A stretch of DNA of 64,000 nucleotides from Tubulanus polymorphus. Lineage: Eukaryota; Animalia; Nemertea. Below are positions 1-64,000 of the stretch, piece after piece (position 1 is the first letter of the stretch; each line of letters opens with the position of its first letter). The translations under genes and the position numbers were made by a program. Under the pieces are notes generated by a model. It saw nothing but the letters and a program-made list of their open reading frames with translations. It did not search any database and was not told where the DNA came from. The stretch is from positions 12,164,962 to 12,228,961 of the forward strand of contig NC_134034.1 in NCBI RefSeq assembly GCF_964204645.1. The letters are read 5' to 3'.

Positions 1-2314
1 AAAATATGGAACTGGATTCCACATTTCTGAGTCTAATTAATTTCATGCTTTAATAGTTAAAACATTATAAAGATAAGCTGCTGATATCTCGAAGGGTATC
101 GCGCAGTGGCCGCGCAAACAAGAGAAGCCGATTGCGACAATAGAAACAATTTTGGGAGAGGGGAATAATATTGGCGCGGCTTCTCTCTCTCTCTCTCTGC
201 GATGACGCCGGTATAAAAACGGTTTCCCGGTTGGTTCTAAAGAATCGAGTTTTCTTTGCGAATTCCTTTATTTACCTCGCTTTTATACGGGGATTAGATT
301 CATAGTGAATTAAAACGCAAACAAAACCGCCGCCAGCAACTCGATGGAGACTGAAACGGAGGGAGGGAGGAGACGGAGAGGGCATGGGGGGAATTTTTAC
401 GCCCCATTCAAAAACGAGCATGATATCGTTCGAGGGCATGAGTCGTTTCGCGGCGGCGCAGTTGGGGTAATTTTTAATGGGCCTCGTCGTCGTTACGCCG
501 GTAACGCGACGGGTTCGTGAAAGAACGCGCGCGCCGATCATCATAGCGCCTCATTCGGCGTTGTCGTTTCGAAAACAGAAATTCCTCAGCGGACGGTGAC
601 GACGAGACTCTTCCGAGAGACGATCTTAATTTCGACTGCCGCTCGCTGCGAACAACAAGAATTCGAGTCGGTGACACACGATTTAGTTCAAAGCAGTCGC
701 GGAGAAAATATTCCGGCAGCCTTAGAACTTCAGAACCAGGCAACAAGCTAATTACCGATTGAGTGGAGAGAACGACCGTTAAGAAGGCTAACTGTATATC
801 GAAACTAGTTGGGAACGCGTGGCCGGATTTGTTTCATCGGCGCAATCGAGGCAGCTAAGAAAAAAAAAATCTCAAAGGACATCAAAACGACAATTATGAT
901 TCTGTACGGGTTTTTTTTTCTGTAAAAGTAACATGACATTTAAAGATGGCCGACGGTCTTCAGAAGTTCTGTCGGTTTGAAAGTGAATGAAAGAAGGTTT
1001 TTACGTCGTTTATTAAGTAGGTTAATTTCGAAGAGCATTTCCCGGCGGGCTTTTGAAGGCAAACATGAAAATGAATTATTTTGTTTATCTCTCCTTTAAA
1101 ACTACACTCTAGTTGTACTAAATCTTGTCTTCCCCGCGCAATGTCTTCTCAAATGTATTACCTTATATTTAGCCATTAATCTTTAAATCTCGTAAAAAGT
1201 TTCATACGAAAAATCGTATCGTCGTCGTTCTAGAAAATGTCATCGGGTTCGAATCCCGGATTATCGTACGCGATAACGAAAATAATTTTCTGACGCCGAA
1301 AAAAATAAATGCAATCTATTTTCTGAATGCGCTCATGACGTCTGACGTTCGGTAATCAATTCCAGTAGAAAGTAGAGCTGAGTATTCGCAGACAGCAGCG
1401 CGTCATCTGACATTTTGACGTAACAATATCGTCATTTTCAACCGGTACATATTCATGCCCGGATTGTGTGTATATTATACATCCTACGCAGAAATTAATT
1501 AGCGATAATCGATCTTTGATCGGACGCGATCGCTATTCCAAGCTCAATGACCCGGGGTTCGACCTCGATCTTCATTCGCCGCGCCGTGTACGGATAAGAC
1601 CGCAAGCGGGATCGATTTGATCGGGTTCGAGTCCTTTAATTCGTTTGTTCTTGGTATTCGAAACTTCTTCATTTTCTGTTATACCACTGGGGCATGTCAC
1701 TGATAAATTGGTTAGAGTTAACCAGTGGATAATTCATTGTTACTACGGTATCTATCCGCCGGTACGCGGTTATCTTTAACCAATTTTTGAACAAAAATAA
1801 TAGGCCCAGAGTGTTTACCGACAGCTAAGTTCAATCGCAAACCTTCGGGAATCTCCGGAAAGCACGAATGATCTACGAACCGAGATTCTCGACATCGGAA
1901 AACGTCGTTAAACATCGGAAATATCCGAGACTTTCACATCCGTATCCTGTCTATATATTTCACTATTGTGATAATTTCTACAGATCATCAGCTCGAAAGA
2001 CAATGTTTACCTATTCGTTATATCAATAACAGACGGACCTTCTAGACACTTTGAAGAATGGCGGGGAGGCGGGGAGGCGGGGAGGCGGGGAGTGTGATAA
2101 ACTCGGGGAAAAGGGGGTTGGATGTGGCAGTTAATGTCACAAACACAGAACCGATGAATAATGTAGTCACAGGTGACTGGAGAGAGACTGATCACATCCG
2201 TACTCGGATTTATATAAGTCTCTCTGAAGCTGATATCAACATTTTCTACAGTCATAGAGCCGTCAATCATAGTTCTCTGAGATAATACACAACCAACCAG
2301 TTAATCATAATCCC

Positions 2315-2470
2315 TGACTGGCTGCTGGCTGAATGACTGGCTGGCTGACTGACTGACTGACCGACTGACTAGCTGGCTAGCTGACTGACTTACTGGGGGC
2401 TGGCTGGCTAGCTGATTGACTGGCTGGGGGCAGGCTGGCTGGCTGGCTAGCTTACTGACTGACTGACTGG
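2315..2470. repeat. (CTGG/CTGA)n tetranucleotide microsatellite
   Basis: Direct reading. Confidence 0.85.
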
Positions 2471-3016
2471 AATATAGATCCGACTAATCAACATTCGGTT
2501 TTACTTGGTTCAGTCGACTAAACTCCGATAACCGAATATAGAGGGCGAGCCTAGTTACCCGGATGTCGCAGGAACGAATCCCACCAGCGAGTTCAGCTGA
2601 ATTGACATTTTAGGTCGAATCCCATTATTCTCGTTTCCTATCGTACAGATCTTTCTTTACATAGATATCATATTAAGGTCTAAAGCCTATTCTCTGAACC
2701 GGAATAGATCGTCAGTACATTCGATACCTGGGCTCCATTAAACTCAGTTAACAAGCAATTTAGATATCACCCGCGGCATTCCGAATATCATTTGTTTGAT
2801 GATAATACGCATTTAATTATTAACAGATCGTTTTCTAACCGACCCTAATCGATCATCGTCATCGGCAGAACATGGAGCACCAGTACCAGAATCAGCACCA
2901 GCACCACCGGTAACAGCCATTGGGTCGCATTACTGTGAGAACTGCAGTCGTATTAAACCCAAATAACTGTGGAACTGGATTCAGAATCAAATTAAACCCA
3001 AACAACTGTGGAACTG

Positions 3017-3107
3017 GATCCAGTTCCACAACTCTGAGTTAAAATTAGTTCATTTTCAATGAGTTAACTCAAAGTCAAATCTTAACTCACAACTGTGGAA
3101 CTGGACC
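3017..3107. mobile_element. Short MITE (second family, CWG-type TSD)
   Basis: GATCCAGTTCCACA…TGTGGAACTGGACC inverted termini flanked by CTG on both sides; relatives at ~37612-37720, 43225-43322, 43605-43705. Confidence 0.6.
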
Positions 3108-3430
3108 CTGGTTCCCAAGTCAAATCAAACCGACGTGAAACTGGTTCGAGAGTCAAATCAAACCTACCCCAGACTGTTGAACTGGGTCAAACTGTGTATT
3201 GAGTTCAAGGTTTCCACATCGTGACCGTTTATTTCGTTCGTAAAAGATTCAGCAGTAAATGTTTCCGCATTTCACGTATCGACAGACGGGGCTGAACGCG
3301 CAGTCCACTTAAGAAAAAACCGGTGGCGGGAAATTTAATACGTCTGCCGTTAATTGATGGAATGAAATCGTTATGTCTGCACCGAAACGTCGTAGAACAA
3401 CCAGCAGCTAGCTTCTAATAGGTATTATAC

Positions 3431-3775
<345 letters not shown>

Positions 3776-5664
3776 CACAGGTTGTTTTTCGCATTTTTGT
3801 AATTGAATTGAGAAATACCAGTAAAATACATCTGTTACAACGCCACCAGTTTATGAAACCAACGAGTGACATTTATCTGAAAAACTCTACGCCGTTGTTA
3901 TTCAATACTAAAAATGCGTCATCGGAACCGCTGCGAAGGCATAATAATAATATTACAACAGCAGTTTCTATTTCCTTCAGAGTTAACAACCATACGGTTT
4001 TGTTTCACTAACGAGAAAAAAAAACTGCGCCACGTTTTTGAAACCAGTTTGCAAATAGTATAAAATCTCCGCATATATTACATGGAATAAAAGGAGTCAG
4101 AAATGTTTCCATAAACATTAATCTATTCGGCGTTTCGAGTGTATCTTAGAAAGGTCAGGTTTAGATATACAGTACTCCATAAGATGACTATTAGATGTAG
4201 TCGAAACGTTTGAATAAACCGCAATAGCTAAAGGAAACATTTCAGACTCTTTTTAGTGTCGGATTTTAAATCATGTTTATAATACGGATTCAGAATATGT
4301 GATCTTTGATTCGAAGGATCGGTATAAGTTCGAAGAAAAGTAAGATCGATTCAAAGAGAACCCCCTCGAACCGGTTCTTTGAAGAACCTTCGGAAGATCT
4401 TCCATATATGAAAGCCGATGAAGAACCCAACATCTGTTCTAAGAGTGTGGAACCGAAATAGGTACCGACTGATCCCAGAACTTATGATAAAACTGATATA
4501 GCAATGATCGTCATGAATATTTCAAGACCAAATTTTTCTACATTTTAGTCTAGGATTGTAAGCCACATATACAGCGCAGCGTCACCGATAAGACTCAATC
4601 ATTCATACGTAGATTCGTGATAGAAAATGTCAATACCTGCTTAATTGGAATGAGTATATAGATGTTAATCCTATAGAGGAGGCGTAGCGCAGACGGCATC
4701 AAACGTGTGCTGAATCTATATGAAATTACCACATGTTACCCTCACCTTGTTTATATGTATACATATATACAATATGATAATACAGAGACAGTATTAATAT
4801 CTATATATATATATATGAATGCGTGGTTTGATCATGTAAAATCACATCTAGACAGCGAATTGACATCTAGACGGCGTCGGTGCTGGTAATATTATTTATA
4901 TATGCAAACTACTCCAGACAGCAGAGCTTGTTTGCAGGTGAGAACAGCGGTAAAATACAAAAAAAAACTTTTTTTTTTTTAAATTTTTTAGTATGCACGC
5001 CAATTAAAACTGAAGTCTGACCTATCCTTTGAGCAACTGCCTCCGCCCCCGCCCCTCCTACTCCTTTTAAACAACACTGAATGAAAATGACGGTTAACAT
5101 TAAAACATCTTTCGCCAATGACACCAATACAGCACCCCGTACAAGAGGTAAGCCCGCAAACTTTCAGTGAAAAAAAATCAATTATGACGTCATTAGGAGG
5201 ATGCTATGGAAGCAGCCATCATAGACGATGAATTCGAGATATTTAATGCGACTGGTTTCGATCGAATGAAGTCGATCAGTGACGGAAATCAATATTTCGG
5301 TACTCGGGCGGCCGGAGAGACAGTAAGAGCGGAGTGAGTGCGGTCACTGGTCAAGATGACGGACGATCGCTCTTATAAATACTGACCATTAATGGACGGT
5401 CAACTTCTCACAGTCACTTAGTCTTACTTCAATATGAATACAATGAGTTTGACCTCTGTGCACTGTCGGGAAGCAACGATCAGCCGATATAGCACGATCA
5501 TATAGCAACTAGACTTAACTATCAATTTACATCGGCAAGGACCAACATACACAGTGTTAGCGAGTCCAATGAATATCAATTCATTTCATAATCTATCAGT
5601 GAAATATAACAAAAACTCCCGAAAATTCTACCTATTTCTACTGTAGGATTCTCACTTGACGCGC

Positions 5665-6090
5665 GTGAAATCCTCTATTGCCGCAGTAGTTGGTGTCCTA
5701 CTGTATGTACACTAGCGACTGCTAGTGGGTCCTCACTCGCCACAAGTGGAATCCTCTATTGCCGCAGTAGTTGGTGTTCTACTGTACACTAGCGACTCCT
5801 AGTGGATCCTCACTCGCCACAAGTGGAATCCTCTATTGCCGCAGAAGTTGGTGTCCTACGGTATGTACACTAGTGACCCCTAGTGGGTCCTCACTCGCCA
5901 CAAGTGGAATCCTCTATTGCCGCAGTAGTTGGTGTTCTACTGTACACTAGCGACTCCTAGTGGATCCTCACTCGCCACAAGTGGAATCCTCTATTGCCGC
6001 AGAAGTTGGTGTCCTACTGTACACTAGCGACTCCTAGTGGATCCTCACTTGGATTTGTCATCTGGAATCATCTATTGCCGCAGTATAGTC
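5665..6090. repeat. ~80-bp tandem repeat, ~5 copies
   Basis: Unit GTGGAATCCTCTATTGCCGCAGTAGTTGGTGTCCTACTGTACACTAGCGACTCCTAGTGGATCCTCACTCGCCACAA; diverged reverse-orientation relatives at ~46730-46930. Confidence 0.9.
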
Positions 6091-8196
6091 GATGGTCCTA
6101 TTGCACCCTAGAATGCCCTCTATTGCCACAGTAGCTTTGGAGGCGTTCCCCATTCCGGTCACGCAGGTTTCGACATTTTGAACTATCATTTATTTACGAT
6201 CCATTAAAACCGGTCGAGGACGCGTGCGCCTGTACGCCTCACTAGAATCAACCACTCCAGCAGAGAATACTAAAAAATTTGAATATCGATCTCAATACAC
6301 GTCCTCGCGCCAAAAGAAGTGGTTGAGCGAGGGGAGGGGGTGGGTTGGCGGGCGGGCGGTTATCGATCTTAAATCGAGAATCGGATTTCAAATTCGATTT
6401 TCTGGTCGCGCTGATTGAATGCTGGAATCTGCAGCCGGTTTTGTATTACGGGAGTGTAGTTTATTTACGACAGACGCCACAGTGTGAATTATGATTACCG
6501 AAACTCGTATTTCAAATTTTCTCGTCCGGATTTAAACGATTTCGAGAGTCGGATTTCTTCAGTTTGAAATTAAGAAGAATTTCATCGAATTTTATATCCT
6601 TTTTTTTTTTCATTTTTACGCAAACTCAAAATTTCGATTGTTTGTAGTTTCGTTTTATTTGAACAAGAATAACGAGGTGGATTTTTCATTCGCGATTTTG
6701 ACAAATCGTTTAGGGAGTAATTTCTCAGATTTCGCAGCTCAGGTCCGAAAAAAAATCCTAATACGTTTAAAAAGTTAGAAAACCAAGTTCGATTTATTAA
6801 GTTTTGTCGAATTTAGGCATGTCTGGTGCTAGACGGTAAGCTTAGTAAAATCTTGGATCCATTTCCGCGGTTAATTAAGGACGTACTGACGGAACGAGTG
6901 TATAAGTGAATGAACAGGAACTCTAACCACGTTTCACTGAAGAAATGATTCACGAACCGAGAAAAAGACTTCAAACAGAATGAGATTCAGTCGTTTTCGC
7001 TGAACACGAAAACATACCGCACGGGAACCGCTTGTGTTTGTTACTTCACAAGTGTTAAAAAATTTGTCGTAATTTATGAATTCTTTTGATAAGATCATCG
7101 ATACCGATAAACTGTTACTGTTCAGATAAAAGCGTCGCCCGCCAACAACAACACAGACCCGGTTACAACATGTCCAACCATCCGTCGATTTGCTGTTTTG
7201 TTTTTTTTTCTCGCGTTCTCTCGCCGAACCTCGCGAGATGGTCGGTTATCGATGATTTTCGTTGTAGCAAAACAGCGTGAAATTGACACCGTCGCAACGA
7301 ATACAAAACTAAACGGATATTACATAGACTAACCCACGCCCGTTCACTCGGCTGAATTGATCCGATGAAATGTTAATACGGAATTTGTCGATGTCACATC
7401 AGAGAAATAATTATTTTTTTCTTATAGCAACTAGGGCTTATTCGAAACATGTAGAATTCGGACGTATTTCTTCTATTAAAGATGTCCGCCTCCTGAGAAT
7501 CCTATTGACGTCGCAAAAAAACGTCAATGTCCTTACTTTGAACTGACGAATAGATCGATTTTGCACAAAACCCGAATGAACTGAATCTAATTTACCCTCC
7601 TTGTAAAGAAGGCTACCTCAACAAAATCCGACCCTTCAGACATCGGGAATAGCGCCAGCATAGATAATTTCCTGAATTATGAAATTTCCTTTCCAAGTTT
7701 TCAGATATTAAGCATGTACACATATTAATATCGTGAATGTATTCTCCTCTGAGGGCTGATTTTGTAAACTAAGCGATGTATTTTGCGAACTGCACTCGAG
7801 GCGTTGCGAAGTATGCGCTCCTTATTTACCGACAACAATAACCAGGAAATAAGTCCCGATCCGCGTTTTCTGCAGAACCGACGAGCGGCAGAAAACAGAC
7901 TTTCCGCTCGGTAATGCACGCGTAAGTGTTTACTTCCGGTTAGTTTACCGAGCAGAGACCCGTCTCCGCTAACCATTTCACACCGGAACTCAATACCAGT
8001 ACTCACAATTCGGTGACGTCATATTAAGTCGGCAAAGCGGAAATAGAACGACGTGCTTGTGTTGACGTCGGGTCAAGGTCACTCGTTCGAACAGTAAAAT
8101 CTAAAAAGGCGTATGCATAGAAAAACCGGGTTTTAGTTTTTCAAACTGAGGTTTCAATCGACCGTATTCCAGTTCAGGAATAACAATTCCAACAGC

Positions 8197-9082
8197 AAAC
8201 TCTCTACCGGCCGCTCTATCACGTTTACAGATTGCAAACTCTCTACCGGCCGCTTCTATCAGGTTTACAGATTACAAACTCTCTACCGACCGCTTCTATC
8301 GGGTTTACAGATTACAAACTCTCTACCGGGGCCGCTTCTATCAGGTTTACAGATTACAAACTCTCTACCGGCCGCTTCTATCAGGTTTACAGATTACAAA
8401 CTCTCTACCGGGGCCGCTTCTATCAGGTTTACAGATTACAAACTCTCTACCGGGGCCGCTTCTATCAGGTTTACAGATTACAAACTCTCTACCGGCCGCT
8501 TCTGTCAGGTTTACAGATTACAAACTCTCTACCGGCCGCTTCTGTCAGGTTTACAGATTACAAACTCTCTACCGGGGCCGCTTCTATCAGGTTTACAGAT
8601 TACAAACTCTCTACCGGCCGCTTCTATCGGGTTTACAGATTACAAACTCTCTACCGGCCGCTTCTATCAGGTTTACAGATTACAAACTCTCTACCGGCCG
8701 CTTCTATCAGGTTTACAGATTACAAACTCTCTACCGGCCGCTTCTATCAGGTTTACAGATTACAAACTCTCTACCGGCCGCTTCTATCAGGTTTACAGAT
8801 TACAAACTCTCTACCGGCCGCTTCTATCAGGTTTACAGATTACAAACTCTCTACCGGCCGCTTCTATCAGGTTTACAGATTACAAACTCTCTACCGGCCG
8901 CTTCTATCAGGTTTACAGATTACAAACTCTCTACCGGCCGCTTCTATCAGGTTTACAGATTACAAACTCTCTACCGGCCGCTTCTATCGGGTTTACAGAT
9001 TACAAACTCTCTACCGACCGCTTCTATCGGGTTTACAGATTACAAACTCTCTACCGACCGCTTCTATCACGTTTACAGATTG
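8197..9082. repeat. 40-bp minisatellite, ~22 copies
   Basis: Unit CAAACTCTCTACCGGCCGCTTCTATCAGGTTTACAGATTA; explains the 307-aa ORF at 8232. Confidence 0.97.
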
Positions 9083-9769
9083 CACTAATTCCGGAATAGG
9101 TAGAAACAAACCCATCAGAGGACGCTCATGTGGACTATCGATCATTTTACACTGATTTCACTAAGAAAATGTGTATCATTTTAATACAATCACAATATCT
9201 ATAGTGCTCTGTACAAAGTAAAATGTCGAGCTCAAAAGCAATGACTATCATTTCTTCTTTCGACTTTTGATGAAATTATACATTTTCTATAGAAACGTTT
9301 TAAATCCACCAGCACCTCCGGCGGTTATCACATTCGATATTCTAGTTGGTGATTACATATTTTTTTAGGCTGGAAAAAAAATGTCATCGAACTTTCAGCC
9401 CGATAATTTGTCTTGCTCGTAGATGTAAAGTAAACGTCGAAGATTCGCACGATCCCGATATCAATTTTCACACCACGCGTTATTTCTTAATACGGTCAAT
9501 CGTCGCTTCAGCTGCTGCCACGCGATCGGTGAGATTATGATTTTAGCGGTAACCGGAACCACACGGGTGTGACGGTATGAAAAATCAATCGGCTCCGCGC
9601 ATCAAACCCATAAAAAACATAATCGTACCAGATCTGACTAGATCATACCGGTTCTGACCAGTAAGCCGAAACACAATAATATGTAGTTAGATAAGGATAA
9701 ATTCCCTGTAAAATATAGAATTCATTGCAATTTAGTTGTTTACCCTGATAATTAGGCGAGGCCCTGTTT

Positions 9770-9985
9770 CCAAAATTGTGCTGGTTTAATTTTGATTCTG
9801 GACCCAGTTCCACAGTTGTGCGGGTTTAACTTGATTCTGGACCCAGTTCCACAGATAACGTGTGGGTTTATTTTGACTCTGAACGCAGTTCAACATTTCG
9901 ACCCTGACCCAGTTCCAAAGTTGAGGGGGGGGGGGTAATTTTGATTCTGGTCCATGTTCCACATTCTGCTTGAAGTAAGTTTCAT
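9770..9985. repeat. MITE-terminus-derived minisatellite (reverse orientation)
   Basis: GATTCTGGACCCAGTTCCACAGTTGTGCGGGTTTAA units; reverse complement of arrays at 44205 and 44920. Confidence 0.75.
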
Positions 9986-11356
9986 AATTGCGTGGGGGAT
10001 TGAATACTATATCATCGTCATCTAGTTGATAAAATAAACTTGTTCTATGCTGTAAATTATTTATATACACCTCTGCCGTCTATAAATAGCTCATCTCGCT
10101 TATCGCCTGTAACGCAATAAACTATTTACAAAATACATTTCCTTCATACGTCAGGTTTATATTCGCTTAGAGATATTTTCCATCATTTTTTGTGTCTGCG
10201 CATTTATCGATTGCACGCGCCGGCGATGAATTGCTTTCAGAAGTCATCTTACACCGAAACATGCGCGGATGATGGGTGTGTATATTGTAAAGAAGTCAAA
10301 CGCAGGTCATTAGTTGAGTCGTGTATGATAAAAATACATTGTCGCTCGAACATCAAAGTTCCTGCCAATTATGTTATTTTCTTCACATCTACGATCTGAG
10401 AACTTTGTCGTCTAGACAATTCCGACTCTGGTACTCGAGGATCCGCTAGGTGCGCTTATAGTGATAAGCATTGTTATCGCCAAGTGTCAGTTGATGGTTC
10501 CTCCTCTGGCACTCGAGGGCCCGCTTGGTGCGCTAGTTGTAAGCATTGCTATCGTCAATGTCAGTCGAGGATTCCTTCTCAGATATTACCCCGAATTTTA
10601 CCCTAAACATATTCAAAATGGCGATGAATAAGATACGGGTTACTGATGTAACGTAAGAGCAGCTGCTTTTGAAACACTGCGAGATGCCGCGAGATTATGC
10701 GAGACTTGCGCGAATATCTCTAACTTCAAAGCCGAGTAAAATTATCGTTAAAATCGCACTTTCGTTTCGTCGATTTATCAATACTTTCTGTCTGCCGTTA
10801 TTATTAGCATTTTCGATTGGCCATTTTTAATTGGTCTCGCAGTTACTCGACATATGTCGTCGAAAAGGCGAATCAAGCCGCGCTTTGACATTTAACGGAT
10901 ATAAAACAAGTCTAAATATGTGTCATAGATACAGATAAAATGCCTCGATAAAACTGAGTATGGATTTGTTTAACAGAAGATCAGGGGGCGGATAATACCC
11001 CCTCCTCCTTCCTCCCAACTCATCCCTGATGATACCCGTATATGGATGATTACGAGGGATTTAAAATCTGATTTCATTTCTCATGAAATCGATGACTATG
11101 ACGTCATAATCGTCTGGTATTTATTTGTGAAGGACGCGTGGAGTCGAAGCGACAATGTTTGTTGTAACCGCGTATTGACGCGGATGTTGTATCGCACTAA
11201 CACCGCTTGGAATTTGCGCGATTTTACATTTCACTGGTCATCATTATTTCCGCGTATTATTGAAAATCAACACGCTATATAGCTATATATCAGCCTCCGT
11301 GGATATACAACACACAGGAGATCTTCCCTGGTCGGGTATAGACGCTCGTCACCGCG

Positions 11357-11960
11357 CGCAGAGCGACCATCACTGAGATCATCACGTTCTCCGGGAACCC
11401 TCAATTCGGGTCGAGTAAAGATCGTGATGGATAGAGCGCTCCTCACCACGCAGAGCGACCATCACTGAGATCATCACGTTCCCCGGGAACCCTCAATTCG
11501 GGTCGTGTGAAGATCGTGATGGATAGAGCGCTCCTAACCACGCAGAGCGACCATCACTGAGATCATCACGTTCTCCGGGAACCCTCAATTCGGGTCGAGT
11601 AAAGATCGTGATGGATAGAGCGCTCCTCACCACGCAGAGCGACCATCACTGAGATCATCACGTTCCCCGGGAACCCTCAATTCGGGTCGTGTGAAGATCG
11701 TGATGGATAGAGCGCTCCTAACCACGCAGAGCGACCATCACTGAGATCATCACGTTCTCCGGGAACCCTCAATTCGGGTCGTGTGAAGATCGTGATGGAT
11801 AGAGCGCTCCTCACCGCGCAGAGCGACCATCACTGAGATCATCACGTTCCCCGGGAACCCTCCAATTCGGGTCGTGTAAAGATCGTGATGGATAGAGCGC
11901 TCCTCACCAGGCAGAGCGACCATCACTGAGATCATCGCGTTCGGCCGGGACCCTCAATTC
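11357..11960. repeat. 92-bp tandem repeat, ~6.5 copies, alternating A/B variants
   Basis: CGCAGAGCG starts at 11541 and 11633 (period 92); alternating TCT/CCC, GAGTAAA/GTGTGAA and CTCACC/CTAACC variants. Confidence 0.95.
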
Positions 11961-13064
11961 ATGGATCTTCCGCGGGATCTTACGCTTTCGATTCCCGGGT
12001 GACTGAACGACCGATTCCTTTCATTTTCTGAAAAATAGAAAATGCGCGCACGGTCGCAGCCGTCCGAATAGAATATTCCTGCGACAGATAATATGAAATT
12101 CGTTCTTTTCTTCTTATTGTTGTTTTTTTGTCTGGAATGATGAGAGACAGCTGGTAAAACACATCGACGCGCAGTATGCGACACAGATGCCGCTTTCATA
12201 CACTCGATACGATTGAATAGTTATTGTGACAGTCGACTGACAGTAGAACAGCGCTGATACACGCGCCGCAAAAAAACAAAAAAAAATATCTAATTCTCAC
12301 CAGTAAATATGAATAGTTACTGAAATACGAGTGAATGAAGACATGAATACAGTTTCATGAAAATCGATCATATCAGAATTTCGTGTCTACATCACATCCG
12401 GAAACAGTGCGTCCGTACGGAAGGGGCGGATTCGAAGGGAGTATGCAGGGCTGTGATCCCAAAATGTCAAACCGCACGTGAATATGAAAAAAATATTAAA
12501 CTGATTCCTAAAAAAGTTTTAATTCATAAGTTTGTCCCGTATTTAAAAAAAATGAGTTAATGTTTTTTCAGATGAGCCTTTTTTCGGGGTGCCCTATGGT
12601 GCGCACTATTTTGGGAATCGAACCTTCCCCGAGTCAGAACCTAGATCCGCTCCTGGCTTCAGGAAATAGGATCTAATGCCGTCCGAACAGCCTCGGGCGC
12701 GCGGTTAGCTGCGATAAAAAAAAAACATGTGATTGAATTTTCTAAGCGAATGCGGCGATTCCGATAACGAATCGAATCAGCGGGCAATTCAGAGATATTA
12801 TCAGTTTATTTATGTGGTCATCTTCTCTGAGATTAACGCTTATGATCGAATCAATCACCGACATAATAAGATGAAATGGTTTGTTGTGTGAGCATCTAAC
12901 TCGATTATAGGTGTATTGCCTATATTCTAGATCTGGTTTAGTCGTAATGTATAAATTGTTGAAATTTATATCTGAAATAGATAAATCGATCAATGAAAAT
13001 GGTAAGAATTATAGTTCGTTTTCATTGCCTTAAGATAAAAATAACCGTCAAGTCAAATTGTATA

Positions 13065-13430
13065 TATCGGGATGGCACGGAGACGATTTGGCCTGGGCCA
13101 AATTGGCACGGATCGGGCTCGAGTCAAATTCGGCGCGTGTCCATAAAGCGCGTTCACACGTAAACCACTCACTCGGTACTAAACAATGCTTTGAAGAAGC
13201 GAAGTACGTCATTTCCGGAACCAATTGCAATTCACACTTTGTACTTTGACCCATGCTGACATTGTGTTCGAGCCTGGTCCGACGTATTTGGTCGGGCCAA
13301 ACAGGCACGGGCACATCAGTTGTTTCGAGGCAAAAATGCTCGTGCGATCGTGGCTCATAGCAACTGCGGAACTGGGTGTATTGAAAGTCAGATCGCCGTA
13401 TGGATGGAACCACGTATCTGCGACATAATT
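13065..13430. mobile_element. Dispersed non-autonomous repeat (copy 1)
   Basis: CCAAATTGGCACGGATC.GGCTCGAG.CAAATT.GGC…GCGCGTT.ACACGTAAACCACTCACTCG.TACTAAACA shared with 31065-31430. Confidence 0.6.
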
Positions 13431-16400
13431 ACGTGAAATCTCGCCGTTTCGCGCTTAATAACGTGTTAATCTCGTAATACGATTAGCACAGGGAAATCAC
13501 AGTAACGTCGTCAATCAGTAGACACTGAGTCGGATTAGAACCTACGCAAGTTGGGCTGTGGTGCGCACCTGTCTAGTCAAACATAGCCGCAGGAACAACC
13601 TTAATGTAATTCGTATTCGCGCTACTTAGATTCGCTCTAGAACATTCCAAATGCATTTTTTTATAAATGTTTTTTTTTGACGCTGTAAAAACCGTTACAA
13701 TAATGTTTATATACATTGATACCTAGTACGCGTTATATAAGGTTCGGTATGATTCGATCTGTGCACTACGTCATCGATATTGGCGTTTTGAAATAACAAT
13801 TACAATATTGTGAATTTTGCCGTTAATTTTGTGATCAAATATATTTCTTAATTCTTATTTCATTTTTGATAGATTATAGTAATTGTTTTTGAGAGGAAGT
13901 GCACTTCGACATCAGTATATCGAAGCTAGACTGGTTGCCGGTCAATTCAATTCAATTATCTATATATTCAAATCCGAAATAACTTTATTGATACTTATTA
14001 AATATCGCCGACAATATCAGGCAATATATGTGTTATTTTTCGAGGCATTATTTTTCTTTTGATACCATGGACTCTTTTCGTCTTATAAGAGTCCGTTGTT
14101 ATACCAACAGCTTTTGAGCAACAGGGTCTTGTATCCCGAAAATTTTAACCTCAAATTTTTAGTTCAATTTATATTGTTGTAAACTTCATGTTTTCAACGT
14201 CGACCAACTATTCGAACTTAACCGTTTCCAAGTTGAAACTTTTTCGCGAATCTGCACCTACGGGGCCGCTCAACAGATGACTTCAAATGCACTTAAAAAG
14301 TATCTTGTATTTTGTTTATGTCGTATACGATTCTTCAGTTCCCCCCGGTCTCCGTCATTAGTTACAATTTAATTTCTTCATGGCCAACCCGTTTACCACA
14401 TTTTTATTATCCGCTCTTGCCCAGTCCTGTCCAATTATTTGCACCTACGTTCATTTTATCAACATAAATATGGATTAAAGGATTATCTAGTTGTTAATCC
14501 TATCAAAATAAGAATTAAGTTGTCGGGATTTTACGACGGCCTTAAATTATTAGTATAATAGCCATTTTTATTGCCTGGTATTCTGAATCTCTCGGCTTCC
14601 GAACGATTAAAGTCGGATTAGATTTGGCTTTATTAGTCATTGTGAAATCATAAGATTTAATTGGACGCCTAATATCAACAGTTTTCGTGAAATTATTTAA
14701 ACTCTAATATCGCCCTCGAGTTGGAGTTGGTCCTCGGATACTTGAGCGGTGGCTTTTTGATCCTTCAAATTCGGAAAATACGTCATTACGCAACGTTTTC
14801 CACAGGGTAACACTTAACCTTTTTTCAAAACCTACTCGATGGTCACATCGTCTTTACCGAGTAAGGAATGAGCGACCGTAGACATACCCCCGAAACAGAA
14901 GAAAACAATTCGAAGATTTGACCGGTCTCAACAAAATTCCATCGTGCCATCGTGAAAACTTTTCGGTATGCAAATTAAGGCGCAAAATACGACCTTGAAA
15001 ATATGACCGGAATATTACCGAGAAATATTCGAAATAACGGTTCATAACAATGTCAAGGACGAATGACGAGCTGTTTCCGATGCGCGAAGAAAAACAAAAA
15101 AGCAAATCACCGGAAAAAATCGGCGCGGTTTTATCAGCGGACGTAACGATTTCGCGAAGATAACGAAATTATCGGAACCTACATCGATTTATTGATCGGT
15201 TATCGATTCGCAGCTAGGGATGTAATGAATTTACCGTTGAACGAATGAAGGTAATATTTCTGCGAGTATCAGGCAGCGAGTATTTTACCTACAAACGGGA
15301 AATTCACAAAGACTAGTCTTTACTGTAAGTTAGAAAGTGGACTCGACGCGCGTAACGCATCCTACAAGCAGAGGTTAATGGCTCGAAAGTTTGTTAGATT
15401 AAACTTAAACTTGTGGGTAAAATAGTAACAACGCAGACATTCACCCGCTATTCAAATAAGCCAACCCACATTTGATATTCTAACCATCTATTTTCTGACA
15501 GTTCCGAAGTTTTCACTTCTTTATCATCAGAGAAACAAAATCGCTCATTTACTCAACTGGTATTAATCTCAGTTTACCAGTCACGCGACTGCGGTGTTGT
15601 CGAAAATCCAATATCGCTGCTTTGCGGTCGTGTTTAATTTAAAAAAATTTTTTTTATCGATAAAACATGTACGAAATACGAAAGAAAAGTTAATATCGAA
15701 CGAAAAAAGAGCAGAATTTTCTTCCGATAAAGAAACCTTTTTTTTCTAAGACGGCCGAGAGATTTTGCCGAACACTCGTCACGGAGTTGTTCATTGCTAC
15801 GAGAAATATTTCAACGTACGTCGGAAAGCTTTCGTTTCACCTCCAGGGGTATAGAAATAACAACGATTATGAAATAACAGAAAATTCAGCTGCGAGTCAA
15901 CGCAAATAAACTCGACGGCATTTTATTGCAATATCCGAATGTTCCCGAAATTCCACGGTTTTATCGTGTTAGCCGTTATGAAATATTCCAACTATGAGAT
16001 CACTGGATAGCTGCTTAACGGAAGGGTTCGGAAATAAGAAATCAGAGATTTCGAGCCTCGGGGCCGTTCCCGAAAAACAATCACTAGCAGGTTTATTTTA
16101 CTTTCCTATCCTTGTATAGCTAGCGACTTTTTGCTCTCCTCCTCCCCCAATTTACCCCCTCCCCAATTCCCCGAGTGTCCCGTGTTAAAAGACAAATTCC
16201 CTGTGAGAGATTTTGTGAGTTAGGCCAATACACCTCGCAATCAGAAACCCAATGACAAACTCTAAAGTGCTATTGAACTCAGCGGAACAGTAACAGTAGG
16301 CAGCGAAAGAACTAACAGGTGGTAATTCAAATTTGGATTGATTTCAAAATGCAAATTTCATTCTAACCCATAATTTAGTATTAACAACAACTTTTAAAAC

Positions 16401-17037
16401 CTTCACGCAGTGAACTAACTATCTATAAGAGAGACATTAGTTATTGGTAACGTTTTTTTTTTCTTTCTTGATGTGAAAGTCAGAAATGGGCGTAGATTTG
16501 TTTATTTGTTTCGCGGAAAACTGGGGCGTGGATCGATGTACCGTTTGACCGCCGAGCGCGCAAGAATTTCCGTCCGGGATGGCCTGTTCGCGCGCAGCGG
16601 CTTAATTAAGTAGTTCCGATGGGCGCGAGTGAGATTTTTGTGTATCGGTGAGCGCCGATTGTGGACGGGTTTTATGGCGATGTATGGTGACAGCTGCGCA
16701 TCGGAACGAATTGATATCGATCGCGCACGACGCGTTACACACACACACACACGACCGCAGACGACAGAGAGAAGGAGAAAGTCGAATCGTAGTCGATAAA
16801 ATGATAAATCGTTTTTATGTTGTTGAGGAACTTTTAGCGCAAACAAGTGCAAAACATGCAGCACTGAAGCAGACTTGAATAAATATGTATTTACATATAT
16901 TCCAAATGATTGTTTAGCTAATGTGACTAAGACGTCTTCTTTTTCTCGTCGTCTGCAAGTCACTGGGTCGATATATTGAACATTTAGGGACGCCTTTTAA
17001 GCAACCTTTTGGATATTGATATCAGGAGACAGTTTTC

Positions 17038-17204
<167 letters not shown>

Positions 17205-17698
17205 TGGCGAGTATAGTAGGAATGATTTTCAGTACTGTAACACAGAACAGGATTTGAACATTAGGATTTAGTTCCACAGTTTTGAGATACGACCGAGGGT
17301 TAATTAACTCAGTTAACTGTGAGTTGACGCTCAAATACCGTGTTTTGTTCTTCATGTACTTTCTATGTATATAGACTAGGCCAGTAATACTAAGTATATA
17401 AATACTTCGAAAAACAGAAAAAAAAGAAATAAATTGATTTCTATTTTTTGTTTCCGACAGACCAGCTGTTTGCTATTAGATATATCATCTTATACCGTGC
17501 CGTTATTGTGTGGAGTGGCAAGTTCTTGATATTGGAAGCCGGCCGCTCGAGAGTGAGAGAGAGAGAGAGAGGGAGAGAGGGAGAGAGGGAGAGGGAGAGA
17601 GAGAGGCGAACTAAAAAACCTCTAGTTTCAGTTACTGAGCTGTAGTTGATATAAATGGCTTGTGCAGTGTAGTATTATCACTTAACGATTATACTATA

Positions 17699-17930
17699 TC
17701 TCTCCTCTCTCCCACTCTCTCCTCTTCCCTCTCTCCTCTCTCCTCTCTCCCACTCTCTCCTCTTTCCTCTCTCTCCTCTCTCTCACCTCCCCCCACTCTC
17801 TACTCTCTCTCTCTCTCTCTCCTCGCTCCTCTCTCCCCCTTTCTCTCTATCTCCCCTCTCTCTCCCCACTCTTTCCTCTCTCTCCCCTCTCTCCCCTCTC
17901 TCTCCTCTCTCTTCCTCTCTCTCTTCCTCC
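17699..17930. repeat. CT-rich low-complexity tract
   Basis: Direct reading. Confidence 0.9.
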
Positions 17931-18231
17931 CAATGGAGTATTCGATTGCACTTTCAGAGCACTCGAACGCACCGCAAATAAAAACGATTCTTCCCGTATT
18001 AATTCACATCTGCGGATTAATATTCAACAACAACAAAAAATAGAAAAGGGAAACCACGTGATAACTGTATTTTCAGTTGTAGTGCGTAATAGTGCGCGGT
18101 TAGTGTCAGTGAAGAGACCATTCGACAACCAGTCATTACACCCATAACTGGCTGGTCACCAGTAACCACACCTGACTGGTCACTGCGGTTTGATGGTCCA
18201 TCGACCAGATATTCAGAAACAACTGTAGTTC

Positions 18232-18300
18232 GGGCTCCTCTTGTGGCTAGCATGCCGGCCTTGGATGCCACAGGTTCTGGGTTCGAGTCCCGCTAAGCGT
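18232..18300 (+). pseudogene. Degenerate tRNA-like sequence (tRNA-Pro-like pseudogene or SINE head)
   Basis: B-box GGTTCGAGTCCC, CTTGGAT anticodon-like loop (TGG), GGCTC 5' end; D-arm and anticodon stem do not pair fully. Confidence 0.4.
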
Positions 18301-21064
18301 ATTTCGATATCTATTTTTCATTTCTGTCGATCGATTTTTCGCTTAAGCCGACGAACACAATTCAAAGATTATTTTCCTATTTTACCCGAAGTGGTGTCTA
18401 ACATTTTAACCTCAACGGGTCTCGGGTTATGCCGAGTTTACAAAAACGTCGTATATAACATACAAATTGCCTTGTGGTCAAAACGACGAATCAATTTACA
18501 AGCGGATTTCGAATTTCAAACGCGATGACGGTTAAAACGGTTGAACGAAAATAATTCCCGATGATGATAAAAAAAAGCCCGGCGGATATGTTAAATACAT
18601 CGAAACCGCCTATAAAAGGAACTAATGATTGAAATATCGCTATTTATAAGCATGTTTTAAGTAAAGACGGTTCGTTTCCATGCCCCCACCCCCGGGGGTG
18701 GAATTCTAACCGTGGAAAATAGAAAAAGACGTTTCTTCCCCATACTTCCACTCCACAGCAAAAGGACAAGTTTTCGGTTCATGAAACGCACTCAGGGGCC
18801 AATTGTTGAACAATCGTGGCTAACATGTAAGACCAGTTTAAGACCATATAGATTTTTACAGCCAAATCTAAAGACTGGTGTAACTGGAATCAGAGCGGGA
18901 CGAGGATCTTTTGCTCGTACGAAAATGTCAGAAAATAATGGAAAATTATTTCGTATATGATAACAATTTTGAATACACTTCGTTGAGTAGCATGGCGACA
19001 AAATTCTGTCGTTGATGTGCTCCCTCGAGCTAATAGCGTTCATTCGACATGTTTCGACTATGTCTTATTAGTCATCTTCAGTAATGCCGAGAAATATACG
19101 GCTTCAAAATGCCGTCGTCACTCGAATATTTCGGGTACAGGGGCTGGGTTCGGGAGTTAATGAGTTCGTTGTAAATATGGCGTCCGTGACGCGCCGGTAT
19201 AAATGAATGGCCACTTTGATCGATCAAGCGCGCCGGTTGTAACCTGATATATCTCTCTCTAATGTTAACATTTAATGAAGATGTTGCTCATTAGGAAGCG
19301 GAAACGATACAAGATATATGATATATGATATATGATATGAGGTGCCGTTTTGCCAACACGGCCGCCATCACTGATTACTGTACGCGAAATATATCGTTCT
19401 TTGATGAGTAATTTTGTTTATGCGCTCATCAACGGCAAACTTCATAAAACATAAAATTCATTAGGTCGAAAGCGTCAAAAGACTCATCTCCGACACCCTA
19501 CTCCCCCTCCCGCCCCCTCTCTATGCTAGACAGCGACAATCTTTTCTTGATTCTAAGTAATTAAGACTAAAACATTTAGCGGACGCTCACTCTCGTTCAA
19601 TTTTTCAAATTCATTTTCAAATAAATCTCCGAAAATGGCTGCTGGAAGTAATCCTCCAGAAAAGTCTGATCAAAAATGATAAAAAATGTTTTTTTAATTT
19701 ACATTGTGGGTGAAACAACTATAATCCAGACTGAAAATAGTCACAACTATCTACAAAATCTAGCGGACGTAGGTAAACCCGAAAAGTGCAGTTCTATAGG
19801 CTAATATTTTCCAAAAGGGTAATTCCTGCCGCTATATATGGTCCTGTCATCTTTATGGAACTGTTTGAGAGATTGGTGCTCTGAGCGCCGGTGAACATTT
19901 CTTGGATGCAACCGGTGCGATGCAAATATCTAGATTATCATCCGGGCATTTTTTAAGAATTTGCGAGCTAGGGATATTTTACTCATACTTTGTAGTAAAC
20001 TTTAGATCTCTATTTGTGAATCGGGTTCGACATTCCTCGGTGAAGTTTGAGATTAGATAACTAGCTTGGGATTGAATTATTTTCGATGTGTCCACCATTT
20101 AGAGGCAAATTTGAATCAGAATCGAAATACACGGTCCTACATTTTTCGTTTTAGTTCGACTCATGATTGAAAATGGGTTCGTTTTTAAACGATTTTCTAA
20201 ACGTTTCAACCTATAGGGAACTGTGGATCTGGATCCTGTTTTCTGTTCCGATAAATCAATAAGAGCTACTAAAAGAAAATAGCGCCGCGGATGGAAAAAA
20301 CCTACTGAAGATATCCGAAAACGAATCGCGAAAAATGAAGAAAAAAGTTGTGAACTCACCGAAATTATCGATACGTTTTCATTCACTGAAAGCCGAAGTC
20401 GGATGTCTGATGTCGAATGGCGCGAGTAGAAAGTGGCTGATCGTATATTCCGGTTTAAATCCGAATCCGACGATTTTACTAATTAAGACCGGTATCGTAT
20501 TACACGCACTCGTCCGTCAAACCGACCAGCTAAGCGAGCGTCTTTCCCCGCGCGCTACTGACGTTTACGTCAACGAACGTCAACTCGGGATATGACGTTA
20601 CGTATTCGAGAACGTATGATAGTAACGATAAACGCTGCTAGCGCGCGCGTTCACGTTTCAGCGTAGACTAACGCTAAAGATAATAAGTACCGTAATAAAC
20701 TTTGCGTCACGTGAAGCGAACGCCCGATTAATTGCTATTTAACGTTTTAAATAGTCGACGTCGTTACGTAATTGAATTAAAAGACAACGCTCGCGATAAT
20801 TCAGCGTTTACGTAACGTAATTAACGCGAGAATTAAGTAACGTTTCGACGGCGTTGGTAAGTATGGAGTCGCGTCGTACCGGGCTGTGGAGGTGTAGGTA
20901 CTGCTGGGTGTTGCTGCTGCTGCTGCTGCTGCGACGCGCGTGTGCGGTGCGATTCAGCGTCATTCCACGTCCCCGTGAATGCGATCATTCGATAAAATGG
21001 AAATAGAAATGTGCACGTCCGCTTCGCTGGCAATCACTGGTTACCGTGTAATTTAAGTATCCAT

Positions 21065-21199
<135 letters not shown>

Positions 21200-22349
21200 G
21201 CCGTAAACGAATCGGAATCAGTTTCCGAACCGTTTAGTTTCCGATTTCCTGACGGATAGAGATATTTCTCTCGACCGGACGGTGCAGTGCGGTTACGTCT
21301 TCTTGTTCCGCACCCCGTAGAAGTAGTAGCGCCTTGTTTTATGGTTAGACATAAATCTACGTTTTATAAGTGGTCGGTGTGTGCGTGTGGTGTGCGTGTG
21401 GTGTGCGTGGCGGGAACGAGTACATGAGAGACGAGAAAAACATCATAAACTAGATAATAATTGATCTGATGCTTGATCGTAATTTAACCAGTGAGATTCC
21501 AAACTCAAAACCGCTCCCAATATTCACTTACTGGTTTTAGTTAATGGTTTTACGGGTCAGACGAGCGAGTTTGCTTTTTTCAATTTTTTTCGCAACAAAA
21601 TACCAGATTTTTTTACACACTTTCCACAAGTCAAGACACAATCACGTTATAAGCAGTGCTGATCTTAATCTGAATATACGGAGTGATTTCCAGGGGCCAA
21701 TTGGACAACCAAGGGCTTAAGACCAGTTTAAGACCATCTTTAGATCGTTCTATAGCCGAATCTAAAAACTCAAGATCAGACTTGAGATTTAAGACAGAAT
21801 GTTGTCTTCGGTCAAGATTGGTGCAACTGTTGCTGATCACAATCTAAACGGGTACAAGTTAAATTTCTTAAACAGTTTTAACGCAGCTAACGTGCATTCT
21901 GAGCTTCGTTTTTTAAATGGTGCTTTGTGAAAATTATAACTTCCGAAGCTACCAAACTCCTCGTGATAAAGTTTGAATTGTGCTCTAAACTTTCCACGCG
22001 TCGCCGGTAAGTAAATTTCCATTGAATCGCCTTCCCCTAATCAACTTCATTGTGTTTTTATCGTTTCTTGGTCGCCGGGTTATTTTTGAAATATATAATT
22101 CGCAATTAAACGATGGTAGGTGGCACGTGAGACCGTGCGAAGCGTTTTGTCCGGCGCGCTCGAGTTTGGGCGACAAATCCGTACGGTCGATAAATCATGC
22201 GAAATACGTATATGATCTATTGAGCAACAGTTTTTATTACAGCGAGTTGTTGTAGTTTAATGGGACGAAGCAAGAATTCATTTATACAACTATTTGTTGA
22301 AACGAGTTTTATGTACCGTGATATCTTATATAAGAACTATAGCTTCGAA

Positions 22350-22612
22350 GAAGCGATAACGGGTTTTCCGCCTAGTAGCATCATTAACGTGCAAATCTTT
22401 GGAAGTTAGAAATAGAAAATATAGCCGCAAAGTAATGATAAAGGGTTTCCTGCCTAGCAGCATCATTAATAAGCAAATCCTTGAAAATTAGAAATAGAAA
22501 ATATAGCCGCAAAGCAGCGATAACGGGTTTTCTGCCTAGCAGTATCATTGATATGCAAATCGTTGAGAATAATATACATGTAGCTGCAAAGCAGCGATAA
22601 CGGGTTTTCTGC
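22350..22612. repeat. Diverged ~80-bp tandem repeat, 3-4 copies
   Basis: AAATATAGCCGCAAAGCAGCGATAACGGGTTTTCTGCCTAGCAG units; similar motif at 58493 and 63953. Confidence 0.7.
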
Positions 22613-23564
22613 TTTCGGTTTTCTTTTCTGCTTTGGGAGTTATGAATAGAAATGAAGAAAATATTGTTTATTGTCGGCAATTCATACCTGATGCGACTGG
22701 TACAACTACGTGAATGTATGTAAGACGCTACCCCTGCAGCACCGCGATACTGATATAGAAAAACATGTATGAATATGAACCCTGATGAACCCTGAACTGT
22801 GTTACTGCTTTTCTATGAATAAAAATCTCGAATAGAAATGAATTGAGATGGTTTTATGTCGATTCATTCAGTGCAGATTTAGGCGTCAATTTTATGGTGT
22901 CAAAATTCAATAAATCTCAATAGAACTCGTGATAAAATCTGTGTCAATCGGTAAATAGTATACGCGCTCCACTCGCGGTTAAACGCAATCGGGCACACCC
23001 CGACAATCGTCATCGGCATCAAATATCGGCGTCGACCGAATATCGAAAGTCGTCGGTCGCACGTGTGACGTTCACACACGCGCGACCGACATCAGATTTA
23101 TCAACGATCGATTTTCGACATTCGATTCATTTTGATTTCGACGACGAAACCGGGATTTCTCTCAGTTCGTGTCGGTTCACAGAGAAATTGTCGAATCTGA
23201 TCGAGTTTTCCTCTCGCGTCACACCTCAATAGTAAGCATCGCATTATTCTCGCAGCTTCTCGTAATTTCGCGTCATGTCTCGCGTAGCCGTCCGAGAATA
23301 TTTTCAATTGAGTTTTGATTTTTCGATTGAATTTTGTTTAGCGAGATTTCAATATTTTCACGCGAAAATTAAACGAGCATTTGCGGCGTGTTTTTTTTTT
23401 AATATCTTTAAATTGAAATTCATCCGAATTCACAAAAACGTGCTGAGACTACTGACATCAACAAATTGTATTGATCTTAATCCAACTAGCTCCAACCGCA
23501 TATAGCCCTGTCATCGAATAGTCCGTACAAAGCATTCTAGATCAGGCGTCTGCCTCGATCTACA

Positions 23565-23825
23565 CTCCCCCTATGACATCATAAATATCTGCTCCCATAG
23601 AATCACTATGACATTATAAATTGCTCACAAATTGTTCAAAAAATAGAAATGACTCCGGAGTAGGCCACCACCGACCCCCTATGACATCATAAGGTTGGCT
23701 ACAAACTCATTTAGAAGTTAGTGTCTGCCTCCCCACTTATCCCCCTATGACATCATAAGGTTGGCTACAAACTCATTTAGAAGTTAGTGTCTGCCTCCCT
23801 ACTGATCCCCCTATGACATCATCTC
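23565..23825. repeat. ~70-bp tandem repeat
   Basis: CCCCCTATGACATCATAAGGTTGGCTACAAACTCATTTAGAAGTTAGTGTCTGCCTCCC repeated. Confidence 0.8.
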
Positions 23826-24603
23826 CATGGAATATGTGTTCTTCCATGAATAGTTGAAATAGAAGTGACACCTCTAACGTAACCACTCGGGAAGGGAAGG
23901 GGAGTGGGGAGAAGAGAAGGGGCGGCTTCAACCCGTATGAATCCGGTTTATTTCTAAACGCGCATCACGACACGACGCGTGATGCCGGAATAAACATTAA
24001 TATACATGGGCGCGCGCCGCGTAAAAAATATCTCATTATCATAAATAATACGTCATCGTCGACATCAACTTCCGGCAGCGCAAAAAGAATCATAATTAAT
24101 ACGACACATGGCGTCAGCGGCGTGAAAAGACTAATGCGTTTTAAATCGTTCTCTGGCGGTTCATAGCGGGACTCGATTTATAAAATTTACTCTCGCCGGT
24201 CGGCGCGCGCTCTGTGATTCGGTTTTGGACGCGCGGTTTAAATTGATGAGGATTAAGCGAAGTTAAAGGAGGTCGTACCGTATGTGGAGACTGTTCTTCA
24301 TTCAATCCCCACCGCCACCCCCCCCCCCCACCATATGGCATTAAAAATAGTTTGATTCAGACTGAACCTTGCTTGGAACCCGTGCTGAGCTGTGTTGTGT
24401 ACAAGGAGAAGGCGACCAGTTTGGCTGCTTGCTTCATACCCCCCCCCCCACCTCCATCCCTTCACAACCGAGGCAGGTTGGAGGCAGGGGTATGCTTATG
24501 ATATGGGTAGATAAGCCAGCTGCCTGCGAGGTGAGATGAAAAAGCCATTAAACTGAAGCAGCCAGCAGACCGATACCTGTGCATATATAAGAAATCAGCA
24601 ACC

Positions 24604-24840
24604 CGCTAGCTGTGGACAAGAAACCAGCAGAGGCTGCTAGCTGTGGATAAGAAACCAGCAGAGACCGCTAGCTGTGGATAAGAAACCAGCAGAGACCGCT
24701 AGCTGTGGACAAGAAACCAGCAGAGACCGCTAGCTGTGGATAAGAAACCAGCAGAGACCGCTAGCTGTGGATAAGAAACCAGCAGAGACCGCTAGCTGTG
24801 GATAAGAAGCCATCATCCGAGACCGCAAACTGTGGATAAA
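24604..24840. repeat. 31-bp minisatellite
   Basis: GCTAGCTGTGGATAAGAAACCAGCAGAGACC units. Confidence 0.92.
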
Positions 24841-25281
24841 AGCCGATACACCTGTACTTCAGTCTGTAAATCGAATCAGCCACAGCCCTGTACTGATAGG
24901 TGACAGAGGCGGGAAGGCGTATATCACTGATAAATCGTTAATCCAACATTATGGTCATATTAGGACAGGTATTATTATTTTACTGCCCGCATTTTATGTC
25001 CATAACTCGCCGTATCTGACGCACGCACGGAATGAGCGCGGTGGATTGAGACAGTGATAATCAACAGACGCGTGAACGTCAGTATCAGTTATTTTTCGCA
25101 ACACCTGTGCGCGTTGGTTGTTACCCTGAAACCAGTCATTTCAATCACGTTTTATTATTTTTTTCTAGACCGTGCGCGAATACGACGACTAATGACTAAT
25201 TTCGGTATCCAAGTCTTCGGTATTTTGCTCGGTATAAAACAAGGCAGAATTTCACCCTGGTTTCAACGACGCAATGTAAGG

Positions 25282-25572
25282 GACAGAGTCTACTGTATTT
25301 CACAAACTCATACTCAGTATTTGACACCAACTCGGGGTAGAATTTTACCAGTCTCAACTTTACCGCAGTAAGAGACAGAGTCTACTGTATTTCACAAGCT
25401 CTTACTCAGTATTTGACACCAACTCGGGGTAGAATTTTACCAGTTTCAACTTAACCGCAGTAAGAGACAGAGTCTACTGTATTTCACAAACTCTTACTCA
25501 GTATTTGACACCAACTCGGGGTAGAATTTTACCAGTTTCAATTTTACCTCAGTAAGAGACTGAGTGTACTGT
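25282..25572. repeat. 92-bp tandem repeat, 3 copies
   Basis: GACAGAGTCTACTGTATTTCAC starts at 25282, 25374, 25466. Confidence 0.92.
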
Positions 25573-25979
25573 GTTTTAGAAAGCACCGAATAAAAACAGC
25601 ATACCCTAGTGCACGTACTGTGTTGCACCCTTGCAATTCTTGAATATCATTTACTGTTTCGTCTTCTCGTTCTGAGAAAATTGCTGTTAAATTGGCCGTA
25701 AAAAAGGCTGTTTCAAGTATATCCGGCGCGCTAGTAGTTTTTTATGGTCTCCGCAGTGCATTTTTCATCGCTGTTTCCAGGAAACCGCCTCAGATAAAAA
25801 AAATCAAGTTTATCACACGAAGATGCATCTTTAAGAGGAAAACAAAATGTTTTCTTCGAAGCAAAAATTCGCGTAATCTTTAACAGCATGGGTTGATGGA
25901 TTTCAACTGGGAGCTATAGCTGTGGAGTCGTGACGTCGGTCCATAAGTAATGTCGCAAATCTTATGGCTGGTCATGAGT

Positions 25980-26300
25980 TATTAGATTGGCTATAAAACG
26001 AAAATGAGCTTAGACTGGTCTTAAGTTGTTAGATTGGCTATAGAACTAAAATGAGCTTAGACTTGTCTTAAGTTGCCTTAGATTGGCTATAAAACTAAAA
26101 TGAGCTTAGACTGGTCTTAAGTTGTTAGATTGGCTATAGAACCAAAATGAGCTTAGACTGGTCTTAAGTTGTTAGATTGGCTATAGAACCAAAATGAGCT
26201 TAGACTGGTCTTAAGTTGTTAGATTGGCTATAGAACCAAAATGAGCTTAGACTGGTCTTAAGTTGTTACATTGGATATAGAACTAAAATGGTCTTAGTCT
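25980..26300. repeat. 47-bp minisatellite derived from the interior of the Harbinger-like MITE
   Basis: TTAGATTGGCTATAGAACCAAAATGAGCTTAGACTGGTCTTAAGTTG resembles the reverse complement of 53230-53290; a similar array at ~48300-48480. Confidence 0.85.
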
Positions 26301-26889
26301 GATCGTTATTCTAAGCCATCGACTAGAGGCAACCGGTCGCTACAGGCCGCACAGGTTTTTAAAAGATGTCGACAGTAAAACACTGCCTCCTAGTGGGCGT
26401 TTATCCAGTTAAACGGGACCGGAAGGACGAAACGACGAGAGAAAACTAGAAAACAACTGCTCGTCGCTGTATCGAGAACAAAATTACGAATAATGATAAT
26501 AATTGAATGCAGAAGATGAGATAGAGAGGAAAGGAGAGGGATGGAAGAGAGAGATTGGGGATTTTACGGTAAGATACCTCTCCTCATACGAAACTGTAGA
26601 TAGATCGCGAGCGAACGCGGTGGCAAATTGACCAGTAAATTAGTCTCGGCTACTAATGGAACCTAAAATACCATCAGTAAAAGTATAGCGGATGAGGGCT
26701 ATAAAAATGGGCTCTTACAGTTGTTGTCTCTGACATATACACTGACAGTAGGAAAACAAACTTAACTCGATATATATATACAGACTTTAGAAGATCGATA
26801 TGATTTTAATAGTTCGCGTCTGCGTCTAGTCTTCATAGTTGTTTGGAATTTTATCATTAGCGGACGAGACGGATTCAGATGAAAGGGCA

Positions 26890-27370
26890 AGGGGAAAGAG
26901 CGAGGGGAGAGGGGAGAGGGGAGAGGGAAGAGGGGAGAGGGGAGAGGGGAGAGGAGAGAGGACAGAGGAGAGAGGGGAGAGGAGAGAGGAGAGAGGAGAA
27001 AGGAGAGAGGAGAGGCGGGAGATGAGAGAGGAGAGAAGAGAGACGAGAGAGGAGAGAGGAGAGTGGAGAGACAAGAGAGGAGAGAGGAGAGAGGAGAGAG
27101 GAGAGAGGAGAGAGGAGAGAGGAGAGAGGAGAGAGGAGAGAGGAGAGAGGAGAGAGGAGAGTGGAGAGACAAGAGAGGAGAGAGGAGCGAGGAGAGGGGA
27201 GAGCGGAGAGAGGAGAGAGGAGAGCGGAGAGATGAGAGAGGAGAGAGGAGAGAGGAGAGCGGAGAGAGGAGAGCGGAGAGATGAGAGAGGAGAGAGGGGA
27301 GAGGAGAGAGGAGAGAGGAGAGATGAGAGAGGAGAGAGGAGAGAGGAGAGAGGAGAGTGGAGAGAGGAGA
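26890..27370. repeat. (GGAGAGA)n-type purine tract
   Basis: Direct reading. Confidence 0.95.
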
Positions 27371-29317
27371 ATTCCTAGAATCGACACTTGTTCATTTCGC
27401 TGCACTATTCGATAATGAAGTGAACGGTGAATTGGTTGCGAGTAGCTCTTAATGAGAATCCGCGGATAAAATCATTAATTACTGATGACTTCAGGTGCGC
27501 GCCAGATGCTCTCACATATCGAATAACGATTTCATAACAGTTGATTCTATTCAAAACCGAATCCAAGTTACTTAATACTCTGAACGTCTAAATTCCGCAG
27601 GGCAGTTGAGACTTTTGAATTGTAAACATTTCTCTGTATGTTCTGGGGACTTATTAGAAAAAAAACTTAAGAAATTTACTCCGAGTTTGAGCTAAGACGG
27701 AATGAAATTCCAAAGATCTTCCATTTTCTAGTAAAAATATATTTGTTCCCAAGACGGTTCTCTGGTAGCCTGTTTCGTTACAGCCATTGCAATAACTACG
27801 TAATGATCATTTATCGAAACCACGGACTCTAAAACGAATTTAGATTCCATGTCGGAACATTTAATTGGTTACGTATCAGAAATGAAAAAAAATAGTAATC
27901 ATTTACTTACCTTTTTCGTTATTCAAACTAAACCGTTGAAAAGCTTTGGTTGTGATCCCCGAGGATATATAGGCTCGTTAACCGATATAGGGGTTTGGAA
28001 GTATAGCGATAAGTGGATATTCTGTAGATCCGCTTTGTTTATACCGTTAAACTGTTGGACAAAACGGTTTTAATGTTAAGAAGTCCGCGTTTAGAAATGC
28101 CAATTTAGCCTCCGGGTGATTACAAGGCTTTTAAGTGTTCTACCGGCTCCTACTAATTGTTTATGAATCAGTAATACCAGCGAAATACAATCAGTACAAT
28201 CAGCGCGAACTACTGAATTCATTGCATTCAAACGAATCTGATTGTAGAGAGGATTGCGCTGCAATGTGTGACCTCAGGCGTCGGGGAACGCGGTCGTTTC
28301 TGAAACCGACCGACCGCGCGTCAGGTCAAGTTATCCGAACCGAATAAACTCCACTTCATCGCGCCATATTAACAAAACGTATTTTCTTAACGGAGAATTC
28401 TTCACAAGTACTTGAAATATTGCTTTCAGTAAGAGCTAGAATAATTGTTTCGAAGTTTGAATAGGACGTCCGTGCCTAGCTGTAAGAAATAACCGCCCGG
28501 AAAACGGCCAAGAGAGTCCAACAATAAGGGTGTCAATCATAGAGGTATTTAGAATGACAGATTTTCGTGTCAGAGTCAGATAGATGTAGATTAGAAAGGC
28601 AGAAGTATAAATCTACAAGGGATTAACGTTAGACAATAATCTGACGAATGAACTAATTCCTGCAATTCAGTCCTCGAGTCAATTTTAAAGCGAGATTGAT
28701 AAACATTGATGATGAAATACTCTCGAGTCCGTGTAACACGTTAAGAAAGAAAAGACGGTGCGAAATGTTTCCGCGCTTTACGACTATATCCTATAACAGT
28801 CGTTTTCGGGAAATGGGCAAAACCCACAGTAATGATAATTTAACAATTTGCTTTCTGAGAGTTTCAAAGACTAAACCTCGATATCAGAAGAAAAACGAAA
28901 AAATCATGGTATATACAGTTATCAATGACATAGATAATTGACTTTGAAATACTGAGATTGATCTCCATGAAAATCGGCAAAACTGAGTTGATGAAATAAC
29001 AGTTTATTTTGACAGTTTCGCAGTTTTGATTGAACTTCACCATCAGAAAAATCAGAATAACACGATAGTTATAATATACAGTGATTTGAAAAAGAGATTA
29101 TCATCTCTGAAATATACTGAGATTAATATCAGTCCACCAGTCAACTTCAGAAACACATTTCGGACTGTTTTCGGACTCCATTTTTGTTTTTTGTCGGTGG
29201 GGATTTTATATTATCCTCACAACACGGACTCAGAGTCTTTCATCAAAGGCTTTCGCGATCTCAGAGATTATTTTTTGTTTTGTAAGTTTTAAGCGAAACA
29301 GGATTTTAGTGGTCGCG

Positions 29318-29605
29318 GAGAGAAAGAGACAACGGAAGAGAGAGTGAGAGAGAGAGAAGTGGGAGGGAGGAAGAGGATAGATAGGAGAGAGAAGAGAGGG
29401 AGAGGGAGAGGGAGAGGGAGGGGGAGAGAGAGGGAGGAGCGAGAGATGAGAGAGAGGGACACGGGAGGAGAGGAATAAGGGAAGATGGAGAGAGAGACAG
29501 AGAGAGGGGGAGAGAGAGTGAAGGAGAGGGAGAGAGGAGGGAGAGAGAGGGGGAGAGAGGGGGAGAGGAGAGAAATAAGGGAAGAGGGAGAGAGATAGAC
29601 AAGAG
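29318..29605. repeat. GA-rich low-complexity tract
   Basis: Direct reading. Confidence 0.9.
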
Positions 29606-31064
29606 GTATGTAAAGCTTGGATCGAGAGATGTAAGAAGTACCGCGTGCGTTCAGTGCTGCATCAGAGTCGAATAAAATCAGCGGTATCAAAGCCGTTCAT
29701 TTCTCAACACGAATTCACCCCTTTTTAGGCTTATACCGAGAAAATCCTCGCCACGGTTTGAACATCACAAAAAGACCGTTTTTCGATTCGATCAAAGGTG
29801 GAATTATTTTTTTTTTGGCATTCACACACGCGTCGCGACGAGGGCGCTAGGGAGATAGGGGTTTATAGCCGGCGATATGAAAGCGGTTTATTATTCGAAC
29901 GCATCCAAAGACATCTGCGGCCTGGAGAATACAATATCTCCGGATTCATAATAAAAGAAAACTAGAAAAGCGTTCTGCGAGTCGCGAACTTCTGTAAGGA
30001 TTAATGATACAGCCAGTTCCCAACTCGAGAATAGGAAACTTCGGTTGAGACTCGGTTGAGATCATCCAACAATAAGTGACCACACAGAATAGTCTGAAGA
30101 AAAAAAACAGTCTGGACAGACATGAGACGTGAGTTTAATACCCATGAAGGCTATGCCATAGTTAAATCTAAAACCATAGCCAGAAAGCTATACAGACATA
30201 TCGTCAGTGCTGACGATGACCAGTTCGCTCGCAGGACTTCGATGGATCAGGTCATGTGTCACGAGCGCTTGTCTTACGGGACAGTATTCTCTATAGATAT
30301 CTTCTAATACGTTATCATTAGGTTTTTCTAGCACCATGTTGCAAGTTTTTAGCTTTTCTTAGAATCAGGACCAGATTTAACAGTGGCGCCCCCTGCTGGG
30401 GTTGCTCCCAATTAACACGTTGCTGATGATTCGCCATTTTTTTTGTTTCCGAAATCATCTTAGAAAGAGGGAAAGGGTGATGAGGGAGAAAAAGGGGTAG
30501 AGGAAGAGAGAGAGGGGGTAGGGCAAAAGCCATCACCACAATGCGTTTTGATAAAATACAATATTGCCTGATGGAAATCTGGGTGGAAACCTGGGTGGAA
30601 ACCTGGGTGGAAACCTGGGTGTGACTGCGTAAGCATCTGATACGGATGACCCGGTTGATACGAGGACGTCCTTACTGTCAAAGTCGTGTTGGAATGAAGC
30701 TAATTTGAACGCCGTAATTCGGATACGAAGCCACGTCTCACACGCCCGGTGATGATCATTTCATTCAATATGTTCGCGGATATAGACAGATAGATGACCG
30801 AGGTGTATCTAGCTTTAGCTCGCGCCGGATTGCGCTGTTATTTTGATAAGGTCATCACGATTCTGGTAACTCATTATCAACCAGACAATTCGACAGTCAT
30901 TATTAGCACGTTGTAATCTCTAAACGACATGTGTATCCGGCTGCATATAAAAGATACATCAAACTGATCTTTTATTCTGCATTTCAGTAACTACCTCCCT
31001 TTATGTGTTCTTTGTCTCTCCAAGCCGTGATATCGTAAACATCCCGATCTCTGGTAAAACATTA

Positions 31065-31432
31065 GCCAAATTGGCACGGATCAGGCTCGAGCCAAATTTG
31101 GCCCGTGCCTAATTAGAGAGCGCGTTTACACGTAAACCACTCACTCGATACTAAACAACGTATATTAAACTTACTATGCATCAAAGCGAGTTGCTACCGG
31201 AACCAGTTACAATTCAAACGGCCGTGCTAAAAATTGCGCATCTGGCACCCGTGCTGATAGTTCAAGCATGGATCCTTCGTTTTGGAGACCATGGTTCAAG
31301 GTAACATTTCTAAATGTCAGAAATGTTTTAACTTCACTTTAAGCAGTACGGGTGCCAAATGGGCAAATTTGGCCAGGCCCAAGCCAAATTTTAGCACGGG
31401 GCCCGATTGAATTGCAACTGGTTCCGGTAGTG
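31065..31432. mobile_element. Dispersed non-autonomous repeat (copy 2) with internal inverted repeat
   Basis: Homologous to 13065-13240; CTACCGGAACCAGTT.CAATTCAA…CCGTGCTAAAA (31195-31235) is inverted at 31385-31430. Confidence 0.6.
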
Positions 31433-32447
31433 ACTATCTATATAAAGTATATACGACTATTTTGTATAACCTGATCGCAAATCGTTATCGTAAATAATAT
31501 GTATCAATTTATCATTCGAAATAAATCACTGATTAAATCTGGGCAGCAGTAGTGAATGTTGTCGTGAATGTTGACAGTCTATTTAATTAATTTCACGCTG
31601 ACTCGCGCGTCTCCGGCGCAACGTGAATTCCACAATTAAACATCGATATAGCAGAAAATCCGATCATCATCGAGAACAAACAACAACTTCATAAATTCAA
31701 ATTAGTAAATGTATCCGTCGAAATTGAAAGAATTCGTCGCCGAAGGTTGCGTCGTTTTAAAAGGCCACCAGTGCGCTGTATATCGCAGACGACATAGTGA
31801 ATTAATATGCCCCCGGGGGGTCGCCGCGGCGCGTCGGGGTGATTTGTGACCCGATCCCGCTGCGAGCGCGCGCCGATAGATTTAATTGCGCGAGAAAGTT
31901 TTCGAATGATTTGTTTACATTTTGATTCAGTCGCAGACGCGGATAAAATTTGAAACTGAAAAATTTGTTTCAAGTTCAAACGTATAAATTACTTGGTCGA
32001 CGATGGATGAGTCTTTATAGTTAGAATCGATTGAAATGGAGGCCATTTTGAGTGATTTGAGAACAATCTCCGACTATAATGTTAAGTATTATCTTAAGTA
32101 AGGAATTTCTAGCGCCGTTCATTCATTTTTTGTTGAAAAAAAGTTAATTTATCCACAAAAAATGTTTAAGCAAGGAACACGGATTTGTGATAATACCGCG
32201 GAACTAGCATCCACGAGGTCCAAGCTCGACACGTTGGCCACTCGACATAACCCTATAGCTACCAGAGTGTCGACTACTCCAGTTCAGAAAATCTTAAAAT
32301 CTGTCCAACTACGCGAGACCTGTGGAACCGCCCCAAAATGGCGCCTTTGTAACTGGAAACTTCCCTATTAAGAGAATTTAACTATTGGCCCTAGATACAA
32401 CATATGCAAAATAACGATAACCATCACACTCAAACGTGGTGAACGGA

Positions 32448-32708
32448 TAATAAGATAAAAACCCAGTATCTACAGATTAAAAGAATTTAAAAACAAGAAT
32501 CTATTTATTCAATCTAAAAATATATAGAATACACGACGTTTCGATCTCACCCTAGAGATCATCGTCCATTGATCGACCCTTTCACACCTTTGACGATGAT
32601 CTCTACGGTGAGATCGAAACGTCGTGTATTCTATATATTTTAGATTGAATAAATAAATTCTTGTTTTTAAATTCTTTAATCTGTAGATAGTGGATTTTTA
32701 TCTTATTA
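32448..32708. mobile_element. Near-perfect inverted repeat (~118-bp arms) resembling Penelope-like element terminal remnants
   Basis: Arms 32448-32566 and 32592-32708; each carries GACGA-T-GATCTC(loop)GAGATC-GAAACGTC followed by AATAAA, like the minimal hammerhead/pLTR end of Penelope-like elements. Confidence 0.55.
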
Positions 32709-33229
32709 ACTCTGGTAATTTCGCGGCAGTTCGTGTTCGGGTCTGCCATTGTCGCCTATGGCTTGTCTGAACTATTGATAGACTGTTTCGGGGGCGATTG
32801 ATCGATATTCGACCCTCATAGACAATATTTCCTCCAGAATTACCAAATGTCCTTCGAGTAAGAATGACGTAAGTCAATATGATTAATCAGCAACAAGAAT
32901 TCGGAGAAATTTGTCCGCCGTCGTCATAGAACGGCAGCAGACGATATAGAAGATAATGCCGATATACCGCATTATTCGTCCCTAAGGGCGGGGTTAATTT
33001 GACTGGATTTAAACTGAATGGCGATCAAATTTCCATCTACCGTGGATTATCTCTTCAATCGATCTAAACCGAACAGTGACGGGGCGACGCGTGACGGCAT
33101 TTCCGTTTGGGGGGATCTTCTTCCTCAATCTGTCGCAGCTGTATAGAATCCTTCGAGGCAGTGTTTTGGGATTTCGAAAACGATTGGAACTTTCTTTATT
33201 TGGTTACGATACCGATTTGGTTTCCATCC

Positions 33230-33535
33230 CAATCTCCCCCTTCTCTCCTTCCTCCTTACAACATCCCTATACCCTCCCCCATTGATCGACCCTTTCCCAC
33301 CTTTCTCTCTCTCCCCTCTTCCTAGCCCTTCTCCATTCTCTCCATCCTCTCACTCTCTCTCTCTACCCTCACTCTTTCTCTCCCTCCTCTCACTCTCTCT
33401 ACCCTCACTCTTTCTCTCCCTCCTCTCACTCTCTCTCTCTCTCTTTCCCTCACTCTCTCTGCCTCTCTCTACCTCTCTCTCTCCCCTCACTCTCTCTACC
33501 TCTCTCTCTCACTCTCCCCTCACTTTCTCTAACCT
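33230..33535. repeat. CT-rich low-complexity tract
   Basis: Direct reading. Confidence 0.9.
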
Positions 33536-33694
33536 CTTGTGTTGTGTTGGTCGCGCTACCGCGATGGAGATGAATGTATTCAGGATTTCATTAACGACGT
33601 CGTTTATTTACGTCCGTGATTTATCATTCGACAAATCCTGATTTGTCAAAAATCCAATCGAGTGCGAGCCGTCTGCGAGTAACAAACAACCAAC

Positions 33695-34205
33695 GCACAC
33701 GAGCAGCTCATAGACCACATTAAACCCGCACACGAGCAGCTCATAGACCACATCAAACCCGCACACGAGCAGCTCATAGACCACATAAAACCTGCACACG
33801 AGCAGCTCATAGACCACATAAAACCCGCACACGAGTAGCTCATAGACCGCATTAAACCCGCACACGAGGAGCTCATAGACCACATCAAACCCGCACACGA
33901 GCAGCTCATAGACCGCATTAAACCCGCACACGAGCAGCTCATAGACCACATCAAACCCGCACACGAGCAGCTCATAGACCGCATTAAACCCGCACACGAG
34001 CAGCTCATAGACCACATCAAACCCGCACACGAGCAGCTCATAGACAACATTAAAACCGCACACGAGCAGCTCATAGACCACATAAAACCCGCACACGAGC
34101 AGCTCATAGACCACATCAAACCCGCACACGAGCAGCTCATAGACCACATTAAACCCACACACGAGGAGTTCACAGTCAACCGGGCACGAGCAGCTCATGG
34201 ACCAC
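33695..34205. repeat. 33-bp minisatellite, ~15 copies
   Basis: GCACACGAGCAGCTCATAGACCACATCAAACCC; explains the periodic 11-aa ORFs. Confidence 0.95.
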
Positions 34206-34804
34206 CGCACACTTCAATTCCAACCCGGCAGATTTATCTATTTCGTTTAGCTATTTCCAAATCTCGATACATCAATGTAGGCAGCGAACAATAATTATCA
34301 CCCAATCAGTCGCTTTGCTAGATGGAAGATTGTTTATGAGGGAAACTATTCTTTGTTCTAAGACAAAAAAAGGACAAACCAAATCCTATATAGTAATTTT
34401 CATGAACGAATCACTAATGCGGGTTTAGTACGAGCTTCGTCATCTAAACACCGCGAAAGTCAAACGATAAAAATTGCCGATCAGATTTCTAAAGAATTCC
34501 TCGAACGAGCGATCATCTCCAACCGCTGAACGCCAGAGATTGTGGCAATTAATTATGAAATTTGACACCGAATGTTTTCACTTTGACAAATAATCATCTG
34601 CGGCGTGATTTGAAAGGCGATTCCGCGGTGTGGTTTCAACTAACAGCGACTGTTGTATTGTAGTAGCAATAACATCCAGTTAGAAATAATACCTGCTCAA
34701 TAAACATCGCGGGGTCGTGTGGTAAAAGTGCGCGATTTCTTCATTGCGCATGATTTTCCATACAGATTCTCTACAGATTTTCTATATATTTATATATATA
34801 TATA

Positions 34805-35250
34805 TTCCTCCAAAGCAGGGATTCGAACCTGATGGCGTCGTGGGACTCGGCTAGTTCCGCTGAAGCACGGGTTCGAATCTGATGGTATTGTGAGACTATA
34901 CCATCAAATTCCTCCCAAGCAGGGATTCGAACCTGATGGCGTAGTGGGACTCGGCTAGTTCCGCTGAAGCACGGGTTCGAATCTGATGGTATTGTGAGAC
35001 TATACCATCAAATTCCTCCCAAGCAGGGATTCGAACCTGATGGCGTCGTTGGACTCGGCTAGTTCCGCTGAAGCACGGGTTCGAACCTGATGGTATTGTG
35101 AGACTATACCATCAAATTCCTCCCAAGCAGAGATTCGAACCTGATGGCATCGAGACTATATCATTAGATTCCCCCTAAGCAGAGATTGAAATCTGACAGA
35201 TCATTAGACTCTACCAAGTTCCTCCCGAGCAGATATTCGAACCTGATGGC
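34805..35250. repeat. 104-bp tandem repeat made of two related sub-units with GTTCGAA cores
   Basis: AGGGATTCGAACCTGATGG at 34817, 34921, 35025 (period 104). Confidence 0.9.
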
Positions 35251-38200
35251 ATCCAATTTCTCAAGTTTAAGTCAAACGAAACCGACGTTTACAGGCGATA
35301 CAAGTTACAACATCTCATATACACAAACTCAGAACTACAGTGCAAGTGAAACGGATACAGTTCCCGTTACGAAAGACCTTGGAAGAGAAAAAGATCCTAA
35401 AAATACAATCTGCTGTAAGAAACAATGAGGAACTACTGTAGCGACCGTAAAGATAGGTTTATATCATAGTCGTGTTGCGTGTAGTTGTGTGAGCTCGTCA
35501 GAGATATCTTTCCGTTTCAACAGAGAATTTTCAACATAAATAAATGTTACAATGAAACTGGCGATCAGTAAACGTCAGGCGGCGGCCTCCACGAGTAATT
35601 ACTCAACCTGTATACGATACGCCAAATACTATCTATTATACTCGATTTGAATATATGTTTTTGAACAGTAATACTGTCCTACTCGGGACCGCAAAAACAT
35701 AGGGTAAAAAAGGCCGGGATAATCTTTAAAAATCTGTGAACGAATGTGGACTTTTTAAAGCTTGCTCGGTGTCAATCTCCGTATTGTGAATCAAGTATTC
35801 TATGTAGGCCTATTTTGTTATTAATAAAAAATTTTGTGGAGAAAATAAACAATATCATTTCATATCATCAGTGAATTTAACAGGAAGTAAACAGTTCCGC
35901 TCACAGTGGCGCCGCCCTGGTGAGATATTAACTGAGACGGCCCATCGGTCCGAGGTAAGCCAATTCTGAGATAAGGATATGAAAACACTTTAGGCACTTT
36001 TCGAACTTGGATATACAGTATAGGTGTGGAATACAGCGACACGTTGCTTCACTCGGACCGGCAAAATTCATACGTTACGATGTTACATTGTAACATCGTA
36101 ATGAAAATAAATTTCAATTTCAATACGAAAGGATCGGAAAGATTGATGATAATTTCGTTCTTACACGAGTTAGTCAAATTCCGAGTTTTACTAAATCCTG
36201 TCTTCGGGGAAGATTCTCACCGGTTTTCGCTCGGTAGAAAACTTGTCGTTCGAATAAAGCTCGAATTGAACTAATTTCAACAAAACCCCGCCGAATTTCC
36301 GATTTATTGCCCTCTAGGGACCTAGATTTTTAATAAAATTGGACTCATTCTCAATTCTTACAACTGAAACGAAAAGAAAGAACAACTTGATCCTACAATG
36401 CGCGTAATTCTTTATAAGCGAATTAACGAACGAAACGTGATATTTGTTGGCGATATTTGACGAGATTTGACGAGATATGACGGCGTTATCGATTGACAGA
36501 CAGCGGCGGGGAACATGATAAAACAAAACGACCCGGATGACTCGAACTACAGTTATCACCACCACCAGCAGACGACAGAGAGAGAGAGAGAGAGAGCGCG
36601 CGACGACGAATCAGCGAAAATGAAGCCAATTTGACAGTAACAGGAGGAACAGTCACGTTAAACACCTTCGAAAGGTCATAACAGCGAACACAGCCTAATT
36701 CACCAAGGTTCTCCCGTCGTATATATATATATATATATATATACATATCATATTCTCATTAATCTGAATCATTTGTTTGCGTCTTTTTGTTATTTTGTAG
36801 GGAAAGGACATCTTTACTATGAAGGGGCCCGGCCTCCATCGGGATCAGGCTATCCTTGTAGGTCTCCATGGGCACCGGACATCTTCAGACCAGGCCTCCA
36901 TGGTCACAGGAGGGTCGGGTCTCCACGGGTACACGATTCTATCTAGTGGTATATCCATCTATCGCCAATTACTGCGCGTGACGTCACACGAAGGATGGGC
37001 CATTTTTGCGGAAGGATTCAACGCTAATGCCTACGACAGAAAACACTCTATTTCATACGGACGAAGCCATGTCGATTTTTATAATAAATTAGTCCCATTA
37101 GCGGCAGTCAGGATTTATGCGAAAACGTTAATCGTAACCTCTCAAAACTCACAAAGATCATCAATCAGTAAAAGAGCAAACAGATTTCTAATCGGTGCCC
37201 GAAACGACGCTCTATCTTTCAATTCGTGTTTTCGCCGTATGGAATGACTTGAGATTATCGTGTTTAGATTGAGAGCGATAATAATGATAATTCCCTCCCT
37301 CTCCCTCTCCCTCTCCCTTTCTCCCTCTCCCTCTCTCTATCCATCTGCAGTTGAATATCGAGATGTTTTTAATGATGAAATCTTTCTGTCACGGCGATGT
37401 ATATCTCCAGTTGGTCTCGATGTGATGCTTAGTTTCCCGATTCCGCAAAAAAGGTCTCAACAGGATTTTGCATTATTGAATGACGCAAAAACCTATAATC
37501 GTGCTGAACTCGTTCGTGTTGCATCACGTTATACATGGATGATATTTCCAGACGCTGTAAAGTGATGCTAAATCTCTAAAGATAAGAATAAATATATGGA
37601 TACTATAATTTCGGTTCCACAATTCTGAGTTAAGATTTGGCTCTGGGTTAACTCACTGAAAATGCACCAATTTTAACTCAGAGTTAACTCTAACTCACAA
37701 CTGTGGAACTGGATTCTGGTCAACCTTTTTCGAAATTTGGATACAATTTTCATATTTCTATTCTTTGAAAAATAAAAAGAATCCTTAACATAAGAATTGA
37801 TAAGATCGAATAATAATGAGACGTTGTTTGAAATTAGGTTATCGATGATATAATCATATTTAAGATCAGCCCTTTTTCACGAGGAAAGTGGCACCCGATC
37901 ACGGTGAAAAAGTGCCGTCTTTCTTGAAATAGAACTAGCCCCTCGGAAAAGCTCGACACGGCCCTGAAAACTGTGGAACTGAGTTCAGATTTTCAGTCCC
38001 GGTTCCTTGAAGCCGGACTGTAAGTAGTTGATTTATGAATTGTAGGTTGTTGTAGCCTTGTTTCACTCTCCCGGCGCTGATGTCACACGCGATAGTAATG
38101 CGCGATACAGCAGCAGTTCCTTAACCGAATGACAAATGGCAATTTGACGTGACATAACCAATATGACATCGGGCCAAAGTTGATAATATATTCAATCTCT

Positions 38201-38264
38201 CGTCTGACCACAACAGCAAAATCGATCACAGAAAATATCATTGATAAGATTCGCGTGTTCGTAA

Positions 38265-38655
38265 GGAGAGGGGGAGCCAGGAGAGGGAGACCCGAGATAA
38301 GGAGAGGGAGAGCCAGGAGAGGGAGAGGGGAACCATGCGAGGGAGAGCGAGGAGAGGGGTAGATCCAGAAGTGGGAGAGCCAGATGAGGGAGAGCCAGGA
38401 GAGGGATAGCCATGAGAGAGGAGGTGAGAGAAAGCCATGGAAAGGGAGAGGGAGGCCCAGGTTAGGGAGAGGGAGAGCCATCAGAGGGAAATCCAGGACA
38501 AGGAGGGAGGAGGGACAGGGAGGGGAAGGGAAAGGCAGAGCAAGGAGAGAGAGAGAGAGGGAGAGCCAGGCATGGAAGAAGGAGAGAGGGAGTGGGGAGA
38601 GAGGGAGGGAAATGGAAATGGAAAGGGGGAGCCAGGGGAGGGAGAGGGAGAGTGA
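38265..38655. repeat. GA-rich degenerate repeat (GGAGAGCCA motifs)
   Basis: Direct reading. Confidence 0.85.
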
Positions 38656-39579
38656 CCTTGTACACAACACACACACATCTACAAAAACCAATCAACGAAT
38701 TAATGAAATGAATGTTGTTTCGTGCATCAAGATTTGAACCGACAAATAAATCTTCTCACACTCCTCGCGGGATCCGCCATATCGATGATCAGATTATATT
38801 GTAGATTATGTTGTTGTGGTATACGGGAAGTTTAAGCCCGAGGAGCACGCCACGCAGTATATTAACAACTCGCTCTATACGGTTAGAGCTAGTTCTCCGC
38901 GGAGGACGGCAGGTTTTCAGGTAATTGCGGCCATTTGGAGATAATCGCACCCGGGAAATGTTGATGTAGTTTGTATTTAAATGAATACGTGTAACACGAA
39001 CTGACGGCCCGTGACTCTTTTGACATTTTTATATTCTGACCACTGCGGAAGTTTCATATAGATACAAGCAGCAAATCGAGATTAATTCCAAAATTAGGTC
39101 CTCTGAAATTTGAATTTCCGGTGAAAGATTGAGACAGGAAATCCTGAGAAAACTAAGAAGTCTTCATCGCCTCAAAGCTATATTATATACAACGAAGTCA
39201 ACATTAAATATTGTCTAATGTCCGTCTATAAAGTCTATGGATTGAAAATCGATGTTTTAGGTTAGCTGCCTATCTATGCTGGTCCTGTTAAGACCTGTGT
39301 GAGGTATTACTGAAACTGACTGAGTAAGGCTTGCCGATGTCCTCTCGTGGAAAATTGAAATCGACATCAGTATTGTCAGCGGAATAGATCATCGAACTTC
39401 GTCGCACCCGTTCCGCTGGCCCTGGGCCCGATTCCGCGTCGAGACTTAAGTCCAAAAGGGATCTTAAATCTTAAGACTAAGTCTTAGCTTGTTCGATTGG
39501 CTATATATCTTAGTTGGTCTTAGACTGGTCTTAAGTCTATGCCGGTCCGGTCTCTGGTATATAGGCTTAGCTTAAAAGT

Positions 39580-39631
<52 letters not shown>

Positions 39632-40094
39632 AGAATTCAAAATTGCAGAGAAAAAATATGAATTCTCGATGGGAAAAGAATGAAGACATTTTTAAGTGAC
39701 AACTACGAGAAAAAAAACACTTTCTATATGATTTTCGCCGACGTTAATTCCACTAGAAGTACAAATATACATATTTAGATATGTGCGCGGCGGCGGCAGC
39801 GGCGGCGAATGACGGACGGCGACGCGAGTGTTGTTGGTCAAAACCGGCTGGTAAATGACCATCGGAATATTGATGTTTAGTGTCGAGTGATATCGGCGAC
39901 AAAAATCGGATTATACATAAACGAGTTATAAGCGTGTTTGCATCTCATGAATAAAAGAATTTCATGTGCGTCTCGACTCGACGACAAGTAGGACTACACA
40001 ACACGTAAACCAGCGCTGCACCAGCGCTACAAGTATCCAGAAACTGTCGCAGTGGTAACAGCGCAATAATATCGCTCAGCTGACCAGTCGAACA

Positions 40095-40410
40095 GAGGGG
40101 GAGAGAGGGGGAAGGGGGTGGGGGGAGGTAAAGGGAAGGGATATGAGAGACAGGGAGAGAGTTTGGGGGGTGGAAGAGAGGGAGGCAAGGGAGATCTAGG
40201 ATAGAGGAGGGAGAGAGGGGTGTATATGTCGGTGGAAGGGGAGAGGGATTGGGATATGAGAGGCAGGGAGAGAGTTAGAGGGGTTGAAGAGAGGGAGGCA
40301 AAGGAGATCTAGGATAGAGGAGAGAGAGAGGGGTATATGTATGGGTGGAAGGGGAGAGGGAAGGGATATGAGAGGCAGGGGGAGAGTTTGAGGGATGGGA
40401 AAGAGGCAAG
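40095..40410. repeat. G/A-rich ~115-bp duplicated tract
   Basis: GGGATATGAGAG.CAGGGAGAGAGTT recurs three times. Confidence 0.75.
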
Positions 40411-40959
40411 CTATAAAAATTCATATGAAAATTGTTTAATAGTTTAATGCTGCAGTTGATGGATGCAGTATAGATTTTATCATTTTACGCACTAAAATGA
40501 GTAAATTTACTTAAGAAATTAATTCAATCTGATCATCGCTATATTAAACACAGCTCATCCCTCTCTCCTCCCCCTCTCGCTCTCTTTCTCTATCTCTTAC
40601 TCGGTAGTTATTCAATTTAAACCGGTGAGATGCAAAATTTAATTTCATTAGAGCCGTATTACGGTGACACGAGCATTGAGGCGCGAAATACCGCCGCCGG
40701 GGACGCGTGGAGAAATCCAGCTTATACCGCCGCACTCTCTCTCTCTCTTTCCCTCTCTCTCTCTGTCTCTATCTTACTCTGCTCTCTTTCTCCGAGAAAC
40801 AATTATTTATTGAGTTTTTGTCTGCTTCCAGATGAAATGACCGGTAGGAAACGACTGTTCGCTAGAATAACCCGCATCGTATAGTCTACTGGAATGCGTG
40901 ACTGATTCATCCACGTTACGGATAGATAACTCGCTCTACCAACCGCCGCCACCGCTTAC

Positions 40960-41434
40960 TGAGGGAGAGGCAGAGGGAGAGGCAGAGGCAGAGGAAGAGG
41001 CAGAGGGAGAGGCAGAGGCAGAGGCAGAGGCAGAGGCAGAGGCAGAGGCAGAGGCAGAGGCAGAGGCAGAGGCAGAGGGAGAGGGAGAGGGAGAGGGAGA
41101 GGGAGAGGGAGAGGGAGAGGGAGAGGGAGAGGGAGAGGGAGAGGCAGTGGGAAATGTAGAGGGAGAGGGAGAGGCAGAGGGAGAGGCAGAGGCAGAGGCA
41201 GAGGCAGAGGCAGAGGCAGAGGCAGAGGCAGAGGCAGAGGGGAGACGAAGAGGGAGAGGCAGAGGCAAGAGGGGAGACGAAGAGGGAGAGGCAGAGGCAA
41301 GGGCAGAGGCAGAGGCAGAGGCAGAGGCAGAGGCAGAGGCAGAGGCAGAGGCAGAGGCAGAGGCAGAGGCAGAGGCAGAGGCAGAGGCAGAGGCAGAGGC
41401 AGAGGCAGAGGCAGAGGCAGAGGCAGAGGCAGAG
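40960..41434. repeat. (GAGGCA/GAGGGA)n hexanucleotide repeat
   Basis: Direct reading; explains the EA/EG ORF. Confidence 0.95.
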
Positions 41435-41867
41435 ATCATGTAATACTACATTAGAGAGAAATGAAGGTCGATACGAGTTATTTTTTTCTTCATTCTCTGG
41501 TAAAATGCGGAAAAGCAATAGCTCAACAGTATAAGAGTAATCTATCATGACTGACGCAGCTATGTACCTCCCTAGAGTCAATGTAACAAACGCTAATTAC
41601 AGACCTTTAGTTTTGTTCTATATGTGAGCTATGAAGCGATGGGGAGAACAGAGGGAGAGGGGGAGGGAGAGGGGGAGTTCTGTGCAGCTCACCGATCCAA
41701 CCCAATTAAAGTGTAGAGTCTATAAAAATGTGACATTTTGTTTGCAACACTTTTCGTAACATTCTTTTCGGTTCAATATTAGCAGCGCTTGTATTTTTCA
41801 ACGCCTTAAAATATACCTTATATTAACAAAAGATGAAGCTGATGGTTGTCGTAAACAATAAACAAGT

Positions 41868-42140
41868 GGAACAGAATAAACCCTCCTCAGGTATTCAGGA
41901 ACAGAATAAACCCTCCTCAGGTATTCAGGGACAGAATAAACCCTCCTCAGGTATTCAGGAACAGAATAAACCCTCCTCAGGTATTCAGGAACAGAACAGA
42001 ACCTCCTCAGGTATTCAGGGACAGAACAGAACCTCATCAGGTATTCAGGGACAGAATAAACCCTCCTCAGGTATTCAGGGACAGAATGGACGATCCTGCG
42101 GTACGGTATTCAAGAACAGAACAGACCCTCCTCAGGTATA
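41868..42140. repeat. 30-bp minisatellite
   Basis: GAACAGAATAAACCCTCCTCAGGTATTCAG units. Confidence 0.93.
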
Positions 42141-44204
42141 ATACTGTACAGTGAATAGATAGCGTGCTACCGGGTATAAATTTACCGCAGTTTGCGCAAT
42201 GTTTGAACAATAAAAAACGAAACAACGGTTTTATGTGTTTTTGCCTCGGCATGAAACCGATGTAAAGCGAGCAATTCGACAATGTTGAATCGTGTAAGTT
42301 ACAGGATATATGATCAGTGTCCGTCTCCTCAATACATACTAGGGCTTCGTGGGAAACTAGCGCAACTCGGGTTTTCAAATACACGCTATCAGATAGTAAT
42401 TATTATTGCCAAAAAATTCTGTAAATTCGACCACCGATCACATTACTTTATAATATCTGTACTCCGATTTCCGATTTCAAAAATCATTCTCCCTGTTTTG
42501 CTCCCGGCAGATTTGGTGGGTTTGTAAGGGACACCAAATCAAGACAAATCAAACGAAATCTAACAATCAAATGAATAACCGGGACAATCCCTATTCCAAG
42601 ATCATATACCCTAAGATGGAATTGAAGCCATTTAAAGATTACCTTTCATCTGACAGCGAATATTTGATTCAACTACATCAATTTATATAAATTTCATTGG
42701 AATCAGAACACTCTGAGTGAACGAATACGATGGACTAATATCTCCTAGGAAAAAAAAGCACATATTCGAGTCGCTGTTTCGTTGTAAAATTCTCGCGTAC
42801 AGAACTGAGCCCACAGAGCCGTCACCACAATAACACGGACACCTTTTGTCATACACGCCACGAACTGGTTTGTACCAGAACAATCAAAAACTGACCTATT
42901 TGGCCAATCTATAGATTGCGCATGAGTGGTCTGTCGAAGGATTATTCCAGCTCGCCTTGAGCATGATCTACCAGAGACCAGGGTCACATAAAATGATAAA
43001 CACACGACCTGAGGTGCCACGACCACAATTTTGTAGATTTTAGCTAAAAGTACTAAGAACTCTACCAGGACATCCTCACCTTTGATTGGTGCAGTCTTTG
43101 GGCTCGAGGATGTCTTATCAATTATATACAGGATAGGTGGCGGTAAATCAATATGAAATAGTTTACATATTGAACTAAATGGTTCACTACGTTAGCGAGG
43201 AATGAACTATGTTAAAGACAAGCTAGGTCCGGTTTCACAGTATACCGAGTTAGAATTAAAATCAGTTCATTTTAAATGTCTAAAGAGTCAAATTCAACTC
43301 AGAACTATGACACTGGATCCCGGGATAAAGATATGCCAAGTTATTCTCGAAAAGGCTTTAAATCAATAGAAAAAAATACTCTAAATATAGTATAGAAAAA
43401 ATACTCATGCATGTAAAACAAATCACTTATAGTACTTTTGTAATGTAAGTCTTATTATATCTTGTATACATTGATGTAAATTATTCAGAAAATAAATATG
43501 ATATGATATGATACTCGCACTTTTTTAGTTGCTGTTTCCTTTTCAAACTCGCTGTTTCATTTTTCGAATTACGGGATATTTCTGTTACGACTATACCGAG
43601 AAACTAGGTTCTTGTGAGTTAAGAATTGACTCTGAGTTATCGCATTGAAAACGAACTAACTTTTGACTCGAGAGTTAAGTCTGACTCGCAACTGCGGATC
43701 CAGGCTTCTATATTCGTCGCTGTGATCACATCGAGCACGCGTATCAATCGGTGGAATTCAGATTTTAATCAGTAACTCGTAACACCCTCCTTAATGTTGT
43801 CCAATTCGCGTTTATCGGCAATCGGAGACTAGACGCCGTTCTCGTTGTTTTCACGGGTTTTTTTTCGCTTTCGCAGCGATAACCGTTTCGAGAGAACATT
43901 GATGTTTGAAATGTTTGTCAGGTTTTACTCGATCGACGAGGCGGCGGAGATGGTTATTTTTACGTCGGTTATGTTTAAGCGTTATCGGGACGGGATCGAA
44001 ACCGGGGCTGCTCTTACGAAACCGACGATATGGGTAATTCAGGGAAAAAAAGCTACACAAAGACGGGCTGTTGTATAACAAACTAGCGATTCATTCAAAA
44101 CACCGAAAACGTCTAGAAACTTATCTAAATATAGATCCGGGTGTAAACATCTGCAGGTTGCATTTGAAACAACAGAATTAAGAAAAGTTCCTAGGTTAGT
44201 TACG

Positions 44205-44532
44205 TCAAAATTAGACCCACACAACTGTTTAACTGGATTCAAGGTCATATTAAACCCACACAACTGTGGAACTGGGCTCAGAGTCGATTAAAACCCACGC
44301 AACTGTGGAACTGGATTCAGAGTCATATTAAACCCACGCAACTGTGGATATGGATCTAGAGTCAAATAAAACCCACGCAACTGCGGAACTGGGTTCAGAG
44401 TCATATTAAACCCACGCAACTGTGGATATGGATCAAGAGTCAAATTAAACCCATACAACTGTTGAACTGGGTTCGAGTCAAATTAAACCCCACGCAACTG
44501 TGAAACTGGGTGCAGAATCAAATTAAACCCCA
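44205..44532. repeat. ~39-bp minisatellite derived from MITE terminus
   Basis: AACTGTGGAACTGGGTTCAGAGTCAAATTAAACCCACGC units; also 44920-45170 and 2940-3200. Confidence 0.85.
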
Positions 44533-46942
44533 AAATCGATCGAGTTACTGTTTCAACTGACTTTGAACTGAATTTTCGATTTTCAGTTTTGAAGAATGTC
44601 ACAGCAATCTGTATTGAAGTTTATGTGATTTTCGGCGGTCGTATCTTCTGAGAAATGAGAGACTTGTGAGTGTGTTCCAAGTGAACCCGGGACTCGTCGT
44701 GTTGTTCGTGAGTTTTATGAACTTATAACACGATTTCAGTGCAAGTCGATTCGACACGTAATTCACAATCGCTGTCGATCAATTATTCATAATAATTCCA
44801 GCCACGACAAACAATCAGTGCAGTAGTAAATTCTGATAGTTTTGTAGCGGTTGCGGTTTTCTTTTTGAAAATCGCCGTAGCATTTCCAAAAAATCGATTC
44901 TTGAACCAAATAAAACCAATACAACTGTGAAACTGGAGGCAGGGTTAAATTGAGCCCACACAACTGGAGCCAAAGTTTAGTTAAACCAACATAATCGTGG
45001 AACTGGGTCCAGAGACCCACACGGAACTGTACCCAGAGTTTAGTTAAACCCTAAACTGGGTTCAGGGTCAAATTAAACCCACGCAACTGTGGAACTGGGT
45101 CCAGAGACGAATTAAACCCACACAACTGCGTAACTGGCTTCAGAGACAAATTAAACCCACGCAACTGATGAACAGGATAATGATGACAATGATCAGACGA
45201 GTGGATGAGTCAATAATGAGGAATATATTTATCAATCAATACGGATAATCACGTGACCTACTATGCAAAATAAGAAAACGCCTCGTAATGAGATAATATA
45301 TAGTCGATATGTTAACGATAATTGTCGCGTTCGGCTATTGTGGAGAATTACAAATTAATCATTACTCGAACATTATGGGAACGGACAGGACAGGACAAAC
45401 CGCGCTACTTGTGACGCAGTGATAATTTATTCACGAAACGACTTGTTCGTTACTAGCAACATATATAACAAATTAATAACTGAAAGAGCGTCACTTGATC
45501 GGATTAATCACGGTACAATATACTGACTATATGCATGGTGTCTCTGATCGCGCGTAGAGGGAGAGGGAGGGAGAGAAAAATAGTTGCTGAAATACTTTTT
45601 AAAAGTCTTTTTCGATGATATCTCCAGTGCCTGGTTTCACGAAAAGATGTTTGGCGTAATTGCAATTGGTTACTTCATGTTTTCAATGAGGACAACAATT
45701 CAAACTTAACTGATTTAAGCTTAAACTTTTTTCACGAAACCGACCCCAGTTGTGCTGTTCGAAATTACCTTAAAACACGCGACGAAATAGACGAACCAAA
45801 TCTACGCATTGTTCGGTGTTTGAAGCCGTTGCTAAAAACAAATCTAAATTTCAAAATCGAACCCCCTGTTTCGCTCCCGGCAGGTGTGGTGGGTTTGTAA
45901 GGGACACCGAATAAAAAAAATCAATTTGTATTTTTTTTTTTAATTTTATACGATTCTGTTAAAATTTGAATTCAAAATGCACCCGATTAGAGAAGTCAAA
46001 TTGATATTCGAACGAAAATGAAAGAAAAAGTTAAAGAACGACATACCTGTTTAATTTCTGAAATTACGAGGGCTGAATATTTTGTTAGTTTGTTGTTTGT
46101 TCCTCGGGGAGGGGTATCCTGCAGTTCTGTACACAGACACACTGTTAATCCGTAACTGAGCGTCTGCACACAGAGCGCGCGCTGGCGGGAGTTCGGCATG
46201 CGCCGCCGGACTGCGCGCGCCATGCACATGATTGTGGAGCCAGCCGGGATCACGTAAATCTGGCCCGGATCAGACCCGAACTATAGAAACGGTTGAAATT
46301 TTTTAAAATTTAGCCCGTCACTTGCGTTTTTAAATTTTGATAATTTCGTACATGATATCGCGACGAGCGTGAAATGTCCTCAGTCTCGACAAGTAACAGG
46401 GTTTAGTTTTTAGAAAACATCATCAACTTCAGGGCACGATGACAAAATCGAAGATCGAAGAGGCATTATCCGGCCAAGTCCGCATTTTATTGTGGGAGGT
46501 AGGTGAAATTCGATACGTTTAATACCGACTAAGCGGATTTACACAGACTACTCAATAAAGCTTTGCAGTGAGCGAGTGAGGCTGATGGTTTCTAGACGGA
46601 AGCCATGAGTTCTCAGTCAGGGAAACTACTATTATTTCGAGCTGAATGATCGAGAATTTGTGGCACAGACTCGAACGTGGGTTGTTTATCGACACATTCC
46701 GGCAATTGAAGAACCTGCAAGAACCATCGACGCTACTGTGGTAATCGAGGATTCCTCGTGTGGCAAGTGAAGATCCACCAGGTGTGCTAGTAGTAAGCAA
46801 GGTTACTGCGGCAGCCGATCATTCCTTCTGTGGTAAGTGAGGTTCAATCAGGTGCGCCAGTGCATGATAGGACAACAACATTGACAAAAGAGGATTCCAC
46901 TAGTGGCAATCGAGGACTCACCTGATGTCACAAGTGTTACAA

Positions 46943-47160
46943 GTAAACCGACAGCCCGGGAAGGCACGTAATCGTGTAAACCGACAGCCCGGGAAGGCAC
47001 GGAATCTTGTAAACCGACAGCCCGGAAAGGCACGGAATCGTGTAAACCGACAGCCCGGGAAGGCACGGAATCGTGTAAGCCGACAGCCCGGGAAGGCACG
47101 GAATCGTGTAAACCGACAGCCGGGAAGGCACGGAATCGTGTAAACCGACAGCCCGGGAAG
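46943..47160. repeat. 33-bp minisatellite
   Basis: GTAAACCGACAGCCCGGGAAGGCACGGAATCGT units. Confidence 0.93.
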
Positions 47161-47404
47161 CCACTGTCAAAACAATCTAGTGAACGCGCTTCACGACATT
47201 TAAACTAAAAAGCGAATAGTATCAGGTGAAGTACGATCGAGCCGGCGGCGTTCAGTGGAAACGATCAATTTTCAAAGTAGATTTTATCTTTTGTTTCAAG
47301 AGACGGTTTTGCGACGAACCAAATGGCCCGTAATTACTAAGATTAATGAGGTCATTATCGGCAAGTGAAACCGTTCACGAAATGGCCGGTGATATTACTG
47401 AGAG

Positions 47405-48138
<734 letters not shown>

Positions 48139-48629
48139 AGCAACTACACCATTTTACTGTCATACATCATTTTTGAATTGAAAGAGTTTTTTGGGGGATA
48201 TATTCAAGTTAGCGGAGGAACCATATCCAAATTAGACTCGATTCATAAAAGAAATATCAGAAGACACAATTTATGGTTTTTAGGGCCACACAGTCAGTTC
48301 ATTGGTCTTGCTATAAACCAGTATGAGCTTAGACTGGTCCTGAGTTATTAGATTGGTTATAGAACCAAAATGAGCTTAGAGACATGCGTTAAGTTGTTAA
48401 AATATATACAACCGAATGAGCTTAGACTGGTCTTAAACTGATAGATTGGCTAAAGAACGATATCTAGCTTAGACTGGTTCTAATTTAAACATCGACAGTG
48501 AAACAGGCCTGGAACATAAGTACAAATCATGACACAATCTTAGCCACTACTGCCCCAGTTCTACTGTGCCCGTGTTGACATTTCGTTTGATAACTTAACC
48601 TTGGATCTATTTGTAACTGTGGGTCAAAT

Positions 48630-48771
48630 TGATAAAACTGTAAAGCCTATGCCACGAAATTACGCCTCAGTTGTTTTTCAACCTATATCTGACGAAACTA
48701 CATTAGGATAGTTATCAGTTATATTCGACTCATAAGACATTCAGTGACTGCTCGGTTGAACTGGTGTTTGT
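48630..48771 (+). promoter_or_regulatory. Putative cassette promoter/5'UTR block (homologous block precedes each exon A)
   Basis: GATAA…GTAAA…CTATG.CAC…CAGTTGTT…GATAGTTATCAG…ACTCATAAGACATT.GTGACT shared with blocks at ~50830, 52790, 54857, 56815 and more loosely 59490, 62050. Confidence 0.45.
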
Positions 48772-48898
48772 ATGATGGGTATGCACAGGCAGTTGTACGC
48801 GATGTGGCTGATGTTCTTGACGGCCAGTTTTATAACAATTATCTGGATCGCTGTCAATATTCACTTGTACGGTTGGAACTGCGATAATATATGCGCAG
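48772..48898 (+). CDS. GH3/GHDC-like cassette 1, exon A (start codon + hydrophobic N-terminal segment)
   Basis: ATG 48772, MMGMHRQLYAMWLMFLTASFITIIWIAVNIHLYGWNCDNICA-G; ends CAG|GTAAG (phase 1); homologous exon recurs 7 times and joins exon B in frame. Confidence 0.85.
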
Positions 48899-48919
48899 GT
48901 AAGAGATTCACCTCCAGCA

Positions 48920-49400
48920 CATGGGAGCCCTTCACCCGACTGACAGGGTTCGTGAGGAGCCCTTCACCCGACTGACAGGGTTCGTGAGGAGCCCTTCACC
49001 CGACTGACAGGATTCATGGGAGCCCTGCACCTGACTGACAGGATTCATGAGAGCCCTGCACCTGACTGACAGGGTTCGTGAGGAGCCCTTCACCCGACTG
49101 ACAGGGTTCGTGAGGAGCCCTTCACCTGACTGACAGGATTCATGGGAGCCCTGCACCTGACTGACAGGATTCATGGGAGCCCTGCACCTGACTGGTAGGG
49201 TTCATGGGAGCCCGTCAGCCGACAAGCAAGGCTCAATGGGAACCCTTAACCCGACTGGCACGGCTCATGGGGAGCCCTTCATCCGACGGGTAGGGTTCAT
49301 GGGGAGCCCTTCGCCCAACTGGAAGGGTTCATGGGATGCCCTTCACCTGACTGACAGGGTTCATGGATAGCCTTTCATCCGACTAGCAGAGTTCATGGCG
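48920..49400. repeat. 31-32-bp minisatellite inside cassette 1 intron
   Basis: GAGCCCTTCACCCGACTGACAGGGTTCGTGAG units, degenerating toward the 3' end; absent from paralogous introns. Confidence 0.9.
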
Positions 49401-49455
49401 AAACCCTCCTTGACACCAATAAATTCATTAGTATGATGTTGTTGATGTTTTGCAG

Positions 49456-50663
49456 GTTGTGTCTCTTTAGTGTTAGTCGTTATAACCGGTATCATCAGTG
49501 ATATTCGCAGCCGAGATCCCAGTGATTCTCACTCCTGGTCCAGTCTCTATCACCAATACTACGAAGTTGTAAGAACACTAACCACCGGCAGATGGCGCTA
49601 CGCTCAGTTTATACGTCACTCGCTGGACGTCGCCAAGCAGCAAGAAGCCTTCCTAGTCAATCTACTGAAGGAAGCAAGTCACACAGAATACGGCAGGAAA
49701 TTCGGATTCGCCGAAATTAACGACGTAAAGAGATTCCGACAGCAGGTGCCACTGTCTAAATACGACAGTTACCGTGAACTGGTGAATAGGATGCTAGAAA
49801 CAGACGCCGGGGACCTGGTCAGTCCGGGTAAAGCCATCAAATACGGTATGACGTCGGGAACCACTGGTCCGAATAAACACATACCTTACAATTATAAAGC
49901 TTGGAATACGCTCGTAAACGACTACCTGTATTTAATCAGATACACTGAATACAAGCACGGTATGACTGCACGAGCAGGACTTCGTAAAATCCTCGAGCTT
50001 CTAATCCTGCATAAACCGAATCTAAACCGTTTTGGTAAACCAGTCGCCGGTATACTGGTGCTAGTGGGCGAGCAGGCTTATTCGGTAAAACCGGACTGTA
50101 TGCGAGGACGGAAACTGAGTGAATCGTTACAGATGTACATTCAGGCGCGGATTGCTTTACAAGAACCAAAACTACAATTCATACAAGGCTCATTCCCGAC
50201 TATTATGCGCAGTTTCGTTTCCACGATCGAATCTCGCTGGCAGGAAATCTGTGACGACATCGAACGCGGTACATTGACCGACAAACTCGACCTTGACATC
50301 GACCTGCGCCGTCAGATCGTCTGCCAGCTGAAGCCGGATAAAGCTCGCGCTGATGAACTGAGAATGTTGTTCGGCGAAGGTTTCGATAAGTTGCTCAGTC
50401 GCGTGTGGCCGGAGTTGCAGATGGTTGCACAGGTGACGACTGGAGCGTTCACTCATGAGTCAGCTGTCATCAGAGCCAAATATCTGAACGATTCTGTAAT
50501 GATGAAGTCTATAATGTATGGAGCTACTGAAGGCTTATATGGTATCACTATGCCTGGTGTTCCTGATGGTCATTATGTTCCGATGTTACCGCTACAGTTT
50601 CTAGAATTTATACCTCGTAACGAATGTGAACTCGACAAACCGACCACAAGACTAGCTCATCAG
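49456..50663 (+). CDS. GHDC: GH3/GHDC-like cassette 1, exon B (N-terminal adenylation/acyl-binding domain)
   Basis: Acceptor TTTTGCAG|GT; open frame with GH3 hallmarks TEYGRKF, FRQQVPLSKYD, P-loop TSGTTGPNKHIP, ICDDIERGTL, WPEL, YGATEG, FLEFIP; ends RLAHQ CAG|GTTTAT (phase 0); 1208 nt. Confidence 0.9.
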
Positions 50664-50969
50664 GTTTATGAATATTCTTTTCTCATTTCTTTCATCATCT
50701 TAACCTTACTTATCATCGATTATGTTCATCTATTTCATTCCTCATTTACCAGGCATTTCATGTGGTTTTTTCCCATTACAAAAAAATGTAATATGTTTTA
50801 TAACGTACTCGGGCCAGATTTCAAAGGTGACACGATAAGATATAGTAAAATCTATGTCAACAAAGATACCTTAGTATTTAAAGAAATATCTATATAAACT
50901 GCCATTCGATGACAGATACCAGAATCACGAGACGGCATTCTGCGAGTTGCGGTTTCAAGGTATTGTAAG

Positions 50970-51093
50970 ATGGGTATGCATAGACGGTTACATGCGTTAT
51001 GGCTGGTGATTTCGACGACCAGTTTTGTCACGATGACCTGGATCGTTGTCAATATTCACTTGTACGGTTTGAACTGCGATACTATATGTGCAG
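50970..51093 (+). CDS. GH3/GHDC-like cassette 2, exon A
   Basis: ATG 50970, MGMHRRLHALWLVISTTSFVTMTWIVVNIHLYGLNCDTICA-G; CAG|GTAAG phase 1. Confidence 0.82.
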
Positions 51094-51416
51094 GTAAGGA
51101 GCAACTGTTTCCAAATAATATCGATTGAAAATTCTGGACCAAAACACATGAAGACTTATAGTGCCTAATAGGTTAACGTGATTGTATCGATAACTTTCGC
51201 TACTACATCGTAGTATATAGTGGCATAGTGTCGTCATCAGGTAGATGAGACCTGTTGAAGCTTACATGCACTTAACTGATTAGCCCGTGTTCTTAAAACA
51301 ATCAAGGTTACCTACCGTTCAACCAGTCTTCGCAATTATTGATTTTAAACGGCTACAAATTCAAGGCAACTTCAACCAATCCTGATATGACCTTCGATGC
51401 TGTTGATGTTTTGCAG

Positions 51417-52624
51417 GTTGTGTGTGCTCAGTGTTAGTCGTTATAACCGGTATTATCAGTGATATTCGCAGCCGAGATCCCAGTGATTCTCACTCCTGGT
51501 CCAGTCTCTATCACCAATACTACGACGTCGTGAAAACACTGACCACTGGTAGGCGGCGCTACGCTCAATTCATACGTCACTCGTTGGACGTCGCCAAGCA
51601 ACAAGAAGCCGTTCTTGTTGATCTGATGAGGGAAGCAAGTCACACAGAATACGGCAGAAAATTCAGATTCGCCGAGATTAACGACGTAAAGAGATTCCGA
51701 CAGCAGGTGCCACTGTCTAAATACGACAGTTACCGTGAACTGGTGAATAGGATGATAGAAACAGACGCCGGGGACCTGGTCAGTCCGGGTAAAGCTATCA
51801 AATACGGTATGACGTCGGGAACCACTGGTCCAAACAAACACATACCATTCAACTATAAAGCTTTGAATATGATTGTAAGTGACTTGATCTATTTACGCAG
51901 ATACACCGAGTACAAACATAGTTTGACCGCGAGAGCGGGGCTTCGTAAAATCCTTGAGCTTCGTATCCCGCATAGGCCGAATCTAAACCGTTTCGGCAAA
52001 CCTGTCGCCGGGATAATGGCGCTAGTTGGCGAACAGGCTTATTCGGTAAAACTAGACTGTATGGGAGGGTGTAAACTGAGTGAATCGGTACAGATGTACA
52101 TTCAGGCGCGGATCGCTTTACAAGAATCAAAACTACAATTCATACAAGGCTCATTCCCGACTATTATGCGCAGTTTCCTTACTACGATCGAATCTCGCTG
52201 GCAGGAAATCTGTGACGACATCGAACGCGGTACGTTGACCGATAAACTCGACCTTGACATTGACCTGCGCCGGCAGATCGTCTGCCAACTGAAGCCGGAT
52301 AAAGCTCGTGCGGATGAACTGAGAATGATATTCGGTGAAGGTTTTGATAAGTTGCTCAGTCGAATGTGGCCGGAGTTGCAGATGGTTGCACAGGTGACGA
52401 CTGGAGCGTTCACTCACGAATCGGCTGTCATCAGAGCCAAATATCTGCACGATTCTGTAATGATGAAGTCTACAATGCACGGAGCTACTGAAGGTGTATA
52501 TGGTATCACTATGCCTGGTGTTCCTGATGGTCATTATGTTCCGATGTTACATCTACAGTTTCTAGAATTCATACCTCGTAACGAATGTGAACTCAGCAAA
52601 CCGACCACCAGACTAGCACATCAG
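51417..52624 (+). CDS. GHDC: GH3/GHDC-like cassette 2, exon B
   Basis: TTTTGCAG acceptor; 1208 nt open frame; TSGTTGPNK, HGATEG; donor CAG|GTTTAT. Confidence 0.9.
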
Positions 52625-52947
52625 GTTTATAAATCTTTTTCCTTCATTTTACCAGTACTTATCGTAAATTTCGTTTCAATTCTTTGTTTTCTTATTTCTC
52701 ATTTTTTACGCCTCCGGGCTACTTGTTTGTTTTTCATAGCGAATGATTGCATGTTTTAACAAAGTGCTCGGGCCTGATTTTTAAGTATGACACGATAAGA
52801 TATAGTAAACTCAATGTCACAAAATGACGACAGTTGTTATACGCATATAAACTATGTGTATGACGTAATCGCCTGAGGATAGTTATCAGATCAGGATCAC
52901 GAGACTCATAAGACATTTTGTGACTTCTCGGTTTAACTGGTGTTTGT

Positions 52948-53074
52948 ATGATGGGTATGCACAGGCAGTTGTACGCGTTATGGCTGATGTTTTTAACGGC
53001 CAGTTTTATCACAATTATCTGGATCGCTGTCAATATTCACCTGTACGGTTTGAACTGCGATACTATATGCGCAG
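52948..53074 (+). CDS. GH3/GHDC-like cassette 3, exon A
   Basis: ATG 52948, MMGMHRQLYALWLMFLTASFITIIWIAVNIHLYGLNCDTICA-G; CAG|GTAAG. Confidence 0.85.
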
Positions 53075-53205
53075 GTAAGGAGCGACTGCTTTCAAATAAG
53101 TGAATCATAAATTCTAGACTGATGCACGTGAAGACTTATAGTACTTACTAGGTTATCTTGATTTTATTAGTAACTTAAGCTTCTAGTACACAGTGTTACC
53201 ATCAG

Positions 53206-53343
53206 GGGCCGGTTGCATAGTCATGGCTTAGACTTAAGACCAGTCTAAGACCAACTCAGTTCTATAGCCCATCTAACAACTTAAGACCAGTCTTAAGATT
53301 TAGGACCACTTTTGGGCTTAAGTCACGACTGTGCAACTGGCCC
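53206..53343. mobile_element. PIF/Harbinger-like MITE (138 bp) in cassette 3 intron
   Basis: TIRs GGGCCGGTTGCATAGTCATGGCTTA / TAAGTCACGACTGTGCAACTGGCCC; CAG TSD at 53203-05 and 53344-46; paralogous introns of cassettes 2 and 6 show the empty site with a single CAG. Confidence 0.85.
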
Positions 53344-53502
53344 CAGGTTAATGAAACCTGATGAAGCACTAGTAGCTACTTTTTCTTATAAACTCAAGGT
53401 AACCTACGAGCAATTAGTTTTCAAGTGTATTGATTTTACACGGCAATTGATTTTAGAGAACCTCAACCAACCCCGATATTTATGACCATTGATGTTTTGC
53501 AG

Positions 53503-54710
53503 GTTGCGCATGTTCAGTGTTCGTCGTTATAACCGGTATTATCAATGATATTCGCAGTCGAGATCCCAGTGATTCTCACTCCTGGTCCAGTCTCTACCGT
53601 CAATACTACGACGTCGTCAAAACTCTGACCACCGGTAGATGGCGCTACGTTCAATTCATACGTCACTCGTTGGACGTCGCCAAGCAACAAGAAGCCGTTC
53701 TTGTTGATCTGATGAAGGAAGCAAGTCACACAGAATACGGCAGGAAATTCAGATTCGCCGAAATTGATGACGTAAAGAAATTCCGACAGCAGGTGCCACT
53801 GTCTAAATACGACAGTTACCGTGAACTGGTGGATAGAATGATAGAAACAGACGCCGGGGACCTGGTCAGTCCGGGTAAAGCTATCAAATACGGTATGACG
53901 TCGGGAACCACTGGTCCAAATAAACACATACCTTACAATTATAAAGCGTGGAATTCTCTCGTGAACGATATGATCTATTTTGCTAGATACACCGAGTACA
54001 AGCACGGTTTGACTGCAAGAGCGGGGCTTCGTAAAACCCTCGGGTTTCTAATGCCACATAAACCGAATCTAAACCGTTTTGGTAAACCAGTCGCTGGTAT
54101 AATGGCGCTAGTTGGTGAGGAGGGTTATTCGGTAAAACCTGACTGTATGCGGGGGCATCATCTGAGTGAATCGGTACAGATGTACATTCAGGCGCGGATT
54201 GCTTTACAAGAAACAAAACTACAATTCATACAAGGCTCATTCCCGACCATAATGCGCAGTTTCGTTTCCACGATCGAATCTCGCTGGCAGGAAATCTGTG
54301 ACGACATCGAACGCGGTACATTGACCGATAACCTCGACCTTGACCTTGACCTGCGCCGGCAGATCGTCTGCCAACTGAAGCCGGATAAAGCTCGCGCTGA
54401 TGAACTGAGAATGTTGTTCGGTGAAGGTTTTGATAAGTTGCTCAGTCGCGTGTGGCCGGACTTGCAGATGGTTGCACAGGTGACAACTGGGGCATTCGCA
54501 CACGAATCGGCTGTCATCAGAGCCAAATATCTGAATGATTCTGTAATGATGAAGGCTGTGGGGTATGGAGGTACTGAAGGTGTATATGGTATCACTATGC
54601 CGGGTGTTCCTGATGGTCATTATGTTCCGATGTTACATCGACAGTTTCTAGAATTTATACCTCGTAACGAATGTGAACTCGACACACCGACCACCAGACT
54701 AGCCCATCAG
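53503..54710 (+). CDS. GHDC: GH3/GHDC-like cassette 3, exon B
   Basis: TTTTGCAG acceptor; 1208 nt open; TSGTTGPNK, YGGTEG; donor CAG|GTTAAA. Confidence 0.9.
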
Positions 54711-55004
54711 GTTAAATATTTTCACCTTTTATCGGTACTTTTTATCAATTTCTTTTAATACTTTTTCATTCCCCAATTACCGATGTTTTACGTGTTCTTT
54801 TTCATAAAAATCGTTGCATGTTTTTGTGTAACGTATAACGACCTGATTTAAAGTGCGATACGATAACATACAGTAAAATCTGTGTCACAAATTGGCGACA
54901 GTTGTTAAAGATATATCTATATGAACTGCTAATCGAGGACAGATAACGGGATCACGAGACGAATAAGACATTTTGTGACTGCGCGGTTTTAAGGTGTCTC
55001 TACG

Positions 55005-55128
55005 ATGGGTATGCATAGGCAATTAAACGCGTTATGGCTGATGTTTTTGACGGCCAGTTTTATCGCAATGATCTGGATCGCTGTCAATATTCACCTGTAC
55101 GGTTTGAACTGCGACACTATATGCGCAG
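55005..55128 (+). CDS. GH3/GHDC-like cassette 4, exon A
   Basis: ATG 55005, MGMHRQLNALWLMFLTASFIAMIWIAVNIHLYGLNCDTICA-G; CAG|GTAAG. Confidence 0.85.
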
Positions 55129-55418
55129 GTAAGGAGCGACTGCTTCCAATTATTATCGATTGCAGATTCTAGCCCGCGACGACTATAGTGCTAAGCACGT
55201 TAGGTTGATATAAATAGTAACTAATAGCCTAATAGTGTATAGTAGATTGTTCGGGTAAACAACCTGATTAAGCTACTTTTGACAAGTAGCGAAAGCTTGT
55301 ATTTCTCGTGATACCAGTCTTCGTGTTTTTTTTTTTAATATTTTGCACTGCTAAAAATTCTAGACGACCTCGTACAACCCCGATATTCATGACCTTTGAT
55401 GCTGTTGATGTTTTGCAG

Positions 55419-56626
55419 GTTGCGCATGTTCAGTATTAGTCGTTATAACCGGTATTATCAGTGATATTCGCAGCCGAGATCCCAGTGATTCTCACTCCTG
55501 GTCCAGTCTCTATCACCAATACTACGACGTCGTCAAAACCCTGACCACTGGTAGGTGGCGCTACGCTAAATTCATACGTCACTCGCTAGATGTCGCCAAG
55601 CAACAAGAAGCCTTTCTAGTCGATCTGATGAGGGAAGCAAGTCACACGGAATACGGCAAGACATTTCGATTCACCGAAATTGACGATCTAAAAAGATTCC
55701 GACAGCAGGTGCCACTGTCTAAATACGACAGTTACCGTGAACTGGTGGATAGGATGATAGAAACAGACGCCGGGGACCTGGTCAGTCCGGGTAAAGCCGT
55801 CAAATACGGTATGACGTCGGGAACCACTGGACTGAATAAACACATACCGTACAATAATAAAGCGTGGACAATGATTTATAACTATTTTCATTATTTCTGC
55901 AGATACGTCGAATACAATCACGGTGTAACTTCAAGGGTGGGATTGGGCAAATTATTGGAGCTTCGCATCTCACATAAACTAAAAGTTAACCGTTTCGGCA
56001 AACCGATCGCTGGGGTATTAGTTTTACTTGGTGAGCAGGCTTATTCGGTAAAACCGGACTGTATGCGAGGGCACGAATTGAGTGAATCGGTACAGATGTA
56101 CATTCAGGCGCGGATTGCTTTACAAGAATCAAAACTACAATCCATACAAGGCTCATTCCCGACTATAATGCGCAGTTTCGTTTCCACGATCGAATCTCGC
56201 TGGCAGGAAATCTGTGACGACATCGAACGCGGTACATTGACCGACAAACTCGACCTTGACCTTGACCTGCGCCGTCAGATCGTCTGCCAGCTGAAGCCGG
56301 ATAAAGCTCGCGCTGATGAACTGAGAATGTTGTTCGGTGAAGGTTTTGATAAGTTGCTCAGTCGCGTGTGGCCGGAGTTGCAGATGGTTGCACAGGTGAC
56401 GACTGGAGCGTTCACTCACGAGTCAGCTGTCATCAGAGCCAAATATCTGAACGATTCTGTAATGATGAAGTTTAACTTGTATGGAGGTACTGAGGGTTTA
56501 TATGGTATCACTATGCCTGGTGTTCCTGATGGTCATTATGTTCCGATGTTACCGCTACAGTTTCTAGAATTTATACCTCGTAACGAATGTGAACTCGACA
56601 CACCGACCACCAGATTAGCACATCAG
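55419..56626 (+). CDS. GHDC: GH3/GHDC-like cassette 4, exon B
   Basis: TTTTGCAG acceptor; 1208 nt, in frame with ORF 55628; TSGTTGLNK, YGGTEG; donor CAG|GTTGTT. Confidence 0.9.
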
Positions 56627-56958
56627 GTTGTTAAATTATTTTTCATTATCCTCCAATACTTTTTATCAATAACGTTTCATTTTTTCATTCCTCATTTTCC
56701 AGGCTTCTAGTACTTGTTGTTTTTTTTTTTCAAATAAAAAACCGTGAACTCGGGCCGATGTTCTGACTACGATCTGTTCGGGTCGTTATGCGACCTGAGC
56801 TTGGCTAAAATGTGAGACGATAAGATAGAGTAAAATCTATGTCACGCAATGACGGCAGTTGTTAAACATATCTGTGACGAAATCGCCTGATAATAGTTAT
56901 CAGGATCACGAGACCCATGGAACGGCCTGTGAATGTGTGGTTTCAAGGTTTTTTTTCT

Positions 56959-57085
56959 ATGATGGGTATGCATAGGCAGTTATACACGTTATGCCTGATG
57001 TTTTTGACGGCCAGTTTTGTCACGATGATCTGGATCGCTGTCAATATTCACCTGTACGGTTTGAACTGCGATACTTTATGCGCAG
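56959..57085 (+). CDS. GH3/GHDC-like cassette 5, exon A
   Basis: ATG 56959 (an in-frame upstream ATG also exists at 56917), MMGMHRQLYTLCLMFLTASFVTMIWIAVNIHLYGLNCDTLCA-G; CAG|GTAAG; following intron only 79 nt. Confidence 0.85.
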
Positions 57086-57164
57086 GTAAGGAGCGACTGC
57101 TTCAAATTAATATCGATTGTAAATGCTAGAGTACGCAGAGACTAAGAATGTTAATGTTTTGCAG

Positions 57165-58372
57165 GTTGTGTGTGTTTAGTGTTAGTCGTCATAACCGGTA
57201 TTATCAGTGATATTCGCAGCCGAGATCCCAGTGATTCTCACTCCTGGTCCAGTCTCTATCACCAATACTACGACGTCGTGAAAACACTGACCACTGGTAG
57301 GTGGCGCTACGCTCAATTCACACGTCACTCGTTGGACGTCGCCAAGCAACAAGAAGCCGTTCTTGTTGATCTGATGAGGGAAGCAAGTCACACAGAATAC
57401 GGCAGGAAATTCAGATTCGCCGAAATTAATGACGTAAAGAAATTCCGACAGCAGGTGCCACTGTCTAAATACGACAGTTACCGTGAACTGGTGGATAGGA
57501 TGATAGAAACAGACGCCGGGGACCTGGTCAGTCCGGGTAAAGCCATCAAATACGGTATGACGTCGGGAACCACTGGTCCAAATAAACATATACCATTCAA
57601 CTATAAAGCGTGGAATTCACTCATGAACGATTACCTGTATTTAGTCAGATACACTGAATACAAACACGGTATGACTGCAAGAGCAGGACTTTGTAAAATC
57701 CTCGAGCTTCTAATCCTGCATAAACCAAATTCAAACCGTTTTGGTAAACCAGTCGCTGGTATAATGGTGCTAGTGGGCGAGCAGTCTTATTCGGTAAAAC
57801 CGGACTGTATGCGAGGACGGAAACTGAGTGAATCGGTACAGATGTACATTCAGGCGCGGATTGCTCTACAAGAACCAAAACTACAATTCATACAAGGTCT
57901 TTTTCCGACTATTATGCGTAGTTTCCTTACTACGATCGAATCTCGCTGGCAGGAAATCTGTGACGACATCGAACGCGGTACATTGCCCGATAACCTCGAC
58001 CTTGACCTCAACCTGCGCCAGCAGATCGTCTACCAGCTGAAGCCGGATAAAGCTCGCGCTGATGAACTGAGAATGTTGTTCGGTGAAGGTTTTAATAAGT
58101 TGCTCAGTCGCGTGTGGCCGGAGTTGCAGATGGTTTTACAAGTGACGACTGGAGCGTTCACTTCTGAATCGGCTGTCATCAGAGCCAAATATCTGCACGA
58201 TTCTGTAATGATGAAGGCTATCGAGTATTGGGGTACTGAGGGTTTATATGGTATCACAATGCCTGGTGTTCCTGATGGTCATTATGTTCCGATGTTACAT
58301 CTACAATTTCTAGAATTTATACCTCGTAACGAATGTGAACTCGACAAACCGACCACCAGACTAGCTCATCAG
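57165..58372 (+). CDS. GHDC: GH3/GHDC-like cassette 5, exon B
   Basis: TTTTGCAG acceptor; 1208 nt open; TSGTTGPNK, YWGTEG; donor CAG|GTTTTT. Confidence 0.9.
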
Positions 58373-59160
58373 GTTTTTAAAATCTTTTTACATCATTCTA
58401 TTGGTATATTTCGTCAATTTAGTTTTTTTTTATTTTCATTCCTCATTTCCCAAGTGTTTAGGTGTTTTTTTCTCAGATAACGATTAAAATCAATATAGCT
58501 GCAAGGCAGCGATAACATGTTTTCTACACCTCTTACATTTGAACTCAGGGGAATGACCATAGAATATACAAGGTTTATAAGGTAAATTCATTGCCGGGAA
58601 TTCGAAGCTGATATTATGATAAGAGAAAATAATGGAGAATGTGACTGAAATGGATGTTTGATTCGGATATTCCCGGAGTATTCCATTTATTTTGGCAAAT
58701 GAATAATGCTCACAGCACAAACAAACGAAGAGTATGTGATATCCTACAGCAATTATATACCTACCTACAAGAATCCTTGAAATTGAAATATTTGATAATT
58801 TCAAGTTTTACCTCATTTGTTGATGGTGTTCTGTTCCGTAAATAACGAGTTTAAAATCGGATGCATACCACATACATGGAATCCACTAGTTCAGAGTGTC
58901 TGTTATATTTTAGTCAGAATTTATTATCGCGTCAAGATGCTGCTACTAGTCGAATTTGATAGGACATAAATTTTTAGAACGCTCGCGAAAGGGGAATGGA
59001 AAATAATATCACGAAAATAACAATAGTTTCCTGCGAAGTTATCAGTGATGATAATTTAATTTTCTTTTCTGCGCTCCACTGCGTTTCAGAGCAGTTTACA
59101 TACTTAAGTAAAAAAGTGCTCGATGCTTTATAACGCAGTCCTGTCAGACAACTGGATATA

Positions 59161-59480
59161 CAGTCGACCTCGCAATAATCGTCAATTTAGGGACCGGCTC
59201 AAAAGTAACGATTCATCTAATTGACGGATTAAGTGCATTGTGACTTTCTGACTCATATCACCAGTCTCTGTTTTTCAATATCTACTATGAATGAATGAGA
59301 ACATGCGATGAGGTCGTCGTGATTCATGTATGTATCGATTTTCTGTGTGTATTTGCTACAAAGCTATAGGGTCTGTGTCAAGGCAATATGGCCTAATAAA
59401 CGCGGCACCTGCTGATTAATATTCATTTGTGCAGCGACGGTTTAACTGATATCATTACGTATGAGCAGTACTTATAAACG
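59161..59480. mobile_element. Insertion with Tc1/mariner-pogo-like left terminus in spacer 5-6
   Basis: TA followed by CAGTCGACCTCGCAATAATCG…GGGACC; segment is absent from the otherwise homologous spacer 6-7; right TIR not clearly intact and right boundary approximate. Confidence 0.4.
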
Positions 59481-59613
59481 GACTTGATGTAGCAGTGTCT
59501 ATGCAATAAAATGACAGCTCAGTCGCTATAGATATCTAGCGAAACCGGCCGAACTAGTTTTCTGGCTAAATGAGAATATTTCATTCTGTGACAGCGCGGT
59601 GTAAGGCGTTTTT

Positions 59614-59743
59614 ATGACGTTGGGTATGCACAGGCAGTTATACGCGTTATGGCTGATGTTTTTGACGGCCAGTTTTGTCACAATGATCTGGATCGCTGTC
59701 AATATTCACCTGTACGGTTTGAACTGCGATATTGTATGCGCAG
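59614..59743 (+). CDS. GH3/GHDC-like cassette 6, exon A
   Basis: ATG 59614, MTLGMHRQLYALWLMFLTASFVTMIWIAVNIHLYGLNCDIVCA-G; CAG|GTAAG. Confidence 0.83.
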
Positions 59744-60040
59744 GTAAGAAGCGACTGCTTTCAAATATTAATTATATCGATTGTAAATTCTAGACCAAAA
59801 CACGTGAAGACTTATAGTAATTAGTAGGTTAACTCGATTTTATAAGTAATTTTAGCTTCAAGTGCACAGTGGCTCAATCAGGTTTAATGAAACCCGGCGA
59901 AACATAACTCGTCACTAGTAACGAAAGCTTGCATTTCTCGTGTTACCAGTCTTCGCGGTTATTGATTTAACACCTCTTCAAATTCTAGACGACCTCGATC
60001 AACGCCGATATTTATGACCTTTGATGTTTTTGTTTCGCAG

Positions 60041-61245
60041 GTTGCGCATGTTCAGTATTAGTCGTTATAACTGGTATTATCAGTGATATTCGCAGCCGAG
60101 ATCCCAGTGATTCTCACTCCTGGTCCAGTCTCTATCACCAATACTACGACGTAGTGAAAACAATGACCACCGGAAGATGGCGCTACGCTGAGTTCATACG
60201 TCACTCGCTAGACGTCGCCAAGCAACAAGAAGCCTTTCTAGTCAATCTGATGAGGGAAGCAAGTCACACAGAATACGGCAGAAAATTCAGATTCGCCGAG
60301 ATAAACAACATAAAGAAATTCCGACAGCAGGTGCCACTGTCTAAATACGACAGTTACCGCGAACTGGTAGATAGGATGCTAGAAACAGACGCCGGGGACC
60401 TGGTCAGTCCGGGTAAAGCCGTCAAATACGGTATGACGTCGGGAACTACTGGCAAGAGTAAACACATACCGTACTGTTGTACAGCTTGGAATTCACTCAT
60501 GAACGATTTCTTCCCTTTCCTGAGATACACTGAATACAAACACGGTATGACTGCGAGAGCGGGGCTTCGTAAAATCCTCGAGATTCTTATTCTACAAAAA
60601 CCGAATCTAAACCGTTTTGGTAAACCAGTTGCCGGTATAATGGCGCTAGTAGGCGAGCAGTCTTATTCGTTAAAACCGGACTGTATGCGAGTGCACAAAC
60701 TGAGTGAATCGGTACAGATGTACATTCAGGCGCGGATTGCTTTACAAGAACCAAAACTACAATTCATACAAGGCTCATTCCCGACTATTATGCGCAGTTT
60801 CCTTTCCACGATCGAATCTCGCTGGCAGGAAATCTGTGACGACATCGAACGCGGTACATTGACCGATAAACTCGACCTTGACCTTGACCTGCGCCGTCAG
60901 ATCGTCTGCCAACTGAAGCCGGATAAAGCTCGTGCTGATGAACTGAGAATGTTGTTCGGGGAAGGTTTTGATAAGTTGCTCAGTCGAATGTGGCCGGAGT
61001 TGCAGATGGTTGCACAGGTGACGACTGGAGCGTTCACTCACGAGTCAGCTGTCATCAGAGCCAAATATCTGCACGATTCTGTTATGATGCAGTCTGAGTA
61101 CGGAGCTACTGAGGGCAAATATGGTATCACTATGCCTGGTGTTCCTGATGGTCATCATATTCCGATGTTATCGCTACAGTTTCTAGAATTCATACCTCGT
61201 AATGAATGTGAACTCGACAAACCGACCACCAGACTAGCTCATCAG
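60041..61245 (+). CDS. GHDC: GH3/GHDC-like cassette 6, exon B
   Basis: TTTCGCAG acceptor; 1205 nt (one-codon in-frame deletion before YGATEG); TSGTTGKSK; donor CAG|GTTTAT. Confidence 0.9.
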
Positions 61246-62195
61246 GTTTATGAATATATTTTAACCATTTTACAAGTACTTCTTATCAATTTCGTTTTAT
61301 ATAATTTTTCCATTCCTCATTTTCTAAGCTTTTACCGGTTTGTTGTTTTTTTTTCATAGATAATGATTATGATTAATGCACCTGCTAAGCAACGATAAGC
61401 AGTTTTCCGCACCTTTTGCATATGAAGTTAAGGGATTAAAAAATTGCAAAAGATATTTATTGCCGGGGAATAAAACCTGATATTATAACTGTAGAAAATC
61501 GGTAATGTTACTGAAATGGATATCTGATTTGGGTATTCTCGGTTCCGTCCACTTACTTTGGCACGTGACTAATGTCACAAACGATCAATATCGTGCAGTA
61601 ATTATATCCGAATCCACAACAGTACTTGAAACTGAATTTTCAAGTAATTGTACGTTTTACCGTATTTCTGGGTGGTGTTTTGTTTCGTAAAATAAACATT
61701 TTAAAATAGGATGGACGGTACACATATTGAAACTACTGGTCCAGAAAGTGTGTTTTATTTTTGTCAAAATTTATTATTACGTTTAGAAGCTGTAACTAGT
61801 CGTGTTGACGAGGCACACGTTTTATAGAACGCTTGCTGCTTGACAAGGGAAATGAAAATGACAATCACGAAAATAAACATATTATAGAATTTTCTGCGAA
61901 GTGATAATTACTGATGATGATTTCATTTCATTTTCTCTGCGCTCGACTACGTTTCGTGGCGGTTTACATGTTCAAACGTCAATAAGTCAAAATCAAAAAT
62001 AGCTTTATTTGTTTGATAACGTAGTCGGGTCAGAAACGACTCAGTATTGTTAAATCTATACCATAAAATGAGAGGTCACAGTCTTTAAAGATATCTAACG
62101 AAACCGCCCGAACTGGTTTTTAAGCCAAGCGTAGGTATTTCATTTTGTGCATCGCAGTTTTTAAGGATTTTTAACGAGGGTTTACTGGTGTTTTT

Positions 62196-62322
62196 ATGAT
62201 GGGTATGCGTAGGCAGTTGTACGCGTTATGGATGATGTCTTTAGCCGCCAATTTTTTAACAATTACCCTGACCGTTGTCAACATTCACCTGTACGGTTTG
62301 AACTGCAATACTTCATGCGCAG
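62196..62322 (+). CDS. GH3/GHDC-like cassette 7, exon A
   Basis: ATG 62196, MMGMRRQLYALWMMSLAANFLTITLTVVNIHLYGLNCNTSCA-G; CAG|GTAAG. Confidence 0.83.
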
Positions 62323-62625
62323 GTAAGAAGCGACTGCTTTCAAATAATATCGATTGTACATTCTAGAGTAGTACGCAAGAATAGTTTTTTAGTGGTTAAC
62401 TTGATTTCATTGAAACTATCGCTAGTACATTGTAGTAGATAGTGGCTTCATCGGGTAGATGAGACCTGTTGCAGCTACAATGCACTTAAAGTAACTTGTG
62501 TTCTAAAAACAATCAAGGTTACCTGCCGTTCTAACCAGTATTCGCGTTTATTGATTTAAGACGACTACAAATTCTAGACGAACACAATCAACCCTCATAT
62601 GACGTTTGATGTCGTTGTTTTGCAG

Positions 62626-63833
62626 GTTGTGTGTCTTTAGTGTTAATCGTTATAACCGGTATTATCAGTGATATTCGCAGACGAGATCCCAGTGATTCTC
62701 ACTCCTGGTCCAGTCTCTATCGTCAATACCGATGCGTAGTAATAACGCTTATCACCGGAAGATGGCGCTACGCTCAATTCACACGTCACTCGCTGGACGT
62801 CGCCAAGCAACAAGAAGCCGTTCTTGTTGATCTGATGAGGGAAGCAAGTCACACAGAATACGGCAGGAAATTCAGATTCGCCAAAATTGACGACGTAAAG
62901 AAATTCCGACAGCAGGTGCCACTGTCTAAATACGACAGTTACCGTGAACTGGTGGATAGGATGATAGAAACAGACGCCGGGGACCTGGTCAGTCCGGGTA
63001 AAGCCGTCAAATACGGTATGACGTCGGGAACTACAGGCAGGAGTAAACACATACCGTACAATAATAAAGCGTGGAAAATGCTGTTTAGTTATTATCATTA
63101 TTTCTTCAGGTACATTGAGTGCAAACACGATGTCACATCAAGAGTGGGTTTGGGAAAAATATTGGAGCTACGTATGTTACATCGACCGATTCTAAACCGC
63201 TTCGGTAGGGCAGTAGCTGGGGCATTAGTTTTACTAGGTGAACAGGCTTATTCGGTAAAACCGGACTGTATGCGAGGGCAAAAACTGAGTGAATCGGTAC
63301 AGATGTACATTCAGGCGCGGATTGCTTTACAAGAACCAAAACTACAATTCATACAAGGCTCATTCCCGACTATAATGCGCAGTTTCGTTTCCACGATCGA
63401 ATCTCGCTGGCAGGAAATCTGTGACGACATCGAACGCGGTACATTGACCGATAACCTCGACCTTGACATCGACCTGCGCCGTCAGATCGTCTGCCAACTG
63501 AAACCGGATAAAGCTCGCGCGGATGAACTGAGAATGTTGTTCGGTGAAGGTTTCGATAAGTTGCTCAGTCGTGTGTGGCCGGAGTTGCAGATGGTTGCAC
63601 AGGTGACGACTGGAGCGTTCACTCACGAGTCAGCTGTCATCAGAGCCAAATATCTGCACGATTCTGTAATGATGAAGTCTATAATGCACGGAGCTACTGA
63701 AGGTTTATATGGTATCACTATGCCTGGTGTTCCTGATGGTCATTATGTTCCGATGTTACATCTACAGTTTCTAGAATTTATACCTCGTAATGAATGTGAA
63801 CTCGACAAACCGACCACCAGACTAGCTCATCAG
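62626..63833 (+). CDS. GHDC: GH3/GHDC-like cassette 7, exon B
   Basis: TTTTGCAG acceptor; 1208 nt open; TSGTTGRSK, HGATEG; donor CAG|GTTTCA. Confidence 0.9.
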
Positions 63834-64000
63834 GTTTCAAAAATATTTTTACATCACTCTATTGGTATATTACGTTAATTTATTTTTTTTTATTTTCATT
63901 CCTCATTTCCCAAGTCTTTATGTGTTTTTTTTCTCAGATAATGATTAAAATCAATATAGCTGCAAGGCAGCGATAACATGTTTTCTACGCCTCTTACATT

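Follow-up and report, generated by a model that had tools for sequence, protein, structure and literature searches.

The window, a 64,000-nt stretch of the chromosome-scale contig C10 of the nemertean Tubulanus polymorphus, holds the greater part of an array that we judge, with a probability of roughly three in four, to belong to a single variable–constant gene complex in which ten alternative heads share one GH3 tail. The array consists of ten tandem 5′ cassettes spread over ~23.4 kb and continues past the window edge; with its constant exons, the whole locus occupies ~25 kb. The arrangement is one of tandem paralogous 5′ units, all in the same orientation, followed by a single set of constant exons. 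On this reading, RefSeq divides the complex into LOC141911654 and four fragment ‘genes’. Variable–constant layouts are already known elsewhere; a GH3-type conjugating enzyme family is the new setting.

Every cassette is built from two exons (Table 1). Exon A carries an ATG of its own, which in every case has an in-frame stop 12–84 nt 5′ of it, encodes a hydrophobic N-terminal membrane anchor and ends in a strong GTAAG donor; this donor (CAG/GTAAG) is in phase 1 and matches the phase-1 acceptor of exon B (TTTGCAG/GT). Exon B, at 402 codons, encodes most of the GH3 N-terminal domain and closes with a phase-0 GTT donor. A tblastn/blastn scan of 94 kb found exactly ten such A+B pairs, with exon-A/exon-B splice sites and frames intact in 10/10, and no extra or degenerate cassettes up- or downstream of the array. 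Units 6–7, 8–9 and 10 are recent duplicates (95–98% identical).

A preliminary description of this DNA had counted seven units. All seven are real, but the array runs beyond the window, where a further upstream exon-B donor lies at C10:12231658, and totals ten. Exon-B donors had been placed at 50663, 52624, 54710, 56626, 58372, 61245 and 63833, and each of the seven lies exactly there, at an exon-B end that reads TTRLAHQ with the donor CATCAG/GTT. The ATGs that we located confirm the proposed spacers to the next unit (306, 323, 294, 332, 1241 and 950 nt), and the units are intact and in frame as described, all seven exon Bs being open over 401–402 codons with no stops. The drop in homology reported at the donor is present, though similarity does not reach zero: cassettes 1–9 have in common a T-rich element ~50–110 nt 3′ of the donor.

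Table 1 Features of the cassette array within the window
Feature	Position	Strand	Description
Cassette 1 upstream block, candidate promoter	48600..48771	+	TATA-like TAAAGATATCT motif
Cassette 1 exon A	48772..48898	+	ATG, hydrophobic anchor, donor CAG/GTAAGA phase 1; N-terminus of RefSeq XP_074658709 (P0001)
Cassette 1 exon B	49456..50663	+	402 codons, donor CAG/GTTTAT phase 0; whole within P0001
Cassette 1 hypervariable core	49861..50091	+	Exon-B codons 136–212
Cassette 2 exon A	50970..51093	+	N-terminus of isoform X3 (P0049)
Cassette 2 exon B	51417..52624	+	Joined to constant exons in RefSeq isoform X3
Cassette 3 exon A	52948..53074	+	
Cassette 3 exon B	53503..54710	+	Joined to constant exons in RefSeq isoform X1 (643 aa)
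Cassette 4 exon A	55005..55128	+	
Cassette 4 exon B	55419..56626	+	Joined to constant exons in RefSeq isoforms X2, X5
Cassette 5 exon A	56959..57085	+	
Cassette 5 exon B	57165..58372	+	RefSeq: separate truncated gene LOC141912164
Cassette 6 exon A	59614..59743	+	
Cassette 6 exon B	60041..61245	+	401 codons; RefSeq: read-through gene LOC141912120
Cassette 7 exon A	62196..62322	+	
Cassette 7 exon B	62626..63833	+	3′ end of type seen spliced to E1 in RNA run X2

The constant exons, E1–E4, form a single set after cassette 10 (C10:12237576–12239346, 198 aa). The preliminary description had forecast such exons downstream of position 64000; they lie 8.6 kb past the window edge and occur there once only. 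E1 opens in phase 0, as anticipated, and its first residues, LVEDEEYEVVSTGMNGVYRYRTGD, are close to the predicted sequence. Together, E1–E4 supply motif III (YRYRTGD, in E1), the hinge and a C-terminal domain that includes the FKQPR lysine. No second copy or relic of them is present in 94 kb, spacers included (tblastn with E up to 10, blastn with word size 7), in line with the earlier statement that the spacers hold no YRxGD-type coding sequence.

Domain searches with the GH3 family set (Pfam PF03321, PF23571 and PF23572) show the same asymmetry. Genome-wide, C10 has ten GH3 N-domain matches and one match each to GH3_M (43.5 bits) and GH3_C (31.2 bits), both just after the tenth, behind cassette 10; tandem paralogs on contig C3, in contrast, each have M and C domains of their own. 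PF03321, the GH3 N-terminal domain, matches each exon B at an E of about 1e-51 (8e-51 to 8e-52 for cassettes 1 and 7). The middle and C-terminal domains reach the same polypeptide only via splicing to E1–E4, and the RefSeq isoforms carry all three. Of the elements of a GH3 acyl-acid amido synthetase, exon B holds the P-loop, the acyl-acid pocket region and the YxxSE-like motif 2, with TSGTTGxxKH and TEG invariant in all ten cassettes. In full-length comparisons, which used database proteins P0051, P0004 and P0049, the alignment of isoform X1 with AtGH3.12 runs from one end to the other (E 6e-33), places all motifs and sets FKQPR against YKTPR of the plant enzyme. Judged by homology, the enzyme probably uses ATP to couple a variety of carboxylic acids to an amine or amino acid. 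Assignment as an orthologue of vertebrate GHDC was rejected (the vertebrate-type N-terminal domain PF25146 scores 17.1 bits, below its cut-off of 34.1; 25–29% identity to fish GHDC).

Splicing onto the common tail appears both in RNA and in gene models. A contig of RNA run X2 joins an exon-B donor of the type found in cassettes 5–9 (L032:549) to the E1 acceptor at L032:3877, with GT..AG ends and with all of cassette 10 skipped. The shorter side of this joint is 23 letters, and the contig is the only one from RNA to show a non-terminal cassette reaching E1. It does not come from cassette 10, because that cassette differs at position −6, and it fits no single member of cassettes 5–9, because exon B is identical over its last 43 nt in cassettes 5, 7 and 9. 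The E1–E2, E2–E3 and E3–E4 joints are also found in run X2, all with GT..AG ends, and none of the X2 joints is present in the DNA-like run X1. The spacer that follows the joined donor has zero depth in X2. No joint from cassette 10 to E1 is listed in X2, where a contig is instead unspliced through that intron.

Gene models extend this to further cassettes. Isoforms X1–X5 of LOC141911654 join cassettes 2, 3, 4 and 10 to the same constant exons; exon B is present in full in isoforms X1 (cassette 3), X2 (cassette 4) and X3 (cassette 2), each time followed by the identical 198-aa tail, and isoform X4 has the cassette 10 head. Cassettes 1, 5, 6 and 8 appear in RefSeq as separate truncated proteins of 447–482 aa, ended by read-through (6 and 8) or by tiny terminal exons (1 and 5), and no RefSeq protein was found for cassettes 7 and 9. 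These four RefSeq ‘genes’ are probably cassettes of LOC141911654, an annotation problem that the locus brings to light. A search of a large protein collection with the C-terminal 100 aa encoded by exon B returned no transcript-derived fragments that cross the junction, a result that has no bearing on expression.

The skipping splice from a non-terminal unit to E1 is seen, then, in one X2 contig and in the RefSeq models for cassettes 2–4. The expectation that the donors would lead to a common acceptor holds for one non-terminal donor in X2 and for cassettes 2, 3 and 4 in RefSeq; cassettes 1, 5, 6 and 8 are modelled by RefSeq as truncated stand-alone genes. The core proposal of the preliminary description, alternative 5′ halves of one gene and not seven genes, gains support from the single E1–E4 set, the X2 joint and the RefSeq isoforms. 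None of the four contrary outcomes that it named (no downstream constant exons, splicing from the last cassette only, termination within each spacer, or separate C-terminal exons for each cassette) applies to the locus as a whole.

The cassettes are under purifying selection. Median dN/dS between cassettes is 0.27 at a dS of 0.27, with values of 0.2–0.36 in every listed pair, non-terminal pairs included. Private substitutions comprise 49 synonymous and 65 nonsynonymous changes, where 77.7% nonsynonymous would be expected (p 7e-7). Cassettes 1–5 alone contribute 42 synonymous and 47 nonsynonymous private changes (p 2e-7), and the youngest copies, 6–10, contribute 7 and 18, too few to judge. Among older cassettes, exons are 85–93% identical without frame-breaking indels, compared with 56–71% for introns and upstream DNA. 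Part of this signal could also arise if a functional copy had converted the others.

Variability is concentrated in the 77 codons that follow the P-loop (exon-B codons 136–212), which contain 23 of the 36 sites with at least three residue types. This hypervariable core aligns with the acyl-pocket residues Tyr120 and Arg123 of plant AtGH3.12; the pocket residues used for the comparison were Tyr120, Arg123, Ile217 and Gly326 (PMC6769663), and PMC12305054 has no fuller list. The flanks of the core look homogenised by gene conversion. Positive selection within the core was considered and rejected: dN/dS is 0.30–0.42 there and dS is also raised (~0.5), so the core represents older, unconverted divergence with no demonstrable adaptive change.

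The locus might be mixed, with cassettes 2, 3, 4, one of 5–9, and 10 feeding E1–E4 and the others yielding stand-alone truncated N-domain proteins, non-productive transcripts or incipient pseudogenes. We consider this unlikely, while allowing it some weight. Catalysis by the ANL/GH3 mechanism needs motif III and the C-terminal domain, and a GH3 N-domain without them would miss what the family requires. The near-neutral private changes of young copies 6–10 speak for a mixed locus, but the purifying-selection signatures of cassettes 1 and 5 resemble those of 2–4, and splice sites and frames are intact in all ten units. A pyrimidine tract and AG ~100 nt behind donors 1–9 could serve a proximal terminal exon; against this, X2 coverage is nil behind the cassette 9 donor. 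Cassettes 1, 5, 6 and 8 do have RefSeq models of their own, though the read-through among these resembles the intron retention seen behind variable cassettes of sDscam (PMC4835542). Far less probable is an ordinary gene, cassette 10 plus E1–E4, preceded by nine inert partial duplications, with the isoform models and the contig as annotation or assembly artefacts. The recent duplicates in units 6–10 are compatible with that view, although 95–98% identity proves nothing about function, and the directly seen RNA support is one contig, whose joint nevertheless falls precisely on the predicted donor and acceptor, with GT..AG ends. Ten open exon-B frames at the divergence and dN/dS given above, private changes skewed to synonymous and older exons far better conserved than their introns all argue against inert copies; of the three full-length tandem paralogs on C3, in comparison, two have already acquired a stop or a frameshift.

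A single promoter 5′ of the array, with one cassette chosen as in Dscam1 by mutually exclusive splicing that docking-site/selector RNA pairing would guide, seems to us scarcely credible. It would suit the tandem, highly similar units in one orientation and the conserved intronic element after the donors of cassettes 1–9. However, exon A has its own ATG and a nearby 5′ stop in each unit, no acceptor-like site is evident 5′ of the exon-A ATGs, and RefSeq proteins begin in exon A; the 48 kb upstream of the array contain no ORF-bearing exon that could provide a shared coding leader. RNAduplex energies between the 150 nt behind the nine upstream donors and the 449-nt pre-E1 intron are no better than those of shuffles (z −1.05 to +1.54), and there is therefore no docking–selector signal. 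Immediately 5′ of each exon A, a ~170-nt block with a TATA-like TAAAGATATCT motif can be aligned across 10/10 cassettes. Its identity between older cassettes is 63–71%, a conservation no better than that of synonymous sites, and we regard it as a candidate promoter.

Under the variable–constant reading, transcription would start at one cassette’s own promoter, exon A would be spliced to exon B across the short intron, and the phase-0 donor of exon B would then be joined to E1, with every downstream cassette skipped. The output would be up to ten isoforms of 642–644 aa, in which the common catalytic tail would be paired with some six or seven different acyl pockets. Having two exons, unlike that of UGT1A, the variable unit contains an internal acceptor. 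Each downstream exon-B acceptor may be taken up by the strong GTAAG donor of the exon A next to it, a donor that would outcompete the distant, uniformly weak GTT donor of an upstream exon B. A direct splice from one exon B to another would be out of frame, given the mismatch in phase. Taken in full, the locus could be the first GH3/ANL variable–constant locus and a spiralian equivalent of UGT1A packed into 25 kb, combining promoter choice among about seven acyl pockets with a common tail, a phase-II-like amino-acid conjugation battery and skipping via nested GTT/GTAAG splicing; we offer this larger picture tentatively, at somewhat less than even odds.

To our knowledge, variable–constant loci are rare, and nearly all of the well-studied ones come from vertebrates, as do UGT1A and the protocadherins, or specify adhesion receptors, as does sDscam. 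Its presence in an enzyme gene of a nemertean would mean that the layout arose again, for what looks like the same purpose as in UGT1A: to equip a single catalytic tail with many substrate-binding heads. We likewise know of no substrate for animal GH3/GHDC proteins, and a pocket that has diversified in nature offers a direct way into substrate screening. At ~25 kb, the locus is also small enough for minigene tests of a cap-proximal donor skipping downstream cassettes, a question that the sDscam authors held not to be testable in 200-kb protocadherin clusters (PMC4835542).

In UGT1A, a detoxification gene in humans, tandem variable first exons are spliced to shared 3′ exons (PMC1885805, PMC3325998). 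As there, each variable 5′ unit of the nemertean locus encodes a leader and the N-terminal, substrate-binding domain of an enzyme that conjugates small molecules, one shared 3′ set encodes the co-substrate/catalytic C-terminal part, and variation is centred on the substrate-binding region. The two differ in that the enzyme here is a predicted GH3/ANL adenylate-forming ligase and not a GT-B glycosyltransferase, the host is a nemertean and not a vertebrate, and the locus is far more compact. The sDscam-alpha genes of chelicerates have two-exon 5′ cassettes, a leader exon plus a variable-domain exon, and both sDscam-alpha and sDscam-beta share with our locus a cassette-own ATG with an upstream in-frame stop and splicing to a set of common exons. 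Transcripts of sDscam were reported to retain the intron that follows the last variable exon (PMC4835542), much as in the read-through models and the unspliced contig of the present locus. Those genes encode Ig-superfamily adhesion receptors and not an enzyme, and their promoter activity and isoform use were demonstrated experimentally (PMC4835542), whereas those proposed here are predictions.

Protocadherins (alpha and gamma) also combine variable 5′ with constant 3′ exons, and show a similar sequence mosaic in which part of the variable exon is homogenised and the specificity-determining part is diverse. Their variable exon, unlike ours, is single, large and without an acceptor, and the clusters span hundreds of kilobases. 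Protocadherin promoters are chosen stochastically, in a process that requires CTCF and enhancers. With plant GH3 enzymes (AtGH3.12/PBS3, JAR1 and GH3.5), the locus shares a conserved P-loop, motif 2, motif III and C-terminal lysine motif. The preliminary description knew of no such architecture for GH3/GHDC, and none is described in the papers found that mention GHDC together with the GH3 domain, all of them, by title and abstract, omics or clinical gene-list studies. Plant GH3 and vertebrate GHDC are, unlike the complex described here, ordinary single-transcript genes, with diversity generated by whole-gene paralogs.

The window covers G000:C10:12164962-12228961 (+), and database proteins identical to its products are assigned to the nemertean Tubulanus polymorphus. 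The array at the 3′ end of the window is built of tandem cassettes, each an exon A followed by an exon B. The preliminary description had counted seven; all are present, with exon-B donors at 50663, 52624, 54710, 56626, 58372, 61245 and 63833 (...TTRLAHQ, CATCAG|GTT) and all six spacer lengths reproduced, but the array does not end there: three further units lie downstream, making ten. These were located by adding 30 kb of downstream sequence (stretches L029–L031), in an extended numbering where genome coordinate = 12164961 + coordinate. Exon A (124–130 nt, with an in-frame stop 12–84 nt 5′ of the ATG) codes for a hydrophobic N-terminal anchor, M(M)GMHRQLYALWLMFLTASF..IWIAVNIHLYGLNCD..CA, and closes on a phase 1 CAG|GTAAG donor. 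Exon B (1205–1208 nt, 401–402 open codons) runs from a phase 1 TTTGCAG|GT acceptor to a phase 0 donor; its Pfam match is the GH3 N-terminal domain (about 1e-51). Cassettes (6,7), (8,9), then 10 repeat a two-cassette unit of about 5.45 kb whose copies are 95–98% identical in exons and introns alike, indicative of a very recent tandem expansion at the array 3′ end. Cassette relics were sought on both sides of the ten-unit array and none was found; nor is there a convincing coding ORF in the 48 kb upstream. Very long GA/CT-type microsatellites in this upstream DNA generate spurious open frames of 130–330 aa on both strands. A single type of minisatellite, its unit reading ..LQTLYRPLLSGLQITNSLPAASIRFTDYKLSTGRFYQVYR.. 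in open frames, is found both about 40 kb 5′ of cassette 1 and immediately 3′ of the E4 stop codon, and thus brackets the locus.

Shared constant exons had been predicted downstream of the window, and a single set, E1–E4, does lie behind cassette 10 (597 nt in total, encoding 198 aa). Scanning the whole 268-Mb assembly (77 contigs) with Pfam gives ten GH3 N matches on this contig, C10, with one GH3_M and one GH3_C, both directly behind cassette 10; sensitive tblastn and blastn found no second copy or fragment of E1–E4 in 94 kb. Full-length comparison used the database protein for RefSeq isoform X1 (P0051), with no exons joined by us. Residues 101 to 637 align with AtGH3.12/PBS3 (E 6e-33), pairing the P-loop (TSGTTG.PNKHIP with SSGTSGGAQKMMP), motif 2 (YGGTEG with YGSSET), motif III (YRYRTGD with YRMRVGD) and the C-terminal lysine motif (FKQPR with YKTPR). 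The spliced product is predicted to be a complete GH3 enzyme. The variable–constant boundary falls about 20 residues N-terminal of motif III, so a lone cassette stops short of motif III, the hinge and the entire C-terminal domain.

Coordinates of features at the GH3 locus and its paralogs
Feature	Coordinates	Model	Detail
Cassette 1		LOC141911620	447 aa; ends in tiny terminal exon
Cassette 5		LOC141912164	450 aa; ends in tiny terminal exon
Cassette 6		LOC141912120	482 aa; ends by donor read-through
Cassette 8		LOC141912165	469 aa; ends by donor read-through
Cassette 8 exon B	extended 65493-66697		
Cassette 9 exon B	extended 68080-69287		
Cassette 10 exon B	extended 70958-72165		ends TTRLAYQ|GTTCAC
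Two-cassette repeat	extended 58373-72165		
E1	extended 72615-72742		starts LVEDEEYEVVSTGMNGVYRYRTGD...
E2	extended 72891-73042		
E3	extended 73560-73648		
E4	extended 74158-74385		contains stop codon
GH3_M match	C10:12237567-12237704		
GH3_C match	C10:12239116-12239304		
Unspliced contig, read run X2	L032:3392-3904 (C10:12237091-12237603)		
18-nt unit copies	window 59090-59107; extended 64544; extended 70004		
T-rich element, cassette 1	window 50720-50780		
GA/CT-type microsatellites	window 47346-48351, 26762-27405, 40898-41581		
Minisatellite copies	window 8232-9155; C10:12239352-12240605 (extended 74391-75644, L030)		
C3 paralog array	G000:C3:8621426-8629729 (L034)		

Four read runs were aligned to L032 (C10:12233700-12239650, 5951 letters), a stretch covering the end of cassette 9, the whole of cassette 10 and E1–E4. 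Run X2 behaves as RNA and alone of the four contains the E1–E4 joints, all GT..AG: E1–E2 (4004 to 4153), E2–E3 (4304 to 4822) and E3–E4 (4910 to 5420). A further joint, 549 to 3877, leads from donor 69287 into E1 (acceptor 72615), skipping cassette 10 whole; it is carried by one contig of depth 309 whose shorter side is 23 letters, and coverage is zero over the 600 nt behind this exon-B donor. The last 43 nt are identical in cassettes 5, 7 and 9 and differ at −6 in cassette 10 and −7 in cassettes 2–4; the matching donor ends therefore mark the contig as a non-terminal cassette of the 5–9 type, ambiguous as to which one. The proposed splicing of a non-terminal cassette to a common acceptor is thereby borne out in one contig. 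The short anchor is presumably a product of a k=31 assembly graph, where several cassettes converge on one exon. Among the X2 joints listed on L032 there is none from cassette 10 to E1; an unspliced contig (depth 69) passes from cassette 10 exon B through the 449-nt intron into E1, and may represent intron retention at a weak GTTCAC donor.

RefSeq isoforms X1–X5 of LOC141911654 (643, 642, 642, 560 and 531 aa, named independently of the read run) all run ...RLA[HY]Q|LVEDEEYEVV into an identical 198-aa tail. Exact containment places the complete exon B of cassette 3 in isoform X1, of cassette 4 in X2 and of cassette 2 in X3, and a portion of cassettes 4 and 10 in X5 and X4, respectively. Alternative isoforms in the NCBI pipeline normally need transcript alignments. 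RefSeq gives cassettes 1, 5, 6 and 8 truncated gene models of their own; these four 'genes' are probably mis-split cassettes. No RefSeq proteins were found for cassettes 7 and 9. Each long spacer holds one copy of an 18-nt unit, AGCAGTTTACATACTTAA, preceded by a good acceptor (tttcag|) and followed by GTAAAA; in LOC141912164, the cassette 5 model, the first copy serves as last coding exon and gives the tail SSLHT.

GH3 paralogs also lie elsewhere in the genome. Contig C3 has three in tandem, all full-length and, in contrast to the C10 cassettes, equipped with M and C exons of their own. On contig C5 the paralogous sequence reads ..VLAHQ|GTGCGT.., an 85-nt intron, then LVEDEEYELV. The C3 donors read ..KRIHQ|GTACGG, GTACCT and GTATAA; a phase 0 intron after ..HQ is common to the C5 and C3 paralogs and is thus ancestral. 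An in-frame stop interrupts C3 copy 2, and copy 3 shifts frame shortly ahead of the homologous ..KRIHQ|GTAC donor; whole-gene duplicates, two of the three on C3, are thus decaying, whereas the half-gene cassettes of C10 remain intact.

Frames are open in all ten cassettes, with median pairwise dS 0.27 and dN/dS 0.27 (0.20–0.36 among the pairs listed, including non-terminal pairs such as 6–7). Private substitutions number 49 synonymous to 65 nonsynonymous, against an expected 77.7% nonsynonymous (p 7e-7); cassettes 1–5 by themselves give 42 to 47 (p 2e-7). Older cassettes share 85–93% exon identity with no frame-breaking indels, and 56–71% identity with many indels in intron and upstream DNA. 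These several results, together with the damage in two of the three C3 paralogs, agree that the upstream cassettes are maintained; units (6,7), (8,9) and 10 are too young to judge.

Diversity is concentrated in exon-B codons 136–212, beginning just C-terminal of the P-loop, where 19% of the length holds 23 of 36 sites with at least three residue types (p 5e-9). AtGH3.12 contacts salicylate through Tyr120, Arg123, Ile217 and Gly326 (PMC6769663). The Tyr120 equivalent, inside this core, is Tyr except in cassettes 6, 8 and 10, which have Pro; the Arg123 equivalent is invariant, and the residue immediately preceding it is of seven kinds. A second variable patch, codons 351–353 and 360, borders immediately on the Gly326 equivalent. 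Cores are 64–85% identical between cassette types, and codons 213–330 are 90–99% identical in all pairs, whatever the core type (cassettes 1 and 9: core 70%, flank 99%). This mosaic of diverse core and near-identical flank indicates gene conversion around a core kept distinct. Positive selection in the core is unsupported, since dN/dS there is 0.30–0.42. Judged by core type (1/5, 2, 3, 4, 6/8/10, 7/9), the locus would offer about six or seven pocket variants.

Each cassette probably has its own transcript start: each possesses its own ATG with upstream stop and an alignable upstream block (about 170 nt, TATA-like motif included), and no coding exon lies in the 48 kb 5′. As exon B has an acceptor, downstream copies would be exposed to an upstream exon-B donor in a long pre-mRNA; an exon B–exon B join would break the frame, phase 0 meeting phase 1. 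All ten cassettes carry T at +3 of the exon-B donor (GTTTAT, GTTAAA, GTTGTT, GTTTTT, GTTTCA, GTTCAC); homologous paralog donors have a purine there, and exon-A donors are GTAAG throughout. We propose that each downstream exon-B acceptor would be occupied by the strong exon-A donor of the same cassette, right next to it (intron 79–557 nt), leaving E1 as the sole free acceptor for the exon-B donor. No docking–selector RNA pairing was found between the 150 nt following each of the nine upstream exon-B donors and the intron before E1. A T-rich element, TTCATTCCTCATTTCCC...TTTTTTTCTCAG|ATAATGATTAA, is conserved 50–110 nt behind the exon-B donors of cassettes 1–9 and missing behind cassette 10; it resembles a pyrimidine tract and acceptor followed by stops, and may act as a proximal terminal mini-exon or in the regulation of splicing.

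The cassette array first described is confirmed, and its variable–constant interpretation is supported by constant exons occurring once, the X2 joint and the RefSeq isoforms. Judged by title and abstract, the accessible papers on GHDC with a GH3 domain are all omics or clinical gene-list work and leave the layout undescribed; the T. polymorphus literature, as far as accessible, has nothing on this locus. The arrangement is implicit in the RefSeq isoform models and is a further case of a known kind, in which several variable 5′ exons are combined with constant exons, as in UGT1A and GCNT2 (PMC1885805) and in the clustered protocadherins. In anatomy it comes nearest to chelicerate sDscam, whose two- or four-exon cassettes open with a leader exon and for which intron retention after the last variable exon has been reported (PMC4835542). 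The nearest functional analogue is UGT1A, a conjugating enzyme whose variable part contributes the leader peptide and substrate-binding head and whose constant part contributes the catalytic tail.

Follow-up and report, generated by a model that had tools for sequence, protein, structure and literature searches.

In the nemertean Tubulanus polymorphus, a gene for a GH3 protein (acyl-acid amido synthetase) is, as read from its sequence, one gene with ten alternative 5' cassettes and a common 3' end. The uneven variation among these cassettes has as its main cause the gene conversion of most of their large exon (exon B), from which one block of codons, V1, has escaped, and it is mainly not due to a raised dN/dS ratio. 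Taken as a whole, the explanation that we regard as rather likely is that a common scaffold kept by conversion, together with diverse pocket blocks, provides isoforms for different acids. In this explanation, short-tract conversion among the cassettes would keep most of exon B nearly identical in nucleotides, and V1, the 90 codons that follow the P-loop, would have escaped homogenization as three old lineages under purifying selection. Moreover, V2, a block of 13 codons at the strand–turn–strand of motif II, would, at a few of its positions, have gained an excess of amino-acid change. Both blocks would include positions that belong to the acyl pocket or determine specificity in plant GH3 enzymes and, thus, the ten cassettes would give nine pocket configurations on the common scaffold. 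The likely outcome would be isoforms that differ in the carboxylic acids they adenylate and conjugate, following the logic of the vertebrate UGT1A locus.

Architecture of the Cassette Array

The DNA analysed here (C10:12164962-12228961 of T. polymorphus) is a stretch of 64,000 nucleotides, referred to as the window. The cassettes lie in tandem on one contig, seven of them inside the window, between 48.7 kb and its end, and three just past it. Each cassette is composed of a short exon A (124–169 nt, in which an ATG and a hydrophobic helix precede a GTAAG donor), an intron of 79–557 nt, and a 1.2-kb exon B that is open over 401–402 codons, from an acceptor TTTTGCAG followed by GT in phase 1 to an end ...RLA(H/Y)Q followed by GT. 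The seven copies in the window are spaced 1746–2876 nt from start to start and are 78–97% identical over aligned 300-nt blocks. In all ten cassettes, an intact exon A with its own ATG precedes exon B and the splice sites are conserved.

Exon B encodes the N-terminal domain of GH3, since all seven window copies match Pfam GH3 (PF03321) with E values of 1e-46 to 1e-52 and scores of 157–177 bits versus a curated cut-off of 23.6. The C-terminal domain (GH3_C) is matched just once in this region of the contig, 3' of cassette 10, and the constant exons exist as a single set, located beyond the window end and 3' of the array, with its first exon at about 12237579 on C10. The full protein P0004 has PF23571 and PF23572, the middle and C-terminal domains of GH3, on record. 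Regarding the three nucleotide-binding motifs of the family, the P-loop TSGTTGxxK is invariant, the turn of the Y-G/A-S-S-E type, here x-x-x-T-E, contains the invariant catalytic residues Thr357 and Glu358 (equivalent to plant Ser341 and Glu342), and the YRxGD motif is found as YRYRTGD in the constant part.

The usage of the cassettes is deduced from the NCBI gene models together with the intact splice sites. The annotated isoforms X1–X5 of LOC141911654 contain cassettes 3, 4, 2, 10, and 4, respectively, all of them joined in these models to the common constant exons. Cassettes 1, 5, and 8 are annotated by NCBI as separate truncated genes (P0002, P0001, and P0003, respectively) and not as isoforms of LOC141911654; these three models either stop a few residues past the donor of exon B or continue across it. 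The full-length protein employed for folding and PDB searches was the database protein P0004 rather than a new joining of cassette exons. An assembly artefact or a pseudogene array was ruled out, every frame and splice site being intact and ω being below 1.

All features of the cassettes are on the + strand, and codon 1 is the first full codon of exon B. In cassette 1, exon A (48772..48898) has the ATG, a predicted membrane helix, and the GTAAG donor, and matches the N-terminus of P0002, while exon B (49456..50663; 402 codons) has the acceptor TTTTGCAG followed by GT in phase 1 and ends in ...RLAHQ followed by GT. V1 of this cassette (49848..50117, codons 131–220) covers the end of the P-loop, an α5-like helix (49887..49952, codons 144–165, helix 188–208 of the P0004 model), a strand, and the turn equivalent to "VLTSYY", whereas V2 (50502..50540, codons 349–361) is the strand–turn–strand at nucleotide motif II. 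Exon B of cassette 2 extends over 51417..52624 (V1 51809-52078, V2 52463-52501) and that of cassette 3 over 53503..54710 (V1 53895-54164, V2 54549-54587). Cassette 4, the one annotated in isoform X2 (P0004), has its exon B at 55419..56626 (V1 55811-56080, V2 56465-56503), and cassette 5 at 57165..58372 (V1 57557-57826, V2 58211-58249). They are followed by cassette 6 (exon B 60041..61245, V1 60433-60702, V2 61087-61122), with 401 codons and a V2 shortened by a one-codon deletion, and by cassette 7 (exon B 62626..63833, V1 63018-63287, V2 63672-63710).

Several further features accompany the array. Cassettes 6–10 (58373-64000, and on to ~72165 in joined coordinates) form a higher-order repeat in which the start-to-start spacing alternates between ~2585 and ~2870 nt, and the spacers are 95–97% identical among cassettes 6, 8, and 10 and 98% identical between cassettes 7 and 9; therefore, a two-cassette unit of ~5.45 kb was recently duplicated. 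Most of the intron of cassette 1, and of this cassette only, is a 32-nt minisatellite (48920-49398, ~15 copies, 84% matches). Directly upstream of the array there is an (AG)n microsatellite of ~730 nt (47346-48351), and the 25 kb further upstream (24–47 kb) are rich in minisatellites (periods of 31–117 nt) and purine-rich tracts with strong GC/AT skew. At the other end, a ~114-nt tandem repeat (C10 ~12239352-12240605) lies just 3' of the GH3 stop codon and last constant exon, and is open in all three + frames over 850–1250 nt. Other GH3 genes of this worm have a conventional layout, namely three tandem copies at C3:8621315-8629729, each with its own C-terminal domain, and a single-cassette paralogue at C5:24276025-24278485 (P0005) that shares 58% identity with the array.

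Two hydrophobic helices, which correspond to residues 2–32 and 36–60 of the model and have low pLDDT, are specified by exon A plus the first 15 codons of exon B (48772-48898 and 49456-49510 in cassette 1, and the equivalent positions in the others). Because of these helices, the enzyme is probably membrane-anchored, as predicted from the model, unlike the plant GH3 proteins compared here.

Distribution of Variation along Exon B

A preliminary description of this DNA had drawn attention to variable segments within otherwise near-identical copies, and had placed them at 49848-50545, that is, from codon 131 (P-loop) to approximately codon 363 (just past motif II) of exon B in cassette 1. The peptides quoted in it are present in the exon Bs of all seven window copies, and the four stretches that it considered near-identical hold 2–4 polymorphic nt per 33–51 nt, with 97.8–99.0% mean pairwise identity over the ten copies. 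Its view that hypervariability is confined to these segments stands with respect to clustering and is overstated with respect to confinement. V1 and V2 together represent 25.6% of the codons and contain 60 of the 130 variable columns (OR 4.6, p=2e-10), a concentration that is stronger for columns with at least three residues (30 of 36; OR 20, p=3e-14). The remaining 70 variable columns are outside both blocks, as are 76 of the 178 minimal amino-acid changes, and codons 31–50 constitute a minor third variable block.

The stretches flanking V1 (codons 111–130 and 221–240; in cassette 1, 49788-49847 and 50118-50177) are the parts of the exon with the highest nucleotide identity (pS ~0.04). They could act as conversion anchors, or could be constrained at the nucleotide level, e.g., for exon definition in an exon of 1.2 kb.

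Gene Conversion and the Age of V1

The contrast between V1 and the remainder of exon B is largely a contrast in synonymous divergence. The mean pairwise Nei–Gojobori values are dS 0.83, dN 0.21, and ω 0.26 for V1; dS 0.38, dN 0.25, and ω 0.68 for V2; and dS 0.19, dN 0.04, and ω 0.22 for the rest of the exon. Thus, synonymous divergence is about four to five times higher in V1 than in the rest. Tree lengths, in substitutions per codon, are likewise 2.9–4.8 for V1, 3.5 for V2, and 0.95 for the rest. A mutation hotspot in V1 can be discarded because recently duplicated cassettes have a V1 dS equal to that of the rest: no excess of change in V1 was detected between cassettes 7 and 9 (V1 dS 0.05 versus 0.07 in the rest) or among cassettes 6, 8, and 10 (0.08–0.11 versus 0.05–0.13).

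Outside V1, the dS between any pair of cassettes is only 0.09–0.24, independently of how their V1 blocks are related, and in the extreme case of cassettes 1 and 9, a V1 dS of 1.26 is accompanied by 0.09 in the rest. The V1 tree groups cassettes 4, 7, and 9 with 100% support, and the trees of the other segments disagree. In AU tests, the V1 tree was rejected on the data from the rest of the exon (p=1.8e-5) and the tree of the rest was rejected on the V1 data (p=5e-5), while the N-terminal and middle segments each reject the tree of the other. Moreover, cassettes with divergent V1 blocks have in common identical tracts of 90–200 nt, as revealed by a GENECONV-style permutation (seven pairs with p<=0.001); all these tracts are outside V1 and some of them start at codon 219. 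GC3 is also lower in V1 (0.41–0.49) than in the rest (0.49–0.52) in all ten copies, a contrast that is absent from the single-copy paralogue on contig C5. Tree conflict, common identical tracts, the GC3 contrast, and the heterogeneity of dS therefore show that regional gene conversion homogenizes the scaffold and that V1 retains old lineages.

These results also bear on the possibility of a passive mosaic of old duplicates, in which a diverged V1 can no longer be converted, since conversion needs identity, and diversity is not selected. Conversion tracts end at the edges of V1, identity along the exon peaks in its flanks (pS 0.04), and the ω of V1 is ordinary, all of which would be expected from such a process. 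However, it gives no account of why the block that diverged first bears pocket elements, nor of the non-synonymous excess in V2, and as a full account of the locus it seems to us unlikely. It is compatible with the preferred explanation of a converted scaffold with diverse pocket blocks, and the sole difference between them is the role of selection. We infer selection preserving the diversity of V1, whose escape could be a passive effect of divergence.

Tests of Selection on V1 and V2

Selection was evaluated with a codon-model likelihood program of our own (models M0, M1a, and M2a), in which the M0 ω was consistent with the counting method. The maximum likelihood (ML) estimates of ω under M0 are 0.36 for the α5-like helix, 0.21 for the rest of V1, 0.55 for V2, 0.26 for the V2 flanks, and 0.30 for the rest, with 0.26 for V1 as a whole; the helix-alone value is significantly below 1. 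Tree-free minimal N:S counts are 36:12 for the helix, 15:5 for V2, and 76:94 for the rest (helix and V2 against the rest, p=3e-4 and 0.016, respectively), but the ω near 1 that the helix count implies was discarded as a saturation artefact, since ML, which corrects for multiple hits, yielded 0.36. The elevated dN/dS anticipated for V1 was not supported overall (0.26 versus 0.22 with NG86 and 0.21–0.36 versus 0.30 with ML), and dS is raised as much as dN.

Site models presume a single tree, and recombination breaks this assumption and can yield false positives, a caveat that applies to each of the following values. For V1 on its own tree, the comparison of M2a with M1a was not significant (LRT 2.2, p=0.33), with site 160 alone flagged (posterior 0.89), and no site was flagged in the N-terminal part (LRT 0, p=1.0). 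On the other hand, codons 221–402 gave LRT values of 16–18 on three topologies (p=1e-4 to 3e-4), with a selected class of ω ~3 comprising 8–9% of the sites and including 351, 352, 353, and 360, and also 237, 333, and 378. When the indel-bearing cassettes 6 and 8 were left out, the LRT for these codons was 9.3 (p=0.0096) and sites 351, 352, 353, and 360, and also 237 and 333, were flagged, and the 73 codons 330–402 on their own tree gave 6.8 (p=0.033), with sites 352, 353, and 360, and also 333. Therefore, dN/dS shows a modest rise in the helix and a clear one at no more than a few V2 sites, and the evidence for ω above 1 is limited to V2 sites 351–353 and 360 (p=1e-4 to 0.03). The V2 signal is robust to the choice of tree and to leaving out cassettes 6 and 8, but recombination violates the model. 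The diversifying selection proposed in the preliminary description may apply to these V2 sites, at ω ~3 in the site models, and was not supported for V1 (p=0.33).

Relaxed constraint only, with V1 and V2 as tolerant segments that drift, functionless variation, and redundant isoforms, would be in line with an average ω that never exceeds 1, with the non-significant M2a result for V1, and with the low-confidence loop that the model of P0004 predicts at residues 209–218, a part of V1. Nevertheless, purifying selection acts on V1 taken as a whole (ω 0.21–0.36), and relaxed constraint cannot produce the matching excess at synonymous sites in this block. In addition, the variation coincides with sites aligned to the pocket, the substitutions mostly keep a hydrophobic or aromatic character, and the ten frames are intact. 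Relaxed constraint is accordingly given a low probability.

Relationship of the Variable Blocks to the Acyl-Acid Pocket

A profile of 24 GH3 relatives aligns end-to-end with the plant GH3 structures 4B2G, 4EPL, and 4EPM (E 1e-85 to 1e-97); this profile was required for V1, which was not aligned in a PDB search with a single sequence. Between the P-loop Lys and the end of the next helix, the profile alignment of the plant and worm proteins contains no gaps. WNNKYL of GH3.12 corresponds to YNNKAW of the worm. In the acyl-acid pocket of AtGH3.6, the inhibitor D4 contacts Tyr134, Leu175, Tyr178, Tyr179, Phe184, Thr193, Tyr195, Val231, Ile312, Met337, Ala339, Ser340, and Ser341 (PMC9894192), and seven residues have been proposed to determine acyl specificity in OsGH3.8, namely Arg130, Leu137, Val174, Leu175, Met337, Ala339, and Tyr344 (PMC10747189). 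The index printed for the 4B2G chain is taken as the numbering of the paper minus two, an offset deduced from residue-type matches at 12 of the 13 D4 contacts.

In this way, 16 plant pocket or specificity residues were mapped, by sequence-profile alignment at ~20% identity and not by ligand distances, and 12 of them vary among the cassettes; the mapping of Thr193 and Tyr195 is weak, given an alignment gap near codons 205–209. The mean entropy of the 16 sites is 0.81 versus 0.28 for all sites (~3-fold; permutation p=6e-5), an enrichment that agrees with the earlier proposal that the variable segments hold elements lining the acyl site. The α5-like helix (codons 144–165) contains the sites aligned to plant Arg130, Tyr134, and Leu137, and V2 sites 353, 355, 356, 357, and 360 align to Met337, Ala339, Ser340, Ser341, and Tyr344, respectively. 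Among the cassettes, site 353 (Met337) is occupied by M, G, L, E, or V; site 360 (Tyr344) by L, V, or K; site 156 (Tyr134) by Y, L, M, or F; site 159 (Leu137) by L or F; and site 199 (Val174) by I, V, or A. Nine pocket configurations are found among the ten cassettes, cassettes 7 and 9 being identical there. A comparison inside V1 shows no excess of change at pocket-aligned sites relative to their neighbours (11:9 versus 76:61, p=1.0), and the helix sites with most variation (153, 157, and 160) are one residue off the mapped positions.

The AF2 model of P0004 (mean pLDDT 82.5) contains helix 188–208, the strand–turn–strand of V2, and the expected strands and short helix, and includes the low-confidence loop at residues 209–218. 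In Foldseek searches, the model matches AtGH3.15 with TM 0.84–0.85 and rmsd 2.9–3.3 Å, and the top 30 matches are all plant GH3 structures. The structure prediction suggested earlier thus returned the plant GH3 fold (TM 0.85 to AtGH3.15), and the predicted model has the two-domain fold of this family.

An additional possibility is that the variable residues tune not the acyl acid but something else, be it the acceptor (an amine or amino acid), the interaction with a protein partner, or the association with a membrane. The acceptor site adjoins the acyl site in GH3 enzymes, the most variable helix positions (153, 157, and 160) are beside and not at the mapped acyl contacts, and the N-terminus is predicted to be membrane-anchored. 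Nevertheless, sites 353 and 360 (Met337 and Tyr344), together with 156 (Tyr134), correspond to residues that contact the acyl group or an inhibitor directly in the plant enzymes, and this kind of tuning is considered improbable. Returning to variation in the acyl pocket itself, the pocket alignment suggests that the cassette versions probably act on different acids.

Comparison with Known Systems

The organization of the locus resembles that of vertebrate UGT1A, which also encodes a conjugating enzyme with tandem alternative 5' exons for the substrate-binding domain and a common 3' set. UGT1A comprises multiple variable first exons and common exons 2–5, and its hypervariable regions form the acceptor pocket and contain positively selected sites; the variable–constant organization of Ugt1, Gcnt2, and Ugt2a has been termed vertebrate-specific, and gene conversion in UGT1 is minor (PMC1885805). 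By contrast, the host of the present locus is a nemertean, the enzyme is predicted to be an ATP-dependent GH3 amido synthetase rather than a glycosyltransferase, the cassettes consist of two exons each, and gene conversion dominates.

The evolutionary pattern is the same as in clustered protocadherins, whose variable exons are in part homogenized to near identity by repeated conversion, while the part responsible for specificity (EC2–EC3) escapes and holds the diversity (PMC1852091). The same contrast of synonymous sites and GC3 was used as a test in that system (PMC1852091), although the GC3 contrast of the worm is small (~0.44 versus 0.50). Moreover, protocadherins are adhesion receptors, whereas the worm locus encodes an enzyme in which the escaping parts are blocks of 90 and 13 codons within one catalytic domain.

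Plant GH3 proteins (AtGH3.5/3.6, OsGH3.8, VvGH3-1, JAR1, PBS3, and AtGH3.15) are similar to the worm protein in fold, domains, and the three nucleotide motifs. In them, the acyl site is lined by the helix that follows the P-loop, by the VLTSYY segment, and by the strand–turn–strand of motif II, and it is at these residues that paralogues differ. However, the plant paralogues are separate complete genes, identity is ~20%, and the worm protein carries a hydrophobic anchor at its N-terminus. The nearest relatives outside nemerteans are mostly bacterial GH3-like proteins, and a search of the protein collection for close orthologues from other species found none, the next match after the Tubulanus paralogue being 29% identical. 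One bacterial GH3-like protein, the N-acyl-ornithine synthase OlsH, carries out the ATP-dependent joining of fatty acids to an amino acid (PMC12493201); it is ~23–29% identical to the worm protein and is encoded by a single gene without a cassette array. By analogy with OlsH, N-acyl amino acids would be a reasonable class of products.

V2 of cassette 1 recurs beside the unrelated V1 of cassettes 7 and 9. As a more speculative proposal, which we consider doubtful, V1 and V2 would be exchangeable pocket modules between ultra-conserved anchors, and conversion would both keep the scaffold and reshuffle the modules. The locus would then be a combinatorial pocket generator and the first variable–constant enzyme locus outside vertebrates.

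Biological Significance

For animal GH3-domain proteins (vertebrate GHDC), the literature matches listed contain only one or two mentions each, in gene lists of broad expression or genome surveys, with no substrate or role. The present locus offers a natural panel of chimeras for finding substrates. Furthermore, it is a clear case in which "hypervariability" comes from uneven gene conversion and not from raised dN/dS. Vertebrate detoxification enzymes follow a "many front ends, one back end" design, which would have had a separate origin in an invertebrate, within a different enzyme family. Finally, nine predicted pockets on a homogenized scaffold would argue that substrate range matters for this worm enzyme.
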